Shown here: positions 1-64,000 of the stretch, piece by piece
How positions within the stretch are numbered: the stretch's first letter is position 1
How the letters are laid out: each line of letters begins with the position of its first letter
Assembly (NCBI GenBank): GCA_046542505.1
Contig: JBKHBH010000001.1
Coordinates: forward strand, 770 to 64,769
Reading direction: 5' to 3'
Length of the DNA stretch: 64,000 nt
Origin: Thermovirgaceae bacterium
GTDB taxonomy: Bacteria > Synergistota > Synergistia > Synergistales > Thermovirgaceae
Program-made: the position numbers and the translations under genes
Notes under the pieces: generated by a model
Databases searched by the model: none
What the model was told of the DNA's origin: nothing
The model's input: the letters and a program-made list of their open reading frames with translations, nothing else

Positions 1-2
1 GG

Positions 3-530
3 ATGGGCGGCGCCGCGCTGGCCGTCATGAGCAGCGCGGGCAGCGGGAACCACGGGATCACGGCCATCCTCCCCGTTTACATCGTGGGCGAGCATGACGA
101 AAGAAGCCGGGAGGAGATCGCCAGAGCCATCGCCCTGAGTCACATGACCACGTCTTTTATAAAAAGCCGGATGGGACGCCTGAGTCCTGTCTGCGGCTGC
201 AGCGTCGCCGCCGGTGCGGGAGCCGCCGCGGGGATCGCCTTTTTGCGAAGCGGGAGTCTCGAGGCCGCCGAAAAGGCCGTGGCCATCGTCATGGCCGACC
301 TGGTAGGCATGATCTGCGACGGCGCCAAGGAAACCTGCGCCCTGAAAGTTGGCACGGGGGCCGCGGAAGCCTACTATGCCGCCATGCTTGCCCTTCGGGG
401 GGGACTCGAGCCGCCCCAGGGCATCGTGGACGAGGTCATCGAAAAGACGGTGGAAAACGCCGCGGAGCTCAACATAAAGGGCATGACCGACATCGACGGG
501 ATCCTCATCCGCCAGATGCAGCGGCGCTAA
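3..530 (+). CDS. UPF0597 / YhaM-CdsB family protein (serine-dehydratase-alpha-like, putative L-cysteine desulfidase type), C-terminal 175 aa; 5' end outside window
   Basis: ORF open at the window edge. Motifs SAGSGNHGITA, LSPVCGCS and MICDGAKETCALKVG fit my recollection of this family. TAA at 528-530 is followed by a terminator hairpin. Confidence 0.5.
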   Translation: MGGAALAVMSSAGSGNHGITAILPVYIVGEHDERSREEIARAIALSHMTTSFIKSRMGRLSPVCGCSVAAGAGAAAGIAFLRSGSLEAAEKAVAIVMADLVGMICDGAKETCALKVGTGAAEAYYAAMLALRGGLEPPQGIVDEVIEKTVENAAELNIKGMTDIDGILIRQMQRR

Positions 531-553
531 ACCGGAGGAAAGAGGGAAATACC

Positions 554-600
554 AAAGAGAGGCAACCCTTCGAGGCTGCCTCTCTTTGCCGTTATATTTT
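554..600. terminator. Bidirectional intrinsic terminator between convergent genes
   Basis: Perfect 11-bp stem AAAGAGAGGCA (554-564) / TGCCTCTCTTT (577-587) with a 12-nt loop and a T-rich tail GCCGTTATATTTTT. Confidence 0.55.
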
Positions 601-604
601 TGCT

Positions 605-1765
605 TCAGAGAGCCTTTTCCTTTTTTTTCACCACAACGCCGCGTTCCTTTAGATCTTCGAGAAGTGTGGCAAGCTGCTCTTCGGTAAAGGTTTTTTCGGG
701 GGGTACCACGCCCCTGAGGGCAAGGTCGCCACGGGCGATCATCCGGCAGGCGCTGGAACAGGGGAATGATGTGGTCTTGCCCATGGACGTAATGCCCTTT
801 TTTTCGTCGAAAAAATCGAGCATTTCGTAGGTAACGCAGGTCTTCCGTCCATCTTTTTCGCCGACCACATCTATCTGCAAAATGGTCAGGTCGGGTTCGC
901 CTTCCTCCAGGGTGATTTTGGGATCAAGGAGTTTCGTCAGGAATCTGGCGGGGCTGACGGAACATCCATTAAAGTCCACGGGCTCGTCGTCGAGGAGGCC
1001 GATCTCCCTCAAAAGGCCGAGCTTGTCGCACCAGCCGGGGTAACGGATGGTCTTTTCGGCGACGAACTGGATTCCGCTATCTTCGAGGGAAAGGGGAAGT
1101 GTGGAAAGACCGTCGGTGTAAAAACACTCGCATTCTCCGAGCGGTTCTGGGAGGGTTATTGTTTCCACTCCCGAAAGTGGTTCGACCTCGGTCAGTTTGC
1201 CATCCTTAATGATGAGGACTTTGCGTTTGCAGGCCTCAATGACGCTGCTGAAACAAAAGACCACCTTGTAATCCAGGGGGGGCTCGGGGTGGACGGGGAG
1301 CCCTCCAACCTTGAATACGGCGCTTTCGGCCTTGTCCATGGATTCGACGGCGTGTCCGACGAGCACGTTGGTCAGGCCGGGTGCCACACCCAGCCCCGGT
1401 ATTACAAGGACGCCCGCTTTCTTCGCCTCATCGTCGAGGGCAAGTCGTTTTTCCGGCTGGACGCCCACAAGGTCGACGGCGTGAGTTCCGGTTTTTATAG
1501 CCGCCTTGACGGCTCCGAGGCTAAAGCGATTGGGAAGGGCGATGGCGGCGATATCCATGTCCTCCATCTCTTTTTTGAGATCGCTTTCATCGGATGCGTC
1601 AATTGTTTTCGTTTTCAGTTTCGCCGAACCGATCCAGTTCTCGCAGTATTTAAGAAGTTTTTCATCCACGTCACCAAGGGTGACTTCACTGAACTCAGGG
1701 CTTTCCACCAAGTCTTTCGCGACGACCCGGCCCATAAGGCCAGCTCCAAGAACCAAAGCTTTCAA
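605..1765 (-). CDS. Saccharopine dehydrogenase-family NAD(P) oxidoreductase, paralog 1 (386 aa)
   Basis: TTG start with GAGGAGG 7 nt upstream. Rossmann N-terminus VLGAGLMGRVVAKDL. PGLGVAPGLTN and IRYPGW motifs are shared with the two plus-strand paralogs. Confidence 0.7.
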   Translation of the reverse strand: MKALVLGAGLMGRVVAKDLVESPEFSEVTLGDVDEKLLKYCENWIGSAKLKTKTIDASDESDLKKEMEDMDIAAIALPNRFSLGAVKAAIKTGTHAVDLVGVQPEKRLALDDEAKKAGVLVIPGLGVAPGLTNVLVGHAVESMDKAESAVFKVGGLPVHPEPPLDYKVVFCFSSVIEACKRKVLIIKDGKLTEVEPLSGVETITLPEPLGECECFYTDGLSTLPLSLEDSGIQFVAEKTIRYPGWCDKLGLLREIGLLDDEPVDFNGCSVSPARFLTKLLDPKITLEEGEPDLTILQIDVVGEKDGRKTCVTYEMLDFFDEKKGITSMGKTTSFPCSSACRMIARGDLALRGVVPPEKTFTEEQLATLLEDLKERGVVVKKKEKAL

Positions 1766-1780
1766 AAGAGCACCTCCTCA

Positions 1781-1816
1781 AAAATGAGGGGGCGGAGGAT
1801 TTCCCCCCCCGCCCCG
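1781..1816 (-). terminator. Possible intrinsic terminator or processing hairpin between the nhaC-like gene and the downstream dehydrogenase
   Basis: On the minus strand, GGGGCGG (1815-1809) pairs with CCGCCCC (1795-1789), followed by CUCAUUUUU. Confidence 0.3.
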
Positions 1817-1823
1817 TGTTGAT

Positions 1824-3374
1824 TTATCCCTGACTGGGTTCCTTGAAAAGGGGCCTTCCTTTTACCAGGGAAATCCCGTAAACAGTTACGATCAAAACGA
1901 CCAGAGTGATTGCCAAAGACACGATTCCCGAAGCGACGAATCCGGCGACGAGGTAGCCGATGGTTGCCGCAAAGGCCGCTGTCATGGCATAGGGAAGCTG
2001 GGTGTTGACGTGATCAATGTGGTCACAGCTTGACCCAATGGACGAAAGAATGGTTGTATCCGAGATTGGCGAGCAATGGTCGCCGAAGAGGCCTCCGCTC
2101 AGAACGGCACCGATGGCGGGGAAGATGGACAGGTCCATTGCAAGTGCCAGGGGTATGGCGATGGGCATGAAGATGGCGAAGGTTCCCCAGGACGTTCCTG
2201 TGGAGAAGGCCGTGAAGGCGGCGGGTATGAAAATGAGCGCATAGATGAGCGTCGGATTGACCAGTTTCTGGGCTACTGAGACGACGAAGGGTGCCGTTCC
2301 GACGTCGCTGCAGACACTGCCGATGGACCAGGCCAGGACAAGAATCGTCAGGGCTTCGACCATTCCGCGAACACCCTCAAGCCAGGTGAGAAAACCGTCG
2401 CCGAAATTGAAGACCTTTGTCTGGATGGACATTATGAGTGCGACGACGCCTGCAGCAAAGAAGGCCATGATGAGTGACGGCATGGTGCTCGAGTTCCTGA
2501 TGGCCTCAAAGAAGGTCCGTTCGGGGTAGTTCCCGGTCCACAGGAACATGGCGAAAAGGGTAATGAGCAATGCTGCGATAGGCAGAATCATGGACCAGAT
2601 TGTGGGCCTGGCCTCTTTGGGCATTTCTGTCGTGACATCCTCGCGCATGGGTCGGGCGTCGTCTCCGAGGAGTTTGCCTTCGTTAAAGGCTCTTTCCTCA
2701 GCGGCTTTCATCGGTCCGAATTCCAGGTTGGTAACGGCGATGATGAGAACCATGAGGATGGCAGCAATGGTGTAAAACTGGAACGGCACAGCTTCCATAA
2801 ATGCCCCGATAACGTTGTCCTGGATTCCTGCGTTTTCGAACTCCGTCTTCAACAGGCCCATGACGTAGGCGCCCCATGCCGTGATCGGAAGAAGCAGAGG
2901 AACCGCTGCACTGGTAGAGTCCGTGATGTAAGCCAGTTTTTCCCTCGATACTCGAACCCTGTCGGTGATCGGTTTGAAGACCGGACCGACTACGACGGGG
3001 TTTGTGGAATCACTGAAAAAGACGCCGAGGCCGCCGAGCCACGTAACGATCTGCGCACTCCTGCGGCTTTTGACGTATTTCCGCATCGATTCCGCAAAGG
3101 CGTGGGCCCCGCCGCCACGCTCGAGGAGCATGGCAAAGCCGCCGACCATGATGGTCATGAGAAGCACCGATGCGTTCCATGAATTAGCCATACTGCCAAG
3201 AATGAATTCGCGGAAGGTATCGACGATGCCAACTACCGGGTTCCATCCGGCGAGCATTGTAGCCCCGATCCAGACGCCGACAAAAAGACTGAGAATAGTC
3301 TGTTTGGTCCACATTGCCAGTGCGATGGCGAGAACCGGAGGCAACAATGAAAGAACTCCCATGGTTTCTTCCAT
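1824..3374 (-). CDS. NhaC-family Na+/H+ antiporter-like membrane transporter (516 aa)
   Basis: Polytopic hydrophobic protein. The N-terminal LLPPVLAIALAMWTK and SDSTNPVVVGPV / ITDSTSAAV segments are typical of the NhaC family. ATG at 3374. Confidence 0.7.
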   Translation of the reverse strand: MEETMGVLSLLPPVLAIALAMWTKQTILSLFVGVWIGATMLAGWNPVVGIVDTFREFILGSMANSWNASVLLMTIMVGGFAMLLERGGGAHAFAESMRKYVKSRRSAQIVTWLGGLGVFFSDSTNPVVVGPVFKPITDRVRVSREKLAYITDSTSAAVPLLLPITAWGAYVMGLLKTEFENAGIQDNVIGAFMEAVPFQFYTIAAILMVLIIAVTNLEFGPMKAAEERAFNEGKLLGDDARPMREDVTTEMPKEARPTIWSMILPIAALLITLFAMFLWTGNYPERTFFEAIRNSSTMPSLIMAFFAAGVVALIMSIQTKVFNFGDGFLTWLEGVRGMVEALTILVLAWSIGSVCSDVGTAPFVVSVAQKLVNPTLIYALIFIPAAFTAFSTGTSWGTFAIFMPIAIPLALAMDLSIFPAIGAVLSGGLFGDHCSPISDTTILSSIGSSCDHIDHVNTQLPYAMTAAFAATIGYLVAGFVASGIVSLAITLVVLIVTVYGISLVKGRPLFKEPSQG

Positions 3375-3490
3375 ACGATACTACACCTCTTTTCTGTGGT
3401 TTCTTTCTCTCCCGAAACAAATTCCGCCGCTTGGAATGATGTTTCCCGATGAATCCCTCCCTTCGTGATAAAGTCATAAAAACAAAAGAC

Positions 3491-3515
3491 ATTTGTCAAC
3501 AAAATAATGACAAAT
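3491..3515. promoter_or_regulatory. Inverted repeat ATTTGTCA-N9-TGACAAAT in the divergent control region (candidate GntR-type operator)
   Basis: Perfect 8-bp arms at 3491-3498 and 3508-3515. It is nested in a larger imperfect palindrome (AAAAACAAAAG 3478-3488 / CTTTTGTTTTT 3532-3542), in an AT-rich 330-bp gap between divergent operons. Confidence 0.4.
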
Positions 3516-3557
3516 TACAAAAAAGAAATGACTTTTGTTTTTAACGAAAAATACTTG

Positions 3558-3585
3558 TTGCACATAAACGATAATCGTTTATACT
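3558..3585 (+). promoter_or_regulatory. Candidate sigma70-type promoter TTGCAC-16 nt-TATACT whose spacer is filled by a perfect 19-bp palindrome ATAAACGATAATCGTTTAT (3564-3582)
   Basis: Hexamers and spacing read directly. The palindrome has 9-bp arms around A3573. It lies about 120 nt upstream of the first plus-strand gene. Confidence 0.45.
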
Positions 3586-3701
3586 TCACTCCCAGAAGTC
3601 ATACCATTGAAGCTGCATACTGTCAATATCAAAGCAGCGTAATGAAATACATATGCAGTGAAGGGATCCAATGGATGGTCAAATACAAGCGAGGTGGGAG
3701 A

Positions 3702-4430
3702 ATGACTAATTCGTCTGATGCACGCATTGCCATACTCTGCTGGGAGGAAGGACATGTCCCGAAGGGGCTTGTCCAGCTCGAGAGCCTGGTGGGAAACAGC
3801 ACGAATCTCGATTCTTACCCCTTCCCGGTCCGGCTCTGCAGGATCAGGGGAGCCAATCTACAGACGGTTCTGGAAAGCCCGAGCCGCGAAGTGCTCCAGA
3901 GAATGATCGAGACGTCACAGGAACTGGTATCCGAAGGAATCCAGGCAATCACCACGAGCTGCGGGTTCAATGCCGTGTTTCAGCGGGAGCTTGCGGAAGC
4001 CGTCGACGTTCCCGTTTTCACGTCCAGCCTCCTTCAGATCCCCTTCGTGACGAACCTGCTTGCCCCCGAAAAGGCGATCTCCGTCATAACAGCCAAAAAG
4101 ACATCCCTGAAAAAAGAACATTTCGAGGCGGCGGGTATCATGCCCACCATGAACGTCGAGGTTTTCGGTATGGAAGAGTCCCCCGAGTGGAACAAGATAT
4201 TCACTGCTCCCGACGAACCCATCGATCTCGGTATCGTGGAGAAAGATGTCGTTGAAACAGCTCGTTCCGCCGTCAAAAAACGTCCCGATACGGGTGCCGT
4301 CGTCCTCGAATGCACGGACCTGCCGCCCTTCGCCCAGGCCATCCGGGATACAACGGGGCTTCCCGTCTTTGATTTCGTCACCATGATGGGATTTGTCGCC
4401 AGATCTCTGGGCATAGTGTCAGCTTACTGA
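3702..4430 (+). CDS. Asp/Glu/hydantoin-racemase superfamily protein (242 aa) with both catalytic-type cysteines
   Basis: ATG 3702 is preceded by GAGGTGGGAG, and the longer ORF from 3507 runs through AT-rich promoter DNA. Motifs AITTSCGFNA and VVLECTDLPPFA resemble the two Cys motifs (xCNTA / GCTELP) of the family. Confidence 0.55.
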   Translation: MTNSSDARIAILCWEEGHVPKGLVQLESLVGNSTNLDSYPFPVRLCRIRGANLQTVLESPSREVLQRMIETSQELVSEGIQAITTSCGFNAVFQRELAEAVDVPVFTSSLLQIPFVTNLLAPEKAISVITAKKTSLKKEHFEAAGIMPTMNVEVFGMEESPEWNKIFTAPDEPIDLGIVEKDVVETARSAVKKRPDTGAVVLECTDLPPFAQAIRDTTGLPVFDFVTMMGFVARSLGIVSAY

Positions 4431-4471
4431 CGGCAGAAGCGAAAAGACAGATTGCAAAGGAGCGGATAAAA

Positions 4472-5794
4472 ATGAAAACTGTTCTCATACTTGGAGCAGG
4501 CCGGGTGTCTGGCCCCTGTATCGAGTACCTCGTGAGAAAAGGCGGCTGCAAAACCATCGTGGCCGATATCTCGACTGAAAACCTCGCCGAAACGGCGAAA
4601 TTCTTTCCCTCGGTGGAAACTGTGGAATCCGATGTGGTGACAGAAGCGGGAAGCTTGATGGACCGGTTTTCCCCCGATCTTGTGATCAACCTGATGCCGC
4701 CCTTTCTAATGGCTCCTGTGGCAAGGCTTTGTCTTGACAAGGGGATCCACCTGGTACACCCCGCCTATCTCGATGAAGAGACCCGGGCCATGGATGAGGA
4801 ATGCCGCGAGGCGGGACTGGTTTTCGTCACGGAGCTGGGGCTCGACCCCGGGATCGATCATATGTCTGCGGTGAGCACCATCAATGAGATCCATAACGAG
4901 GGCGGAAAGGTAGAGTCCTTCAGTTCGGTCTGCGGGGCACTGCCTGCAGCGGATGCCAATACGAATCCCTGGGGCTATAAGTTGTCATGGTCGCCGTCGA
5001 GTCTGATCGGCGCCAGCAAACGGACGGCGCGTATTCTGCAGGACGGAAGGGAAATCCTCTGGCCCGACGGTGAAACCTATGAACACGTCAGGTTTTATGA
5101 AATCCCGCGCCTGGGAACTTTCGAGATCTACGCCAATGCCGATTCCATTCCTTACCGGGAATTCTACGAGATCCCCGAAGCGAAGGATATCTACCGGGGA
5201 ACCATCAGATATCCCGGATGGTGCGAGACCATATGCCACCTGAACGCCATGGGGTTTTTCGAGGAAGATGCAAAGGACCTCACGGGGCTCACCTTCAGTC
5301 AGTTCACGGCCCAACAGGCGGGAGCCGAAAAAAGCGCGGATCCGAAAAAAGCTGTCTGCGATTTTCTCGGATGCAGGGAATGGGCAACGGTAATCCTCCG
5401 CATGGAATGGCTCGGGTTCTTTGACGACCGATCCCTGCCTTTCGAAAAGGGATCCCCGAGAGACGTCATCTCGGCGCTTTTTTCCGAAAAACTTGTCTAC
5501 CAACCTGGCGAGAAGGACCTCGTGATCCTTCGCGACGAGGTGACCGCCTCCTATCCGGACGGAACGAAAAAGCGCCATTCCTCGACCCTCGTCGATTACG
5601 GCATCCCCGATTCATGGTCCTCGATAGCGAGAACCACCGGGATCCCGCCGGCCATCGCCGCCCGCTTCATTCTCAAAGGCAGGATTCTGACGCCGGGCGT
5701 TCATATCCCGGTCCTGCCCGAAATCTACGAGCCCCTTCTCGAGGAGCTCAGGGGCGAAAATATCAGCATGCAGGAAGAAGTTATTTCCCTTTAA
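4472..5794 (+). CDS. Saccharopine dehydrogenase/reductase (LYS9-like) family oxidoreductase, paralog 2 (440 aa)
   Basis: ILGAGRVSGPCIEYL Rossmann motif. GLDPGIDHMSA, NPWGYKLSWSP and GTIRYPGW closely resemble saccharopine reductase motifs. Confidence 0.75.
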   Translation: MKTVLILGAGRVSGPCIEYLVRKGGCKTIVADISTENLAETAKFFPSVETVESDVVTEAGSLMDRFSPDLVINLMPPFLMAPVARLCLDKGIHLVHPAYLDEETRAMDEECREAGLVFVTELGLDPGIDHMSAVSTINEIHNEGGKVESFSSVCGALPAADANTNPWGYKLSWSPSSLIGASKRTARILQDGREILWPDGETYEHVRFYEIPRLGTFEIYANADSIPYREFYEIPEAKDIYRGTIRYPGWCETICHLNAMGFFEEDAKDLTGLTFSQFTAQQAGAEKSADPKKAVCDFLGCREWATVILRMEWLGFFDDRSLPFEKGSPRDVISALFSEKLVYQPGEKDLVILRDEVTASYPDGTKKRHSSTLVDYGIPDSWSSIARTTGIPPAIAARFILKGRILTPGVHIPVLPEIYEPLLEELRGENISMQEEVISL

Positions 5795-5797
5795 GGG

Positions 5798-7105
5798 TTG
5801 ACCTTCTCGAAAGGAAGACCGGGTTTGTACAGACTCGAAGATCAAGGGCGCAAAACGCGTTATACCGATGAGCTGGAGAATGTTAGGGCCGAACTGGACA
5901 GCCGGAACGCAGCAGGCCTGATCCTCCCCTCCCTGCCACCGGCAAAGGCCCCGGATATTTCCGGAGCCTTTGCGTCGCCCTGTAGTGGAAAGAGGCTCCG
6001 GGATATTGCCCGTGGAACAAAAAAGGCGGTGATCCTGGTCTCCGACGCAACGCGGAAGGTTCCCACGGCCGATGTCCTGCCGGCTGTCATGGAGGAACTT
6101 CTCGCTGCCGGGATGGACGAACGGAACGTTACCGCCGTGGTAGCACTCGGGGTGCACCGCAGAGCCACGGAATCGGAAATGCGGGATATTCTCGGCTCAT
6201 GGTGGGAACGCATTTTTATCGAGAACCACGATGCCTTCTCAGCCGAACGACTGGTGGAAATCGGGACCACAAGTCGCGGAACGCCCCTGTCTGTTAACAG
6301 GACGGCTTACGAGGCTGACCTGCGGATTACCGTTGGCAAGGTAGAGCCACACGAGTTTGCGGGCTTTTCGGGCGGCAGGAAATCCGTACTGCCGGGGATC
6401 GCCGGCGAGCGGACGATTCGGGAAAACCACAACCCCCAATGGCTGATGGCCCCCGGTGCGGTTCCGGGGCGCCTCGAGGACAACCCCATTCATGAGGATA
6501 TGCTGGAGGCGGCGGGCATGCTGGGTGTAGATTTTGCCGTAAATCTACTCGTCGATGAAAGCAACAGGCTTCGTGAGGTTTTTTGCGGTGATCCCGTCGA
6601 AAGCCATGAAGCGGCGGTGGCCGCCTCTGTCAGGGACCTCCGCGTGAAACTTGGGGAGCCGCCGAAGATTGTGGTCACCACTCCCGGCGAGCCGCTCAAT
6701 ATCTGCCTGTACCAGGCTGTCAAGCCCCTGATCGCCCTTGCTCCGGTCTTGGCCCCTGGAGGGACCATGATTCTTTACGCGAAATGCCCGGAGGGGATCG
6801 ATTCCCCCGACATGGTGCGACCCTTCGAGGAAGCCGAGAGTCTTGACGGGGCCCTCGACTATCTCGTCGAAAATTACCGGATCCAGATGGACCATGCCCT
6901 TTTGCTCGCAAAGATCATGAAGGGCGGAACGGAAATCGTCGTCGTGGCTCCGACAGTTCCCGACGAAACGATCGAAAAGATGCACATGACCCCCGCAGGA
7001 ACGCTGCAGGAAGCCGCCGATTATGCCTTGAACCGGACGCGGAAAGAAGCAGGGGTGCTCTTTTTCCCTTGCGCGCAACGTTTCCTGCCCGAAATCGGAA
7101 GGTGA
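5798..7105 (+). CDS. LarA-family (nickel-pincer cofactor dependent) 2-hydroxyacid racemase/epimerase homolog (435 aa)
   Basis: TTG start 4 nt after the preceding stop. Motifs SDATRKVPT, ALGVHRRAT, EPHEFAGFSGGRKS and RENHNP align by eye with the LarA catalytic His/His, cofactor-tethering Lys and Ni-ligand His. Confidence 0.75.
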   Translation: MTFSKGRPGLYRLEDQGRKTRYTDELENVRAELDSRNAAGLILPSLPPAKAPDISGAFASPCSGKRLRDIARGTKKAVILVSDATRKVPTADVLPAVMEELLAAGMDERNVTAVVALGVHRRATESEMRDILGSWWERIFIENHDAFSAERLVEIGTTSRGTPLSVNRTAYEADLRITVGKVEPHEFAGFSGGRKSVLPGIAGERTIRENHNPQWLMAPGAVPGRLEDNPIHEDMLEAAGMLGVDFAVNLLVDESNRLREVFCGDPVESHEAAVAASVRDLRVKLGEPPKIVVTTPGEPLNICLYQAVKPLIALAPVLAPGGTMILYAKCPEGIDSPDMVRPFEEAESLDGALDYLVENYRIQMDHALLLAKIMKGGTEIVVVAPTVPDETIEKMHMTPAGTLQEAADYALNRTRKEAGVLFFPCAQRFLPEIGR

Positions 7106-7109
7106 TCTA

Positions 7110-7811
7110 ATGGAAACACTCAGTGAAAGCAAACCAATGAAGCGAAGACTGCTCAGTGACGATGTAGTCGAGCATCTCATCGATGAGATCCTTGGAGGGG
7201 GCCTCAAACCCGGGGACAGGGTGGTGGAGCTCCGCCTGGCCAAGAGTATGGGCGTGAGCCAGAGTACCGTCCGGGAAGCGATGAGGGAGCTCGAAGTCAG
7301 GGGATACCTGTATTCTCTTCCTTTCAAAGGGGCCTTCGTGAGAGAGTTCAATCTGGAAGGACTGGCGGATTATTTCAGGACCAGGACGGAACTGGAAATG
7401 ATCGCCGCCGGGTGGGCCTGCGAGCAGGAATACGCCGGAGTGGACTGGGAAGCCATGAAGACATGCCTTGAGGAGATGGCAAAGGCTACAGCTTCCGGGG
7501 ACCATATCACCCTCAGGAAGGCGGACATGCGGTTTCACAGGGCCATTGTCGAAGGTGCAGGGAGCCAGTCACTGCTGGCGGCATGGAATGCCCTGAGTCA
7601 CAGGTTCTGGGGATATTACGGCATGCACATGGAACAGAAGATTGCGAGGTTCAAGATCCAGGAGAGCCTGCACAGGCAGATTTTCACCCTCTACAGGCAA
7701 GGAAGGCTCGAGGAGCTCCGGCAGCAACTTCTGGATCACTATATAGACGTGAATACCGCTCAAAAGCTGGACCACAGGACAAAGGCGGATTCAGGTGAGG
7801 AGATGAAATGA
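7110..7811 (+). CDS. GntR/FadR-family transcriptional regulator (233 aa)
   Basis: N-terminal wHTH LRLAKSMGVSQSTVREAMRELEVRGYL with an all-helical FCD-like C-terminus. Its stop overlaps the next start (ATGA at 7808-7811). Confidence 0.8.
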   Translation: METLSESKPMKRRLLSDDVVEHLIDEILGGGLKPGDRVVELRLAKSMGVSQSTVREAMRELEVRGYLYSLPFKGAFVREFNLEGLADYFRTRTELEMIAAGWACEQEYAGVDWEAMKTCLEEMAKATASGDHITLRKADMRFHRAIVEGAGSQSLLAAWNALSHRFWGYYGMHMEQKIARFKIQESLHRQIFTLYRQGRLEELRQQLLDHYIDVNTAQKLDHRTKADSGEEMK

Positions 7812-9091
7812 TGTATTTCGGGAAAAAAAGATTCGAAATCAGCCGGATAGAAGCACGGGAAATCCTGGATTGCCGATTCAACCCGACCGTCCAGGTTGAC
7901 GTCTGGGTCAATGAGGAACATTTCGGCAGGGCCGATGTTCCGGCCGGGAGGTCCCGGGGCGAGCGTGAGGCCTGGGAGCTCAGAGACGGCGATGAAGCCG
8001 TCTTCGGCGGGCTTGGAGTCTTGCAGGCCGTGAAGAACATCAGGGAAGGGATTGCCCCGGCGCTCAGAGGCATGGATGTCCGGGACCAGAGGTTGATCGA
8101 CCTGTCAATGATCGACCTTGACGGCACGGCAAACAAGAAGAACCTGGGCGGAAACGCCATCATCGGCGTGTCCCTGGCCTGCGCCAGGGCGGCGGCCGCA
8201 GCCTGCGGCCTTCCCCTTTACAGGTATATCGGGGGCAACGCCCATGTATTGCCCGTCCCCCTGCTCAACTACATCAACGGCGGTCGCCTCACGTCGAATG
8301 ACCTGGATTTCCAGGAAATCTGCATCTTTCCGGTGGGTGCGGAAACCTTCCGGGAGGCCATGATCATCGGCTGGGATGTCTACAACGAACTTCGGGAGAT
8401 TCTTGCCTCGAAATATGGCAAGATTGCCGTCAACGTTGGTGACGAAGGGGGATTTGCGCCACCCATTGTCAGCATCCGAGAGGCCATGGATCATCTCGTC
8501 AAGTCCGTCGAACAGGCGGGGCATGCGGAAAAGGTGGTTTACGGTTTCGACTGCGCCGCAAGCCATTTCTTTGACGCCGGGAAAAAGAAATACAGGCTCG
8601 AGGGCAAGGATCTCACCAGCGAAGAGCTTTTGACTTTCTACAAGGATCTGATCGCCCGGTACCCGATCGCCACCATGGAAGATCCCTTTGATGAAGACGA
8701 CGTGGAGGGCTTCCGGATGGCCACGGAACAGCTGGGTATCCAGATCGTCGGTGATGATTTCCTCTGCACCAACCCCAGGCTCATCAAGGAGAGATCCCAC
8801 GCCTGCAATGCCCTGCTTTTTAAATTCAACCAGGTCGGGACGCTTTCAGAGGCTTTCGATGCGGCCGAGAGCGCATACCGTCATGGTTTCGGGATCATGG
8901 TGTCGGAACGTTCCGGCGAGACGGAAGACCCCTTCCTGGCGGATGTCTCCGTGGGACTGAACACCGGGCAGATCAAGACGGGCGCGACCCGTTCCGAACG
9001 GACGGTGAAATACAACCGGCTGCTTGAGATCGAGGCGGAACTCGGCAAAGCGGCCCTTTATGCGGGAAACTTCTACAGGAATCCTTTCTAG
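7808..9091 (+). CDS. Enolase-family protein, divergent paralog (427 aa)
   Basis: Enolase motifs GDEGGFAP, MEDPFDEDD, VGDDFLCTNP, FKFNQVGT, SGETED and GQIKTG are present. Two canonical His positions are replaced (NGGRLTSN, VSERSGETED). Confidence 0.8.
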   Translation: MMYFGKKRFEISRIEAREILDCRFNPTVQVDVWVNEEHFGRADVPAGRSRGEREAWELRDGDEAVFGGLGVLQAVKNIREGIAPALRGMDVRDQRLIDLSMIDLDGTANKKNLGGNAIIGVSLACARAAAAACGLPLYRYIGGNAHVLPVPLLNYINGGRLTSNDLDFQEICIFPVGAETFREAMIIGWDVYNELREILASKYGKIAVNVGDEGGFAPPIVSIREAMDHLVKSVEQAGHAEKVVYGFDCAASHFFDAGKKKYRLEGKDLTSEELLTFYKDLIARYPIATMEDPFDEDDVEGFRMATEQLGIQIVGDDFLCTNPRLIKERSHACNALLFKFNQVGTLSEAFDAAESAYRHGFGIMVSERSGETEDPFLADVSVGLNTGQIKTGATRSERTVKYNRLLEIEAELGKAALYAGNFYRNPF

Positions 9092-9149
9092 GTCGAAAGG
9101 CGGCTTGACGCATCGGGGAGGAGCATGAAACCCGGGAGGATGCGTTTTT

Positions 9150-10523
9150 GTGAGGCTGATCAGGGTGAACTATTTCAGAAATCTACACCAACTTACGCAA
9201 CACGGAAACGACGCTCTTCGCAGGGAAACGCTGGACATACTCAATTTTGCCCTCGCAAAGGCGGATCCTTTTGTCGCCGCAAGGAACTGTGTGGTCATGG
9301 AGGGCGAGGAGCTCTCCATTTGCGGCAGAACAATGGATCTGTCCCGGTTCGATAAGGTTTACGTCATCGGGGCGGGCAAGGCAAGCTTCGGGATCGCCCG
9401 GGCCCTCGAGGAAGTTTTGGGGCCGCGGATAACGAAAGGCCTTGTCATTTGCAAGGACGGGCTTCAAGAGCGACTCGAGCATGTTGAGATCGCCTGCGCC
9501 AGTCATCCTGTTCCCAACGAGACGAGTTTGCGCAAGGCCGGGGAAATTCTGGATCTGATGCGGCAGACCGGGCCCAGGGACCTTGTGATCGCATGCATAA
9601 CGGGAGGGAGTTCTGCGTTGATGTCCCTTCCCGTCCCGGAGATTCCCTTCGAGGACAAGCGGACGCTCAACCGTATTCTGCTGACCAGCGGTGCGAACAT
9701 TCTCGAGATCAACGCCGTGAGAAAACATGCAAGCCTCGTCAAGGGCGGAAGGCTCGCTCAGGCAATGCATCCCGGGACCCTTTTGATTAACTTGACCGTT
9801 TCAGATGTCATCGGCGATCCTCTCGACTGCATCACCGATCCTACCGTCCCTGATTCCACATCCTTCGAGGATGCCCGCAGGACCCTTGACAAGTACGGTC
9901 TCTGGGAGCGGGTGCCGGAAACGGTAGCGAAATATTTCAGGGATCCTCCGCCGGACCGGGAAACGCCGAAGTCCTTCGATGACCGGGTCTTCGAGAGCTT
10001 TATCATTGTTCCCGGCGAGGCCGCAAGCGAGGGCGCTGCTGAAAGGGCAAGGGAGCTAGGATACGAAACCATGATCCTCTCCACCATGTTCGAAGGCGAA
10101 AGCCGGGAACTGGGGTGCACCTTCGGGTATATCGCGAAAGAGATCATCCGCAAGGAGAGACCGCTGAAACGGCCCTGTGCCGTCATCGGCGGCGGAGAGA
10201 CGGTGGTGACCTTCGAGAGCGAGAATGAGGGCCTGGGGGGGCCGAACCAGGAGTTTGCCCTGGGTGCTGCTACGGAAATATCAAGGATCGGTGATGTGGT
10301 CGTCGCCGGACTGGATACCGATGGGACCGACGGACCGACGAACTTCGGAGGAGGAATCGTCGACAACTGCACCGTGGACCGGGCCGAGGTGCTGGGCCTG
10401 GATATCCACACTGCCTTGAAACGGCATGAGGTGTCCGGGCTGCTGGGAGAGCTCGGCGATCTTCTTATTACCGGGAACACCGGGACCAACGTGAACGACC
10501 TCAAGGTAATGATCCTGCGCTAG
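9150..10523 (+). CDS. Glycerate 2-kinase (DUF4147 + MOFRL, TtuD/GckA-type; 457 aa)
   Basis: GTG start with GGGAGGA 10 nt upstream. VYVIGAGKAS, ITGGSSAL, VRKHAS.VKGG, IGGGETVV and DTDGTDGP motifs are typical of the family. Confidence 0.75.
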   Translation: MRLIRVNYFRNLHQLTQHGNDALRRETLDILNFALAKADPFVAARNCVVMEGEELSICGRTMDLSRFDKVYVIGAGKASFGIARALEEVLGPRITKGLVICKDGLQERLEHVEIACASHPVPNETSLRKAGEILDLMRQTGPRDLVIACITGGSSALMSLPVPEIPFEDKRTLNRILLTSGANILEINAVRKHASLVKGGRLAQAMHPGTLLINLTVSDVIGDPLDCITDPTVPDSTSFEDARRTLDKYGLWERVPETVAKYFRDPPPDRETPKSFDDRVFESFIIVPGEAASEGAAERARELGYETMILSTMFEGESRELGCTFGYIAKEIIRKERPLKRPCAVIGGGETVVTFESENEGLGGPNQEFALGAATEISRIGDVVVAGLDTDGTDGPTNFGGGIVDNCTVDRAEVLGLDIHTALKRHEVSGLLGELGDLLITGNTGTNVNDLKVMILR

Positions 10524-10607
10524 CGTTTTTGCAACCGGTGGGACAATGCCGGGCAGACGAGCATGAGGCGGCCTCATGGGAAACGTTGAGGAAAGGGGAT
10601 TTCGGAT

Positions 10608-11852
10608 ATGTCTGACGGAAAGGTTCTGTTGTTGGGTTGCGGCATGCAGGGCAAGGCGGCCCTTTATGACCTCCTCGGGAGTGATGGGGTGACCAAAATT
10701 GTCGTCGCCGACGCTTCTTCGAAATTGCAGGAAGATGTCGCCAGGCTTCAGTCGAATAAGGTGGAGGCCGTGAAACTTGATGCGGACAACTGCACTCAGG
10801 TGAAGGAATTGATGGCCGAAGCCGATGTGGTGGTGGAACTCCTTCCGGGATCTTTCGCCTTCGGAATGGCCGAGTTGGCCGTCGAGGTGGGTGTCGACCT
10901 GATCACGTCCATGTACCTGGTCAACCCTGGAGAACAGGATGCCGCCAAAGCAGAAAAACAGAGGAAAGCGCTCTCGGCCTTGTCGGACCAGGCCAGGCAA
11001 AAAGGCGTGACCATCCTCCAGGAATTCGGGATGGATCCGGGCGTGGATCTCGTTTTGGGAAAAAGGGCCCTTGAAGAGCTGGACGAAGTCAAGGCCTTTC
11101 ATTCCTATGGTGCAGGATTCCCCGAACTCTCCGCTGCAGATAACCCGCTGAGGTACAAATTCACCTGGTCGATCATAGGCGTGATGAAATCCTATCTACG
11201 GCCGGCAAAAATACTGGACGAAAACCGTGTCGTCGAGATCCCGGCCGATGAGATGTTTGCACCGAAAAACACACACCTTCTGGATCTGGCGGAAATGGGA
11301 AGCCCCCTGGAATGTTTTCCCAATGGCGACGCCCTCGCCTTTGCCGAGGTATTTGGTCTGGGTGAAGCCGTAGAATCCATGGGGCGATATATCTGCCGGT
11401 GGCCGGGACACGGATCGTTCTGGTGGAAGATGGCAAAATCAGGGTTTTTGAGGGCTGAGCCGGTCTCGATGAACGGTGCCGGGGATGTGGCGCCCGTGGA
11501 ATTCTGTGCCTCCCTCCTGGCCTCGCAGGATCAGTTCTATTACAGGGAGGACGAACGAGACGTCGCCCTGGTCCGCTCCGATGTGCGGGGCACCCGGGAT
11601 GGAAAACCCGTCCGCGTCGTCTGGCAGATAACGGATTACAGGGACTTGGCCACGGGATTTACGGCCATGCAGAGAACTGTCGGTTTCCCCATGTCCATCG
11701 GAGCGCAAATGATCATGGATGGAACCATCGACAAAAAGGGTGTCATCCACCCCATGGAAGTGCCCTTTGATCCCTTCATGAAAGAGCTCGGCAACAGAGG
11801 CATCCAGGCGGTTCGTTTCGAAGAAGAATGGGATGGTGACCTGAAGCCATGA
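10608..11852 (+). CDS. Saccharopine dehydrogenase-family oxidoreductase, paralog 3 (414 aa)
   Basis: LLGCGMQGKAALYDL Rossmann motif; GMDPGVDLV, NPLRYKFTWS and RWPGH motifs are parallel to paralog 2. Confidence 0.7.
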   Translation: MSDGKVLLLGCGMQGKAALYDLLGSDGVTKIVVADASSKLQEDVARLQSNKVEAVKLDADNCTQVKELMAEADVVVELLPGSFAFGMAELAVEVGVDLITSMYLVNPGEQDAAKAEKQRKALSALSDQARQKGVTILQEFGMDPGVDLVLGKRALEELDEVKAFHSYGAGFPELSAADNPLRYKFTWSIIGVMKSYLRPAKILDENRVVEIPADEMFAPKNTHLLDLAEMGSPLECFPNGDALAFAEVFGLGEAVESMGRYICRWPGHGSFWWKMAKSGFLRAEPVSMNGAGDVAPVEFCASLLASQDQFYYREDERDVALVRSDVRGTRDGKPVRVVWQITDYRDLATGFTAMQRTVGFPMSIGAQMIMDGTIDKKGVIHPMEVPFDPFMKELGNRGIQAVRFEEEWDGDLKP

Positions 11853-12781
11853 AGTTGCCCTTTGTCAAGGGGCACATGGGCGGGAACAGGATCCTGCTCT
11901 TGCCCGGGATCGACGGGACGGACCAGGAACTCCTGGATACGGGACTGAAGCTGCTTGACCATCTGTACCTGTGCGGCCACCAGGCCGGCTTCCTGTATGG
12001 AGGCCCGGATAACGGGGCTTTTCGGGTGCGCATTGTCGGCTATACGGCGAGGGATTTTCTTCCCGCCTGCGGAGGCCTGACACAGGTGCTTGGAGCCGCC
12101 GTCGGGGAAGGATACCTGGAAAGCGTATTGGGGCTACCTTCTGCCGAACGGGACGAGATACTCCTTGAGACCGACGGCGGGCCGGTCCCGATCCACATCG
12201 AAAACGGCCCCGCCGGAACATCCCGCGTCTTTACGGACATGACGGGTTTTGCCGAAGAATGTATGAGGCAGGGAGTGGAAAGGTTTTTCCTCGACGGAGT
12301 CGAGGCCCTCCGGTCGGGTGCCTTCCTCGTGGTCGATGCGAAAAAGGCGGCACTCAAGGGCGGCCCGGGGGATTTCGTCACTCTCGATGCAGAAGCCCGC
12401 GAGGTGCTGATAAGCCTTCAAAAGCGATTCAGAAATGTTTGTAACACGAACTCAAGGAACTTTGCCCTTTACGACCACGGGCCTTCGGGCGACGGCCCCA
12501 CCCGGGCGGTGTTCCCGCACGGAATCGAAGGAGGCCACATCGAACCCGCCTGTGGAACCGGCTCGGTCGCGTTGGCCCTCGGCCTTCTGGAAACAGGGGA
12601 ATTGTCGGGTCAGGTTCGTGATGGGACGATTACGACTGATCTCGAGACCGGGGGAGGACCGTGCCTGGGCGGTGACGAGAAAACCCGTGTGGACTTCGAA
12701 TACAGCGGTGGAACGCTGAAGAGGGCAAGGTTTTCTCATAGCAGGGTGGAGATTCTGGCGACGGGGGAAGTCAGCATATAA
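11849..12781 (+). CDS. DapF-fold-like two-cysteine racemase/epimerase candidate, paralog A (310 aa)
   Basis: ATGA overlap with the upstream gene. The N-terminus MKLPFVKGHMGGNRILLL resembles DapF MxFxKMHGLGNDFVVV. Cys74 in ACGGLTQVLG and a second Cys in IEPACGTGS are reminiscent of the DapF catalytic Cys pair. Confidence 0.5.
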   Translation: MKLPFVKGHMGGNRILLLPGIDGTDQELLDTGLKLLDHLYLCGHQAGFLYGGPDNGAFRVRIVGYTARDFLPACGGLTQVLGAAVGEGYLESVLGLPSAERDEILLETDGGPVPIHIENGPAGTSRVFTDMTGFAEECMRQGVERFFLDGVEALRSGAFLVVDAKKAALKGGPGDFVTLDAEAREVLISLQKRFRNVCNTNSRNFALYDHGPSGDGPTRAVFPHGIEGGHIEPACGTGSVALALGLLETGELSGQVRDGTITTDLETGGGPCLGGDEKTRVDFEYSGGTLKRARFSHSRVEILATGEVSI

Positions 12782-12873
12782 CCCCTTTGACCGGCCCGGC
12801 CTGCTGCGATGAGCATCGTCGCGCCGGGAAAGAATGTTCCCCGAAGGGGAAGGGCTAGAGGAGGCGAATCGAA

Positions 12874-13896
12874 ATGGCTTCATTGAAGGACAGTCCGCAG
12901 TATTATCACCGTGTGCTGGAACGAATTCCTCCGAGACCGACGCCGGCATTTTCGGAGGAAGGCATGCAGGAGCGCGTCTGGGGGCGCAGGTGGGGCGTTA
13001 AAAACGATGTGGGCACACTCAGGATGGTCATGCTCCACCGACCCGGCGAAGAGATCAACGTGATGAAAACCGGTGGCAAATATGACCCCGAAATCGAGGC
13101 TATCATCGACGAGGATGAGCAGTGGTATTTCAGATCCGACACGCCGCCGAGCCTGGAGAAGATGCAGGCGGAACACGACGCCTTTGCCAACCTCCTGCGT
13201 TCTGAAGGGATCGAAGTGGTCTACATGGATGGGGGATCGAAAGACCCCAACGCCATGTTCACCAGGGATATGGGGATGGTCGTTGATGGAGGGGTGATTA
13301 TCTCGCGGATGGGCCCGGTGGGTAAGCCTTACGGCACGGGACGCCGCGGCGAAGAGCTCTATCTCACCCGCAAGGTTGCAGAACTCGGGATGCCCATTTA
13401 CCGGACCATCGCCGGCGAGGGGCTGATGGAGGGAGGTAGTTTCTGCCTACTCGATGAAAAACATGCCGCCATCGGCATGAGTTTCCGTGGCAACGAGAGC
13501 GGGGCGGACCAGGTTGAAGAAATTTTGAAGCTTCTTGGCATCGAACTGATCCGGGTTCCCCTCCCGGGATTTGCCATGCACCTGGACGGTGGCATCGTCA
13601 TGGTGGACCACGACAAGGCGGTCGTTAACGTGGAACGGCTCCCGTACTGGTTTATCGATCGCCTGAAGGAGCTTGGTATCGAGATGATCTTTGCCGATTA
13701 CCGTGACGTGGCCTACTCGGTGAACGTTCTGACCATCCGTCCCGGGGTGGTTGTCATGGATGAGCGGGGCAAGTGGACCCGCGAGAGCCTCGAAAAACGG
13801 GGCGTGACCGTTCATCCCGTCTGTTGGGAAGAATGCACGAAGCATGGAGGTGGCGTCCACTGTTCCTCTTTGCCGCTGGTTCGTGAAAAGGACTGA
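12874..13896 (+). CDS. Guanidino-group-modifying (arginine deiminase / amidinotransferase fold) enzyme, short form (340 aa)
   Basis: AGAGGAGG RBS. Motifs LHRPGEE, EHDAFANLLRSEGIEV, MFTRD, EGGSF, AMHLDG and the C-terminal GGGVHCSSLPL (catalytic Cys) fit the ADI/DDAH/amidinotransferase pattern. Confidence 0.6.
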   Translation: MASLKDSPQYYHRVLERIPPRPTPAFSEEGMQERVWGRRWGVKNDVGTLRMVMLHRPGEEINVMKTGGKYDPEIEAIIDEDEQWYFRSDTPPSLEKMQAEHDAFANLLRSEGIEVVYMDGGSKDPNAMFTRDMGMVVDGGVIISRMGPVGKPYGTGRRGEELYLTRKVAELGMPIYRTIAGEGLMEGGSFCLLDEKHAAIGMSFRGNESGADQVEEILKLLGIELIRVPLPGFAMHLDGGIVMVDHDKAVVNVERLPYWFIDRLKELGIEMIFADYRDVAYSVNVLTIRPGVVVMDERGKWTRESLEKRGVTVHPVCWEECTKHGGGVHCSSLPLVREKD

Positions 13897-13996
13897 AAAT
13901 GGCGAGGGGATTTACTGTCGAAAAGGATAGCCGGGTGCAGGCGTCTGGATCATCCGGCATCGGCAAAGGAGTGAATCTGGCGAGGAGATTTTCTGA

Positions 13997-15148
13997 TTGA
14001 AGCGGATTTACCGCCTTCTCCTGAAGTTGATAACGGCCAATTTCGGCATCATGTGCTTTGGCGACATCTACTTTCTTGTCGCCTTGTACATGGAGAGCTA
14101 CGGAATCGATGACCCCGAGACGATCGGGTGGATCCTGTCGGCATACTTTGCCGCATCGGCGTTGTCCCGCCCCTTCGTGGGATGGGTGGTGGAAAAGTTC
14201 TCCTTCAAGCCGGTGCTCATCGTGGCTTCTGTGTCCTGTGTGGCCAGCGGGGTGGGCGTGGCCCTTTCGGGGTCGTCGGTTCCTCTCATTCTCTTTTTCC
14301 GGGCCGTGGCGGGCCTCTCATCGAGCCTTTTCCTGGTGGCCATAACGACCTACCAGACCCTTGCGGTTCCGGAAGAAGTCAGGGGCTCATCCTTCACTCT
14401 TGTGACGGCGGGTACCATCGCGCCCCTGGTCACGGTGGTGCCGCTTGCGGAATGGCTTTTGCGTGCGGGAAAGCCGGGGCTGTATATCTGGTTTCCAGTC
14501 CTGCCGGCCTTTCTGTGTCTTTTCGCATCCATGTCGCTTCGGCCTTCCGACGGCGTGGTCACCGAAAGCCGTGACTGGGGATCGTACCGCGAGGTTTTTA
14601 CCCATCCAGCACTCAGGATCCTTTTCCCCTCTGTGATCTGTTTTGCCATGACCGATGCCGCCATCGTCTCTTTTGCGGGTCTCGCGCTCGAGAAAAAGCT
14701 GGTGGCATCGGCCTTCATCTCTTCCCAGGCCTTTACAGCCGTTTTGATACGAGTCTTCGGTTTCCGCCTCATGGACATCATGCCCCGAAGCCGGCTGGCG
14801 GCCTTGTCCTTTCTTGTGACCGGCGGGAGCCTCTTTGCGGCGACCTTTACAGAGAGCAACACGGGCTTCATGGCGCTGGGGATCATTTATGGAGTCGCCA
14901 TGGGATACGGATTCCCCCTGCACCTTTCCCTCATTGGCGACGCCGTGTCCGAAAGGCTGCGGCCAAAGGCCACGGCCATGGTCTGGTTCCTCATGTCGGG
15001 CTGTTTTTTCATCTCTCCCGTCATCACGGGGTACCTGGCGAGGCGTTTCACCTTCGCCGTCGCCTACAGGATCATCATGGGCTGCATTATTATTGTGACT
15101 CCCCTGATTCACAGGCGGTTCACGAGATCTTTCAAAAGCGACAGCTGA
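13997..15148 (+). CDS. MFS-type transporter (383 aa)
   Basis: About 11-12 hydrophobic segments; TTG start after GGCGAGGAG. The start is uncertain (alternative ATG at 14051). Confidence 0.6.
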   Translation: MKRIYRLLLKLITANFGIMCFGDIYFLVALYMESYGIDDPETIGWILSAYFAASALSRPFVGWVVEKFSFKPVLIVASVSCVASGVGVALSGSSVPLILFFRAVAGLSSSLFLVAITTYQTLAVPEEVRGSSFTLVTAGTIAPLVTVVPLAEWLLRAGKPGLYIWFPVLPAFLCLFASMSLRPSDGVVTESRDWGSYREVFTHPALRILFPSVICFAMTDAAIVSFAGLALEKKLVASAFISSQAFTAVLIRVFGFRLMDIMPRSRLAALSFLVTGGSLFAATFTESNTGFMALGIIYGVAMGYGFPLHLSLIGDAVSERLRPKATAMVWFLMSGCFFISPVITGYLARRFTFAVAYRIIMGCIIIVTPLIHRRFTRSFKSDS

Positions 15149-15197
15149 TTCTTCCGGGGTTTGAGTAGTTGCCGTGTGAGGGAGGGGGAGATTGATC

Positions 15198-16145
15198 ATG
15201 AGACTGGATTTCATCAAGGGACATATGGGAGGAAATACCATTGTCATTCTGAACGGGGCGCAGGTGCCGCTGGAGAGAACTCTTGACCTTTCGCTGAAAG
15301 TTCTCGGGGGAAAATACCTGTATTCCCACGAAGCGGGGATCATATCTCCCGGGGGCGAGGATGTGGATCTTGATGTTCGCATCGTCGGCCGTGCTTCCGG
15401 AAAATTTCTGACGGCCTGCGGGGGTCTGACCCAGGTCCTGGGGAAGGCCCTGAGTCGTACGGAACGGGCAAGAAGATTCGGTCTCGATTTGCAAAGGCGG
15501 AAAACCGTCATGTTGGGGACTCCGGGCTGCGTGACCCCCATTCGGGTTTTTCCCGAAAGAGAGGCCTTTACCACGGAAACCGACATGACAAAGTTCGTCG
15601 AAGAAATTTACGGACTCGGTCTCGAGCCCCTGATTCTTTCGGGAATCAGCGCCTGGAAGATCGGGAAATTTCTTGTCATTCATTCCGACGAACTCCGCAA
15701 GGCGTTGCCCGGTGCCGATGTAGAAAGCATTGACGACCTTTCGAAAAAAAAGATCGTCCAGATGCAGCAGGAGTTTGTCTCCACGTTCAGCGATGCCGCT
15801 TGTGACGTTGCTCTTTACGACGATCACGCCGTCGGCATGCAGAAAGGTTTCCGCGTCCTTTTCCCACATTCCATTCCCGAGGGGCTGATCGAGCCGTCCT
15901 GTGGAACCGGGTCCATTGCCGTCTGTGTTGCCGCCCTGTACGAGCAACAGGGTTCAAGGGCCGTTTCGGCCGCTCCGGAATCCGGGATGGCTGTGACTTT
16001 CGACATGGAATCAGGAGGGGACGTGTCCCTGGGAGGGCCTGACATCAGCCGGGTCGAGATGATCCTCAGAAACGGAGCCATCACAAAAGCGACGTTTTCC
16101 CACAGCAACGTAGAAGTTACCTGTGAGGGGCACCTGTATCTATAG
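15198..16145 (+). CDS. DapF-fold-like two-cysteine racemase/epimerase candidate, paralog B (315 aa)
   Basis: ATG 15198 lies 7 nt after GGAGGGGGAG (the track ORF starts at TTG 15192). It shares FIKGHMGGN, VRIVG, FLTACGGLTQVLG, TDMTKF, FPH, IEPSCGTGS and FSHSNVE blocks with paralog A. Confidence 0.5.
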   Translation: MRLDFIKGHMGGNTIVILNGAQVPLERTLDLSLKVLGGKYLYSHEAGIISPGGEDVDLDVRIVGRASGKFLTACGGLTQVLGKALSRTERARRFGLDLQRRKTVMLGTPGCVTPIRVFPEREAFTTETDMTKFVEEIYGLGLEPLILSGISAWKIGKFLVIHSDELRKALPGADVESIDDLSKKKIVQMQQEFVSTFSDAACDVALYDDHAVGMQKGFRVLFPHSIPEGLIEPSCGTGSIAVCVAALYEQQGSRAVSAAPESGMAVTFDMESGGDVSLGGPDISRVEMILRNGAITKATFSHSNVEVTCEGHLYL

Positions 16146-16170
16146 ACGCGAGAAGCATACAAAAGTTGAG

Positions 16171-16372
16171 TTACGCTTGCGCTGTTGCAGCCTCCCGATT
16201 AGACATCCTTCCGTCACAGAGGCGTTCCAGGACACAGAGCTTCCGCGCTTGCTTCACTGACATCTTGAGGTCACCCGCATTCTTCTTCATGTTCGGTATT
16301 CTGACTCATGGGGGTGACATTTTCCCTGTCCCCTTAAAGGGTGACATTATCGCTGTCCGGTCACAAAAAAGA
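16171..16372 (-). mobile_element. Relic of an insertion sequence: 39-codon 5' fragment of a transposase-like HTH ORF plus upstream terminal-repeat-like DNA
   Basis: Minus-strand ORF 16290->16171 reads MKKNAGDLKMSVKQARKLCVLERLCDGRMSNREAATAQA*. It resembles the N-terminal HTH of IS481/ISNCY-type transposases as I recall them. Upstream lie two 19-bp repeats and a TGT-initiated end. No transposase body follows. Confidence 0.35.
16313..16358. repeat. Two 19-bp direct repeats, GGTGACATTTTCCCTGTCC (16313-16331) and GGTGACATTATCGCTGTCC (16340-16358)
   Basis: 17/19 identical with a 27-bp period, followed by GGTCAC; read directly. Confidence 0.8.
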
Positions 16373-16445
16373 CAAATTGCCCTTGACAGGAGAGCAAGGG
16401 CCGGATAAAATTCCATCAATTCGGAAAGCGGAGGACAGGTTCAGG

Positions 16446-16538
16446 ATGAACGAGACGAGCCAGTTGAGCATCAGGAAGATCCGTGGCTGGTGGTGGCAGA
16501 CCTTTTTGATCTGCCCCCGAGAGCCCGGACACAGGTAA
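16446..16538 (+). CDS. trpL: trp operon leader peptide MNETSQLSIRKIRGWWWQTFLICPREPGHR (30 aa)
   Basis: ATG is preceded by GCGGAGGACAGG. Three consecutive TGG codons lie at 16488-16496. It sits about 200 nt upstream of trpE and is followed by two stem-loop + U-tract elements. Confidence 0.7.
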   Translation: MNETSQLSIRKIRGWWWQTFLICPREPGHR

Positions 16539-16553
16539 GAACCGAAAAATTTC

Positions 16554-16611
16554 AGGGCCTTGGAGGCGGATCCCGAACGGGATTCACTTCAGGGCCCTTT
16601 TTGTTTTTTTT
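16554..16611 (+). terminator. trp leader attenuator element 1 (branched stem-loop followed by a T-tract)
   Basis: AGGGCC (16554-16559) pairs with GGCCCT (16593-16598) and encloses the hairpin GGATCCC/GGGATTC (16568-16585). It is followed by TTTTGTTTTTTTT. Confidence 0.45.
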
Positions 16612-16636
16612 CGCAGGCAACCGGCGGAGTTTTAAG

Positions 16637-16676
16637 CGGGGAAGGGCCCCAAAAGGCCTTTCCCCGTTTTTTTATT
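16637..16676 (+). terminator. trp leader attenuator element 2 (intrinsic terminator)
   Basis: CGGGGAAGGGCC (16637-16648) pairs with GGCCTTTCCCCG (16655-16666): 12 bp including one G-U, with a 6-nt loop, followed by 7 T. Confidence 0.65.
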
Positions 16677-16740
16677 TCGGTTTTTTACGGATTTTGAAGG
16701 ACGAAACCCCTGAGACGGGACGAGATGAGGGAGGCGCAGG

Positions 16741-18288
16741 ATGAAAAGCAGAGCTGAGACGGCAGCGAAAGACGGGATTCTTTCCCGGGGGGATTTTCTG
16801 GAATACAGCGAAAGATTTTCCGTGGTCCCGCTGGTCCAGCGGCTTGCCCTTGAAAACAGGGATGCCCTGGATGTTTACGTGGCAACGCGCAAGGCAGGAT
16901 GCCACTCAATTCTCCTCGAAAGCGGGGAAACGGGTGGCGGGGCGGGCAGGTATTCTTTCATCGCCACGAAACCGGAACGTCTTTTCAGGGTCGCCGCGGA
17001 CGGATTCGAGGAAATCGACGATAGGGGGGCGGTCCTTGCGAGGGGCACGGCGGAGGATTTCGACCGCCGCCTCCGGGAATACACTGAAACGGGCGGGTGC
17101 CCCCTCTACGCGGACCTCCCTCCTTTCGCCGGGGGCGTTGCGGGGTTTTTCGGGTACGGAATGGTTAGTCACTGGGAGGACCTTTTCCACTGGGAGCCTT
17201 CCCGGTCCCTTCGAGAAAGCTCCTTCCCCGACGCCCTCTTGATGGGCTTCGCTTCCGTGTGCGTGGTGGATCACCTCGAAGATGAGATCTGCCTGGTCCG
17301 GAACGTCAGGATTCCCGAGGGCGCGGACAGGAAGGCCCGGATGGCCCTGTACGACGAGGCACGCCGCCTTCTCGACGAGGATGCGGCAAACCTGCCGGAA
17401 CCTGGTGGAAGGGATCAGGCCGAAGGACGCCGCGGATTCTGCGGCGCTGTGGAGGCGACGATTTCCAAAGAGCGGTTTCTTTCCATGGTCCGGCAGGGCA
17501 AGGAGCACATCCTGGCGGGGGATGTGTGTCAGGTGGTCCTGTCCCAGCGTTTTTCCGCAAAGACGGACCTCGAGCCCCTTGAAATCTACCGCGCGCTGAA
17601 GCGGGCCAACCCGTCGCCCTACATGTTCTACCTGGACCTTGGCGCTTTCAGGCTCATCGGGTCTTCGCCGGAGGTGCTGGTGAGGCTCTCGGGGGACCGG
17701 ATCACAACAAGGCCCCTTGCAGGCACTCGCAAGCGGGGGAAAACCCCGGCGGAAGACCGGACCCTGGAACAGGAGCTTCTGGCCGATGAAAAGGAACGGG
17801 CCGAGCACGTAATGCTCGTTGACCTTTCCCGAAATGACCTGGGCAAGGTCTGCCGGACAAAAACGGTGGAAGTGACGGAGCTCATGGAAACGGAGCGGTA
17901 CTCCCAGGTCATGCACATCGTGTCAAACGTGGAAGGCGAGCGACGGGCCGGGTGTGGCCCCCTGGAGATCCTTCGGGCGGCCTTCCCTGCGGGGACTGTA
18001 TCGGGGGCGCCGAAAGTCCGTGCCATGGAGATCATTGAGGACCTCGAGCCATCGCCCCGCGGGCCCTACGCAGGGGCCGTGGGCTACATCGGTTTCGGTG
18101 GTGACATGGACACATGCATCACCATCCGGACCTTCCTCCACGAAAACGGGCGCGTTCATGTCCAGGCCGGGGCGGGCATCGTTTACGATTCGGTGCCCGA
18201 GACCGAGTACGAAGAAACAAAAAGCAAGGCGAGGGCCCTTTTCAAAGCCCTGGAGGACGCTTCCGGAGGAAGGGGGGTGAGGTCGTGA
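16741..18288 (+). CDS. trpE: Anthranilate synthase component I
   Basis: 515 aa with motifs VLSQRF, NPSPYMF, GTRKRG, ERAEHVMLVDL and GAVGY. Confidence 0.9.
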   Translation: MKSRAETAAKDGILSRGDFLEYSERFSVVPLVQRLALENRDALDVYVATRKAGCHSILLESGETGGGAGRYSFIATKPERLFRVAADGFEEIDDRGAVLARGTAEDFDRRLREYTETGGCPLYADLPPFAGGVAGFFGYGMVSHWEDLFHWEPSRSLRESSFPDALLMGFASVCVVDHLEDEICLVRNVRIPEGADRKARMALYDEARRLLDEDAANLPEPGGRDQAEGRRGFCGAVEATISKERFLSMVRQGKEHILAGDVCQVVLSQRFSAKTDLEPLEIYRALKRANPSPYMFYLDLGAFRLIGSSPEVLVRLSGDRITTRPLAGTRKRGKTPAEDRTLEQELLADEKERAEHVMLVDLSRNDLGKVCRTKTVEVTELMETERYSQVMHIVSNVEGERRAGCGPLEILRAAFPAGTVSGAPKVRAMEIIEDLEPSPRGPYAGAVGYIGFGGDMDTCITIRTFLHENGRVHVQAGAGIVYDSVPETEYEETKSKARALFKALEDASGGRGVRS

Positions 18289-18869
18289 TCCTTGTGATCG
18301 ACAACTATGATTCCTTTACCTACAACCTGGTCCAGTATCTTTCGGAGCTTGACGAGACGGTGGCATACCGCAACGACAGGCTGTCCCTGGAGGATATCGC
18401 CCGGATGGGCCCCGACCGCATCGTCATATCCCCGGGGCCGGGGGCTCCCGCCGAAGCGGGGATATCAAAAGGAGTGATCCGATCCTTTGCAGGAAGGGTC
18501 CCCATTTTGGGCGTATGCCTGGGACACCAGGCCATCGCGGAGGTTTTCGGCGGCAGGGTCATCCGGGACAGGGTCCCCGTCCATGGGAAAGTCTCCAGGA
18601 TCCATCATTCCGGCGGAGGGGTTTTTGCCGGCATGCCGGACCCTTTCGAGGCAACGCGATACCATTCCCTCGTTGCTGACCCTTCGATGATTCCCGCTGA
18701 ACTGACCGTGACGGCCTGGACCGAGGACGGGACCATCATGGGCCTCGAACACAGGGATATGCCTGTTTACGGGGTCCAGTTCCACCCGGAGTCGATTCTC
18801 ACCAAACAGGGAATGGTCATTCTGGAAAATTTCCACAGGCGAGCCGAGGCGGTTCACGAAGGGAGCTGA
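18285..18869 (+). CDS. trpG: Anthranilate synthase component II (glutamine amidotransferase)
   Basis: GTG 18285 overlaps the trpE stop (GTGA) after GGAGGAAGGGGGG. Motifs ILVIDNYDSFTYNL, GVCLGHQ and QFHPES. The track ORF from 18114 is an in-frame upstream extension inside trpE. Confidence 0.85.
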   Translation: MILVIDNYDSFTYNLVQYLSELDETVAYRNDRLSLEDIARMGPDRIVISPGPGAPAEAGISKGVIRSFAGRVPILGVCLGHQAIAEVFGGRVIRDRVPVHGKVSRIHHSGGGVFAGMPDPFEATRYHSLVADPSMIPAELTVTAWTEDGTIMGLEHRDMPVYGVQFHPESILTKQGMVILENFHRRAEAVHEGS

Positions 18870-18874
18870 GCGAG

Positions 18875-19900
18875 ATGAAGGAAACTCTTGAGAGGATTTT
18901 TTCGGGTCGTAATCTGGATGCAGAGGAAATGAAAGACGCCATGGAGGCCATCATGGAGGGCGAGGTCTGCGAGGTACACATGGCCGCCTTTTTGGCGGGG
19001 CTCAGGACGAAAGGCGAAACCCCCGTAGAGATCGCCGCCGCGGCGTCGGTCATGCGGGAGAAGGCGACGCCGGTGAAGGTGAACTCGCCCGTCGTGGTGG
19101 ACATTGTGGGGACGGGGGGTGACAGGAAGGGAACGTTCAATATCTCCACGGCGGCCGCCTTTGTCGTGGCAGGCGCCAGGGTGCCCGTGGCGAAGCACGG
19201 GAACAGGGCCGTTTCGAGCCTTTGCGGAAGCGCCGACGTTCTGGAGGCTTTGGGGGTGCCCTTTTTTGTCGAGCCGGAGGCCGTAAGCGGATGCATAGAC
19301 AGGACGGGCTTCGGGTTTCTTTTCGCCCCTGCCTTCCACAAGGCCATGCGCCACGTGGCGCCAGTGCGGAAAACCCTGGGACTGAAGACGCTTTTCAACA
19401 TTCTCGGCCCCGCCACCAACCCGGCCCGGGCGAATTACCAGGTACTGGGCGTTTCCTCTTTGGGACTTCTCCGCCCCATGGCGGAAGTCATGAAAGCCCT
19501 CGGGGTGCAGGGTGGTATGACTGTCCACGGCTGCGGGGGGATCGACGAGTTTTCTCTTGAGGGCCCGAACAGGGTATGCGTGATCAAAGACGGCGAAGTC
19601 ATCGAGGAGGTTGTCACTCCCGAGGACGCCGGCCTTGCCCGGGTCCCGAACGAAGCTCTTGCGGGAGGCGACGCCGAAAAGAACCGGCATCTCATGCTCG
19701 AGCTTCTTGAGGGTGAATCCGGCCCCCTGCGGGATGTGGTCGTCCTGAACTCGGCGGCCGTCTTCGTCTCCACGGGCCATGCCCGTTCCTTCAGGGAAGG
19801 GGCCTCCATGGCGGCCGAGGTCCTCGACGGGGGGCGGGCGAAGGCATGCCTGGAAGAAGTCCTCGCCTTTGCCGTCCCGGGAGAGGACGGGGCGGCATGA
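18875..19900 (+). CDS. trpD: Anthranilate phosphoribosyltransferase
   Basis: 341 aa with motifs GTGGDRKGTFNIST, KHGNRA and NPA. Confidence 0.9.
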   Translation: MKETLERIFSGRNLDAEEMKDAMEAIMEGEVCEVHMAAFLAGLRTKGETPVEIAAAASVMREKATPVKVNSPVVVDIVGTGGDRKGTFNISTAAAFVVAGARVPVAKHGNRAVSSLCGSADVLEALGVPFFVEPEAVSGCIDRTGFGFLFAPAFHKAMRHVAPVRKTLGLKTLFNILGPATNPARANYQVLGVSSLGLLRPMAEVMKALGVQGGMTVHGCGGIDEFSLEGPNRVCVIKDGEVIEEVVTPEDAGLARVPNEALAGGDAEKNRHLMLELLEGESGPLRDVVVLNSAAVFVSTGHARSFREGASMAAEVLDGGRAKACLEEVLAFAVPGEDGAA

Positions 19901-20661
19901 TCCTTGACCGGATAGTGGAGGCGAAAAGAAGAGAAGTCGCCGGGATGAAAGCCGGGAGGGGCGCCCTCGAAAGGGAACTGGCATCACCTGATCTGACGGT
20001 CATCGCCGAGATCAAGCGGGCCTCACCGAGCCGTGGGGTCATCGAAAAGGGGCTTGAACCCGCCGAAAGGCTCGATGCCTATGTGCGCGGCGGCGCCCGG
20101 GCCGTTTCCGTCGTGACCGACGGTCCCTTCTTCGACGGGAAGGCGGATACCCTGAGGGATCTGCGGGCGGAAACGGACCTGCCCCTTCTCAGGAAGGATT
20201 TTGTCATCGACCCCGTACAGCTCTATGAAAGCCGTTTTCTCGGGGCCGACGCGGTCCTTCTGATCGCCGCCGTCCTTGGGAAGGACGGCCTCTCGGAAAT
20301 GCTCGAGGCAGCCGGGTCCATCGGCCTGGAAACCCTCGTGGAAGTCCACAGCGAAAAGGAACTGCGCATGGTCTTAGGCACGCCGGCAAGGCTGGTGGGA
20401 ATCAACAACAGAAACCTCGCCGATTTTTCCGTCGACCTGGGCGTCACAGAGCGGCTCATGAACGTCCTTCGTGACCTCGAGCCGCCGGGTCGCCGCCTGG
20501 TTGTGGCCGAAAGCGGAGTCTTTTCGCCCGAGGACGCCCTTTTTCTCGCAGGTTGCGGTGTGGACGGGATCCTCGTGGGGTCTTACCTGGTGGAAACCAC
20601 GGAACCGGAAGGCCGGATACGGGAAATCCTCGAAAGGGTGGTACCCCGTGGTGCGCGTTAA
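19897..20661 (+). CDS. trpC: Indole-3-glycerol-phosphate synthase
   Basis: ATG 19897 overlaps the trpD stop (ATGA). Motifs ILDRIVEAKRREV, IAEIKRASPS, LRKDF and INNRNL. Confidence 0.85.
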   Translation: MILDRIVEAKRREVAGMKAGRGALERELASPDLTVIAEIKRASPSRGVIEKGLEPAERLDAYVRGGARAVSVVTDGPFFDGKADTLRDLRAETDLPLLRKDFVIDPVQLYESRFLGADAVLLIAAVLGKDGLSEMLEAAGSIGLETLVEVHSEKELRMVLGTPARLVGINNRNLADFSVDLGVTERLMNVLRDLEPPGRRLVVAESGVFSPEDALFLAGCGVDGILVGSYLVETTEPEGRIREILERVVPRGAR

Positions 20662-21283
20662 AGTCTGCGGGCTGACGCGGAAAGAAGACGTGGCAGAGGC
20701 AGTCCGCCTGGGGGCCGATGCCCTTGGGTTCATCCTTGCGCCGAGCCCGCGGAGGGTTTCCATCCAGGAGGCGGGGCGGCTGACGGAAGGCCTTCCGCCC
20801 TTTGTCATTACCGTGGCCGTCCTGATGGACCCGACGGAGGAAGATCTGGAGGGGATTATCGAGAGCCGTTTTTTCCAGGCAATACAGTTTCACGGCACCG
20901 AGCCGCCCGAGATGTTTCGGGGGATTCCCCTGAGGACTATCAAGGCCTTCGGCCTCAGGAGCGGAGTCCCCGAAGATATTGCCCGGTATGCCTGTGCGGA
21001 CTGGTTTCTTTTTGACGCCGGGAAGGCCGGCGATGGTGGAACAGGGCAGAGTTTCGACTGGTCGCTGCTGGAGGGTGGAGACTTCAAAAAACCGTTCATC
21101 CTTGCAGGCGGGCTGGGGCCCGAAAACCTGCCGGAAGCCCTGCGCCGGACCGGCGCAGCAGCGGTGGACCTGAACAGCCGGATCGAAGCGGCGCCGGGGG
21201 TCAAGGACCATGAAAGAATGAAACTCGCCTTCATGAAGATCAGGCGATACGAGACGGAGAGACTGGAGCGTGAGACGAGATGA
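20648..21283 (+). CDS. trpF: Phosphoribosylanthranilate isomerase
   Basis: GTG 20648 (or 20651) overlaps the end of trpC. Motifs [12 protein letters not shown] and LAGGL. Confidence 0.8.
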
Positions 21284-22470
21284 CAAGAAAAGGGTATTTC
21301 GGTGATTTCGGGGGGCGGTACGTTCCCGAAACGCTCTTTCCGGCACTGGAGGAACTTGAGGAAGCCTACAACGGCCTGAAGGAGGACCCGTCCTTTCAGG
21401 ATGAGCTGGCGGGGCTGTTGTCGAGTTATTGCGGGCGGCCGACCCCGCTGTATCTGGCCGAAAGGCTTTCGGAGTCCGTCGGCGGGGCCAGGGTGTACCT
21501 CAAGAGGGAGGACCTGAACCACACGGGCGCCCACAAGATCAACAACGCCATGGGGCAGGCCCTTCTGGCGGCCAGGCTCGGGAAGCGCCGCATCATCGCC
21601 GAGACGGGCGCCGGGCAGCACGGTGTGGCGACGGCGACGGCCGCCGCAAAGTTCGGCCTCGAGTGCCACGTGTACATGGGCACCGAAGACATGGAGCGCC
21701 AGGCCCTGAACGTGGACAGGATGAGGCTTCTGGGAGCAGAGGTGGTTCCCGTGACGTCGGGAAGCCGCACCCTGAAGGATGCCACAAACGAGGCCATCCG
21801 CGACTGGGTGACCAACGTGGAAGACACCTATTACATCATAGGTTCGGCGGTGGGTCCCCACCCCTACCCGACGATCGTCAGGGATTTCCAGCGGGTCATC
21901 GGCGACGAAACCCGCAGCCAGATCCTCGAACTGGAAGGGCGGTTGCCGGACCTTCTCGTCGCCTGTGTGGGCGGCGGCAGCAACGCCATCGGCATGTTTT
22001 ACCCCTTCGTGGAGGACCGGTCGGTCCGCATGATCGGCGTCGAGGCGGCTGGACGGGGTGTCGAAACGGGCGAACACGCGGCGACCCTTACCGCCGGTGA
22101 CGTAGGGGTGCTTCACGGGAGCCGGTCCTACCTCCTCCAGGATGAAAACGGCCAGGTGCAGATTGCCTATTCCATTTCGGCGGGGCTGGATTATCCGGGC
22201 GTTGGTCCGGAGCACAGCTTCCTCAAGTCTTCGGGCCGGGTGGAGTACACTTTTGTAACGGATACGGAAGCCCTCGAGGCCTTCAAGCTCCTTTCCAGGC
22301 GGGAGGGCATCATCCCGGCCCTTGAAAGCGCCCACGCCGTGGCGGAGCTTCCCCGCTGCGCAGGGGGGCTCCCGGAGGGAAGCATCGTCGTTGTCTGCCT
22401 GTCGGGTCGCGGTGACAAGGACATGCATTCCGTACGTCCCTATCTCATGGAAGGAGTTGAAGCAAGATGA
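21280..22470 (+). CDS. trpB: Tryptophan synthase beta chain
   Basis: ATGA overlap with trpF. Motifs [25 protein letters not shown] and [11 protein letters not shown]. Confidence 0.95.
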
Positions 22471-23279
22471 CGGACCGACTGCAGTCGGCCTTTTCCGGCA
22501 GGAAGGCCCTCATCCCCTATGTCACCGCGGGAGACCCGTCGCTGGACGTCACCGGGGAGCTCGTAAAGGTGCTCGCCTCGTCGGGAGCCGACATCATTGA
22601 AATCGGGGTCCCTTTTTCGGATCCCCAGGCCGACGGCCCCGTGATCCAGGCCTCGTCGGAGAGAGCCCTTGAAAGGGGTGCGACCCTGGGGAAGGTGCTG
22701 GAGGTGGTCCGCCGACTGAGCGGGGAGGTTGACGTCCCTCTCGTTTTGATGGGGTATTTCAACCCCGTCCTCAGGTACGGTCCCGGGCGGTTTGCCCCGG
22801 AGGCGGCGGAAGCCGGCGTGGCAGGGGTCATCATCCCCGATCTTCCCTTCGACGAAGATCCGGACTTTTACAGGCTGCTCGGGTCAAAGGGCGTGCAGGG
22901 AGTGTACATGGTGGCGCCCAACACGGCCGCGTCCCGTCTCGAGGCCCTGGGGCGGCAGGCTTCGGGCTTCGTGTATTGCGTGTCTCTCTACGGGACCACA
23001 GGCAACGCCCGCGGGCCGGTGGACCATCTGGGCGCGTACCTGGAAACCGTCAGAAAATACGTCAATGTCCCCCTTGTCGTGGGTTTCGGTATCGACGGGC
23101 CCGACAAGGCGGCGGACGCAGCGGGGCATGCTGACGGGGTCGTGGTGGGGAGCGCACTGGTCAGGATCATCGAAAGGTACGGCTCGGATACGAAGCGCCT
23201 GAAGCAAGAAACGGGAAGTTTCATGATGAGCCTCAGGGAGGCCATGGACCGAAGCGTTGCAGCCTGTGGTCGGGGCTAG
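22467..23279 (+). CDS. trpA: Tryptophan synthase alpha chain
   Basis: ATGA overlap with trpB. Motifs [26 protein letters not shown] and GFGI. Confidence 0.9.
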
Positions 23280-24364
23280 CGACACGCCCGGGAGGGGTAG
23301 ACCCCAAGGATCCGGAAGCTGAAACAGCGGGAGGCCATGATGTCCAGGGCGGGGAGAACCCTGTCGTTGCCTGGTGCGGCCTCCATGTCGACGAAGAAAA
23401 GGTATTCGAAGGGGTTGGAGACGAGGGGCCGTGACTGGATGAACATGAGGTTCGCCCCGCTGTCCCTGAGCGGTTCAAGGGCGTGAAAGAGCGAGCCAGG
23501 CTTGTGGGCCACGGTGAAAAGCACCGAGATCTTGCCCGTCTTAGGGGGTGCCATCTCACTGCCTTTGCCGATGATCCAGAAGCGGGTGGTGTTGTGGGAG
23601 TGGTCCTGGATGTTCCGGGCGAGGATTTCCAGCCCCGCCTTTTTGGCGGCGGCCTCGCTGCAGACGGCGGCGACGCCGTCGAAGTCTGCGGCTTCCAGGG
23701 CCGCTGCGCTGGTGCTTGAGGCCGGTTTCCTCGACGCCTGCGGGAGGTGCGTTGAAAGCCATATCCTGCACTGCGCCAGCGCCTGGGGGTGGGAGCGGAT
23801 TTCGGTGATGTCCCCGAGGTTTCCTCTTTTGCCTGCCAGTACGTGCCTGACGGGCATGACGACCTCCATGGCAATGGCCAGGTCCGGGCCGGCCGAGGCA
23901 AGACCGTCGAGGGAGGCGTACACTACCCCCTCGATGGTGTTTTCCACCGGGATGACTCCCAGGTCAGTCTCCTCTCTCGCTACGGCCTGGATGACGTCCC
24001 CGGGCGATTCGAAAAAGGCAATGTCGACGGATTCTCCCAGGGCCTCCAGGGCCGCCTGGTGCGAATAGGACCCCCCGGGACCGAGAGAGGCCACCAGAAG
24101 CTGTTTCTGGGCCGACCTGCACAGGGAGATGATCTCCCTGTAGACGGCTCCCAGCGAGCGGGTGTCGAGGTCAGGATGCTTCGCGGCGAGTTTTCCCATG
24201 ATTTCATGTTCTCTGGAAGGGTCGAAAATGGCACCGCCGGCTTTCGTCGCGCCGATCCTGCGGGCGATGTCACGCCGCTCTTGAAGGGCCCTGGCGATGG
24301 CTTCGTCTATGTCGTCGATCCGTGCTCTCAGTTTTTCCCGTTCTTTTTCGTCGCCTGAGGACAT
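23276..24364 (-). CDS. pheA: Bifunctional chorismate mutase / prephenate dehydratase (P-protein) with C-terminal ACT domain
   Basis: ATG 24364 follows AAAGGAGAACC. The N-terminal LRARIDDIDEAIARAL matches chorismate mutase; prephenate-dehydratase and ACT segments follow. The track ORF from 24439 adds 25 unlikely codons. Confidence 0.85.
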   Translation of the reverse strand: MSSGDEKEREKLRARIDDIDEAIARALQERRDIARRIGATKAGGAIFDPSREHEIMGKLAAKHPDLDTRSLGAVYREIISLCRSAQKQLLVASLGPGGSYSHQAALEALGESVDIAFFESPGDVIQAVAREETDLGVIPVENTIEGVVYASLDGLASAGPDLAIAMEVVMPVRHVLAGKRGNLGDITEIRSHPQALAQCRIWLSTHLPQASRKPASSTSAAALEAADFDGVAAVCSEAAAKKAGLEILARNIQDHSHNTTRFWIIGKGSEMAPPKTGKISVLFTVAHKPGSLFHALEPLRDSGANLMFIQSRPLVSNPFEYLFFVDMEAAPGNDRVLPALDIMASRCFSFRILGVYPSRACR

Positions 24365-24470
24365 GGCAGGTTCTCCTTTGGCTTTGACCGGGTTAAGTGT
24401 ACAAAAGCGTAGCCGAAAGCCCGGCTGATGGCAATGCATTTACTCCGGCCACATTGGGAAAGAATGCCTA

Positions 24471-24499
24471 TTGACAACAAAAAAAACAAGAAATAAACT
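24471..24499 (+). promoter_or_regulatory. Candidate promoter TTGACA-17 nt-TAAACT for the gltS-like gene
   Basis: Hexamers at 24471-24476 and 24494-24499, in an AT-rich divergent gap. Confidence 0.4.
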
Positions 24500-24575
24500 G
24501 TTTTGTATGAATATAAACATTCATTTTTTGTAATATAATGTAACAAAATATTCTTTATCAGGAGGTCGATTGCGG

Positions 24576-25940
24576 ATGGATTTTTCACCCTGGGTTTTGT
24601 TTGTTGATCTTGGCATAGTTTCAGCGCTTATCCTGGCAGGGAAACTCATAAGGGCTAAAGTCAAGTATGCTCAGGAGTTATTCCTGCCCGCCAGCCTGAT
24701 CGCCGGATTCCTGGGCCTTGCTTTTGGTCCTAACGGTCTTGGATGGATTCCCTTCTCTTCCAACATCGGTACCTACCCGGGCATCCTTATCGCCCTGGTC
24801 TTTGGAGCTTTGCCTCTGGCCTCTGAAAAGGTCCCCTTCAAGCAGATCATAGAAAGGGTCGGGAATCTGTGGGCCTACTCCCAGATAGGCATGATCCTAC
24901 AATGGGGGCTTGGAAGCCTTTTCGGTATCCTGGTTATCGTCACAATATGGAAAGACATAAATCCCGCCTTCGGCCTCATGCTTGCCAGCGGCTTCACCGG
25001 AGGCCATGGAACGGCGGCTGCTATCGGGACCGCCTTTGAAGGTTTGGGTTGGGAAGAGGCAAGGACTCTTGCGATGACTTCAGCCACTGTGGGAGTGGTC
25101 AGCGCCATAGTCGGGGGGTTGATCATCGTCAAGTGGGGGGCCAGAAAGGGGTACACCCATTTCATAACCAAGTTTGAAGATATGCCTGGCGAACTCCGCA
25201 CCGGTCTGATTCCTGAGGAGAAGAGAGAATCCGGAGGCAAGGACACCATCTCTTCAATATCCCTTGACCCTCTTGCATTTCATGTCGCGCTGATATTCCT
25301 TGCGGCTCTCGGTGGGTATTACTGTAGCAAAATCGCGTCCGCCTACATCCCGAAGGTCAGTCTTCCCGTTTTCAGCTGCGCTTTCATTGTAGGAATCGTG
25401 ATCAGCCGGGTCTTGCAAGCCACAGGAGCTTCACGGTATGTGGATAAGAAGACCCTTGGTAGGTTAAGCGGAACTTTTACGGACCTTCTGGTTGCTTTCG
25501 GTATCGCCTCTATCAGTCTTCCTGTCGTTGTCAAATACGCAGTTCCGCTGGTTTTGCTCTTTGTCTTTGGCTTGCTGTACTGCCTGTTTATCTTCTCCTG
25601 GCTTTCACCGCGGATTCTTAAGACATACTGGTTTGAGAAAGCCATGTTTACCTGGGGATGGATGACCGGAACAATGGCTATGGGAATAGCCCTCCTTCGG
25701 ATAGTTGACCCCAAGCTGAAGAGCGAAGCTCTAGATGATTTTGCTTTTGCCTACCTGCCGATAGCTCCTGTTGAAATCCTCGTTGTAACCTTCTCTCCCA
25801 TGCTCTTTGCTACCGGCAAGGGCTGGTATTTTATTGGAGGGGCAATAGGATACGCACTCTTAGTATGGATCATCGCGCTTATGAAAGGCTGGTTTAGCTT
25901 CGCGCCGAAAGAACTGCGTGTCAAAAGGGAAGAAATTTAG
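24576..25940 (+). CDS. Sodium/glutamate symporter (GltS/ESS family)-like transporter
   Basis: ATG 24576 lies 7-8 nt after AGGAGG. The N-terminus DLGIVSALILAGKLIRAKV...LFLPASLIAGFLGL is typical of GltS. About 12 TM segments. Confidence 0.65.
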   Translation: MDFSPWVLFVDLGIVSALILAGKLIRAKVKYAQELFLPASLIAGFLGLAFGPNGLGWIPFSSNIGTYPGILIALVFGALPLASEKVPFKQIIERVGNLWAYSQIGMILQWGLGSLFGILVIVTIWKDINPAFGLMLASGFTGGHGTAAAIGTAFEGLGWEEARTLAMTSATVGVVSAIVGGLIIVKWGARKGYTHFITKFEDMPGELRTGLIPEEKRESGGKDTISSISLDPLAFHVALIFLAALGGYYCSKIASAYIPKVSLPVFSCAFIVGIVISRVLQATGASRYVDKKTLGRLSGTFTDLLVAFGIASISLPVVVKYAVPLVLLFVFGLLYCLFIFSWLSPRILKTYWFEKAMFTWGWMTGTMAMGIALLRIVDPKLKSEALDDFAFAYLPIAPVEILVVTFSPMLFATGKGWYFIGGAIGYALLVWIIALMKGWFSFAPKELRVKREEI

Positions 25941-25976
25941 TGAAGCTCAAGTATTATCGTAAGAAACGTTAAGGGA

Positions 25977-27113
25977 GTGAGTTTTTTGAAAGGGGAAAAA
26001 GTAACTTTTCTGTATCTTGACGAAGATGACATGATCAAGGCGGGCGTGCTGGATATGCCCAGGTGTGTAAACGTCATGGAAGACGTATTCAGGCTTCTTG
26101 GCAAAGGGGATTACCTCATGGGCGGTCCTCTTGGAAATGAACACGGCCAGATGCTGTGGTTCCCGAAAGAAAGCCCGTTTTCGAATATGCCTTTGGCTGG
26201 TCCGGATCGTCGGTTCATGTCTATGATCGCTTACCTAGGAGGCAAGTACAACGTATGCGGTGAAAAATGGTACGGGTCCAATGTGGAGAACCCTCGCCAG
26301 AAGGGGCTTCCCCGTTCCATTCTCATGGTGATACTCAATGACCCTGTCACCGCCGAGCCCCTTGCGATCATGTCGGCCAACCTTGTCAGCGCGATGAGGA
26401 CAGGAGCGGTGCCGGGCGTTGCTGCGAAATACCTTGCCCGAAAGGATGCAGAAACCGTTTCGGTGATAGGAGCCGGCGTGATCAACAGAGCCTGTCTGCT
26501 GGCCGTGTGCGCAGGTGTTCCGCATATCAAAAAGGCTTTGGTACATGATATTAACGAAGAACAGATAAATCGTTTCATCAGTGAAATGTCCGAACAGATC
26601 GATGCAGAACTGGTTCCTTCTCCGTCTTTGGAAGAGACCGTCAAAAACTCTGATATCATCAGCGTTGCCACTTCAGGGGCGGCTCCGGCGGAAATTCGCG
26701 AAGAATGGATCAAAGAGGGCTCTTTGATCGAACTGACTGGTGTAGCCCAGATGTCAAAGGAGCTTTACATGAAAAGCCGTATCGTGGCTGATAACTGGAA
26801 GATGCATCAGTCATGGATGACTGAGGGGAAAGAGCACCCTGATGGTATCGAAAGCATCTTGAGTTGGGCTCCGTCGGCTCCGATAATCCGGCTTTTGTTG
26901 GAAGGCCGGATAGAGCACGAGGACATTTACAACCTGGGCGATATCGTAAATGGAAGCACGCACTTTGAGAATAATGGTGAAGAACCGGTAATACTGATCA
27001 CCGGCGGCATGCCCGTCGAGGATGTGGCTTGGGCGTGGACGGTGTACCAGAATGCCCTCGAGAATGGCATCGGGCAGGAACTCCGGCTCTGGGAGTCCCC
27101 CCACTGGTTCTAG
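25977..27113 (+). CDS. Ornithine cyclodeaminase / mu-crystallin family NAD(P) enzyme (378 aa)
   Basis: Motifs KWYGSN.ENP...GLP, SAMRTGAVPGVAAKYLAR and VSVIGAGVINRA. The start is uncertain (GTG 25977 or TTG 25986). Confidence 0.6.
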   Translation: MSFLKGEKVTFLYLDEDDMIKAGVLDMPRCVNVMEDVFRLLGKGDYLMGGPLGNEHGQMLWFPKESPFSNMPLAGPDRRFMSMIAYLGGKYNVCGEKWYGSNVENPRQKGLPRSILMVILNDPVTAEPLAIMSANLVSAMRTGAVPGVAAKYLARKDAETVSVIGAGVINRACLLAVCAGVPHIKKALVHDINEEQINRFISEMSEQIDAELVPSPSLEETVKNSDIISVATSGAAPAEIREEWIKEGSLIELTGVAQMSKELYMKSRIVADNWKMHQSWMTEGKEHPDGIESILSWAPSAPIIRLLLEGRIEHEDIYNLGDIVNGSTHFENNGEEPVILITGGMPVEDVAWAWTVYQNALENGIGQELRLWESPHWF

Positions 27114-27130
27114 AGTGTTTTTTGCTTCCA

Positions 27131-27174
27131 AAAGGCAGCGGTCCCGAACTTTGTCGGGACCGCTGCCTTTTTTT
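27131..27174. terminator. Strong intrinsic terminator (bidirectional in form)
   Basis: Perfect 17-bp stem AAAGGCAGCGGTCCCGA (27131-27147) / TCGGGACCGCTGCCTTT (27154-27170) with a 6-nt loop and a T-run to 27174. Confidence 0.85.
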
Positions 27175-27216
27175 AGATACAATAAGGGTATCTGAGGAAA
27201 GAAGCGGTGAAATCTG

Positions 27217-28053
27217 ATGACAAGCGAAGAAGGGCTTGCATCGCAGCGGCGAGTGGCCCGCTATATTTTGGAAAACGGGCGGCAAGTTGCCTTCTTGACT
27301 GCCCAGGAGCTGGCTGCGGAAGTTGGGGTCAGCCTGGCTACAGTCGTACGAACTGCAGCCAACCTCGGGTTTGGGAATTATTACAACCTCAGGGGCAAAC
27401 TCAAGGAAATTCTCATGGCCTCCACGACTCCCACGTGGCTGGAACTTGAAAAGTCGTGGGAAAAACACGCTGAGAGAAATTTCTTCGACAGAATCGTCAA
27501 GGAAAACATAGAAAGTCTGAGGAAGCTGTTGGCACCAGAAACCGCTACCTCAATTGATAGAGCCGTCGATCTTCTAGACCAGGCCGAATCCATCTATGTA
27601 ATGGGCAGCCGATCCAGCAGGGCTCCTGCGTTGACCTTATACTTCGCCTTTCAGCAATTTCTATGGAACACTCATCTTCTTGGCGAAATGGGGGAGGACG
27701 ACCTTTACGAAAACCTGCTTGGGATAGATGGGAATGACGTCTTCATCGCAATTTCACATGGGTACCCCTATTACGCGGTGCAAACCATAAATGCTGTCAA
27801 ACTGGCCAGTTCGAGAGGAATTCGCGTGATTCTCCTGACAGATCATCCGAGCAATCCCTGCGTGATGCATAGCAGTGTGACGATCGTAGTTTACGGTTGT
27901 GAGGGGCATTTTTCCCTCGTGCCTCTGAATACGGTATTAGAGTCCTTAATTGTCGGACTAGGAATGAGACGCTCGGAAAAAGCGATTGACAAATTGCGCA
28001 CTCTTTGGAAAACCCTCATTGATAACGGTGTCACCCTCGGCAGGGAAAACTGA
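27217..28053 (+). CDS. RpiR-family transcriptional regulator (HTH + SIS domain)
   Basis: The N-terminal ARYILENG...TAQELAAEVGVSLATVVRTAANLGFGNY fits an RpiR HTH. A SIS-like segment YVMGSRSS...ISHGYPY follows. Confidence 0.75.
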   Translation: MTSEEGLASQRRVARYILENGRQVAFLTAQELAAEVGVSLATVVRTAANLGFGNYYNLRGKLKEILMASTTPTWLELEKSWEKHAERNFFDRIVKENIESLRKLLAPETATSIDRAVDLLDQAESIYVMGSRSSRAPALTLYFAFQQFLWNTHLLGEMGEDDLYENLLGIDGNDVFIAISHGYPYYAVQTINAVKLASSRGIRVILLTDHPSNPCVMHSSVTIVVYGCEGHFSLVPLNTVLESLIVGLGMRRSEKAIDKLRTLWKTLIDNGVTLGREN

Positions 28054-28136
28054 TTGCAGGCTGTCCCATCAGAATAGGGGGAGAAGAAACAGTATCCTTA
28101 AGCTACCGGTTTTCCGCATCCGGTCACTATTTGCTG

Positions 28137-28164
28137 TTGACAAATCGGCGAATCTCTATAGAAT
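28137..28164 (+). promoter_or_regulatory. Candidate promoter TTGACA-16 nt-TAGAAT of the aro operon leader
   Basis: Hexamers at 28137-28142 and 28159-28164, about 50 nt upstream of the leader ATG. Confidence 0.55.
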
Positions 28165-28211
28165 AAATCGACAATACACGCAAGTCATCCGCAGGGAAAG
28201 GGGGAAAACCA

Positions 28212-28373
28212 ATGGCGGGAAGCCGCGCAAACAAGCATAGCATGCTCACAAAGGGCGGATTCTATTTTTATTTTGGCGGCGGCCAGTGGCGTTATTTTTA
28301 CGCCAGTGGTCATTCAATGCATTGGAATCCGCTATCGGCTCCCCGGACTCTTCCCTCTTCAGGTGAAGCGTAG
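28212..28373 (+). CDS. Aromatic-amino-acid leader peptide MAGSRANKHSMLTKGGFYFYFGGGQWRYFYASGHSMHWNPLSAPRTLPSSGEA (53 aa)
   Basis: AAAGGGGG SD 7 nt upstream of the ATG. 9 of 14 codons at positions 17-30 are Phe/Tyr/Trp. It is followed by a terminator immediately upstream of the DAHP synthase gene. Too short for the ORF track; translated by hand. Confidence 0.65.
   Translation: MAGSRANKHSMLTKGGFYFYFGGGQWRYFYASGHSMHWNPLSAPRTLPSSGEA
28253..28340 (+). promoter_or_regulatory. Attenuator segments 1 (28253-28263) and 2 (28324-28340)
   Basis: GCGGATTC (28255-28262, overlapping the first Phe/Tyr codons) is perfectly complementary to GAATCCGC (28325-28332). Segment 2, GGAATCCGCTATCGGCT, pairs at 15 of 17 positions with terminator arm 28426-28442. 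Confidence 0.55.
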
Positions 28374-28425
28374 GCCAGAAGAAAAACACCAGTAAAGAGT
28401 CGGGAAAGCAAAACAGGAACATACC

Positions 28426-28465
28426 AGCCGGAACCGGATTCCAAATCCAGTTCCGGCTTTTTTTA
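28426..28465 (+). terminator. Attenuator terminator (segments 3:4) of the aro operon leader
   Basis: AGCCGGAACCGGATT (28426-28440) pairs with AATCCAGTTCCGGCT (28444-28458) with one mismatch. It is followed by TTTTTTT and lies 29 nt before the aroF ATG. Confidence 0.7.
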
Positions 28466-28493
28466 TTCTTTTATTCCCGGGAGGTTGAGCGAG

Positions 28494-29540
28494 ATGTTGG
28501 TCATTCAGATGGAGAAGCAGTGCAGCAGCCTTGATGTGGCAAGAGTGTGCGATCTTCTTGAGCGGAGGGGCCGGGAGACGAAAGTGGTGGGTGGCAGGAA
28601 AGCCCTCAATGTGGTGACGGCGGGAAACGGTGAAGAAAAAGACCTTCTGGCGAAACTTCCGGGCGTGGCGGCACTGGCGGCGACGAAGCATCCCTTCCCG
28701 TTGGCAAGCCGTGAAATTTTCCCGAATGACGGTGTGGTAGACATCGCCCCCGGTCTTGCCATCGGCGGAGGGAACATGGTGGTCATGGCGGGACCCTGCG
28801 CTGTGGAAAACCGGTCCCAGATCATCGAGACGGCGCGGGGTGTCAAGGCGGCCGGGGCGAAGGTTCTCAGGGGCGGCGCCTTCAAGCCGAGGACGAACCC
28901 CTACTCCTTCCAGGGTCTGGGGAACGAGGGCATCGCCCTCATGGTGGAGGCCAGGGAGGCGACGGGGCTCCCCATCGTGACGGAAATCATGTCCACCGAA
29001 GACCTTGAGTGGCTTGAGCCCCACGTGGATATTTTCCAGATCGGCTCCCGGAACATGATGAATTTCAGCCTTCTGAAGGCCGTAGGCCGGACCGACAAGC
29101 CCGTCCTCCTCAAGAGAGGCCTCATGGCGACCGTCGACGAATGGCTCCAGGCGGCGGAATACATCCTTGCCGGCGGGAACTCCCGGGTAATCCTTTGCGA
29201 GCGGGGGATCAGGAGCTTCGACAAGAGCACCAGGAACACCCTGGATTTGAGTGTGGTTCCCCTGGTCAAGTCCCTGAGCCATCTCCCGGTGATCGTCGAC
29301 CCAAGCCACGGGACGGGGCGCAGGGAGCTCATCCGCCCCATGAGTCTCGCGGCCCTCGCCGCCGGTGCGGACGGCCTGATCGTAGAAGTGCATCCTGAGC
29401 CCGACAATGCTCTTTCCGACGGCTTCCAGACGCTGGATCTGGCTGCCTTTGACGATCTCATGCAATCCATCTCGAGCCTGACGCAGATGATGAAAACCGA
29501 CGAGGAACGACGGAAATGCGCCTTGAAAATAGCAATGTAG
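28494..29540 (+). CDS. aroF: 3-deoxy-7-phosphoheptulonate (DAHP) synthase, type I-beta, with an N-terminal ferredoxin/ACT-like regulatory domain
   Basis: ATG 28494 lies 9 nt after GGGAGG. The core motifs VMAGPCAVE, LRGGAFKPRT.PYSFQG, KRG and DPSHG follow a roughly 75-aa extra N-terminal domain. Confidence 0.85.
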   Translation: MLVIQMEKQCSSLDVARVCDLLERRGRETKVVGGRKALNVVTAGNGEEKDLLAKLPGVAALAATKHPFPLASREIFPNDGVVDIAPGLAIGGGNMVVMAGPCAVENRSQIIETARGVKAAGAKVLRGGAFKPRTNPYSFQGLGNEGIALMVEAREATGLPIVTEIMSTEDLEWLEPHVDIFQIGSRNMMNFSLLKAVGRTDKPVLLKRGLMATVDEWLQAAEYILAGGNSRVILCERGIRSFDKSTRNTLDLSVVPLVKSLSHLPVIVDPSHGTGRRELIRPMSLAALAAGADGLIVEVHPEPDNALSDGFQTLDLAAFDDLMQSISSLTQMMKTDEERRKCALKIAM

Positions 29541-30400
29541 GCATCGCCGGAGTAGGCCTCATCGGCGGTTCCATCGCAGCGGCCCTGGCTTCCGGCGGCC
29601 GGTGCCGGGCCGTCAGGGGCTGGGACCGGGACCCCGAAGTCACAAACCTGGCCGTACAAAAGGGTTTTTTGCATGAGGCTTCAAACAGCCTCGAGGACCT
29701 GGCTTCATGGACGGATGTCTTTGTAGCGGCTGTACCACCCGCGGCCATCGTCGACGTAGGACGGAGGGCCTTCACCGCATCGGCCGGGAAAATCCGGGCC
29801 TTCTTCGATACGGGAAGCGCCAAACGTGTCGTCGCCAGGGAGCTTGCGCGAATCTGGCAGGACCGCTACCTCGGCTTTCATCCCATGGCGGGCAGGGAGC
29901 AAGGCGGGATAGACAACGCCGAAGCGGGACTTTTTCAAGGCTGCGTGACCGCCCTTGTGACCGATTCCGAAACCTCACAGGAGACGAAAGAAACAGCCCT
30001 GGAACTGGCGGGGGCCCTGAAATCCTCGAGGGCGGTGGAAATGGATGCCGAAACCCATGACAAGACCGTCGCCTGCATCAGCCACCTTCCCGTTTTTGTC
30101 GCCATGGCCCTGTCCATTACGGCCGGGGAATGCCAAGGCCGCCTTCCGGCCCCTGGAGAACTCGCAGCAGGGGGTTTCCGGGATACCTCACGGGTGGCCC
30201 AGGGGCCTTCCTGGCTTGTGGCCGAGATGTGGGGTCAAAACGGGGACTTTATCGCCCCCCTCCTCCACAGGGCGGCATCGCTGCTGGAAGTCATGGCGGG
30301 TTCGTCGAAAGAAGAGCTTGCAGCCATTTCGGAACGGGCGGCCCTGTCGAGGAAGTCCGTTCTCGAAGGACTGAAGGATTCAGGAGGTGAGCTTTCATGA
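29516..30400 (+). CDS. tyrA: Prephenate dehydrogenase
   Basis: VGIAGVGLIGGSIAAAL Rossmann motif, HPMAG motif, 294 aa. The start overlaps the end of aroF by 25 nt. Confidence 0.75.
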   Translation: MRLENSNVGIAGVGLIGGSIAAALASGGRCRAVRGWDRDPEVTNLAVQKGFLHEASNSLEDLASWTDVFVAAVPPAAIVDVGRRAFTASAGKIRAFFDTGSAKRVVARELARIWQDRYLGFHPMAGREQGGIDNAEAGLFQGCVTALVTDSETSQETKETALELAGALKSSRAVEMDAETHDKTVACISHLPVFVAMALSITAGECQGRLPAPGELAAGGFRDTSRVAQGPSWLVAEMWGQNGDFIAPLLHRAASLLEVMAGSSKEELAAISERAALSRKSVLEGLKDSGGELS

Positions 30401-31698
30401 AAAGCATCCAGGTGGAACCGGCAGGAGCCGCCTTGAGGGGAAAGATCACGCCTCCCGGCGATAAATCCATTTCCCACCGTGCGGCTTTTATGGGTGCCCT
30501 GTCGTCAGAGGGGATAAGTGTTTCAAATTTTTCGACGGGCGCGGATTGCGCTTCCACTCTGCGGTGCCTCGGGCAGATCGGATGCAGGGTCCTTCGTGAA
30601 GGCCACAGGGTATCGGTGCACAGGGGGAGCGAGCGCAAGGAGACGGGAGGCATTCTCGACGCGGGGAACTCGGGGACGACGGCGCGCCTCTTGTGCGGTT
30701 TTCTTGCGGGAATACCCGGCCTCTTCTCGGTGATTACCGGCGATGAGAGCCTTCGGAAACGCCCCATGGCCCGAGTCGTTTCCCCCCTCAGGACCATGGG
30801 TGCCCGCATCGACGGCCCGGAGGGCGCCTCGTCTCTCCCCTTGTCCATACGGGGGACCCGTCTTTCGGGAGGGACGTTTTCCCTCACGGTGGCCAGCGCA
30901 CAGGTGAAAACGGCCCTCCTTCTTGCCGGGCTCAACGCCCAGGGGAGTGTCACCGTCGTGGAACCGCTGCAGACGAGAGACCACACGGAGATCATGCTGC
31001 GTCATCTGGGCGTGCCGGTCCGGAGTGAGGCCGGGGCGGTCACGGTGTACCCCTGCAGCGACCTCCCGGGCGGGTCCTGGAGGATCCCCGGCGACTTCTC
31101 CTCGGCCGCCTTCTGGATTGTCGCGGCGACCATCGCCGAAGGCTCGGATCTTGTCCTCGAAGGAGTCGGGGCAAACCCCACAAGGACGGGGATATTGAAA
31201 CATCTGCAGGAAATGGGGGCGGATCTGGAATGGGGCTCCCAAAGCCTTGCCGGGGGAGAGCAGCAGGCGGACCTGAAGGTTCACAGCGCCCCCCTCGAGG
31301 CGGTTGCCATCGGCGAAAAAGACATTCCGATCATGGTGGACGAACTGCCCGTTCTGGCCGTGGCGGCGACCCAGGCGAAGGGGGTCTCCAGGATCAGCGG
31401 TGCGAGGGAGCTCCGCTTCAAGGAGACCGACCGGATCCGGGCCATGACCGAAGGCCTGAAGAAGCTTGGGGCGAAAATCCTGGAACATGACGACGGCTGG
31501 GAAATCGAGGGGCCGGTCCAGCTTCACGGGGGGACCGTGGACGGCTGCGGCGACCACAGGATTGCCATGGCCCTCAGCATCGCCGCGCTGGTCGCAGACG
31601 GCCCCGTCACTGTAGAAGGCGGCGGCTGTGTCGAAATCTCCTATCCTTCCTTTTACGATGATCTCAAGACGGTGACGGCCTGCGGAGCGGCGTCATGA
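30397..31698 (+). CDS. aroA: 3-phosphoshikimate 1-carboxyvinyltransferase (EPSP synthase)
   Basis: ATGA overlap. Motifs PGDKSISHR, LDAGNSGTTARL, RPM and DHRIAMA. Confidence 0.9.
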   Translation: MKSIQVEPAGAALRGKITPPGDKSISHRAAFMGALSSEGISVSNFSTGADCASTLRCLGQIGCRVLREGHRVSVHRGSERKETGGILDAGNSGTTARLLCGFLAGIPGLFSVITGDESLRKRPMARVVSPLRTMGARIDGPEGASSLPLSIRGTRLSGGTFSLTVASAQVKTALLLAGLNAQGSVTVVEPLQTRDHTEIMLRHLGVPVRSEAGAVTVYPCSDLPGGSWRIPGDFSSAAFWIVAATIAEGSDLVLEGVGANPTRTGILKHLQEMGADLEWGSQSLAGGEQQADLKVHSAPLEAVAIGEKDIPIMVDELPVLAVAATQAKGVSRISGARELRFKETDRIRAMTEGLKKLGAKILEHDDGWEIEGPVQLHGGTVDGCGDHRIAMALSIAALVADGPVTVEGGGCVEISYPSFYDDLKTVTACGAAS

Positions 31699-32555
31699 TC
31701 GGCGCCGGGACGCGCCTGGTCGCCCTTTTAGGCAACCCGGTCGGCCATAGCCTCTCCCCGGTGATGCACAACGCCGCCTTCAGGGAAACGGGTCTCGATA
31801 TGTGCTACCTGGCTTTTGAGGTGATCCCCGGTGACCTGGGAAAGGCCCTTGAAGGGCTCAAATGCCTGGGCGCCGTGGGAGCGAACATCACGGTACCCTT
31901 CAAGGAAAGGGCCCTGCTGTACATGGACCGGCTTGCCCCGCTGGCCGATGCCGTCGGTGCCGTCAACACCATTGTCTTCGAAGGGAAACGCGCTTTCGGC
32001 CATAACACGGACATCGACGGCATAGGGGAAACTCTCCGCCTTTTCCGGGTACCGAAGGAGCCCGTTCTGCTGCTTGGTGCCGGGGGTGCCGCGAGGGCTG
32101 CCGCCTGTGCCTTGGGCAAGGAAGGCTGCGGTCCGATATGGGTTTCCAACAGGAATTTCAAAAGGGCGGAGCAGCTTGCCGAGGACCTGGCGAGAATCTG
32201 CAAGACGCCTTTTGCGGGGGCCGTCCCCTGGGGTGAAAGGCCCCCAGAGCCGTGCCCTCTTGTGGTGAATGCCACGTCTTTGGGCCTGAAAGGGACTGAC
32301 TGGCCCGAGGGTCTGCCGGAAAAGATCCTGTCCGGGGAGGACGTCGAAGGGGTGCTGGATCTGGTGTACAGGCCTGGTGCGGTGACGCCCCTCGTGGAAG
32401 CGGCGCAAAAGCGGGGCATCGCCGCCATCGGCGGCGAAGAGGTCCTCCTCCGGCAGGGGGCGGCGGCCTTTACCCTGTTTACCGGGGTGGATGCCCCCGT
32501 CGAAAGGATGCGCCGCAGCATGAGGGAATGGACCATGCGTGATGGAAGGGGCTGA
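31695..32555 (+). CDS. aroE: Shikimate dehydrogenase
   Basis: ATGA overlap. Motifs GNPVGHSLSP.MHN, NITVPFK, NTD and GAGGAARA. Confidence 0.85.
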   Translation: MIGAGTRLVALLGNPVGHSLSPVMHNAAFRETGLDMCYLAFEVIPGDLGKALEGLKCLGAVGANITVPFKERALLYMDRLAPLADAVGAVNTIVFEGKRAFGHNTDIDGIGETLRLFRVPKEPVLLLGAGGAARAAACALGKEGCGPIWVSNRNFKRAEQLAEDLARICKTPFAGAVPWGERPPEPCPLVVNATSLGLKGTDWPEGLPEKILSGEDVEGVLDLVYRPGAVTPLVEAAQKRGIAAIGGEEVLLRQGAAAFTLFTGVDAPVERMRRSMREWTMRDGRG

Positions 32556-32561
32556 TCCGCC

Positions 32562-33740
32562 ATGGCTCTCCGCTTTTTGACGAGCGGCGAATCCCACGGG
32601 CGCGGCCTGCTGGTCGTCGTGGAAGGGTTGCCCGCAGGCCTGGAGGTTTTTCCCGAGGATCTGGAAAAAGGCCTTGCCAGGAGGCGGCGTGGATACGGCC
32701 GCGGGGCCAGGATGCGCCTGGAAAAGGACCGGCTCACTATCTGGAGCGGCATACGCAACGGCAAAACCACCGGAGCCCCTTGCGGGATCTCCATCGAAAA
32801 CGAGGAATGGGAAAAGTGGCGGCCCGTGCTCGATCCCGCCCGTCATGACGCTGCCGGTGCGACCGCCGGGAACGTGTCCTGCCCGAGGCCGGGCCATGCT
32901 GATCTGGCCGGCGCCGTGAAATACGGCCACCGGGACATGAGGAATGTCCTCGAGCGGGCGAGCGCCCGGTCCACGGCGGCCTGGACGGCGGCGGGGCTTC
33001 TTGCGGGGCTTCTTCTGGCAGATATCGGCGTGCGGGTCCGGGGCGCAGTACTTTCCATCGGCGGAACCGAGGCGGCGCCCCCTGATTCAGAAGCAGAATG
33101 GGAAACGGCCATGTCCTCGGACCTGGGATGCCCGGAAAAATCCGCTGAGGCGGCCTTTACGGAGAGGATAAAAGAGGCCGATGAAAAAAAGGACACCCTC
33201 GGGGGTGCCTTTCTCGTCTCCGTGACAGGCCTGCCTCCGGGCGTAGGATCCTATGCGGAGTGGGACCGGAGGCTCGACGGGCGCCTGGCGGCGGCGGTCA
33301 TGGCCATACCGGGGATCAAGGGCGTCGAGATCGGAGACGGGTTCCGTCTTGCCGGACTTCCCGGGAGCCTGGCTCACGATGCCATCTTCCCCGACGGGCG
33401 GGGCGGACTCGAGCGTCGGTCAAACCATGCCGGGGGACTTGAAGGAGGGATGGCCAACGGTGAAGAAGTTCTTCTGAAGGCCGTTATGAAGCCAATCCCC
33501 ACGCTCCGGAAACCCCTGCCTTCCGTTGACGTGACGACGGGCGAAACCGTGTCGGCCCATCGGGAAAGGGGCGATGTCTGTGCCGTACCGGCTGCCTGCG
33601 TTGTGGCCGAAGCCATGGTCGCCTGGATCATCGCCGCCGCGGTGACGGAGCAGTTCGGGGGTGACCGGATGGAAGACCTCCGGCGAAGGTTCAACGATTA
33701 CGTGAGTGAAGCGGGGAGGTTCCCCCATGGAAGGGACTAA
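32562..33740 (+). CDS. aroC: Chorismate synthase
   Basis: Motifs LTSGESHG, RRPGHAD and ERSSARET-like, 392 aa. Confidence 0.9.
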   Translation: MALRFLTSGESHGRGLLVVVEGLPAGLEVFPEDLEKGLARRRRGYGRGARMRLEKDRLTIWSGIRNGKTTGAPCGISIENEEWEKWRPVLDPARHDAAGATAGNVSCPRPGHADLAGAVKYGHRDMRNVLERASARSTAAWTAAGLLAGLLLADIGVRVRGAVLSIGGTEAAPPDSEAEWETAMSSDLGCPEKSAEAAFTERIKEADEKKDTLGGAFLVSVTGLPPGVGSYAEWDRRLDGRLAAAVMAIPGIKGVEIGDGFRLAGLPGSLAHDAIFPDGRGGLERRSNHAGGLEGGMANGEEVLLKAVMKPIPTLRKPLPSVDVTTGETVSAHRERGDVCAVPAACVVAEAMVAWIIAAAVTEQFGGDRMEDLRRRFNDYVSEAGRFPHGRD

Positions 33741-35337
33741 CCTCTTTCTCGGAGGCTTCATGGCTTCCGGCAAAACGGCCGTGGGCAAGGAGATTTCAAG
33801 GCTTTCCGGGCGCCCCTTCCTGGACGTGGACGGCCTTATTGAACAGAGGAAAGGCATGTCCGTGGCGGAAATCTTTGAGAGCAAGGGCGAACTTTGCTTC
33901 CGGCGCCTGGAAGCGGAAACGGTCCGTGAGGCCTGCGGGCTGGAAAACACGGTGATCGCCCTGGGCGGAGGGTCCCTCCTGAACGGGGACTTGAAAGACC
34001 TCATTCTCCAGAGGGGGAAACTCGTCATTCTTGATGTCCTTCCGGAAACAGTGCTCGAGCGCACCCGCTGTGAAAGGGACAAACGCCCGCTGCTTGAACC
34101 TCATGTGCTGAAAGACCTGATGGCAAGACGCCGCGAAGCCTATGCGTGCGGGGACTACAGGGTGCCAACGGACGGCAGGAATGTGGGGGCCCTCGCCGGG
34201 GAGATCCTGCGGCGTTTCGGCATCCGGGCCCGGTGCTCCGTCCCGGGCCGTGACAGACTGCCGGGCGATGAAAGGGTCGTGACGGGGCATATCTACGTGG
34301 GCCGGGGGATTCTCGCGAAGAAAACCAGGGAGCTTGTCGAAGGGTCTTCGGGGTCATTTTTTACCGTAGCCGACAAAATCACGGGACCTCTTTACGGGGA
34401 GGGTCTCGGAAAATCCAGGGGCGCCTTTTTGCTCCCAAGAGGCGAAGCAGCGAAGCAGCTGTCCATGGTGGAGAAACTCTGGCAGGCCTTTTCGAATTCC
34501 GGTGTGGACCGGGGCGACATGGTGGTCGCCCTCGGCGGGGGTACGGTGGGCGACGCCGCCGGGTTCGCCGCGTCGACGTGGCTGCGTGGGATCCCTGTCA
34601 TCCAGTGTCCCACCACACTGTTGGCGCAGGTGGACAGCGCCGTCGGCGGGAAGACGGGAGTCAACCTTCCCGAGGGGAAAAACCTCGTCGGGAGCTTCCA
34701 CCAGCCGCGGGCAGTGGTGTCCGATGTGGAGTGCCTCCTGAGTCTTTCATGGAAGGACTACCGGCAGGGGCTTGCCGAGGCGGTCAAGTACGGCCTGGGC
34801 GAGGACTCAGCCCTCTTGGGATGGATCGGGGAGCATGCCCGGGGATTACGGGGGCGAGATCCCGGGCTTCTTGTCGAACTTGTGGCAAGGTGCGCCGCCA
34901 TCAAGGCAGACGTGGTTCGGGAGGATGAAAAGGAGCAAAAGGGAGTCCGCGAGAGGCTTAACCTGGGGCACACAGTAGCCCATAGTCTGGAAGCCGCATC
35001 GAGGTATGAAGACTGGTCCCACGGTGACGCTGTTTCCGTCGGGATGGTTGTCGCGGCGCACCTTTCGTTCCGGCTGGGACAGTGCGAAAGGGAAACGCCG
35101 ACTCAACTGATGGAACTTCTTTCGGAACTTGGCCTTCCGGTGGCCCCCGACATCCCCTGGGAGGAAATCCAGCCCCGCCTGCTCAGGGACAAGAAGTTCA
35201 GGGGTGGGGGCCCCCGGCTGGTCCTTCCGCGGACCAAAGACCGGGCCGTCGTTCGTGACGATGTTCCGCTGAAAATGCTGCAGGAATGCTACGAGGAGGT
35301 GCTGGCATGGAACGGAGGCTCGCCTTTGCCGTGCTGA
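33727..35337 (+). CDS. aroKB: Fused shikimate kinase / 3-dehydroquinate synthase
   Basis: ATG 33727 lies 7 nt after GGGGAGG. The N-terminal P-loop GFMASGKTAVGK is followed by the DHQS motifs GGGTVGD.AGF, PTTLLAQVDS.VGGKT and LNLGHT.AH. Confidence 0.8.
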   Translation: MEGTNLFLGGFMASGKTAVGKEISRLSGRPFLDVDGLIEQRKGMSVAEIFESKGELCFRRLEAETVREACGLENTVIALGGGSLLNGDLKDLILQRGKLVILDVLPETVLERTRCERDKRPLLEPHVLKDLMARRREAYACGDYRVPTDGRNVGALAGEILRRFGIRARCSVPGRDRLPGDERVVTGHIYVGRGILAKKTRELVEGSSGSFFTVADKITGPLYGEGLGKSRGAFLLPRGEAAKQLSMVEKLWQAFSNSGVDRGDMVVALGGGTVGDAAGFAASTWLRGIPVIQCPTTLLAQVDSAVGGKTGVNLPEGKNLVGSFHQPRAVVSDVECLLSLSWKDYRQGLAEAVKYGLGEDSALLGWIGEHARGLRGRDPGLLVELVARCAAIKADVVREDEKEQKGVRERLNLGHTVAHSLEAASRYEDWSHGDAVSVGMVVAAHLSFRLGQCERETPTQLMELLSELGLPVAPDIPWEEIQPRLLRDKKFRGGGPRLVLPRTKDRAVVRDDVPLKMLQECYEEVLAWNGGSPLPC

Positions 35338-35750
35338 ACGGACCCAACCTGAATCTTCTGGGCGAAAGGGAACCCGGAGTTTACGGGAAACACTCCTTGT
35401 CCGACCTGGAGAACCTCTGCAGGAAATGGGCCGATGATCACAACGCGGCGGTGGAGTTTTTCCAGAGCAATCACGAGGGGGAGCTCATCGACCGGCTCCA
35501 GGTCCTTCATAAAAGCGTTTCCGGCGTGGTGTTCAACCCGGGGGGGTACACGCACACCAGCGTCGCCCTCAGGGACTGTGTCGCCGCTGTAGCCGTCCCC
35601 GTCGTCGAGGTGCACCTGTCGAACCCGGCGGCGAGGGAGCCTTTCAGGCATACCAGCCTCATAGCCCCCGTCGCCGCCGGGAGCATCGCCGGCTTTGGAG
35701 TCCGGGGTTATATTCTTGCCCTGGAGAGTTTTCTCGGATCTGCCTATTGA
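35307..35750 (+). CDS. aroQ: Type II 3-dehydroquinate dehydratase
   Basis: ATG 35307 follows GAGGAGG. Motifs LNGPNLNLLG.REP..YG, NPGGYTHTSVA and EVHLSN. Confidence 0.9.
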   Translation: MERRLAFAVLNGPNLNLLGEREPGVYGKHSLSDLENLCRKWADDHNAAVEFFQSNHEGELIDRLQVLHKSVSGVVFNPGGYTHTSVALRDCVAAVAVPVVEVHLSNPAAREPFRHTSLIAPVAAGSIAGFGVRGYILALESFLGSAY

Positions 35751-35781
35751 ACAGGATCCCGACCCCTCGGCCTGTCGGCTC

Positions 35782-36960
35782 TCAGGGGGTTTTGTGCAGG
35801 AAATCCCAGGCCGTTTGGGCCAGCAGGGCAGCCCCTGCGCTCAGGCATGTTTCATCAACGTCGAATTCGGGGTGGTGCCATTCCCGCGAGGGTTCATCGG
35901 TGGGGCTTACCCCGAGAAAAAAGAAGGCTCCCGGCACCTGCTGCAGGTAGATGGCGAAGTCCTCGCCGCCGCCGCTGGGGACAGGTTCGACGACGCTGTC
36001 CGGCCCGAGGGCCTCGAGGGCCGCTTTCCTGCCGATTTCGGCGCATTTGGCGTCATTGACCAGGGCGGGGAGGTCGAAGAAATAGTCAACTACGCCTTCA
36101 GTGTCCAGGGCTGAACAGGTGTGGCCGATGATGTTTTCCAGAAGTCGGGGCATCCGCTCCCGGGTCCGGGGGTCGTAGGTCCGGACGGTGCCCGTGAGTT
36201 CCACCCTGTCGGCGATGACGTTGTTGGCCTTTCCGCCGTGAATGGTGCCCAGGGAAACCACGGCCTGGTCGAAGGGGGAGACTTTCCGGCTAACCACGGT
36301 CTGGAGGTTCTGGATGACGGAAGCTGCGGCGACAATGGCGTCCCTTGTCCGGTGGGGCACGGCGCCGTGACCGCCTTCCCCGGTGATGGTGATTTTCATG
36401 GTGTCCACCGCCGCCATGAGAGGTCCCGCCTTGATGCCGGCCTTTCCGGCCCTGATGGCCGGGGCGGTATGGAGGCCAAATATGGCGTCCACTTTTGGGT
36501 CGTCGAGAATCCCTTCGGCCATCATGGTTTTTGCGCCCTTGTTGGTTTCCTCGGCGGGCTGGAAGATGAAGACCGCCGTCCCCGCCATGTCGTCGCTGTT
36601 TTCTGCCAGAAGCAAAGCCGCTCCGAGAACGCAGGTGGTGTGGACATCGTGACCGCAGGCGTGCATTACCCCCGGGTTGACGGAGGCATATTCCGCACCG
36701 GTCTTCTCTTCTATCGGCAGGGCGTCCATATCGGCCCGAAGCGCCACGCAGGAGCCGTCGGCAGAACCCCTCAGGATGCCGACCACGCCGGTTTTCGCCA
36801 CGCAGCGGCGGACTTCCATCCCGGATTCCTCCAGAATTCCGGCCACGATGTCCGCTGTCCGGTGTTCCTGGAAGCTCAGTTCCGGATGCCGGTGCAAATC
36901 GCGGCGGATTTCCGACAGTCTGGTTGAAAGGGCGGCCGCTTTGGAGGCCAGGTTTTTCAT
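35782..36960 (-). CDS. M20D-family amidohydrolase (N-acyl-L-amino acid / hippurate hydrolase type)
   Basis: Motifs [23 protein letters not shown] and HACGHDVH, 392 aa. Confidence 0.75.
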
Positions 36961-38252
36961 GAATTTCCCCCCTTTATCCCTTCCTGCCAGGGAAAGGCTG
37001 TCGCCCCGAGTTCAATCGGTGCGAGGTAAAGGGGTTTCCCGCGGCAGAGTCTGGAAACCTCACGCCGGTAGCGGGCCGGATCGAAACCTTCCGGTTCCTG
37101 CAGGATCCCCGAGATGATCCGTGCCGTCCGCTCGATCTCATTTTCTGCAAATCCCCTGGATGTCACCGCTGCGGTCCCGATCCTGATACCGCTGGTGACC
37201 CTCGGGGAGGCGGGGTCGAAGGGGATCATGTTTTTGTTGACGGTGATTCCCACCCGGGCAAGGGCTTCTTCGGCGGCCACGCCTGTCACCTTCCAGGGCC
37301 TGAGGTCCACGAGCATCAGGTGGTTGTCCGTGCCTCCGGAGACGATCCTCAGCCCTGCGTCGGCGAGGCATGCCGCCATGGTCCGGGCGTTGGCCCTGAC
37401 CTGCCTCGCGTAGCGGTGAAATTCTTCCGTAGCTGCCAGGTGGAAGGTGACGGCCTTTGCCAGAACATTCTGCAGGATGGGGCCGCCCTGGGTTCCCGGA
37501 AAGACGGCCTTGTCGACGGCGGAGGCGTGTTCCCGACGACAGAGGATGAATCCTCCACGGGCGCCGCGGAGGGTCTTGGTGGTGGTGCTGGTCACCGCGT
37601 CGGCCCAGGGCACGGGACTCGGGTGGATGCCGGCCGCGACCAGGCCGGCGATGTGGGCCATGTCCACCAACAGGTATGCCCCGGTTCGGTCCGCTATCTT
37701 GCGGAACCTGGGGAAATCGATGACTCTCGAGTAGGCACTGCCGCCTGCTACGATCATCCGGGGAGAGTGTTCCTTCGCGAGTTGTTCTACCTGGTCGTAA
37801 TCGATCTGTTCAGTCTGGGGATCGATGCCGTAGGAAAAGGCCTTGTAGTACTTCCCTGTAATGCTCACCCTGCTTCCGTGGGAGAGGTGCCCGCCGTGGC
37901 TGAGATCCATGCCGAGGATCGTGTCTCCCGGTTCGAGGAGGGCCATGTAGACGGCGAGGTTGGCGTTGACGCCGGAGTGAGGCTGTACGTTTGCGTGGTC
38001 CGCGCCGAAGAGCGCCCTGGCCCGTTCTATGGCGAGGTTCTCAATCTCGTCGATGACTTCGCAACCGCCATGGTATCTGTTGCCCGGGTACCCCTCGGCG
38101 TATTTGTTCGTCAAGACCGTTCCCTGGGCCTCCATGATACAGGAAGGGACGAAATTCTCCGAGGCGATGAGCTCGATGGTGGAGCTTTCGCGGACGGCTT
38201 CCCTGGCGATGAGCGCGGCGGCTTCAGGGTCGGCGGCGGTGAGGTGGTACAT
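36957..38252 (-). CDS. glyA: Serine hydroxymethyltransferase-family protein, divergent paralog
   Basis: ATG 38252 lies 8 nt after GGAGGAGG. Motifs [18 protein letters not shown] and NKN.IPFD. The canonical RYYGG reads RYHGG, and TTTTHKT reads TSTTTKT. Confidence 0.75.
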
Positions 38253-38295
38253 GAGGGATTCCTCCTCCATGAAATTTGAATTTTATTTGGCTGCG

Positions 38296-39885
38296 TCAGT
38301 TTTTTTGAAGCACTTTCCCGTGTCTTTGGCCCGTGACTTTGCCGTTTTTCAGGGCGAGCACACCATTCACGGCGACATGGATGATTCCTTCAGGATGCCG
38401 GCAGGGGTCGGTGTAGGTTCCCCGGTCGATGATCCTTCCGGCGTCAAAGACGGTGATGTCGGCAGCCATGCCGGGCCTGATGAGGCCGCGGTCAAGAAGG
38501 CCGATCCTCCGGCAGGGGTGTGACGTCATCTTGCGCACGGCTTCCTCCATGGGGAGCACCTTTTCGTCCCTGGAGTATTTCCCCAGAAAACGTGCCGTAG
38601 AGCCGAAGGCGCGGGGATGGGGCCTGCCGCCCACGATGGCGTCGGAACAGAGCATCATGTGGGGGCTTTTCATGATCGACTTCAGGTCTTCCTCCGAGCC
38701 GTAGAACTGGGTCATGGTGACGGCGTCGTCCTCCTCGACGAGGAGGTCGCAAACGACGTCGAGGGGGTCCTTGCCCGTCTGCGAGGCTATTTCCGTAACG
38801 GTCTTGCCTTCGGCGAAACGGTTTTTGTCCGTCTTGACGGAGTTAATAAGAATGCTGTCCCAACCGCAGGTTGCGATCCAGTTCTCCCATTTGTCGTCCG
38901 TTTCGCCCGACTGCGCCTTGCGGATGTCTTCTCTCACGGCGGGATCGGCCAACGCCTCAAGAAGGCTTTCAGTTCCTCCCGTATGGAACCTGGGCGGGAT
39001 GACGGCGTCGAGCATGGTGCTTCCTGCCGTGTAGGGGTATTGGTCGAAGGTGACTTCGAGTCCCTGTTCCCTGAAGCTCTCGATGAGTTCCAGGGCGCTT
39101 TCCGACTTGCCCCAGTTTCGCTTGCCGGCCACCTTGAGGTGGGAGATGTGGAGAGGGCAGTCGGCCTCGAGGCAGATGCCGCCTACTTCGAGGATGGATT
39201 CGAGCAGGTCGTCACCCTCGTTTCGCATGTGCACCACGAAGAAACCGCCCCTGCTTCCGGTGGTCCTGCAAAGTTCGACCAGTTCCTTCCTGTCGGCGTA
39301 CATGCCGGGAGGATAGATAAGGCCTGTCGAGAGTCCGCAGGCCCCTTCGTCAAGGGCTTCTGCGAGGATGTCCTTCATGCGGTCCGTTTCGGCTGCCGAG
39401 GCGGGACGGTTTTCCCAGCCCAGGGCCATGGCCCGGACGGCGCCGTGGGGAACGAGCATGGCCGTGTTGACGGCTGACTTGGCACGGTTTACGGCGTCCA
39501 GGTACTCGGCCATGGTGTTCCAGGGCCATTCTTCGAGCCAGGTTCCAAGAAGTCCGGAGACACGCCGCATCATCGGCTTCTTGTTGGCTTCGTCCAGGGG
39601 TGCCACGGAGAGTCCGTCCTGCCCGAGAAGGGCTGTGGTGATGCCCTGGTGAAGTTTTTCCTCCTCGCCGGGATGTACGAAAAGCCGAAGGTCAGAATGG
39701 GTGTGGGCGTCGACGAATCCCGGGCACAGGAGGGCGCCTCCAAGATCCAGTGTTTCGACGGCTTCCGCGTCGAGCCCGTTTTTTACCGCTGAGATTTTCC
39801 CGTCCCGGACTCCCACATTGGCTGAGAACCAGGGGCTTCCACTTCCATCGATGATGCGCGCGTTTTTGAAGAGAATATCAAGCAT
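38296..39885 (-). CDS. D-aminoacylase (N-acyl-D-amino-acid deacylase) family amidohydrolase, paralog 1 (529 aa)
   Basis: Motifs PGFVDAHTHSD, VVHMRNE, HISHLK and CSDA. It has GQDGLS where paralogs 2 and 3 have GNCG(I/L)S. Confidence 0.75.
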   Translation of the reverse strand: MLDILFKNARIIDGSGSPWFSANVGVRDGKISAVKNGLDAEAVETLDLGGALLCPGFVDAHTHSDLRLFVHPGEEEKLHQGITTALLGQDGLSVAPLDEANKKPMMRRVSGLLGTWLEEWPWNTMAEYLDAVNRAKSAVNTAMLVPHGAVRAMALGWENRPASAAETDRMKDILAEALDEGACGLSTGLIYPPGMYADRKELVELCRTTGSRGGFFVVHMRNEGDDLLESILEVGGICLEADCPLHISHLKVAGKRNWGKSESALELIESFREQGLEVTFDQYPYTAGSTMLDAVIPPRFHTGGTESLLEALADPAVREDIRKAQSGETDDKWENWIATCGWDSILINSVKTDKNRFAEGKTVTEIASQTGKDPLDVVCDLLVEEDDAVTMTQFYGSEEDLKSIMKSPHMMLCSDAIVGGRPHPRAFGSTARFLGKYSRDEKVLPMEEAVRKMTSHPCRRIGLLDRGLIRPGMAADITVFDAGRIIDRGTYTDPCRHPEGIIHVAVNGVLALKNGKVTGQRHGKVLQKN

Positions 39886-41209
39886 TGGCCGACCTTCTTT
39901 CTTGCGAAATGATTTCCTGGCGTCTCTCTTGATAATCGTGCGCCAGGTGGTACAGCCTTTCCGGCCGTCCGCGCCTTCCCAGGTATCTTTTCCCGCAGGT
40001 CTGGATTAGGCCGAGGTGGAGGAGAGTTGAGATGATTTTGCGGGCGGCTTTTTTCGTGACGCCTATGAGATCCGAGAACTGTGACGGAGAAAAGGGCGGC
40101 TCAAGGATAGTGGCTGCGTTAAGGTATCGCGTGAAGCTCGAGACGGTGATTCCGGCTCCTTCAATGATACGCGCCCCTCCAGCATTTGGAAGAAGGAGGC
40201 TGGAGCAGGTCTCGCCTCCGATGGGGAAGGTTTTTTCGTTGTCGATGAGGTATGCTGTGTCACCGCCGTCGAGGGTGGTCATTTCGAGGGCTTTTTCGGC
40301 GGCCTTCTCTGCAACGGCGATGTTCGGCCCCACACCGTAGCCGACGTCGGTTTTGATTCCCGTGCCGCAGGTGACGACGTGGGAAAGTTCGTTCCGCGAA
40401 AAATCCCGGGTCTGGGCGCGGAGCTGGCCGAGGTTCTGGATGATCAAAAAGCTTCGATGATCCCTTGGGGCAACAAGGAGGTTGTATTTCTCGGAATAGG
40501 TCAGCAAGGCTTGGTGGACGGCGAGTACCTTGCGGTCGAATCCTGTGTTTGCCTTGTCTTCGAAGCGCGGGGTGACGAGACCGACCACGGCCTTCAGGGA
40601 GTCGCTGGAAATCTTCTCGATTTCGAGGTTAAGAAGCTGGATGGTCCGGCGAATCGTTGATACGGCTGGTGTGACATGGAAAGAGGGGACACGGGAGGAG
40701 GCCATGGAATTCTTGACGCTTTCAACACATGTCACTGCGAAGTCGGTGAGCCCGCGGTCGTACAAGTCGGTGTGAAAACGCCTAAAGTCTTCGGTGGAGT
40801 TTTTTTGTGTCGTGTAGGGTAGCGTGTATATGGCGCGGACCTTCAGTTTCGTCTCCCGCAGCACCTCAAAGACTTCGTTTTTCTCAACGGTGTCGACGCT
40901 GAAACGGCACCCTTTCTCTTTCGATGCACACATGGAGAGGGCGGCGTTCAAGAGGGCGACCACAAGGCCAGAAGATTCGGCAGGCACATAGCCCCAGGGG
41001 CATTTCCTGTCTACGGAAGCCGAGGCGACAAAATACGGGATCGGTCCTGTAAAAAAAAGACCTTCCGACTTTTCCTGCGCAGACCTGACTAGCAGGGGGA
41101 CCTCGTAGAAATCCCTGTAGACAAAGCCTTCCGGAGGGGAGAGAAAGAATGAAGATGCTTCCTCCAAAATTTTTTCCACAACCTTGGCGGGGCCGATAAC
41201 TCCGATCAT
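39878..41209 (-). CDS. Putative transcriptional regulator of unrecognised architecture (443 aa) with a C-terminal wHTH-like segment
   Basis: The C-terminal DLIGVTKKAARKIISTLLHLGLIQTCGKRYLGRRGRPERLY looks like a winged HTH. The roughly 370-aa N-terminal region is not recognisable by eye. 8-nt overlap with the downstream gene, and a near-consensus promoter upstream. Confidence 0.4.
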   Translation of the reverse strand: MIGVIGPAKVVEKILEEASSFFLSPPEGFVYRDFYEVPLLVRSAQEKSEGLFFTGPIPYFVASASVDRKCPWGYVPAESSGLVVALLNAALSMCASKEKGCRFSVDTVEKNEVFEVLRETKLKVRAIYTLPYTTQKNSTEDFRRFHTDLYDRGLTDFAVTCVESVKNSMASSRVPSFHVTPAVSTIRRTIQLLNLEIEKISSDSLKAVVGLVTPRFEDKANTGFDRKVLAVHQALLTYSEKYNLLVAPRDHRSFLIIQNLGQLRAQTRDFSRNELSHVVTCGTGIKTDVGYGVGPNIAVAEKAAEKALEMTTLDGGDTAYLIDNEKTFPIGGETCSSLLLPNAGGARIIEGAGITVSSFTRYLNAATILEPPFSPSQFSDLIGVTKKAARKIISTLLHLGLIQTCGKRYLGRRGRPERLYHLAHDYQERRQEIISQERRSANA

Positions 41210-41247
41210 CCGTCAGCCTTTCCTTCAACTGCGAGAAATTGCGTCTA

Positions 41248-41275
41248 ATTATACGGAGGGGGTTCATTTTGTCAA
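41248..41275 (-). promoter_or_regulatory. Consensus-like promoter TTGACA-16 nt-TATAAT (minus strand) for the regulator / D-aminoacylase / glyA / M20D operon
   Basis: On the plus strand, ATTATA lies at 41248-41253 and TGTCAA at 41270-41275. Confidence 0.6.
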
Positions 41276-41444
41276 AGAGAAAAAGCCCCGGCCTGCCCCG
41301 TGTCTTTGGGGCGGATGGGGCCAAAAAGGCGAAATGTCTTTGAAACAGCTGAATTTTCTGATTCCTGTCCTCGCATTTTAAGAAAGGAGGAGAAGTAACC
41401 AAGATAACACAACAACGTATCACAGAAATATGTATTAGACGCTT

Positions 41445-41474
41445 TTGACAGAACGCTGTAAAAGGGACTAATAT
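41445..41474 (+). promoter_or_regulatory. Candidate promoter TTGACA-18 nt-TAATAT for the TRAP operon
   Basis: Hexamers at 41445-41450 and 41469-41474. Confidence 0.45.
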
Positions 41475-41497
41475 AACGGCCTTGGGTTCGGGAATTT

Positions 41498-41511
41498 ATA
41501 CAACATTGTAT
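41498..41511. promoter_or_regulatory. Inverted repeat ATACAA-CA-TTGTAT between promoter and RBS (operator candidate)
   Basis: Perfect 6-bp arms, located about 20 nt downstream of the -10 and 22 nt upstream of the dctP start. Confidence 0.35.
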
Positions 41512-41532
41512 CCAAGAGGAGGCGAAGGTATA

Positions 41533-42624
41533 GTGAGCAAAAAGGCAAGTTTTCGAATGAGTTGGGTTCTGTTCCCCCTGGTTGCCGTGTTCCTGCTTCT
41601 GGGAGCGGTATCCCAACCGGCGGCTGCAGCGGAGTACGAGTGGAGGATGGCCATGCCCTGGTCGGTCCCGGCGCAGGACAAGATCCATGACGAGTTTATC
41701 GAAAACGTAAAAGAATTTACCGACGGCAAGGTGGAGATCACCTATTATCCCGACGGGCAGCTCGGAGCGCATGACGAGATTTTCCACTCCGTCCAGGACG
41801 GCTCCGTCGAGATCGGGTATTTCGCCCCTTACGTGAACCTCGTGCCGGGCGGAGTCCTGAACTGGATGCCCTGGACGGTGACCAACTGGGAAGAGGCGGC
41901 AATAGCCTTTGACAGAGAGGACGGTATTCTCTGGGAAGTCATGGAAAAGGCCTATAACGAGGTCGGTATGAGTATGCTCTACCAGGCCTCCTACGGTCCT
42001 TATGGCATTGGCAACAACGAGAGGCCCCTGAAGAGCCCAGAAGACCTGAAAAACCTGAAATTGCGGGTCTCCTCCTCCCTTGGCCTCGTGCGGATGCTCC
42101 AGAACATGGGCAAGGGAACAGGGATGACCCTCGAAACGATTCCGTGGGCAGACCTTTACGACGCTCTCGGCAAGGGAGTCGTCGACGGGTGCTGGAGCAT
42201 GTGGCCCTCTCTCATCGAACTCCGCCACGCCGAGGTTCTCAAATATTACTCGGACCTCAACTTTGCGTGGGACATGAACAACATCGTCATCAACAAGGAG
42301 GTTTGGGACAGCGTTCCCGCAGATGTGCAGGAAGGCATCATCCGCGCGGCCGGTATCGCCCAGAAGGCGCTTTTCGAGAACCAGCAGAAACTTGAGAAGG
42401 AATTCATAGCCACCCTCGAAGACATGGAAGATTTCGAGATTTACTTCCTCAGCGACGAAGAACGGGAAGCCTTCCGCGAGGCCTCGGACATGGGACCTGT
42501 ATGGGAAGAGCTTTGCAAGCCCTGGCTGGACAAACAATACCCGGGAGAGAACATGACCCAGAAGGTGCAGGACGAACTCGAACGGATCCACCAGGAAGTC
42601 CTCGCCGAACAAGAGTCAAACTGA
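41533..42624 (+). CDS. dctP: TRAP transporter substrate-binding protein (DctP family)
   Basis: GTG 41533 follows AGAGGAGG and gives the signal peptide MSKKASFRMSWVLFPLVAVFLLLGAVSQPAAA. DctP-like body. Confidence 0.75.
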   Translation: MSKKASFRMSWVLFPLVAVFLLLGAVSQPAAAAEYEWRMAMPWSVPAQDKIHDEFIENVKEFTDGKVEITYYPDGQLGAHDEIFHSVQDGSVEIGYFAPYVNLVPGGVLNWMPWTVTNWEEAAIAFDREDGILWEVMEKAYNEVGMSMLYQASYGPYGIGNNERPLKSPEDLKNLKLRVSSSLGLVRMLQNMGKGTGMTLETIPWADLYDALGKGVVDGCWSMWPSLIELRHAEVLKYYSDLNFAWDMNNIVINKEVWDSVPADVQEGIIRAAGIAQKALFENQQKLEKEFIATLEDMEDFEIYFLSDEEREAFREASDMGPVWEELCKPWLDKQYPGENMTQKVQDELERIHQEVLAEQESN

Positions 42625-42659
42625 TCCCGGTTCAACAAGTCTGACAACTGCCTGACCCG

Positions 42660-42710
42660 AAAGAGCGCAGGCAAGGCGGGTCCGCCCGGACCCGAGCGCC
42701 TGTGCTCTTT
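42660..42710 (+). other. Long intercistronic stem-loop between dctP and dctQ
   Basis: 13-bp outer stem AAAGAGCGCAGGC (42660-42672) / GCCTGTGCTCTTT (42698-42710) including one G-U, with an inner stem GGGTCC/GGACCC. No U-tract. Confidence 0.6.
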
Positions 42711-42736
42711 CAAATTCCGGAACAGAGGTGTTTTAA

Positions 42737-43264
42737 ATGCGTCTTTCAGGAATTAGTGACAGAATTTTTGCCATAATCTCATTCCTCGAGAACCTCCTCT
42801 GCTATGTGGGAATCCTTGGAGTGACCTTTCTCGTCTTTTTCAATGTGCTCAATCGGTATCTTTTTCGCTTCGAAGTCATGTGGATCGGGGATTTTTCGCT
42901 CTATATGTTCATGATTTTCGTCTTCGCCTGCATTGTTTTAACTACACGCGAGCGGGGGCACACCTCGGTGGAGGTGTTGGTGCAGAAGGTCAAAGAGAAA
43001 TTTCCGGGGGTGGAAAGGCCCTACAGAGTGTTTCTCCTGATGCTTTCCTTCGTGACGGCGGCGGTTTTCACGATCCCAGTACTTCATTTTGCCCAGCGGA
43101 GCATGCGTTACCCCCAGTGGGGGACGCTGGTGCGCTGGTTTAACACGAGCTGGATCATGCAGGCCATGTTCATCATGATGGTCCTGATCCTTGCCCACAT
43201 GATACGGCAGCTGATCATCGAAATATATGCCGGCTCTTCGCGAAAAGAGCCTGGCGCTGAATAG
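42737..43264 (+). CDS. dctQ: TRAP transporter small permease (DctQ family)
   Basis: 175 aa, 4 TM segments, positioned between dctP and dctM. Confidence 0.75.
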   Translation: MRLSGISDRIFAIISFLENLLCYVGILGVTFLVFFNVLNRYLFRFEVMWIGDFSLYMFMIFVFACIVLTTRERGHTSVEVLVQKVKEKFPGVERPYRVFLLMLSFVTAAVFTIPVLHFAQRSMRYPQWGTLVRWFNTSWIMQAMFIMMVLILAHMIRQLIIEIYAGSSRKEPGAE

Positions 43265-43276
43265 GGAGGGGCCCTA

Positions 43277-44608
43277 ATGGAAATCGGTGCAATTGTCGCA
43301 ATTACCTTGTTCCTCATCACTTTGACCATCGGGCTCCCCATCGGGTGGGTGTTTCTCGTCGGCGCCGCCTCCGGTGTCCTGATCCTTGGTGGGGACATGA
43401 ACTTTATGGCCAGTACCTTTTATCATTCGATAAACAATTACGTGCTCATGGCCGTGGCGTTCTTCGTCTTTGCGGGGAGCCTGATTTCGGCGACGAGTCT
43501 GGCTGACAGGATTGTCCGTTTTTCTCATGCCCTGGTGGGCAAGGTCAGGGGTGGGCTCGTCCTGGTCGGCATCATCGCGACGGTTATCATGAGCGCCCTG
43601 ACAGGGTCATCGCTGCCCACTATTTCGGCTTTGATCCCGCTCATGGTGCCGAGGCTGGCTCGCCTCGGCTACAAGAAAGCCTACACCACGGCCGTTTTGT
43701 GCTCGGCGAGCTTTCTGGGCTACCTCATACCGCCGAGCGTTCCAGCACTCATTTATTGCATGGTCGCGCAACAATCGGTGGCCGCCCTCTTTCTGGCCAC
43801 TGTCATCCCGGGACTTCTTCTCGCCACCGGCTATGCTCTTTTGAACTACTTTATCTCTCCACGGTACATGATCCCGATGGAAAGCACAGAATCGGAAGAA
43901 TGGCAGGCCAGATCCAGGATGAAGGAACTCTTGTCCGCCACGTGGTCCGCTCTTCCGGCCCTTGGAGTTCCCACGCTGATTCTCGTCGGAATCTACGGTG
44001 GAATCTTCACCCCAAACGAGGCGGGGGCGGTTGCCATTGTCTACTGCCTCTTCATAGGCTTTTTCGTCTACCGTGACCTCAACAGGAAGTCTTTGAAGGA
44101 GGCTCTCTATTCTGCGGTTCTCACCCAGGGGATGATGGGGCTTTTGCTGGGCGGAGGTACTGTTTTCACCCGCTTCTTGATACGCCAGGGTGCCGCGCAG
44201 GCTTTTGCTGGAGCCATGCTGGGCATGTTTGACAGCAAGGTCCTGGTGCTTCTTTCGGTGAACGTCTTCCTTTTGATACTGGGCATGTTCATCGACGGGA
44301 TACCCATCCTGATCCTGGCAGTTCCCATGATCCTCCCCCTGATGGCGGAGCTGGATGTCAACCTCATTCACCTGGGCGCGATCGTCATCGTCAACGTGGG
44401 GCTTGGAGTGGTGACGCCGCCCTATGCCATTTCGATCTTTGTAGGACAACGCCTGGCCGGGGTTGGATACGGGGAACTGGTCAAGCCCATGATGATCTTT
44501 TTCCTCCTCGTGGGTGTACCAGTGCTTCTTCTCACGACCTATATCCCGGCCGTTTCGTGCTGGCTGCCGACGGTGATTCTGGGTCCGCGATTCGTCGGAC
44601 CATGGTAA
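43277..44608 (+). CDS. dctM: TRAP transporter large permease (DctM family)
   Basis: 443 aa, polytopic, with typical DctM length and position. Confidence 0.8.
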   Translation: MEIGAIVAITLFLITLTIGLPIGWVFLVGAASGVLILGGDMNFMASTFYHSINNYVLMAVAFFVFAGSLISATSLADRIVRFSHALVGKVRGGLVLVGIIATVIMSALTGSSLPTISALIPLMVPRLARLGYKKAYTTAVLCSASFLGYLIPPSVPALIYCMVAQQSVAALFLATVIPGLLLATGYALLNYFISPRYMIPMESTESEEWQARSRMKELLSATWSALPALGVPTLILVGIYGGIFTPNEAGAVAIVYCLFIGFFVYRDLNRKSLKEALYSAVLTQGMMGLLLGGGTVFTRFLIRQGAAQAFAGAMLGMFDSKVLVLLSVNVFLLILGMFIDGIPILILAVPMILPLMAELDVNLIHLGAIVIVNVGLGVVTPPYAISIFVGQRLAGVGYGELVKPMMIFFLLVGVPVLLLTTYIPAVSCWLPTVILGPRFVGPW

Positions 44609-44645
44609 GGTCCGGTGTGATACAAAAGAGAGGAGTCCTTGGTAC

Positions 44646-46250
44646 ATGAGTGAAAAATTTGACTTGATCCTGAAAAAGGGACGCATCATCGATGGGACGG
44701 GGAATCCGTCCTATGTGGCAGATATCGGCGTTTCCGGCGGAACCATCACGAAGATCGGCCTGATTGCCGAGGGCATGGGAGAAGAGATCGATGTCAAGGG
44801 GCAGGTGGTGTCGCCCGGTTTCATCGACCTTCACAACCATTGCGACCACAACGCCCAGGCTTTCCCGGACGTGGAAAACTATATCATGCAGGGCGTGACC
44901 ACATCACTTGGTGGGAATTGTGGAATTTCCATGATGCCCCTCGAGCCGGCCTTTGCGGACCTGGCGAAGAAATACCTTTCGCCTTTTCTTCACCCGGAAT
45001 GCGATTACGGGTGGGACTGGAAGAACGTCGCGGATTTCTCCGAAAAGGTGAAAAAGACCGGTACGGTTCAGAACATGGGTTTCCTCCTTGGTCATGGGAC
45101 GATCCGCATCGCCGCCAAGGGGTTTGATGCCGGCCCGGCGTCCCCGGACGAGATGAAGGTCATGCAGGACCTTCTGGCCCGGGGGATGGAAGAGGGCGCT
45201 TTCGGCTTGTCCGCCGGCCTCATCTACTCGCCCGGCAGCTATGCGTCCACCGAAGAGATGACGGCCCTGGCCTCGGTTTTGAAAGATTATGGAGGACTTT
45301 TTTCCATCCATATGCGAAATGAGAGCAACAGGCTGATAGAATCCGTCGAGGAGGCCGTGGCCATTGCGGAAGGAAGCGGCGCTTCGCTGGAGGTCTCCCA
45401 CCTGAAGGCCGGAGGCCGTCCCAACTGGGGGAAGGTCCATGGTGTTCTGGCTATCCTTGAGGAAGCAAGACAGCGCGGTGTGAACGCTACCTGCGATGCC
45501 TACCCCTACACTGCGGGAATGACCACCATCACGGCCCTGCTGCCGCCCTGGGCTCTTGAGGGCGGAGTGGACGTGATGATGCGGCGCCTCACCGACCCGG
45601 CGTCACGGCAAGCCATGGCGACGGACCTGGAGGGTGCCGGTGCCGATTTCGAAAACTGGGTCAAAAGCATCGGCTGGGAAAACATCCGGATTGCCGCCTG
45701 CCCTCCGGACAGGCGTTACGAGGGCATGTCACTGGAAGAGATTACCGCAGAAAGGAAGCAGGAAACCTGCGAGGCCTTTTTCGACTGGCTTCTCGAGGTG
45801 GGCTGCAACGCCACGATGATCCTCTTCAGCCTCCTGGAGGACGATGTGGAGGCTGTGCTGCGGCACCCCTTGACCTCCATCGTGTCCGACGGCTGGATCA
45901 CGTCGCCGAAGGCGGGTGGGAGGCCTCATCCCCGCGGGTACGGTGCCTTCCCGAGGTTTTTGGGACGTTACGTCAGGGAAAGAAGGCTGCTCCGCCTCGA
46001 GGAAGCGGTGCGGAAGATCACATCCATGCCGGCCCGGGTCATGGGGCTCGGGGACAGGGGAATGATACGGGAAGGATTCAGGGCGGACCTGGTCGTTTTT
46101 GATCCCGACACGATCAGGGACAACGCGACCTTCGACAATCCCCACCAGTTCCCTGACGGGATAGACCTGGTGGTGGTCAACGGAAAACCCGTCGTCAAAA
46201 AGGGCGAACTGACGGGGCATCGCCCCGGAGAGATGCTGAAAAAGTCATAA
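44646..46250 (+). CDS. D-aminoacylase family amidohydrolase, paralog 2 (534 aa)
   Basis: Motifs PGFIDLHNHCD, GVTTSLGGNCGIS, SIHMRNE, VSHLK and VSDG. Confidence 0.8.
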   Translation: MSEKFDLILKKGRIIDGTGNPSYVADIGVSGGTITKIGLIAEGMGEEIDVKGQVVSPGFIDLHNHCDHNAQAFPDVENYIMQGVTTSLGGNCGISMMPLEPAFADLAKKYLSPFLHPECDYGWDWKNVADFSEKVKKTGTVQNMGFLLGHGTIRIAAKGFDAGPASPDEMKVMQDLLARGMEEGAFGLSAGLIYSPGSYASTEEMTALASVLKDYGGLFSIHMRNESNRLIESVEEAVAIAEGSGASLEVSHLKAGGRPNWGKVHGVLAILEEARQRGVNATCDAYPYTAGMTTITALLPPWALEGGVDVMMRRLTDPASRQAMATDLEGAGADFENWVKSIGWENIRIAACPPDRRYEGMSLEEITAERKQETCEAFFDWLLEVGCNATMILFSLLEDDVEAVLRHPLTSIVSDGWITSPKAGGRPHPRGYGAFPRFLGRYVRERRLLRLEEAVRKITSMPARVMGLGDRGMIREGFRADLVVFDPDTIRDNATFDNPHQFPDGIDLVVVNGKPVVKKGELTGHRPGEMLKKS

Positions 46251-46504
46251 CAGGAGCCTATGGAACAAGGGTTTTTGCGAGAGGCGGCTTTGCCTGGGTA
46301 TAAGGCGGGGCCGCCTTTCCTTGAACCTGAAAGAGAAGGGAAGCGCAAAACTTCCAGAGCGGCTTGCCGCGGGTTCCACGGCCTGGACAGGCCGGCTCCG
46401 CCATACTGATCGAAGAGAGCCCGGAGGGCCAGGATGCTTTTTTCAGGTATCATAAGGGAGCGGCACAGGGACCAACTGACTCTCGCCGGGAGGAATCAAA
46501 AACC

Positions 46505-47464
46505 ATGGAAATGAAATCCCTTGACGTGGCGCCTGGCGTCACCCTTGATCTGATCGACCTGCCTCTTCCCCTTGAGGGGTATCATCACTTTTTCGGCATC
46601 TGGCTTCTCAGGGATGAGAATCGAAGTCTGAGAGCCATTGTGGACACGGGGCCGTCCTCGACGGTGCCGGTTCTGCTGGAGAATCTCAAAAAGCGTGGAG
46701 TGACCCGCCTCGACTACATCCTGCTGACTCACATCCACCTGGATCATTCCGGTGGATTGGCCGAGGTGCTTGAGGCCTTCCCGACGGCCCGGGTGGTGGT
46801 GCATCCAAAGGGAAAACGCCATCTCGCCAACCCCGAAAGGCTGTGGCAGAGCAGCCTCGAGGTCATCCCGGACATGGCCGCCGTATACGGCGAGCCCGCT
46901 CCCGTCGATGAAAGGGTCTTTTTGCCTGAGCCCCCAGGCGTGCCGAAAGTCGAGCTCCTTGACACGCCGGGCCATGCGCCCCATCACCGGTCTTTTGTCT
47001 ATCAGGCGGGGGAAAAGAAAATCCTTTTCGCCGGGGAAGCGGCCAGTACCTTCGGCCGTCGGGGTTTTGCCTGGCCCGGGGAGGACGACGGAACCTTCTT
47101 CCTTCGCCCGGCGTCGCCGCCGAAGTTCTTTTTGGGAGATGCCCTTGATTCAATAGAGAAGCTGGAAGCCGTCGGTGCCGATATCATGTGCTACGCCCAT
47201 TTCGGGTACACCCGGGATGTGGCGTATTTTCTGGACGAGGCCAGGAAGCAGCTTCTTTTGTGGAAAGACCTTTTCGGCAAATATCTTTCGGAGAACAATA
47301 AAACCCCTGAAGAAGTGGACCTCGAGGATCTGCTTGACTACGTCATCGGCATGGATCCCCGACTGAAAGAATTCCCGCGCCTGCCGGAGGACATGCGGCA
47401 ACGGGAAAGGAATTTTATGCTTTCAAGCGCCGCAGGCTTCCTCAAAGCCGTGGCGGGGTCATAA
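46505..47464 (+). CDS. Metallo-beta-lactamase-fold hydrolase (319 aa)
   Basis: ATG 46505 follows GGGAGGA. Motif HIHLDHSGG (HxHxDH), plus DTPGHAPHH. Confidence 0.7.
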   Translation: MEMKSLDVAPGVTLDLIDLPLPLEGYHHFFGIWLLRDENRSLRAIVDTGPSSTVPVLLENLKKRGVTRLDYILLTHIHLDHSGGLAEVLEAFPTARVVVHPKGKRHLANPERLWQSSLEVIPDMAAVYGEPAPVDERVFLPEPPGVPKVELLDTPGHAPHHRSFVYQAGEKKILFAGEAASTFGRRGFAWPGEDDGTFFLRPASPPKFFLGDALDSIEKLEAVGADIMCYAHFGYTRDVAYFLDEARKQLLLWKDLFGKYLSENNKTPEEVDLEDLLDYVIGMDPRLKEFPRLPEDMRQRERNFMLSSAAGFLKAVAGS

Positions 47465-47498
47465 GCCTTCCTGGATTTTCACGGCTGCTCAAGCCGGA

Positions 47499-47531
47499 CG
47501 GGTATGGCCCGTGAGGCCACCCGGTTTTTTT
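47499..47531 (+). terminator. Intrinsic terminator 1 after the MBL gene
   Basis: CGGG(TA)TGGCC / GGCCACCCG stem with a 2-nt bulge and a 5-nt loop, followed by G + 7 T. Confidence 0.6.
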
Positions 47532-47548
47532 ACAGCCAGCTGCCGTAA

Positions 47549-47585
47549 AGACCCGGGACAAGGGAAACCTCCCGGGTCTTTTTTT
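47549..47585 (+). terminator. Intrinsic terminator 2 (tandem)
   Basis: Perfect 10-bp stem AGACCCGGGA (47549-47558) / TCCCGGGTCT (47570-47579) with an 11-nt loop and a T-run to 47585. Confidence 0.75.
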
Positions 47586-47662
47586 GCCCGATACCGGAGC
47601 CTGCCCTGCTTTGAGACCATCCGTTTTGGAATTTTCCGAAAGCCTGATCTTTCCCGAGATCT

Positions 47663-47691
47663 TTGACAGCGAAAGGATTGTCAAATATTAT
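47663..47691 (+). promoter_or_regulatory. Candidate promoter TTGACA-17 nt-TATTAT with an overlapping TTGACA-N10-TGTCAA inverted repeat
   Basis: -35 at 47663-47668 and -10 at 47686-47691. TGTCAA at 47679-47684 is the reverse complement of the -35 hexamer. Confidence 0.5.
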
Positions 47692-47763
47692 ACACAGAAT
47701 GAAAAAGTTTTTTTGATGCAGAGCATCGCTGCGTGATTGCGGTGCGAAAAGGAGGGAAAAGAG

Positions 47764-48081
47764 ATGGAAAGGCAGGAATATTACAGCAGGGATTACGAGT
47801 TTTCCGAAATCGAGCCTGATCCCAGGTTCCTGGTGTGCCGGAGGGAGATGTTCATATCCTTCGGCGTATGGTTCCTCTATGCTCTGGCGGCTATTACTGT
47901 AGCCTACTGGTTTGGGAGAGGTCCCGTCGAGGAATATGTCTATGTTTTCGGGTTCCCCCTGTGGTGGTTTGGGACGATGACGGTTGTCGTTGTCTTTACT
48001 TTCATCGTCATGGCGGTTACGAAATATGTTTTCAAGGACATGGACCTCACGGATGTCGGGACTATCGAAGGTGAAAACTAG
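47764..48081 (+). CDS. YhdT-like (DUF997) small membrane protein, accessory to an SSS symporter
   Basis: ATG 47764 follows AGGAGGG. Two TM segments and a KDMDLTD tail resemble E. coli YhdT, which sits upstream of panF. Confidence 0.55.
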   Translation: MERQEYYSRDYEFSEIEPDPRFLVCRREMFISFGVWFLYALAAITVAYWFGRGPVEEYVYVFGFPLWWFGTMTVVVVFTFIVMAVTKYVFKDMDLTDVGTIEGEN

Positions 48082-48183
48082 CCATCCTTGATGGGACGCA
48101 ATCTCCGTAACCACTGGAAGCAGGAGCGGGTAACCCTTTTGCGGGGCCCGGGAGCAAAAAGCCGGAAGAAGAGGTGAGGAAAA

Positions 48184-49686
48184 ATGGAACTGGAACTGTC
48201 CTCGGCTGTAAGAACAGCGGTTATCATTACATTTATGGTCTATTCCATTGTTTTGCTCGCAGTTGGGGTCTATACAAAGCGCCGCATGGACAAAACGGCC
48301 CTCGACAAATATGTGGAAGAGTTCTATACGGGAGGCCGTGGAATGGGTGCCCTTGTCATCGCCCTGATGATTGCGGCCGGTCTCTGCAGTGCGGGCACTT
48401 TTCTCGGAGGTCCGGGCCTGGGGTACAGCCTTGGCCTGACCTGGGTTACCGTGGGTTTTGCGCAGAATTTCATGAATTTCTGCATCCTCGGACAAATAGG
48501 TAAAAAGGTCGGAATCGTGGCAAGGCGGATCAATGCTGAATCCTATCTCGATCTTTTTGTGTATCGGTACAATCACAACAAGTTCGTCGGTCTTTTTGGA
48601 GTTGTAGCTATCACCGTCTTTCTGGGCAGTTACGTGGTTGCCCAGTTCGTGGGGGGCGCTCGGCTTTTCGAGATGATGACGGGCCTGCCTTATGCCTTTG
48701 GGCTTTCCATGTTCGCTCTGGTGGTTCTCGCCTATGCTGCATTCGGCGGCATCAGAGGTGTATCGACGGCCATCGTGATCCAGGGGCTGGTCATGACGGC
48801 TGCGGTTTTCGCTCTCTTCGTGGGAGGCCTCAGGTTCATCGGGCCTTTGGAACCAGCCGTCAAGAGCATTGCAGAAATTGATCCCGACCTGATAAACCCG
48901 TGGGCCTGGAACCTGCGTTATCATATCTCCATGTGGGTTGTCTTCGGCCTCATCATGATCGCCCTGCCTCACGGCGCCATGGGGGCTTTGGTGTACAAGG
49001 ACACGAAGGCCATGCACAAGGCCATCATGCTGGGTGTCGTTTTCGTTGTGGTGTGGACCTTCATTCTGATCTGGATGGGGCATATGACACGGGCTGTATT
49101 CCCGGATCTTGCCGTGGCCGACTATGCCATACCGTCTCTGGCGATGGCCGTGCTTCCGCCCTGGCTGGCGGGGGTGGCTCTGGCGGGTGTTGCGGGGGCA
49201 ATCCAGTCCACCGTCGGCGCCATGATCATAATTATCAGTTCTTCGGTCGTAAAAAACGCCTATCTGGCATATATCAATCCGGAAGCTGACAACGCGAAAC
49301 GGAAGAAGGTAACCGTGGGCGCCACGGTCGCCATCTGTATTGCCGTTTTCATCGGCGCCCTTTCCCCTCCCCAGGCGCTCCAGTGGATTATCGTTTTTGC
49401 CGTGGGCGGTCTGGCATCGGCCTTTTTCTGGCCTTTGCTGCTGGGCCTTTACTGGATGAGGACCAATGAATACGGCGCAGCTGCGGGAATGGCCGGGGGG
49501 ATGGCGACGTACATAATCGGCGCGGGCAACTATCTGCCCATCTCTATGGGCATGAACGCCATTGTGGTGTCCCTTCTTGTCTCCCTGGTGCTGACCGTTG
49601 GTGTCAGCCTCGTGACGCCGAAGTCGCCGAAGGGCATAATCATGACCTGGTTCGGGAAGGATTATCCCAAGAACATTCTCGCCTGA
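48184..49686 (+). CDS. Sodium:solute symporter family transporter (PanF/PutP-like, 500 aa)
   Basis: About 13 TM segments. The N-terminal YTGGRGMG motif is typical of the SSS family. Confidence 0.75.
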   Translation: MELELSSAVRTAVIITFMVYSIVLLAVGVYTKRRMDKTALDKYVEEFYTGGRGMGALVIALMIAAGLCSAGTFLGGPGLGYSLGLTWVTVGFAQNFMNFCILGQIGKKVGIVARRINAESYLDLFVYRYNHNKFVGLFGVVAITVFLGSYVVAQFVGGARLFEMMTGLPYAFGLSMFALVVLAYAAFGGIRGVSTAIVIQGLVMTAAVFALFVGGLRFIGPLEPAVKSIAEIDPDLINPWAWNLRYHISMWVVFGLIMIALPHGAMGALVYKDTKAMHKAIMLGVVFVVVWTFILIWMGHMTRAVFPDLAVADYAIPSLAMAVLPPWLAGVALAGVAGAIQSTVGAMIIIISSSVVKNAYLAYINPEADNAKRKKVTVGATVAICIAVFIGALSPPQALQWIIVFAVGGLASAFFWPLLLGLYWMRTNEYGAAAGMAGGMATYIIGAGNYLPISMGMNAIVVSLLVSLVLTVGVSLVTPKSPKGIIMTWFGKDYPKNILA

Positions 49687-49773
49687 GAGCTCATCGACAA
49701 AGGGAAGAAGCCGTTCGGTGCGGGATTGAACGAGAGGCTCGTGCCGTGATTTGAAGTGGAGGAGGTTCTCTGG

Positions 49774-51375
49774 ATGTACGATCTCCTGGTAAAAAACGCA
49801 AAAATAGTTGCAGGGTGCGGCGGTCCCTGGTTCAGGGGGGATGTCGCTGTCAAGGGAGGCAAGATCGAGGCTGTGGGCAAGGTCTTCGACAAAGAGGCCG
49901 TGAAAGTCATCGACGCGCAGGGGAAAGTTCTCTCGCCGGGTTTCATCGACGCCCACTCCCATGCGGATTTCGTCTGCTCCGCCATCAACGACACGCTGGG
50001 GAAGATCTCGCAGGGGGTGACCACGGAAATTGTCGGAAACTGCGGGCTTTCCATGGCTCCGGTGAGCCAAAAGACCATAGGGGAGCTCAAGGGATATTTG
50101 TCGCCTTTCATGCCTGACGGCGTGGAGAACGAGTGGAGTTGGGAAAGCATAGGCGGCTGGATGGACGAAATCGACCGAAAGGGCAATTCCACCAATATAG
50201 CTTCTCTCGTTGGCCATGGGGCGTTAAGGATTCTGGTAATGGGTTTTGAGGATCGGAAGCCCGACAGGGCGGAACTGGAAAAGATGAAGGAAGTGCTGGC
50301 CAAACACATGGAGGACGGGGCCCTGGGACTGTCCACTGGGCTGATATACCCGCCCGGCTGTTTCTCTGATACGGAGGAACTTGTAGAATTGTGCAAAGTG
50401 GTTGCCCGATACGGGGGAATCTACGTGACCCATCTCCGGAACGAAGGCCCGGAATTGATCCAGGCCATGGAGGAAGCCCTGAGAATCGGGCGGGAGAGCG
50501 GGTGTCCGGTCCACATTTCCCACCACAAGTCTTCCGGGCGCGGAAATTTCGGTCAGGTGGATACGACTCTGAAAATGATGGAATCGGCGAGGGCCGAGGG
50601 AATAGACGTGACCTGCGATGCCTATCCCTACACGGCGGGTTCCACGCTTATGAGCAGCCTTCTGCCCAAATGGGCCCACGAAGGTGGAGTGGAGAAGATG
50701 CTCGGGCGACTCAGGGACGAGGCGGCGAGAGAACGCATTGCCAAAGATCTTCAAAGTGACATTCAGGGCTGGGAAAATCTCGCCAAGGGAGCCGGCTGGG
50801 AGAATATCCTGATCTGTTCCTGTGAGGTGGAGCCTTGCCTCGAGGGGAGAACGATAGCGGAGATAGCCGCGGAAAGAGAAGAGACTCCCGAAGAGTGCCT
50901 CATGGACGTGTTACTCGAAGCCGGAGGGAAGGCCACGATTGCCCTTTTCATGATGAGCGAGAGTGATTACAGGAAGATTCTGGCCCACAGGCTTTCCATG
51001 GTGGGTTCCGACGGGTTTGCCTTTTCCTTCTCCGGTGTGCTTTCCAAAGGGAAGCCCCATCCGAGGAGTTTTGGAACCTTCCCAAGAGTGCTTGGCAAAT
51101 ATGTGCGTGAAGAAAAGGTCCTTCCCCTGGAAGAGGCGGTCTGGAAGATGACCGGATTTCCCGCGGAACGATTTGGCTTGAAGGATCGGGGCCTCGTGAA
51201 GGAAGGGATGGTCGCTGATCTGGTGATCTTTGACCCCGAGGTCGTTATCGACAGATCCCGGTACGAGGATCCTCATCAGCAACCTGAAGGGATCGAGTAT
51301 GTCATAATGAACGGTGAAATCGTCATAGACCACACCACGTGGTCGGAAAAAACAATCGGCAGGGCGCTTCGCTGA
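49774..51375 (+). CDS. D-aminoacylase family amidohydrolase, paralog 3 (533 aa)
   Basis: ATG 49774 lies 8 nt after GGAGGAGG. Motifs PGFIDAHSHAD, GVTTEIVGNCGLS, VTHLRNE, ISHHK and GSDG. Confidence 0.8.
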   Translation: MYDLLVKNAKIVAGCGGPWFRGDVAVKGGKIEAVGKVFDKEAVKVIDAQGKVLSPGFIDAHSHADFVCSAINDTLGKISQGVTTEIVGNCGLSMAPVSQKTIGELKGYLSPFMPDGVENEWSWESIGGWMDEIDRKGNSTNIASLVGHGALRILVMGFEDRKPDRAELEKMKEVLAKHMEDGALGLSTGLIYPPGCFSDTEELVELCKVVARYGGIYVTHLRNEGPELIQAMEEALRIGRESGCPVHISHHKSSGRGNFGQVDTTLKMMESARAEGIDVTCDAYPYTAGSTLMSSLLPKWAHEGGVEKMLGRLRDEAARERIAKDLQSDIQGWENLAKGAGWENILICSCEVEPCLEGRTIAEIAAEREETPEECLMDVLLEAGGKATIALFMMSESDYRKILAHRLSMVGSDGFAFSFSGVLSKGKPHPRSFGTFPRVLGKYVREEKVLPLEEAVWKMTGFPAERFGLKDRGLVKEGMVADLVIFDPEVVIDRSRYEDPHQQPEGIEYVIMNGEIVIDHTTWSEKTIGRALR

Positions 51376-51409
51376 AGGAGACCGTCCGTGCCGGAGGGGG
51401 AGAAAGAAA

Positions 51410-51778
51410 GTGAAAAAGGAGATCAGAACGGAAAAAGCCCCTGCACCGATCGGCCCCTATTCCCAGGCCATCGTCGCAGGAACGAGGGTGTATGTGGCGG
51501 GCCAGGGCCCCCTCAACGTTGAAACGGGGAAAATGCCCGAGGACGTCGGGGAGCAGACCAGGCAGGTCCTGACGAACATACGGACCATTCTGGAGGCCGC
51601 CGGGGCGACCATGGACGACGTGGTCAAGACCACGGTACACCTTGCCGACATGAAGGATTTCGATGCCTTCAACGAGGTGTACAAGCAGTTTTTCAAGCCG
51701 CCCTACCCGGCGAGGATTACCGTGGGCAGCAATCTTTACGACATCCTTGTGGAGATCGACGCCGTCGCCGAAATGTAG
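51410..51778 (+). CDS. ridA: RidA/YjgF-family reactive enamine/imine deaminase
   Basis: GTG start. Motifs APAPIGPYSQA, GQ.P, VKTTV.L and ARITV, 122 aa. Confidence 0.85.
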   Translation: MKKEIRTEKAPAPIGPYSQAIVAGTRVYVAGQGPLNVETGKMPEDVGEQTRQVLTNIRTILEAAGATMDDVVKTTVHLADMKDFDAFNEVYKQFFKPPYPARITVGSNLYDILVEIDAVAEM

Positions 51779-51797
51779 AGAACCTGCAGAACCCAAA

Positions 51798-51851
51798 GGG
51801 GTCAGGTCTTTGTTTTCTGTGGGGAAACCCAAAAAGTAAAGACTTGACCCC
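51798..51851 (+). other. 54-nt stem-loop between ridA and the STAS gene
   Basis: 14-bp stem GGGGTCAGGTCTTT / AAAGACTTGACCCC (one G-U) with a 26-nt loop containing GGGGAAACCC. No U-tract. Confidence 0.5.
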
Positions 51852-51882
51852 AAGAGGTTGGCAATGCTGGGGGAGAGAAGAT

Positions 51883-52218
51883 ATGGAGCTTCATCGCATG
51901 GTAGAGGATGATATCGCCGTAATCGCCGTGTCCGGACGGCTGGATACCGCCACGGCGCCGGAGTTCGAAAGGGAAAGCCTCTTGCGGCTCGAGGAGGGGG
52001 ACAAGAAGATTCTCCTCGAGCTCTCGGAGCTTGAGTACATCAGCAGCGCCGGGCTCAGGGCCATCCTGGCCCTGGCTAAAGGGGCGAAGGCTTCGGGCGG
52101 TTCGGTGGCTGTATGTGCGATGACGGGCATGGTGGAGGAGGTCTTTTCCATCTCCGGTTTCGACGCGTTCATCCCCGTGGCTTCGACGAAAGACGAGGGA
52201 CTCGAGGCACTCCGATGA
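51883..52218 (+). CDS. STAS-domain anti-sigma-factor antagonist (RsbV/SpoIIAA-like)
   Basis: ATG 51883. LSELEYISSAGLRAIL carries the phosphorylatable Ser motif. 111 aa. Confidence 0.8.
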   Translation: MELHRMVEDDIAVIAVSGRLDTATAPEFERESLLRLEEGDKKILLELSELEYISSAGLRAILALAKGAKASGGSVAVCAMTGMVEEVFSISGFDAFIPVASTKDEGLEALR

Positions 52219-52637
52219 TGCACCTGATCGCCGAACGTACCTTCGATGCCGACAGGGAGAAAATCGGCGAAGTCACCGCCTTTGTGGCGACTCATGCGGA
52301 AGAGGCCGCCATTGATGCCCGCCGGATGCCCCATCTGGAGCTGGCTTTGGAGGAGGCGCTGGTCAATATCTGTACCTACGCCTACAAGGAGCCTCCCAGG
52401 GTGGTGACGGTCCGGATATTACAGGACGAAAAACGTTTCGGTGTGAACCTCGCGGACGAGGGTATCCCCTTTGACCCATTGGAAGGGGTCCCAAAGCCCG
52501 ATGTCGACGCTCCGCTGGAAGAGCGGTCACAGGGGGGGCTCGGTGTGCTCCTCATCAGGCGCGTCATGGACGAGGTTCATTACCGCAGGGAAGGAGGGCG
52601 CAACATCCTTTCCCTGGTGATCAGACGGGGAGCCTGA
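52215..52637 (+). CDS. RsbW/SpoIIAB-like serine kinase (HATPase_c anti-sigma type)
   Basis: ATGA overlap with the STAS gene. N-box EEALVN, G1 DEGIPFD and G2 GGLGVLL. Confidence 0.75.
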   Translation: MMHLIAERTFDADREKIGEVTAFVATHAEEAAIDARRMPHLELALEEALVNICTYAYKEPPRVVTVRILQDEKRFGVNLADEGIPFDPLEGVPKPDVDAPLEERSQGGLGVLLIRRVMDEVHYRREGGRNILSLVIRRGA

Positions 52638-52640
52638 GTT

Positions 52641-54587
52641 GTGCCCCGCCGAAAGAGTCTTGCGGGAAAGGTCCTCCTTTGGGGGTTTCTTGGGTCAGGG
52701 CTTGTCCTGACCCTGGTTGTGGCGTCGGGTTTTTTGGCAGCCCGTCTTCTCCTGGAGGAAGAGCTTGAGGCCAAGGCCATGGAGCAGGCCCGGGCGACGG
52801 CCTGCAGTATGGCCGTAGTCACTGAGGCCGTCGAAAGAACCGCGGAAACGGCGTCGGCTGTCATCGGACGCGGTGATTTTACCCGCAGGGAGCTGGTGGA
52901 GTTCCTGAAGACTCTTTTGAGGAACAACAGTGAGATCTTGGGGTCGGCCCTGGCCCTTGAACAGGGGTTGTCGGGTGCGCCTGACGCCCCGTACGTCTAT
53001 CGGGACAATGGGGAATTTCCGGTGGTGAACCTGGCCGCCGAAAAGTACCGTTTTGAAACCAGGGAGTGGTTCACCCTCCCGAAGTCCTCGGGCCTGGCGC
53101 AATGGAGTGAACCGTATTACGATGAAGGTGGCGGGAATGTCCTCATGGCTACCTACTCAGCTCCCCTTGAGGATGCCCGGGGCAGTTTTTTGGGCGTACT
53201 CACCGCCGACCTCTCCCTGCAGTGGCTTACTGAGATGGTTGGCTCCATCTCAAGACCGGGTAAGGGCGGATATGCTTTTATGGTTTCCGCCGAAGGAAAG
53301 TTCATCTCCCATCCCGAAAAAGATTTCATCATGAATGAGTCGGTCTTCAGTATCGCCGGGGCAGAGGGTAACGGTGAGCTTGCCGATATCGGCCGGAGGA
53401 TGATAGCCGGTGAAGAGGGGTTCGCCCCGGTCACACTCGGCGGCGTTGCCGGCTGGCTCGGGTTTTCCGGTGTGGGGGACACGGGCTGGTCTCTGGGGGT
53501 CTTTTTCCCCCGTGCAGCCCTTCTCAGGCAGGTTGCAGATTTGAGCCGGATCCAGGCGCTCACCGCCTTTGCGGGGCTCTTTTCGTTACTTCTTTTCCTG
53601 TGGGTTCTGGCACGGACGATCACGAAACCTCTGAGGGCGCTGGATGGAGCCGTTCAGGCCATGGGATCCGGAGATGCGACGGTACCCCTTCCCGAGGTCT
53701 CCGGCGAGGACGAAGTGGTGCGCCTCACGTCGTCTTTTGCGACGATGAGATATCAGATCCAGGAATATATGGCCGAGCTGTCGCGGACGGCGGCGGCCAG
53801 GGAACGCATCGAAAGCGAGCTCAGGATAGGCCGGTCGATCCAGATGAGCCTCGTCCCCAAGACTTTCCCCCCTTTTCCGGATCATGAGGAGTTCTCGATT
53901 TACGCCATGCTCGAACCCGCCAGGGAGGTGGGGGGAGACTTCTACGACTTTTTCCTGACCGATGACGGAAGACTCTGGACAGTCGTGGGAGATGTCTCGG
54001 GCAAGGGTGTTCCGGCCGCGCTCTTCATGGCGGTGACGCGAACTTTCATCAGGGCCCTTTCCAGGGAGGAATCGTCCCCCGCGCAGCTTTTGAAGCGACT
54101 TAACAACGAGCTCGCCGAAGGAAACGAGGAGTCCATGTTTGTCACACTCTTTGTGGGTGTTCTCGACCCTGAAGCGGGAGTCCTCCGTTATGTCCTGGGC
54201 GGCCACCCGCCGCCATTGCTTGCCGGAAGAAACGGGAGCGTGTCGGTCCTGCCTGAAGTCAATGGAGCCCTTGTGGGAGCCATGGAGGGAATTCTCTTCG
54301 AAGAAGGCAGTGTAACCCTTGCTCCGGGAGACCTTTTGGTCATTTACACCGACGGTGTCACTGAGGCCATGAATGCCGACGGAGATCTCTTCGGAGATGA
54401 AAGGACCAAAAAAGCTGTAACCGACCTTGGGCGTCTGGACTGCCAGGACGTCCTGGAGGGCATCCGAAAACGGATCAAAAGCCATGCCGGCGAAACGGAA
54501 CAGTCCGACGACATTACCTTGCTTGCCCTGTGTTACTCAGGCGGTGCAACAGGGACGTCACGAGCGGGACAGCCTGCGGAAAGCTGA
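52641..54587 (+). CDS. Membrane sensor phosphatase: double-Cache-like extracytoplasmic domain + HAMP + PP2C (SpoIIE/RsbU type), 648 aa
   Basis: GTG start. An N-terminal TM segment is followed by a roughly 270-aa extracytoplasmic region, a second TM segment, HAMP (ITKPLRALDG...) and PP2C motifs (REVGGDFYDF, GDVSGKGV, TDGV.EA). Confidence 0.75.
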   Translation: MPRRKSLAGKVLLWGFLGSGLVLTLVVASGFLAARLLLEEELEAKAMEQARATACSMAVVTEAVERTAETASAVIGRGDFTRRELVEFLKTLLRNNSEILGSALALEQGLSGAPDAPYVYRDNGEFPVVNLAAEKYRFETREWFTLPKSSGLAQWSEPYYDEGGGNVLMATYSAPLEDARGSFLGVLTADLSLQWLTEMVGSISRPGKGGYAFMVSAEGKFISHPEKDFIMNESVFSIAGAEGNGELADIGRRMIAGEEGFAPVTLGGVAGWLGFSGVGDTGWSLGVFFPRAALLRQVADLSRIQALTAFAGLFSLLLFLWVLARTITKPLRALDGAVQAMGSGDATVPLPEVSGEDEVVRLTSSFATMRYQIQEYMAELSRTAAARERIESELRIGRSIQMSLVPKTFPPFPDHEEFSIYAMLEPAREVGGDFYDFFLTDDGRLWTVVGDVSGKGVPAALFMAVTRTFIRALSREESSPAQLLKRLNNELAEGNEESMFVTLFVGVLDPEAGVLRYVLGGHPPPLLAGRNGSVSVLPEVNGALVGAMEGILFEEGSVTLAPGDLLVIYTDGVTEAMNADGDLFGDERTKKAVTDLGRLDCQDVLEGIRKRIKSHAGETEQSDDITLLALCYSGGATGTSRAGQPAES

Positions 54588-54631
54588 AAAGAAGACGTCG
54601 ATGGCCCGGAAAGTTCAGCGGGTAAAAGGCA

Positions 54632-55573
54632 TCATGGACTGTTTTTTGTCGTGAAGGTGCGGGGCGTTCCCACGGAGTCGCCCAAACGTTTTTCGAGCAG
54701 CCGGAGCATTTCCCAGCCCGCATAGGTAAGCCCCTGTATGTGATGGAAAAGAGCCAGCGTTTCGATGGTGATGGGACGATCGTAGTCGAAGGGAAGCAAT
54801 CTGAGGTATCCCGATTCGATACCGTCGGCTGCGGAAGCTTCCGGAACAAGCCCGACGCCGATCCCGTCGGCGACGAGCCTGATTACGGCCATCGGTGTGG
54901 CCGCCCTTGCCCGAACGTCAAGACGGATCTGATGGCGGAGAGAAAAATCCTCCAGGTAGGCGGAAAAGGGGGCGTCTTCGGACCAGAAGACGAAGGGCAT
55001 GACCTGGAGGTCGCCCGGGGAAAGGGACTCTTCCGGAAGCGGCGTTTCCGCAGGGGCGACAAAGACAAGGCGCTGGATGCCGATCACGTGAGAAGAGATG
55101 TCGGTTTCGGCAGGGGACTGGAGATTCCGTTCCGCCAGGGCAAGCTCGAGGTCGCCGTTTCGGAGGCGGTCGACGAGTCCCGAAGTGTTCGCGCAGACCA
55201 GACGCAGTCTGACACCGGGAAAGGCCCGCGCGTATTCGGAGAATACCCCGGCAACAGGCCCCGTATCCATTCCTGGGGTGTACCCCACATTGAGAGCTCC
55301 CGTTTCCAGAGACCTCAGGCTTTCCATCCGTTCCGTCACTTCATTCAACCGGCCGAGGATTTCCCTGGCGGCCGTGTAGAGGAGCCGTCCTTCCGGAGTC
55401 AGTCGAATCCTCCTCTTCCGGCGGTTGAAAAGCTGCACGCCGAAATGTTCCTCGAGGCTGGCGATGTGCTGGCTGACTGAAGGTTGTGAAATGTACATCT
55501 TTTCCGCGGCGGCGCTGAAGGAGCCTTCATCTGCGACGGTGCAGAATGAGTTAAGCTGAAACAAGGTGACCAT
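54632..55573 (-). CDS. LysR-family transcriptional regulator
   Basis: N-terminal HTH LNSFCTVADEGSFSAAAEKMYISQPSVSQHIASLE. 313 aa, divergent from the M20 operon. Confidence 0.85.
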   Translation of the reverse strand: MVTLFQLNSFCTVADEGSFSAAAEKMYISQPSVSQHIASLEEHFGVQLFNRRKRRIRLTPEGRLLYTAAREILGRLNEVTERMESLRSLETGALNVGYTPGMDTGPVAGVFSEYARAFPGVRLRLVCANTSGLVDRLRNGDLELALAERNLQSPAETDISSHVIGIQRLVFVAPAETPLPEESLSPGDLQVMPFVFWSEDAPFSAYLEDFSLRHQIRLDVRARAATPMAVIRLVADGIGVGLVPEASAADGIESGYLRLLPFDYDRPITIETLALFHHIQGLTYAGWEMLRLLEKRLGDSVGTPRTFTTKNSP

Positions 55574-55671
55574 TTCATTGACCTCCCGAAAAAGATTGTC
55601 CGCAAAAAAGCCGCCTGAAAAAGGGTGAACCTTTGTGTGGACTGGTTTTGTAAACAGGATACATCCGAAAA

Positions 55672-55695
55672 TTCTATAGGTTTAAACCTATAGAA
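55672..55695. promoter_or_regulatory. Perfect 24-bp palindrome TTCTATAGGTTTAAACCTATAGAA (candidate LysR binding site)
   Basis: 12-bp arms with an ATAGG-N6-CCTAT core, about 100 bp from the lysR start and about 85 bp from the M20 gene start. Confidence 0.6.
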
Positions 55696-55713
55696 AACAT
55701 CAGAAATTACTTG

Positions 55714-55741
55714 TTGATCTTAATATTTTGAGACGTATACT
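55714..55741 (+). promoter_or_regulatory. Candidate promoter TTGATC-16 nt-TATACT for the M20/PLP operon
   Basis: Hexamers at 55714-55719 and 55736-55741. Confidence 0.35.
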
Positions 55742-55777
55742 GCAAATGCGGGAATCCAGCGACAAGGGTGGAGAAAG

Positions 55778-57019
55778 ATGCTTCATGCCTCACGGAAAGA
55801 AGAACTGATAAAACTCTGCAGGGAATTCGTCCGGACCCCGAGCCCACCGGGCTATGAACGGCAGCTTGCGGGATTCGTCCGTGACAGCATGACATCCCTG
55901 GGTTTCGACGATGTCCGGGTGGATTATTTCGGTAACGTGACGGGAAGCGTCGGGTTCGGTGACGGCCCGTGCCTTCTGCTGGAAGCCCAGCTGGACCATG
56001 TCGAGGTGGACGATCCTTTCACGTGGCAGTTTTACCCCTTCGGCGGATTCGTCTCAAAAAACAGGATTTACGGCAGGGGTGCCACGGACCAGAAGGGCAG
56101 TCTGGCCGCCATGATATGTGCCGCTGCCTTTCTCAAGGATGACCTGGCAAAGCATCTTTTGGGACGCCTCGTTGTGTCAGCCACGGTTTTTCAGGAGCGG
56201 TTCGAGGGTGTTTCTTCCCGACTGGTTGACGACAGGTATTCCCCAGATTTCGTCGTCACCGGGGAAGCTTCGGAGCTGGCCGTGGAACGCGGCCAGCGTG
56301 GAAGGGCTGAGATCGTGGTGGAGGTCACCGGCAAGCCTGCCCATTCGGCGCGGCCGGACTACGGCATCAACGCCGCGACCCGCATGGCTTCTTTGGTCTG
56401 TTTCATCAATGAGTCTTTTTCCCCCGGAAAGGATGCTTTTTTGGGCGAGGGTATCCTGGAACTGACGAACCTCGTGTCTTTCCCGGAGAACTCCACAGGG
56501 CAGGTTCCATCGTCCTGTCGCGCCCTTTTCGACCGAAGGCTTCTGCCAGGCGAGACCAGAACCGATGTGCTGAACCAGCTGGACCAAATCCTGGGATCGG
56601 CCGCTCGAAGGATACCGGATCTGAAGGCCAGGGCCTGGATCCCCGACGCCTCGGACAGTTGCTACACGGGAGCGCGGATTTCCGGAGACCATTTCGCTCC
56701 GGCGTGGCTTTTCCCGCCGGACCATCCCTTCGTGATGACCTGCCTTGAAGGTCTGGCCAAGGCGGGGCTGGAGCCGAAGCTTGCGGAGGGACCGGGGTTC
56801 GGGACAAACGGCTGTTATTACGGGGCTGTGAAGGGTGTTCCCACCGTGGCGTTCGGACCGTCACGGGAGACTTTGGCCCACGTGGATGACGAGTACATAG
56901 ATATTGACCAGCTGGTCGCCGGCTGCAGGGGGTATTACGGCATCGCCGCCGAGGTTCTTTCCCGGCAGGGGGCTTTTCGTGCCACAGGAGAAACCGACAA
57001 GGAGGATGCAGTGTGCTGA
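55778..57019 (+). CDS. YgeY-like M20-family protein, copy 1 (413 aa), with substituted catalytic positions
   Basis: About 40% similar by eye to copy 2 (ERGQRGRAEI, FGTNG, LAHVDDEYIDI). It has EAQLDHV instead of EGHMDHV and FQERFEG instead of HEECFEG. Confidence 0.7.
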   Translation: MLHASRKEELIKLCREFVRTPSPPGYERQLAGFVRDSMTSLGFDDVRVDYFGNVTGSVGFGDGPCLLLEAQLDHVEVDDPFTWQFYPFGGFVSKNRIYGRGATDQKGSLAAMICAAAFLKDDLAKHLLGRLVVSATVFQERFEGVSSRLVDDRYSPDFVVTGEASELAVERGQRGRAEIVVEVTGKPAHSARPDYGINAATRMASLVCFINESFSPGKDAFLGEGILELTNLVSFPENSTGQVPSSCRALFDRRLLPGETRTDVLNQLDQILGSAARRIPDLKARAWIPDASDSCYTGARISGDHFAPAWLFPPDHPFVMTCLEGLAKAGLEPKLAEGPGFGTNGCYYGAVKGVPTVAFGPSRETLAHVDDEYIDIDQLVAGCRGYYGIAAEVLSRQGAFRATGETDKEDAVC

Positions 57020-58209
57020 ATGAATCGCGACGGGAACAATTGGTGCAGTTTTGCAGGGATATCATCCGGATTCCGAGCCCTTCGGGCCGGGAGGGTGACG
57101 TGGCAGGCGTGATTGCGGAAAGGATGAAGAAAACGGGATTTGACGGCGTCGACGTGGACAGGTACGGAAACGTGATCGGGCGGATCACCCTCGGCCGGGG
57201 GGGCACGCGTATCCTCCTGGAAGGGCACATGGATCACGTGGATGTGAGCGACCCTTCAAAATGGACGGTGGACCCCTTCGGCGGCGAGATCAAAGACGGC
57301 CGGATATGGGGAAGGGCGACGACGGACATGAAGGGAAACCTGGCAGCCATGATCCAGGCGGCGTCATTCCTGAAAGAGGATCTTGCGGAGGACCTCGACG
57401 GCGAGATCTTCGTGGGCGGCTGTGTCCACGAGGAGTGCTTCGAGGGGGTCGCCTCCGAGGAGATCGGCAAGGCCTGCCGCCCCGACTGCGTGGTCATCGG
57501 CGAGCCCTCGGGTCTGTCCCTGAAACGTGGCCAGCGGGGCCGGGCCGAGGTTGTACTGGAAACCTTCGGGAAGAACGCACACTCGTCGAACCCGTCGGTG
57601 GGGATCAATGCCGTGAAAAAAATGATGAAAGCCATCCTGGCGATCGAGGAAGGGTTTGAACCGAAAAGGCACCCCGTCCTCGGTGAGGGGATCCTCGAGG
57701 TGACGGATGTGATCTCCTCTCCATATCCGGGCGCGAGCGTAGTCCCCGACCGGTGCCGGGCGACCTTCGACCGCAGGCTCCTGGAGGGCGAGGACAAAGA
57801 CGGGGTTCTCGGCCAGGTTCGGGAGTTGATCGGCAATGTAGGGCAAGCCGATGGCGAATTCAAGGCAAAGGTGAGCCTTGCCGTCGGCGAAGAACAGTGC
57901 TACACGGGAGAGACCATCAGGGCCGAGCGGTTCGCCCCGGGATGGATTTTCCCCGAAAACCACCCCTTTGTGCAGTCCGCTCTGGAGGGGCTCAGGTCGG
58001 TGGGACAGGACCCAAAGGTGCAGCACTACTACTTCTGCACCAACGGAAGCTACTATGCGGGAAAGGCGGGGATCCCCACCGTGGGCTTCGGCGGTTCGCT
58101 GGAGACGCTGGCCCATGTGGACGACGAGTACATCGAGATCGACCATCTCGCGAAGGCTTGCGAGGGTTACTACGGGATCATCCGGTCCACCCTGGGGGCG
58201 AAGGGATAG
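57013..58209 (+). CDS. YgeY-like M20-family metallohydrolase, copy 2 (398 aa), canonical motifs
   Basis: GTG 57013 lies 6 nt after GGAGGA and overlaps the copy 1 stop. Motifs GHMDHV, TTDMKG, HEE, KRGQRGRAEV, FCTNG and LAHVDDE resemble E. coli YgeY as I recall it. Confidence 0.75.
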   Translation: MLNESRREQLVQFCRDIIRIPSPSGREGDVAGVIAERMKKTGFDGVDVDRYGNVIGRITLGRGGTRILLEGHMDHVDVSDPSKWTVDPFGGEIKDGRIWGRATTDMKGNLAAMIQAASFLKEDLAEDLDGEIFVGGCVHEECFEGVASEEIGKACRPDCVVIGEPSGLSLKRGQRGRAEVVLETFGKNAHSSNPSVGINAVKKMMKAILAIEEGFEPKRHPVLGEGILEVTDVISSPYPGASVVPDRCRATFDRRLLEGEDKDGVLGQVRELIGNVGQADGEFKAKVSLAVGEEQCYTGETIRAERFAPGWIFPENHPFVQSALEGLRSVGQDPKVQHYYFCTNGSYYAGKAGIPTVGFGGSLETLAHVDDEYIEIDHLAKACEGYYGIIRSTLGAKG

Positions 58210-59457
58210 ATGGCAAGGCCCGAAAAACTCACGTGCGTCTTGTGCAAAAAGGACTATGACCCCGAAGACACGGTGATGACCTGCCCCGACTGCGGGCTTG
58301 ACGGGACCCTTGACGTTGTCTATGACTACGAGGCCGCGGCGAAGGAACTGAACCGGGAGGCCCTGGCCGCCGACGGGCGCAGCGATCTCTGGAGGTACCG
58401 GAAGATCCTGCCGGTGGTCCGGGAGGAAAGCATCCCGGCCCTGTCCGTCGGCTGGACGCCCATGTATGACTCAAGCCGTCTGGCTGAGGCGTATGGAGTT
58501 CGCGAGGTATGGGTAAAGGATGACGGGCGCAACCCTACGGGATCACTCAAGGACCGAGCGAGCGCCGTGGGTGTGGCCAAGGCCCTGGATACGGGACAGA
58601 AGGTGGTTTCATGTGCCTCCACGGGCAATGCGGCCAGTTCTCTGGCGGGTTTTGCCGCCACGGCAGGAGTTTCGAGCGTCATTTTCGTCCCGGATACTGC
58701 GCCGGCGGCCAAGGTGGCGCAGCTTCTCGTCTACGGGGCAGAGGTTGTCCTGGTGCGTGGCGGGTACGAAAAGGCCTTTGATCTCGCCACCGAAGCAATC
58801 AAGACCTGGGACTGGTATAATCGTAATTGCGCGGTAAATCCTTACTTGGTTGAAGGAAAGAAGACCTGTTCCATGGAAATGGCCGAGCAACTCGGATGGG
58901 ACCTGCCGGATACGGTCTTTGTCTCCGTCGGTGACGGGTGCATCATCAGCGGAGTCTACAAGGGGTTTCTCGACCTGTTGCGCCTGGGAATAACGGATCG
59001 CATCCCCAGGATCGTCGGTGTCCAGGCCGAAGGAGCGGCTCCCATCTGGAAGGCCTTCAGGGAGAAAGCGGAGCGAGTGCAGTTTGGCCCTGCCAGAACC
59101 GTGGCCGACAGCATAGCCGTCGGAGCCCCGAGGAACTGGGCAAAAGCCCTGCGGGCCGTGAGGGAGAGCTTCGGCGAGATGGTCACGGTTACCGACGAAG
59201 AGATCCTCTCGGCCATCCCGGAACTGGCGCGGGCTACGGGAGTCTTCGGTGAACCCGCGGGCGTGACGGGTTTTGCGGGATTCAGGAGAATGGCCCGCCA
59301 GGGACTGTTGGAAAAAAATGAACGAGTGGCCGTGATCGTTACCGGCAATGGGCTCAAGGACATAGAAGGGGCGAAAAAGTCCGTGAACGAGCCCGTTGTG
59401 GTGGATGCAGATCTTGACCAGCTCCGAAAGGCTTTGGAAGGAAAACCCGGGATTTGA
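58210..59457 (+). CDS. Threonine synthase-family PLP enzyme with an N-terminal Cys4 zinc-ribbon (415 aa)
   Basis: TAGATG junction. CVLC...CPDC ribbon; NPTGSLKDRAS (PLP Lys) and ASTGNAA. Confidence 0.7.
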   Translation: MARPEKLTCVLCKKDYDPEDTVMTCPDCGLDGTLDVVYDYEAAAKELNREALAADGRSDLWRYRKILPVVREESIPALSVGWTPMYDSSRLAEAYGVREVWVKDDGRNPTGSLKDRASAVGVAKALDTGQKVVSCASTGNAASSLAGFAATAGVSSVIFVPDTAPAAKVAQLLVYGAEVVLVRGGYEKAFDLATEAIKTWDWYNRNCAVNPYLVEGKKTCSMEMAEQLGWDLPDTVFVSVGDGCIISGVYKGFLDLLRLGITDRIPRIVGVQAEGAAPIWKAFREKAERVQFGPARTVADSIAVGAPRNWAKALRAVRESFGEMVTVTDEEILSAIPELARATGVFGEPAGVTGFAGFRRMARQGLLEKNERVAVIVTGNGLKDIEGAKKSVNEPVVVDADLDQLRKALEGKPGI

Positions 59458-59496
59458 AATAACAGGAAAGAAAAGGAAAATCAGGGAGGGTGCGCG

Positions 59497-60759
59497 ATGT
59501 TCAAGGATTCTTTCGAGTTTCTCAGACGGACGGACCCGGCCGTGGCGGAGATCATCGAGGCCGAGTTGTTGAGGGAAAAAGATGGCATAGAACTGATTGC
59601 CTCGGAGAACGCCGTGTCCCCGGCGGTTCTTGCCGCCATGGGGTCGATACTGACCAACAAGTACGCCGAGGGGTACCCGGCGAAGCGCTATTACGGCGGC
59701 TGCGAAGTGGTCGACAGGGCCGAGGATCTGGCCAGGGACCGGGCGAAAAAACTCTTCGGCTGCGACCATGTGAACGTGCAGCCCCATTCGGGATCCCAGG
59801 CGAACATGGCTGTGTATTTCGCCTTCCTCGAACCGGGGGATACGATCCTCACAATGAACCTCTCCCACGGCGGCCATCTTACCCACGGGAGCCCCGTGAA
59901 TTTTTCCGGCCAGCTGTACAACGTGGTCCACTACGGCGTAAAAAAGGACACGGAGACCATCGACTTCGACCAGGTTGAGCGCCTGGCCGGGGAAAACAAG
60001 CCGAAGATGATCGTCTGCGGCGCCAGCGCCTACCCGCGGGAGATCGATGCCGAACGGTTCAGGGAGATCGCCGACAGGCACGGCGCCTACCTCATGTTCG
60101 ACATCGCACACATCGCCGGGCTCATCGCGGCGGACCTCCACAAGGACCCTGTGCCCTGGTGCGACTTCATCACCACCACGACCCACAAGACGCTGCGCGG
60201 CCCCAGGGGGGGCATGATCCTCTGCAGGGAGGAGTACGCCAGGGCCATAGACAAGGCCCTTTTCCCGGGCATGCAGGGCGGCCCGCTGATGCATATCATC
60301 GCCGCAAAGGCCGTGGCCTTCGAGGAGGCCCTCAAGCCGGAATTTGCCGAATACCAGAAGCGCATCATTGAAAACGCACGGGCCTTTGGCGAGGCATTGG
60401 GGAAAAAGGGCTTCCGGTGTGTTTCCGGCGGGACGGACAACCATCTGCTGCTTCTGGATTTGACGGAGCGAGGTATTACCGGGAAAGACCTGGAGACGGC
60501 CCTGGACAAGGCGGGGCTCACAGTCAACAAGAACACCATTCCTTTCGAGACCAGGAGCCCCTTCGTCACCAGCGGGATCCGTGTCGGCACCCCGGCGGTG
60601 ACCACCAGGGGATTTGGCCCCGAACAGATGAGCCGGCTGGCGGACTGGATGGACCAGGTGGCGTCGAAACCAGACGACGAAAAAACCCTGAAGCGGGTTC
60701 GGGAAGAAGTCCGGGCTCTCTGCCGGGAGTTTCCCCTCTACGGGGAGTACGAACTCTAG
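59497..60759 (+). CDS. glyA: Serine hydroxymethyltransferase (canonical motifs)
   Basis: Motifs [43 protein letters not shown] and NKNTIPF, 420 aa. Confidence 0.9.
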
Positions 60760-60805
60760 CTCTTTTTGATGCAAGGGCGGAAAACACGAAAAGGAGTTGT
60801 GAGCG

Positions 60806-62269
60806 TTGATCGACCTGACCATAAACGAACAAGGTCTTCGTCGCGCCGTTGAGCGCGCCAGGGAAAAGAACATCATCATCCCCACTTTCGAAGAGATGAA
60901 AAACCCGGAGAAAGTCCCGCAAACGATCAAGGAAAAGCTGAAGGACGTGGGGCTATGGGACGTGGATTCGCTGAATCTATACAGGATCACCTGGAAGAAC
61001 GAACCTGTAAAGCATGGCGGTCTCTACGACGGCGTCAACTTCATGGAACTGCCGACGGAACTTACGGGAGTCAAAGCCCGTGTCATCGCACTGGTGGGCA
61101 AGTGGTTTCCGACGGGGGCCCACAAGGTGGGGGCCACCTTCGGGTGCCTGGCGCCGCGGCTGGTGACGGGCCAGTTCGACCCCACCAGCCAGAAGGCCAT
61201 ATGGCCCTCCACGGGGAACTATTGCCGTGGAGGCGCCTACAACGCACAACTTTTGGGTTGCGAATCCATCGCCATCCTGCCTGAGGGTATGAGCCGGGAG
61301 CGCTTCGACTGGCTCAAGATGGTGGCCGGAGAGGTTATTGCCACCCCGGGCAGCGAGAGCAACGTGAAGGAGATTTTTGACAAGACCTGGGAACTCAGGC
61401 GGACTCGCGACAACGTGGTGGCCTTCAACCAGTTCGAGGAATTCGGGAATTATCTCTGGCACTACGAGGTGACGGGCCATGCCATGGAAGAGGCCTTCGA
61501 AGCCGCGGCCGCAAAGGATGACCGGTACTTTGGCGTTGCCCTTACGTCCGGTTCGGCGGGGACCCTCGGCTGCGGCGACTACATGAAAGAACTCTTTCCC
61601 GCCTCGAAGATCGCCGTCGGCGAGGCGCTCCAGTGCCCGACACTCCTTGAAAACGGGTTCGGGGCCCACAGGATCGAGGGGATCGGTGACAAGCACGTGC
61701 CATGGATCCACAACGTGAAGAACACAGACATGGTCATTGCCGTGGACGATGCCGACAGCATGGCCATGATCCGGCTCTTCAACGAACCCGCCGGCAGGGA
61801 GTATCTGAAGAAACAGGGCCTCTCCCAAAAGCTCATTGACGATCTCCCACTTCTGGGCATTTCCAGCGCCGCCAACCTGATCATGACCATAAAGATGGCC
61901 CGCTACTATGAGCTCACGGAAAAAGACGTGATCTTCACCGTCTTTACCGACAGCATGGAGCTTTACGGTTCGCGCCTGAAGGAGATGGAAGAAGAGTATG
62001 GGCCCTACGGCGAGATTGACGCCGCGGTGGACTTCAACCAGCATATCCGTGGGCTCACGGTGGACTGGATGCAGGAGTTGGGCTACTACGACCGCAGAAG
62101 GATCCACAATCTGAAATACTACACCTGGATTGAACAGCAGGAGCGGGATCTGGATGAACTCAATGCCCAGTGGTACGACGCGAAGGAGTATTGGGGAAGC
62201 ATCCGGAAGATGGCTCCCGCCATCGACGAGAGGATTCGTACCTTCAACGAAATGACGGGGTTGCTCTAG
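60806..62269 (+). CDS. Fold-type II (TrpB-like) PLP-dependent enzyme of unassigned function (487 aa)
   Basis: TTG start 9 nt after AAGGAG. FPTGAHKVGATFG resembles the Trp[10 protein letters not shown] Lys motif, and there is a Gly-rich SGSAGTLGCG loop. A roughly 95-aa N-terminal extension and a long C-terminal extension are present. Confidence 0.55.
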   Translation: MIDLTINEQGLRRAVERAREKNIIIPTFEEMKNPEKVPQTIKEKLKDVGLWDVDSLNLYRITWKNEPVKHGGLYDGVNFMELPTELTGVKARVIALVGKWFPTGAHKVGATFGCLAPRLVTGQFDPTSQKAIWPSTGNYCRGGAYNAQLLGCESIAILPEGMSRERFDWLKMVAGEVIATPGSESNVKEIFDKTWELRRTRDNVVAFNQFEEFGNYLWHYEVTGHAMEEAFEAAAAKDDRYFGVALTSGSAGTLGCGDYMKELFPASKIAVGEALQCPTLLENGFGAHRIEGIGDKHVPWIHNVKNTDMVIAVDDADSMAMIRLFNEPAGREYLKKQGLSQKLIDDLPLLGISSAANLIMTIKMARYYELTEKDVIFTVFTDSMELYGSRLKEMEEEYGPYGEIDAAVDFNQHIRGLTVDWMQELGYYDRRRIHNLKYYTWIEQQERDLDELNAQWYDAKEYWGSIRKMAPAIDERIRTFNEMTGLL

Positions 62270-62799
62270 CGCTCCTGGTTGCCCTCCGAAAGCGGGCGGT
62301 CTCTGGTGAGCCGGGGATATGGGGGATATTGTTCCTCTTTCTTCGGCTCCTCCTGTTTTTGAATGGTCTGTCTCAGGTGCGATGCATTTTGTGCCAGGTT
62401 TTGCAATAGCGTCGCCAGCATTACCCGTTCCTCTTCAGTGAAACCCTGGGCAAGAAATTCCTGGGCCTTCTTCCTGGCTTCGATGACCTTCGGGGCAAAG
62501 ACCTTCCCGTGCTTCGTGGGCCAGAGCCTCCTGCACCGCCGGTCCTCGGCGTCCTGTTCCCTGGTGATGTAGCCCTTTTTCTCGAGTTCCTTCACGGCCC
62601 TCGCCGTAGTGGTCTTGTCCATGAGAAGACGCTCCGAAACTTCTTCCTGGGTCAGGCCGGGGAAAAGGGCGATCTCGATCAAAAAACGCTTCGGGCCGTA
62701 CCCGATGTCGCTTCCCGGAAGGCTTTCATTCATGTAGGCGCAAAGGTTGCGGTGGATGATGGAAACCCACTTGCCAAAAGACTCTTCCACGATGCTCAC
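62266..62799 (-). CDS. MarR-family transcriptional regulator with a Pro/Glu-rich C-terminal tail (177 aa)
   Basis: LTQEEVSERLLMDKTTTARAVKELEKKGYI wHTH. GTG start overlaps the MATE stop (GTGA). Confidence 0.8.
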   Translation of the reverse strand: MSIVEESFGKWVSIIHRNLCAYMNESLPGSDIGYGPKRFLIEIALFPGLTQEEVSERLLMDKTTTARAVKELEKKGYITREQDAEDRRCRRLWPTKHGKVFAPKVIEARKKAQEFLAQGFTEEERVMLATLLQNLAQNASHLRQTIQKQEEPKKEEQYPPYPRLTRDRPLSEGNQER

Positions 62800-64000
62800 G
62801 CCCTCTCTGGATAAGCTTCAAGGGATTTGAGACTCTTCGCCTCAGGCAAAAGCAGCATGAGGGTGAGGATAAAGGACAGAACATCTGCTCCGGCAAAGGA
62901 AAGCCACACGCCGTCAAGCCCCAAAAACTTCGGTAAAAGAAGAAGCAGGGGGATGAAAAACAGGATGGGCCGCGCCATGTTAACGATGAAAGCGGGCCAG
63001 GCCTTGCCTAGGGCCTGGAAGACGGCTCCCCCTACCTTGTTGAAACCCGCCAGGAAGAATCCCGCCACCATCAACCGGATGGCGTGGGGCCCCATCTCGA
63101 GCAGCTCGGGGTCGGAGGAGAAGATCTTCAGCACCGGTTCGGGAAAGAGCAGGATGAAAAGCGAAACAGCCGAACAGACGGCCAGGGCGATGCCCTGGGA
63201 TGTCTTGATGCCTTCCACGGCGCGGTGGTATTGCTTCGCTCCATAGTTGTACCCAACGATGGGCTGCATGCCCTGGGCGATGCCGATGACGGGCATGGCA
63301 GAAAAGATGATGATCCTGTTGTTGACGCCGAAGACGGCCACGGCGATGTTCCCGCCGTAAAAGGCCGCCAGCTGATTGATGAGCCCGAAGACAAAGCTGG
63401 ACGAGGCGTGGTGCAGCAGGGCCGGGAACCCGACGGTGATGATTTCCCGTAGAATCCTGAACCTGGGTTTCATGTCCGAGGGGCTGATGGTTACCAGGCT
63501 GTGTCCCGACCGGAAAAAGCGCGCGATCCAGATCAGGGCGGCCACCCTGGAAAGAAGGGTCGCCACGGCGGCTCCACGGATGCCCATGTCGAGGGCAAAG
63601 ATAAAAATCGGGTCCAGGACGATGTTCGTCAGGGCTCCTATGAGCATACTCCACATGGCCATTTTTGCAGCCCCTTCGGAGCGGATCACGTTGTTTAGCG
63701 ACATGGTGCCCAGTATGAGCGGGCTTCCCAGGAAGATGACGCTCATATACTCCGAAGAGTAGGGAATGATCGCATCGGTGGCGCCGAAGGCCCTGAGAAC
63801 GGGTACGAGAAAAACCGTTCCGACTGCCATGAAGAGCGCTCCAGTCGTTAAAATGGCGAGAAGGTTGTTTCCGAAGGCCCAGCGGGCGCGTTCGTAGTCT
63901 TTAGCCCCGAGGCTCCGGGAGATGAGCGAGGCCGTGCCGATACCGAGCATGGCGCCGGTTCCGCCGATGATCATCTGGACCGGAAAGGCCACGGAAAGAC
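62796..64000 (-). CDS. MATE-family efflux transporter, partial (N-terminus beyond the window)
   Basis: Polytopic sequence with MATE-like repeats. The reading frame is open to the window end. Confidence 0.7.
   Translation of the reverse strand, partial: LSVAFPVQMIIGGTGAMLGIGTASLISRSLGAKDYERARWAFGNNLLAILTTGALFMAVGTVFLVPVLRAFGATDAIIPYSSEYMSVIFLGSPLILGTMSLNNVIRSEGAAKMAMWSMLIGALTNIVLDPIFIFALDMGIRGAAVATLLSRVAALIWIARFFRSGHSLVTISPSDMKPRFRILREIITVGFPALLHHASSSFVFGLINQLAAFYGGNIAVAVFGVNNRIIIFSAMPVIGIAQGMQPIVGYNYGAKQYHRAVEGIKTSQGIALAVCSAVSLFILLFPEPVLKIFSSDPELLEMGPHAIRLMVAGFFLAGFNKVGGAVFQALGKAWPAFIVNMARPILFFIPLLLLLPKFLGLDGVWLSFAGADVLSFILTLMLLLPEAKSLKSLEAYPERA

Follow-up and report, generated by a model that had tools for sequence, protein, structure and literature searches.

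A conserved leader with aromatic codons and alternative RNA helices precedes the shikimate operon of a Synergistota bacterium

The genes of the shikimate pathway in a Thermovirgaceae-like Synergistota genome are preceded by a leader that carries its own promoter, a short ORF with blocks of aromatic codons, and two alternative RNA helices. We propose that this leader is a ribosome-mediated (leader-peptide) attenuator, which would set the expression of the shikimate operon by the supply of charged aromatic tRNA; on the sequence data, we put the probability of this reading at roughly 85%. The locus lies in a 64-kb stretch of DNA, the whole of which was analysed (hereafter the window), and all coordinates refer to it. 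A search of relatives for conserved leader ORFs upstream of aroF, suggested by an earlier sequence-only reading of the window, added 21 further Synergistota loci at aroF identities of 95 to 54%, giving 22 leaders. The same layout was found in 22/22 aroF loci with upstream sequence, including those of Thermanaerovibrio acidaminovorans, Aminivibrio, and Acetomicrobium, and this comparison indicates that the element is real and conserved across Synergistota. The Synergistota aroF leader is a new family of a known mechanism: leader-peptide attenuation, best known in Proteobacteria and Actinobacteria, is extended to a little-studied phylum, for which this is the first defined cis-regulatory element of aromatic amino-acid synthesis.

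The leader ORF and its aromatic codons

Directly 3' of the leader lies the operon aroF-tyrA-aroA-aroE-aroC-aroKB-aroQ (28494-35750, forward strand), as the sequence-only reading had assigned it; the NCBIfam matches agree, and comprise DAHP synthase, prephenate dehydrogenase, EPSP synthase, shikimate dehydrogenase, chorismate synthase, a shikimate kinase-DHQ synthase fusion, and a type II dehydroquinase. The operon thus holds all seven steps of the pathway plus tyrA, tightly packed in genes that overlap or lie 6 nt apart, and the gene 3' of it (35782-36960) is on the opposite strand. The start codon of aroF is the ATG at 28494, behind a Shine-Dalgarno (SD) sequence GGGAGG (28479-84); the list of ORFs extends this frame to a TTG at 28485, but in the database the protein (P0002) begins with the ATG. 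An allosteric N-terminal domain had also been ascribed to the DAHP synthase. The corresponding region of the Thermotoga maritima enzyme is its regulatory domain, and residues 11-331 of AroF align with that enzyme (PDB 1RZM), N-terminal region included, in keeping with the assignment; the Pfam match to the ferredoxin-like domain is by itself weak (E = 0.13).

The leader opens with a sigma-70-type promoter, TTGACA-16-TAGAAT (28137-28164, forward strand), which agrees with the consensus at 11/12 positions and from which we infer a transcription start near 28171. A match to TTGAC[AG]-N15-19-[TC]AnnnT stands at the same relative place in all 21 leaders with enough upstream sequence, L068 among them. 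Downstream, a purine-rich SD tract, AGGGAAAGGGGG (28193-28204), ends 7 nt 5' of an ATG and is predicted to form a duplex of -10.7 kcal/mol with the anti-SD in the window; in the window, as in all 22 leaders, this SD and start are the best combination of the 5' region in any frame. They open an ORF of 53 codons plus stop (28212-28373, forward strand) with the translation MAGSRANKHSMLTKGGFYFYFGGGQWRYFYASGHSMHWNPLSAPRTLPSSGEA*. Promoter, SD, the ATG at 28212, and the 53-codon ORF had all been picked out from the window's sequence, and each was recovered here at the same position.

Comparison of the 22 leaders bears on whether this frame is translated. In 22/22, an invariant Trp codon shares its frame with the start codon that has the best SD, and the distance between the two takes six different values from 63 to 105 nt, each a multiple of 3. 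The frame of the Trp codon is free of stops in 22/22 leaders; the other two frames are open in 5/22 and 2/22. Phe, Tyr, and Trp make up 20% of residues in the leader frame, against 8-12% in the other frames and 6.6% in neighboring genes. The N-terminal region of the leader is unconserved in sequence, and an unconserved spacer of ~15 codons in the window (12-17 codons in 21/22 leaders) precedes the first aromatic block; SD, start codon, frame, and ORF length (45-61 codons across the family) are kept throughout. These data indicate that the leader ORF is translated. A protein database search with the leader peptide found a single called homolog, P0001, a hypothetical protein in a public metagenome, because such ORFs are rarely annotated.

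Residues 17-30 of the leader peptide read FYFYFGGGQWRYFY, in which 9 of 14 residues are aromatic (P ~3e-8 against the 6.6% share in neighboring genes). Block 1, codons 17-21 (TTC TAT TTT TAT TTT, F Y F Y F; 28260-28274, forward strand), corresponds to 2-5 Phe/Tyr codons in each homolog, varying in order and in synonymous codons. Across the 22 leaders the aromatic positions switch between TTY and TAY and shift in place, yet remain aromatic, and every leader keeps its Phe/Tyr blocks and one Trp codon. Block 2, codons 28-30 (TAT TTT TAC, 28293-28301), occupies the loop and first stem pair of a conserved hairpin inside the ORF, GGCCAGUGGCGU / UAUUUUU / ACGCCAGUGGUC (28281-28311, forward strand), whose 5' arm contains the invariant Trp codon (28287-89). 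The aromatic codons of residues 17-30 named in the sequence-only reading are therefore present, and at the 22 loci they appear as a Phe/Tyr-rich ORF with one invariant Trp. A further Trp at residue 38 (W38), which that reading had counted in, does exist in the window and is peculiar to its sequence. Trp sensing itself is uncertain: it rests on a single codon, and since this codon also belongs to a conserved stem, invariance cannot by itself count as clear evidence that Trp is sensed.

No other stretch of the leader is as conserved in nucleotide sequence, synonymous sites included, as the hairpin at 28281-28311. It is retained in the RNAalifold consensus, has a predicted energy of -19.9 kcal/mol in the window (family mean -18.7), and carries the heptamer CCAGUGG twice as a direct repeat. 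One match to its pattern was counted in the 64 kb, against 0 expected. Its role is not obvious under a pure ribosome model, and such features could be read as a site for a small ligand or for an RNA-binding regulator that acts in trans, as TRAP and PyrR do; its binding, in place of a stalled ribosome, would then decide between terminator and anti-terminator, with the ORF incidental or secondary. We consider this unlikely. A non-coding element would have no need of an SD, start codon, frame, and ORF length kept through an unconserved N-terminal region, nor of codons that vary in order and synonyms while staying aromatic, and L169 retains the Trp codon despite a change in its pairing partner. 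Moreover, the leader matches no Rfam family at gathering score, the hairpin pattern is absent upstream of the trp operon, and no conserved candidate regulator gene adjoins the leader: its neighbor is RpiR-like in the window, and pheA or unrelated genes at other loci.

Terminator and anti-terminator

Between the aromatic codons and aroF, three RNA segments can form two helices. Segment 2, UUGGAAUCCGCUAUCGGCU (28322-28340, forward strand), spans codons 37-43 of the ORF and is the 5' strand of an anti-terminator; segment 3, AGCCGGAACCGGAUUCCAA (28426-28444, forward strand), is common to the anti-terminator and to an intrinsic terminator formed with segment 4, AAUCCAGUUCCGGCU, and its U7 run (28444-28464, forward strand). 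Segments 2 and 3 (28322-40 / 28426-44) are 84% complementary over 19 nt and form a duplex of -24.1 kcal/mol in the window. The pairing of 28324-40 with 28426-42 at 15/17 positions, as first noted from the sequence alone, is borne out (one G-U pair counted), with compensatory changes across the 22 loci. The same applies to the terminator, which had been placed at 28444-58 with a T7 run 29 nt before the DAHP synthase ATG: its arms (28426-40 / 28444-58) are 93% complementary around a 3-nt loop, the hairpin has a predicted energy of -21.4 kcal/mol in the window, and the T run (28458-64) ends 29 nt 5' of the aroF ATG. The leader as a whole folds with z = -3.98 against shuffles in the window.

Both helices have been maintained by substitution on both strands. 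For the terminator, 87.7% of cells are paired, with 7 pairs showing compensatory double changes, and 0/500 shuffles were as good; for the anti-terminator, 73.2% are paired across the 22 leaders, with 9 pairs showing double changes, and 1/500 shuffles were as good, although these and the other shuffle statistics given here overstate independence, the 22 leader sequences being related. In L169, two anti-terminator pairs are fully compensated. The terminator forms in 22/22 full-length leader folds, and the anti-terminator is in the minimum-energy fold of 22/22 leaders when the stretch from segment 2 through segment 3 is folded alone, without segment 4. By this comparison, the two structures are mutually exclusive and each carries compensatory changes of its own.

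Segment 2 is also conserved as RNA rather than as peptide. In L007 and L166 it is read in another frame after a 1-nt indel (GNPLSA versus EIRHRD between lineages), with its nucleotides conserved and the ORF still crossing it. The leader stop codon lies 9-39 nt 3' of segment 2 in all leaders, and the tails and stop positions differ between homologs. In the window, the stop codon (28371-73) falls in the middle hairpin (28338-28409, forward strand), which is variable and lies between segments 2 and 3; in most homologs a hairpin is predicted to start where segment 2 ends or close by, despite unrelated sequences.

When ribosome footprints were imposed on equilibrium folds, the terminator together with a pairing of segment 2 to the start region of the leader (see below) won at full length for any footprint; the decision must therefore be kinetic. 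The constant advantage of the terminator would also fit an element that acts mainly on translation or RNA stability, in which the apparent terminator merely ends a small RNA or an upstream transcript, with no amino-acid-dependent read-through, and in which segment 2 would shut off the leader ORF by pairing with its start region, the most widely predicted long-range helix of the leader. This we regard as very unlikely. A scan of 27500-29000 found no second promoter-like site between the terminator and aroF, and without one a constitutive terminator would silence an essential pathway; in addition, it would leave the compensatory changes of the anti-terminator unaccounted for and the blocks of aromatic codons without purpose.

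A pairing partner for segment 2 and a proposed mechanism

In classical attenuators, the strand that shields segment 2 shares sequence with the regulatory codons. The sequence-only reading had found such a strand in GCGGAUUC, over codons 15-17 (28255-28262, forward strand), and in the window the pairing is indeed perfect (GCGGATTC at 28255-62 with GAATCCGC at 28325-32). As a conserved protector, however, this helix was rejected: it is 68% paired in the family, and 135/500 shuffles were as good. Strong pairing of this zone with segment 2 is confined to about nine leaders, and a local partner just 5' of the aromatic codons is seen in a subset (the clade of the window, L167, L169, and L171), so that the classical overlap is found in some lineages only. 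We retain the 28255-62/28325-32 helix as a lineage-specific feature. Two further candidates were set aside. Pairing of GGCGG, just 5' of the conserved hairpin, with CCGCU covers 86% of cells and looks like generic CGG/CCG complementarity; an apparent pairing between CUUUASC, where block 1 ends, and GSUAAAG, on the immediate 5' side of segment 3, was seen by eye in L005, L164, and L165 only and is not general.

The predicted upstream partner that is conserved is the start-codon region of the leader itself, CCAAUGGCGGG (28209-28219, forward strand). This region complements positions 28328-38, the 3' half of segment 2, and we treat it as the candidate anti-anti-terminator ("segment 1"). Across the family 78% of cells are paired with 5 double-change pairs, and 0-1/500 shuffles were as good; slid controls gave 26-52%. 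Among upstream sequences, the start-codon region gives the best duplex with segment 2 in 18/22 leaders, and it is the predicted partner in 20/22 minimum-energy folds at the point where segment 2 emerges and in 21/22 at full length. Complementary changes specific to single lineages are seen in L173, L168, and L004.

These data suggest the following model. Transcription would begin at ~28171, and the strong SD would load ribosomes onto the 53-codon ORF. Were translation absent, segment 2 would pair with the start-codon region, and termination would be the default. With plentiful Phe, Tyr, and Trp, the lead ribosome would pass through segment 2 and stop within the middle hairpin; since it translates through segment 2, this strand would be either covered by the ribosome or later captured by its upstream partner, segment 3 would pair with segment 4, and RNA polymerase would terminate at the U7 run (~28464). 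A ribosome stalled at codons 17-30 for want of charged tRNA would instead leave segment 2, which lies at least 10 nt past its leading edge, free to pair with segment 3. The middle hairpin would help by bringing the two segments together, the terminator would be blocked, and the operon would be transcribed. The conserved hairpin at 28281-28311 may act in this scheme as a polymerase pause or as a spacer.

Such a stall raises one difficulty. A ribosome at codons 17-30 leaves the start-codon region uncovered, so its position alone does not explain what keeps that region apart from segment 2, a gap that the regulator-site explanation could claim in its favor. Under attenuation, an extra assumption is needed, namely that a trailing ribosome is trapped on the start region. 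Because the protector of the anti-terminator strand is the initiation region of the leader, the decision may depend on a queue of ribosomes: a stall at the first aromatic block would leave room for about one more ribosome, and this follower, trapped on the start region, would keep segment 2 available to the anti-terminator. Timing could then be set by the invariant hairpin, with its Trp and Tyr codons, for example through a polymerase pause. That the leader is such a "two-ribosome" attenuator, integrating Phe, Tyr, and Trp charging and conserved across Synergistota, we offer only tentatively, and we think it rather doubtful. In two respects that can be tested, the leader departs from the textbook scheme: its start region is predicted to pair with the anti-terminator strand, and its invariant hairpin bears regulatory codons.

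Arrest peptides that contain Trp are known, TnaC being one, and the peptide core around the Trp, GGQWRYYYASG, is conserved as amino acids across the phylum. The stall could thus reflect a TnaC-like arrest on a free aromatic amino acid rather than a shortage of charged tRNA, but we find this scarcely credible. Stalling at codons 17-30 would free segment 2 and favor read-through, so an abundant amino acid would switch its own synthesis on, the wrong direction for a biosynthetic operon. The core is also constrained as RNA, because the hairpin stem uses the same nucleotides, which accounts for its conservation as peptide; and the free interchange of Phe and Tyr is what codon sensors, rather than a specific arrest motif, typically show. 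A TnaC-type peptide conserved up to its stop codon was excluded, as the C-terminal part is read in two frames over segment 2 in different lineages and both tails and stops vary.

Relation to other aromatic leaders

Attenuation by charged aromatic tRNA has a close parallel in the aroR leader (Phe-Tyr-Phe), upstream of aroF in Corynebacterium glutamicum, which was first noted in PMC4046766 and acts by ribosome-mediated attenuation (Neshat et al. 2014, summarized in PMC11802643); the sequence-only reading had also named this leader. In C. glutamicum, transcription rises when Phe is limiting, and Tyr availability is without effect (PMC11802643). Both aroR and the Synergistota leader are short ORFs that mix Phe and Tyr codons and lie immediately 5' of a gene for DAHP synthase. 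However, aroR belongs to another phylum, and its literature description gives no sign of relatedness in sequence; by that description the Synergistota leader stands apart: it is long (45-61 codons), with two aromatic blocks and an invariant Trp codon, it has a conserved hairpin inside the ORF, its ORF crosses the anti-terminator strand, and in the window it precedes all seven common-pathway steps plus tyrA. Placing Phe, Tyr, and Trp codons in one leader ahead of the entire common pathway is an economical solution to the control of a branched pathway, whose shared trunk should respond to a shortage of any of the three end products.

With the enterobacterial trpL, pheL, hisL, thrL, ilv, and leu leaders, the element shares the logic of a promoter-proximal ORF of cognate codons, a terminator, and an overlapping anti-terminator. 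Leaders with mixed codons are also known there: that of thr senses Thr and Ile, and that of ilvGMEDA senses Ile, Leu, and Val. Unlike in these systems, the stop codon of the Synergistota leader is well past segment 2, not between segments 1 and 2, and it is the start-codon region, in place of the regulatory codons, that forms the conserved protector of segment 2. Whereas in E. coli trpL a ribosome halted at the stop masks segment 2, here it would leave that segment exposed. In E. coli, the ribosome-binding site of trpL pairs with a distal leader segment, which limits leader translation, and by analogy this may be the nearest precedent for the start-region pairing in Synergistota.

The uORFC-13-1 family of Acholeplasma comprises a uORF with a promoter, ribosome-binding site, start, and one or more Phe codons, next to an intrinsic terminator, and is known from no site other than the region 5' of aroF; it was defined computationally and proposed to sense the speed of Phe incorporation (PMC8632094). 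Compared by description, it is limited to Acholeplasma and environmental sequences, its U run codes at least one Phe, and no Tyr or Trp blocks are reported, unlike in the Synergistota leader. The T-box riboswitches of Firmicutes likewise place a ~300 nt leader with competing terminator and anti-terminator before aro genes and read tRNA charging. By the T-box model, the Synergistota leader has neither specifier nor T-box features, and an SD and ORF are conserved instead. At gathering score, neither the window nor 9 homologous loci matched any Rfam family, T-box included; T-box (RF00230) gave none at E up to 10 in 27500-29000, and Trp_leader, Phe_leader, His_leader, Leu_leader, and Thr_leader gave none to E = 10 and none at gathering score. 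A T-box or riboswitch fold, which the sequence-only reading had named as evidence that would count against attenuation, thus finds no match in Rfam, and the covariation fits a terminator and anti-terminator.

That reading had also regarded the element as novel. Our literature search found no paper describing the Synergistota aroF leader element, and to this extent the claim stands; however, aroF leader ORFs are known in Corynebacterium and Acholeplasma, and in Thermomicrobia and Acidobacteriota, too, aroF stands behind upstream ORFs that mix W, F, and Y codons and are independent of this family. The Synergistota family and the unrelated aromatic leaders of other phyla are absent from Rfam and could join annotation pipelines; the leader ORF is missed by most gene callers. 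A metagenome scan with the pattern CCAGTGGCG-N5-12-GYCAGTGG, which is too short for that collection, returned at least 120 stretches, and among the matches listed 2 (L068 and L139) are real leaders and the rest chance.

Elsewhere in the same genome, no obvious Phe leader was found upstream of pheA (23276-24439, minus strand) in its 130-nt AT-rich intergenic region. Upstream of trpE, the genome carries a promoter, an SD, an ORF in which three Trp codons stand in tandem, and hairpins of the terminator kind, which suggests that it uses a leader-peptide mechanism there too, keeping a separate Trp-only leader for the trp operon.

A conserved leader ahead of aroF

Re-reading and translating the window placed the promoter, the Shine-Dalgarno (SD)/ATG pair and the leader ORF where the sequence-only reading had put them: a TTGACA-16-TAGAAT promoter (28137-28164, + strand; 11/12 consensus positions matched), a purine-rich SD (28193-28204, +) preceding an ATG at 28212, and an ORF at 28212-28373 (+) that translates as MAGSRANKHSMLTKGGFYFYFGGGQWRYFYASGHSMHWNPLSAPRTLPSSGEA before its stop codon. 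Nine aromatic residues fall within one 14-residue stretch of this ORF (P ~3e-8, against a background of 6.6% F+Y+W in neighbouring genes). An inverted-repeat scan returned each of the claimed pairings, namely 1:2 (28255-62 with 28325-32, 8/8), the anti-terminator 2:3 (28322-40 with 28426-44, 84% over 19) and the terminator 3:4 (28426-40 with 28444-58, 93% over 15 with a 3-nt loop), the last followed by a T run (28458-64) separated by 29 nt from the aroF ATG at 28494. The scan also returned two hairpins unused in the first reading, one within the ORF (28283-92 with 28300-09) and a middle hairpin between segments 2 and 3 (28338-52 with 28395-409). The leader (321 nt) folds more stably than its shuffles (z = -3.98), with predicted energies of -24.1 kcal/mol for the anti-terminator duplex, -21.4 for the terminator and -19.9 for the in-ORF hairpin.

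A genome scan with AroF found 95% identity to a metagenome-assembled genome and identified the source of the window as Thermovirgaceae-like Synergistota. Upstream regions were collected from 8 Synergistota genome loci, 2 metagenome contigs among the matches listed, 1 contig reached via the sole database copy of the leader peptide, and 10 contigs found via AroF homologues of 54-67% identity. With the window this gives 22 leaders, covering Thermanaerovibrio acidaminovorans, Aminivibrio and Acetomicrobium, and all 22 have the same arrangement ahead of aroF with an identical order of parts: a TTGACA-type promoter (seen in the 21 leaders whose sequence extends far enough upstream), an SD and start codon, 11-28 codons without conservation, a Phe/Tyr block, (S/T)-G-G-(Q/L)-W, 2-3 further Tyr/Phe codons, A-(S/T/N/G)-(G/D), segment 2, a variable hairpin with the stop codon, and a terminator with its U run.

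Pairing was counted on the 22-sequence alignment, with 500 shuffles per helix. The two alternative helices proposed from the sequence alone both carry compensatory changes: the terminator is paired in 87.7% of cells with 7 pairs changed on both sides (0/500 shuffles as good on all but one measure; slid controls 20-58% paired), and the anti-terminator in 73.2% with 9 such pairs (1/500 shuffles as good for double-change pairs), two of its pairs being fully compensated in the Acetomicrobium leader L169. Full-length folds contain the terminator in 22/22 leaders, and the stretch from segment 2 to segment 3, folded alone, forms 12-17 pairs between them in every leader. The middle hairpin is unrelated in sequence among leaders; in predicted folds it usually begins directly 3' of segment 2 and has the stop codon inside it. 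The RNAalifold consensus keeps the terminator and the in-ORF hairpin, whose stem holds the Trp codon and whose loop holds Tyr/Phe codons. Synonymous sites in this hairpin are fixed, which argues for selection at the RNA level; as a guess, it may serve as a pause or spacing element. A riboswitch or T-box fold, the alternative named in the sequence-only reading, was searched for with Rfam in the window and nine homologous loci and not found: the whole 64-kb window matched no family at gathering score, 27500-29000 gave only noise at E ≤10 (T-box, riboswitch and known amino-acid leader families all absent), and the nine loci gave no matches. By these comparisons the leader is a real, conserved cis-regulator with a predicted function.

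Translation and the aromatic codons

Between the predicted start of transcription and the Trp codon, SD complementarity was scored for each ATG, GTG and TTG in every frame. In 22/22 leaders the top-scoring SD/start shares its frame with the Trp codon, at six ATG-to-Trp distances (63, 69, 72, 75, 78 and 105 nt) that are each divisible by 3. From this start through segment 2 the leader frame is stop-free in every leader, whereas the other frames are so in 5/22 and 2/22; its F+Y+W share is 20%, against 8% and 12%. The aromatic blocks, of which the Phe/Tyr run before the Trp codon is block 1, vary as FYFYF, YYFGF, YYYF, FYYF, FFQFAF and others, shifting in order and synonymous codons while keeping their aromatic character. 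The in-frame starts, open frame, aromatic enrichment and shifting but aromatic blocks together indicate a translated ORF with regulatory codons. In L007 and L166, a 1-nt deletion between hairpin and segment 2 causes the segment-2 nucleotides to be read as EIRHRD, not GNPLSA, and the ORF still crosses segment 2. Segment 2 is thus conserved as RNA, and across the alignment the conserved aspect of translation is passage over it.

The earlier proposal that one leader senses Phe, Tyr and Trp holds in part. Conserved codons give good support for Phe and Tyr sensing, but Trp sensing is only plausible: the UGG codon occurs in 22/22 leaders (L166 has two) and is retained in L169 despite an altered pairing partner, yet it is a single codon confounded by the hairpin stem, and W38 is found only in the window's sequence. 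Within block 1, the final Phe codon (window 28272-28275; alignment columns 86-89) is TTT in 22/22 leaders and nearly always followed by A, other Phe codons being TTT or TTC; this is a constraint at the nucleotide level. Tyr codons are TAT in 66/94 cases across the 22 leaders, whereas the window's neighbouring genes favour TAC (43 vs 15). This excess may reflect a wobble-read codon favoured at sensor positions, or merely an AU-rich hairpin loop.

The partner of segment 2 and the proposed mechanism

The segment 1 of the sequence-only reading pairs perfectly with segment 2 in the window, yet family-wide its pairing reaches 68% with 135/500 shuffles as good, and it was rejected as a conserved pairing. 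Only the window's clade, L167, L169 and L171 have a strong local partner just 5' of the aromatic codons. The conserved partner is instead the leader's start-codon region (window 28209-19), whose consensus CCGAUGRCGG faces CCGYYAUCGG of segment 2. This helix is 78% paired with 5 double-change pairs (0-1/500 shuffles as good; slid controls 26-52%), ranks first among the upstream duplexes of segment 2 in 18/22 leaders, and has a mean energy of -16.9 kcal/mol vs -12.7 for shuffled start regions. In minimum-energy folds the start region pairs with segment 2 in 20/22 leaders at the point where segment 2 is newly transcribed and in 21/22 at full length. Divergent segments 2 are accompanied by matching start regions in L173 (UGUUCGGA with UCCGAACA), L168 (GGGGGUGC with GCAUCCCC) and L004 (GACGGA with UCCGUC). 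Moreover, nucleotides +4 to +8 (RCGGN) are conserved and the rest of the N-terminus is not. In E. coli trpL the ribosome-binding site reportedly pairs with a distal leader segment, which would be the closest precedent.

Ribosome-mediated attenuation of the shikimate operon, the main line of the sequence-only reading, is retained as the proposed mechanism. When charged aromatic tRNAs are plentiful, the lead ribosome would cross segment 2 into the middle hairpin; segment 2 would be covered, or the start region (or else the local partner) would capture it later, so that 3:4 forms and transcription ends at ~28464. A ribosome stalled at F17-Y30 would have its leading edge at 28311 at most, leaving segment 2 (from 28322) free to pair with segment 3, and the operon would be transcribed. 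An untranslated leader would terminate, and the predicted start region:segment 2 pairing likewise has naked RNA terminating by default. Stalling at codons 17-30 leaves the start region uncovered, and equilibrium folds with imposed ribosome footprints give an unchanged outcome; relief of termination must therefore be kinetic. In this model a trailing ribosome probably has to hold the start region for relief to occur; with a ribosome stalled at block 1, the unconserved spacer of 12-17 codons would fit about one more between it and the start codon.

Genomic context, a trpE leader and other lineages

The operon content read from the sequence was matched by NCBIfam families: DAHP synthase, prephenate dehydrogenase, EPSP synthase, shikimate dehydrogenase, chorismate synthase, a shikimate kinase-DHQ synthase fusion and type II dehydroquinase. 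These genes overlap or are separated by 6-nt gaps, and the gene after them is on the opposite strand. The allosteric N-terminal domain ascribed to AroF fared less evenly: residues 11-331 align with Thermotoga maritima DAHP synthase, including the N-terminal region, which is the regulatory domain of the T. maritima enzyme, but the Pfam ferredoxin-like match taken alone is weak. The alignment agrees with allosteric control acting in addition to attenuation. In the Aminivibrio-type loci L167, L170 and L171 the leader precedes an operon of just two genes, aroF-aroB, with glycine reductase (GRDA) genes next; the leader is therefore tied to aroF and not to one operon content.

The region 5-12 kb upstream holds the trp operon (trpE 16741-18288 through trpA 22467-23279) and pheA (23276-24439, minus strand). 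In the related genomes L163, L164 and L165, pheA is divergent and directly adjoins the aro leader. In the window three genes lie between them (24570-28053, +), encoding a 456-aa protein without family match, an ornithine-cyclodeaminase/tyramine oxidase subunit B-like protein and an RpiR/MurR-type regulator; they look like an insertion. Upstream of trpE lies another leader (16383-16680, +; fold z = -5.25), without an Rfam match, comprising a TTGACA-17-TAAAAT promoter (16383-16411, +), an SD and ATG (16447, +) opening a 30-codon ORF (MNETSQLSIRKIRGWWWQTFLICPREPGHR, then stop) with three tandem Trp codons, a hairpin at ~16554-16610 with a U run, and a second terminator at 16634-16669 with T7. Its sequence features make it another attenuator of this kind, and its tandem Trp codons suggest that the organism applies leader-peptide attenuation to the Trp branch too. 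The two leaders point to a division of labour, Trp-only for the Trp branch and mixed for the common trunk.

The novelty claimed earlier was overstated, since leader-peptide control of aroF is on record in two other lineages. In Corynebacterium glutamicum the aroR peptide includes Phe-Tyr-Phe, and transcription responds with a rise to limitation for Phe, but not for Tyr (PMC11802643; PMC4046766); for Acholeplasma, sequence analysis led to the proposal of the uORFC-13-1 motif ahead of aroF (PMC8632094). That E. coli aroF-tyrA is attenuated is an old hypothesis, as cited in PMC8632094, and generic attenuators have been predicted ahead of aro supraoperons (PMC1173090). The kind of element is thus already known. 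Literature searches on Synergistetes/Thermanaerovibrio leaders or attenuators found nothing on the aro leader, and compared with the published descriptions of aroR and uORFC-13-1 the Synergistota family is new: apparently unrelated in sequence, phylum-wide and longer, with an invariant Trp codon, an in-ORF hairpin and start-region pairing.

The same DAHP synthase class is preceded by a conserved aromatic ORF at ~20 loci of Thermomicrobia and other Chloroflexota (L009-L013, L015, L016, L018, L019, L021-L026, L028, L031, L032, L034, L041). This ORF, ~100-300 nt upstream of aroF, carries QYWFAYYFSPPALLVGR or NWYYFYFTPPALLVGR towards its end; the consensus there reads Q(Y/V)WFAYYF(S/T)PPALL(V/A)GR or NWYY(F/Y)YFTPPALLVGR, with further residues up to the stop. 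On its 3' side is a CCGGCGUUGCUGG / CCAGCAACGCCGG hairpin, to which several loci add a GCAGAGG...CCUCUGC terminator with a U run. Also absent from Rfam, it looks, from these motifs, like an independent mixed W/F/Y leader family. Aromatic upstream ORFs precede this synthase class in an Acidobacteriota genome (MFGQRFSFAFYYRYWRV...) and in Fusibacter as well. Mixed leaders before aroF therefore look recurrent and apparently independent, which makes the Synergistota element less unique and more general. Small aromatic-rich ORFs upstream of aroF also occur in L017, L020 and L039, from other phyla; that of L027 (Terriglobales) reads MFGQRFSFAFYYRYWRVAARARRAYAMQP to its stop and has a GC hairpin with a U run behind it; that of L038 (Fusibacter) contains FEYFYFFIWGFYFYSAGYFAYKK and is followed by a terminator.
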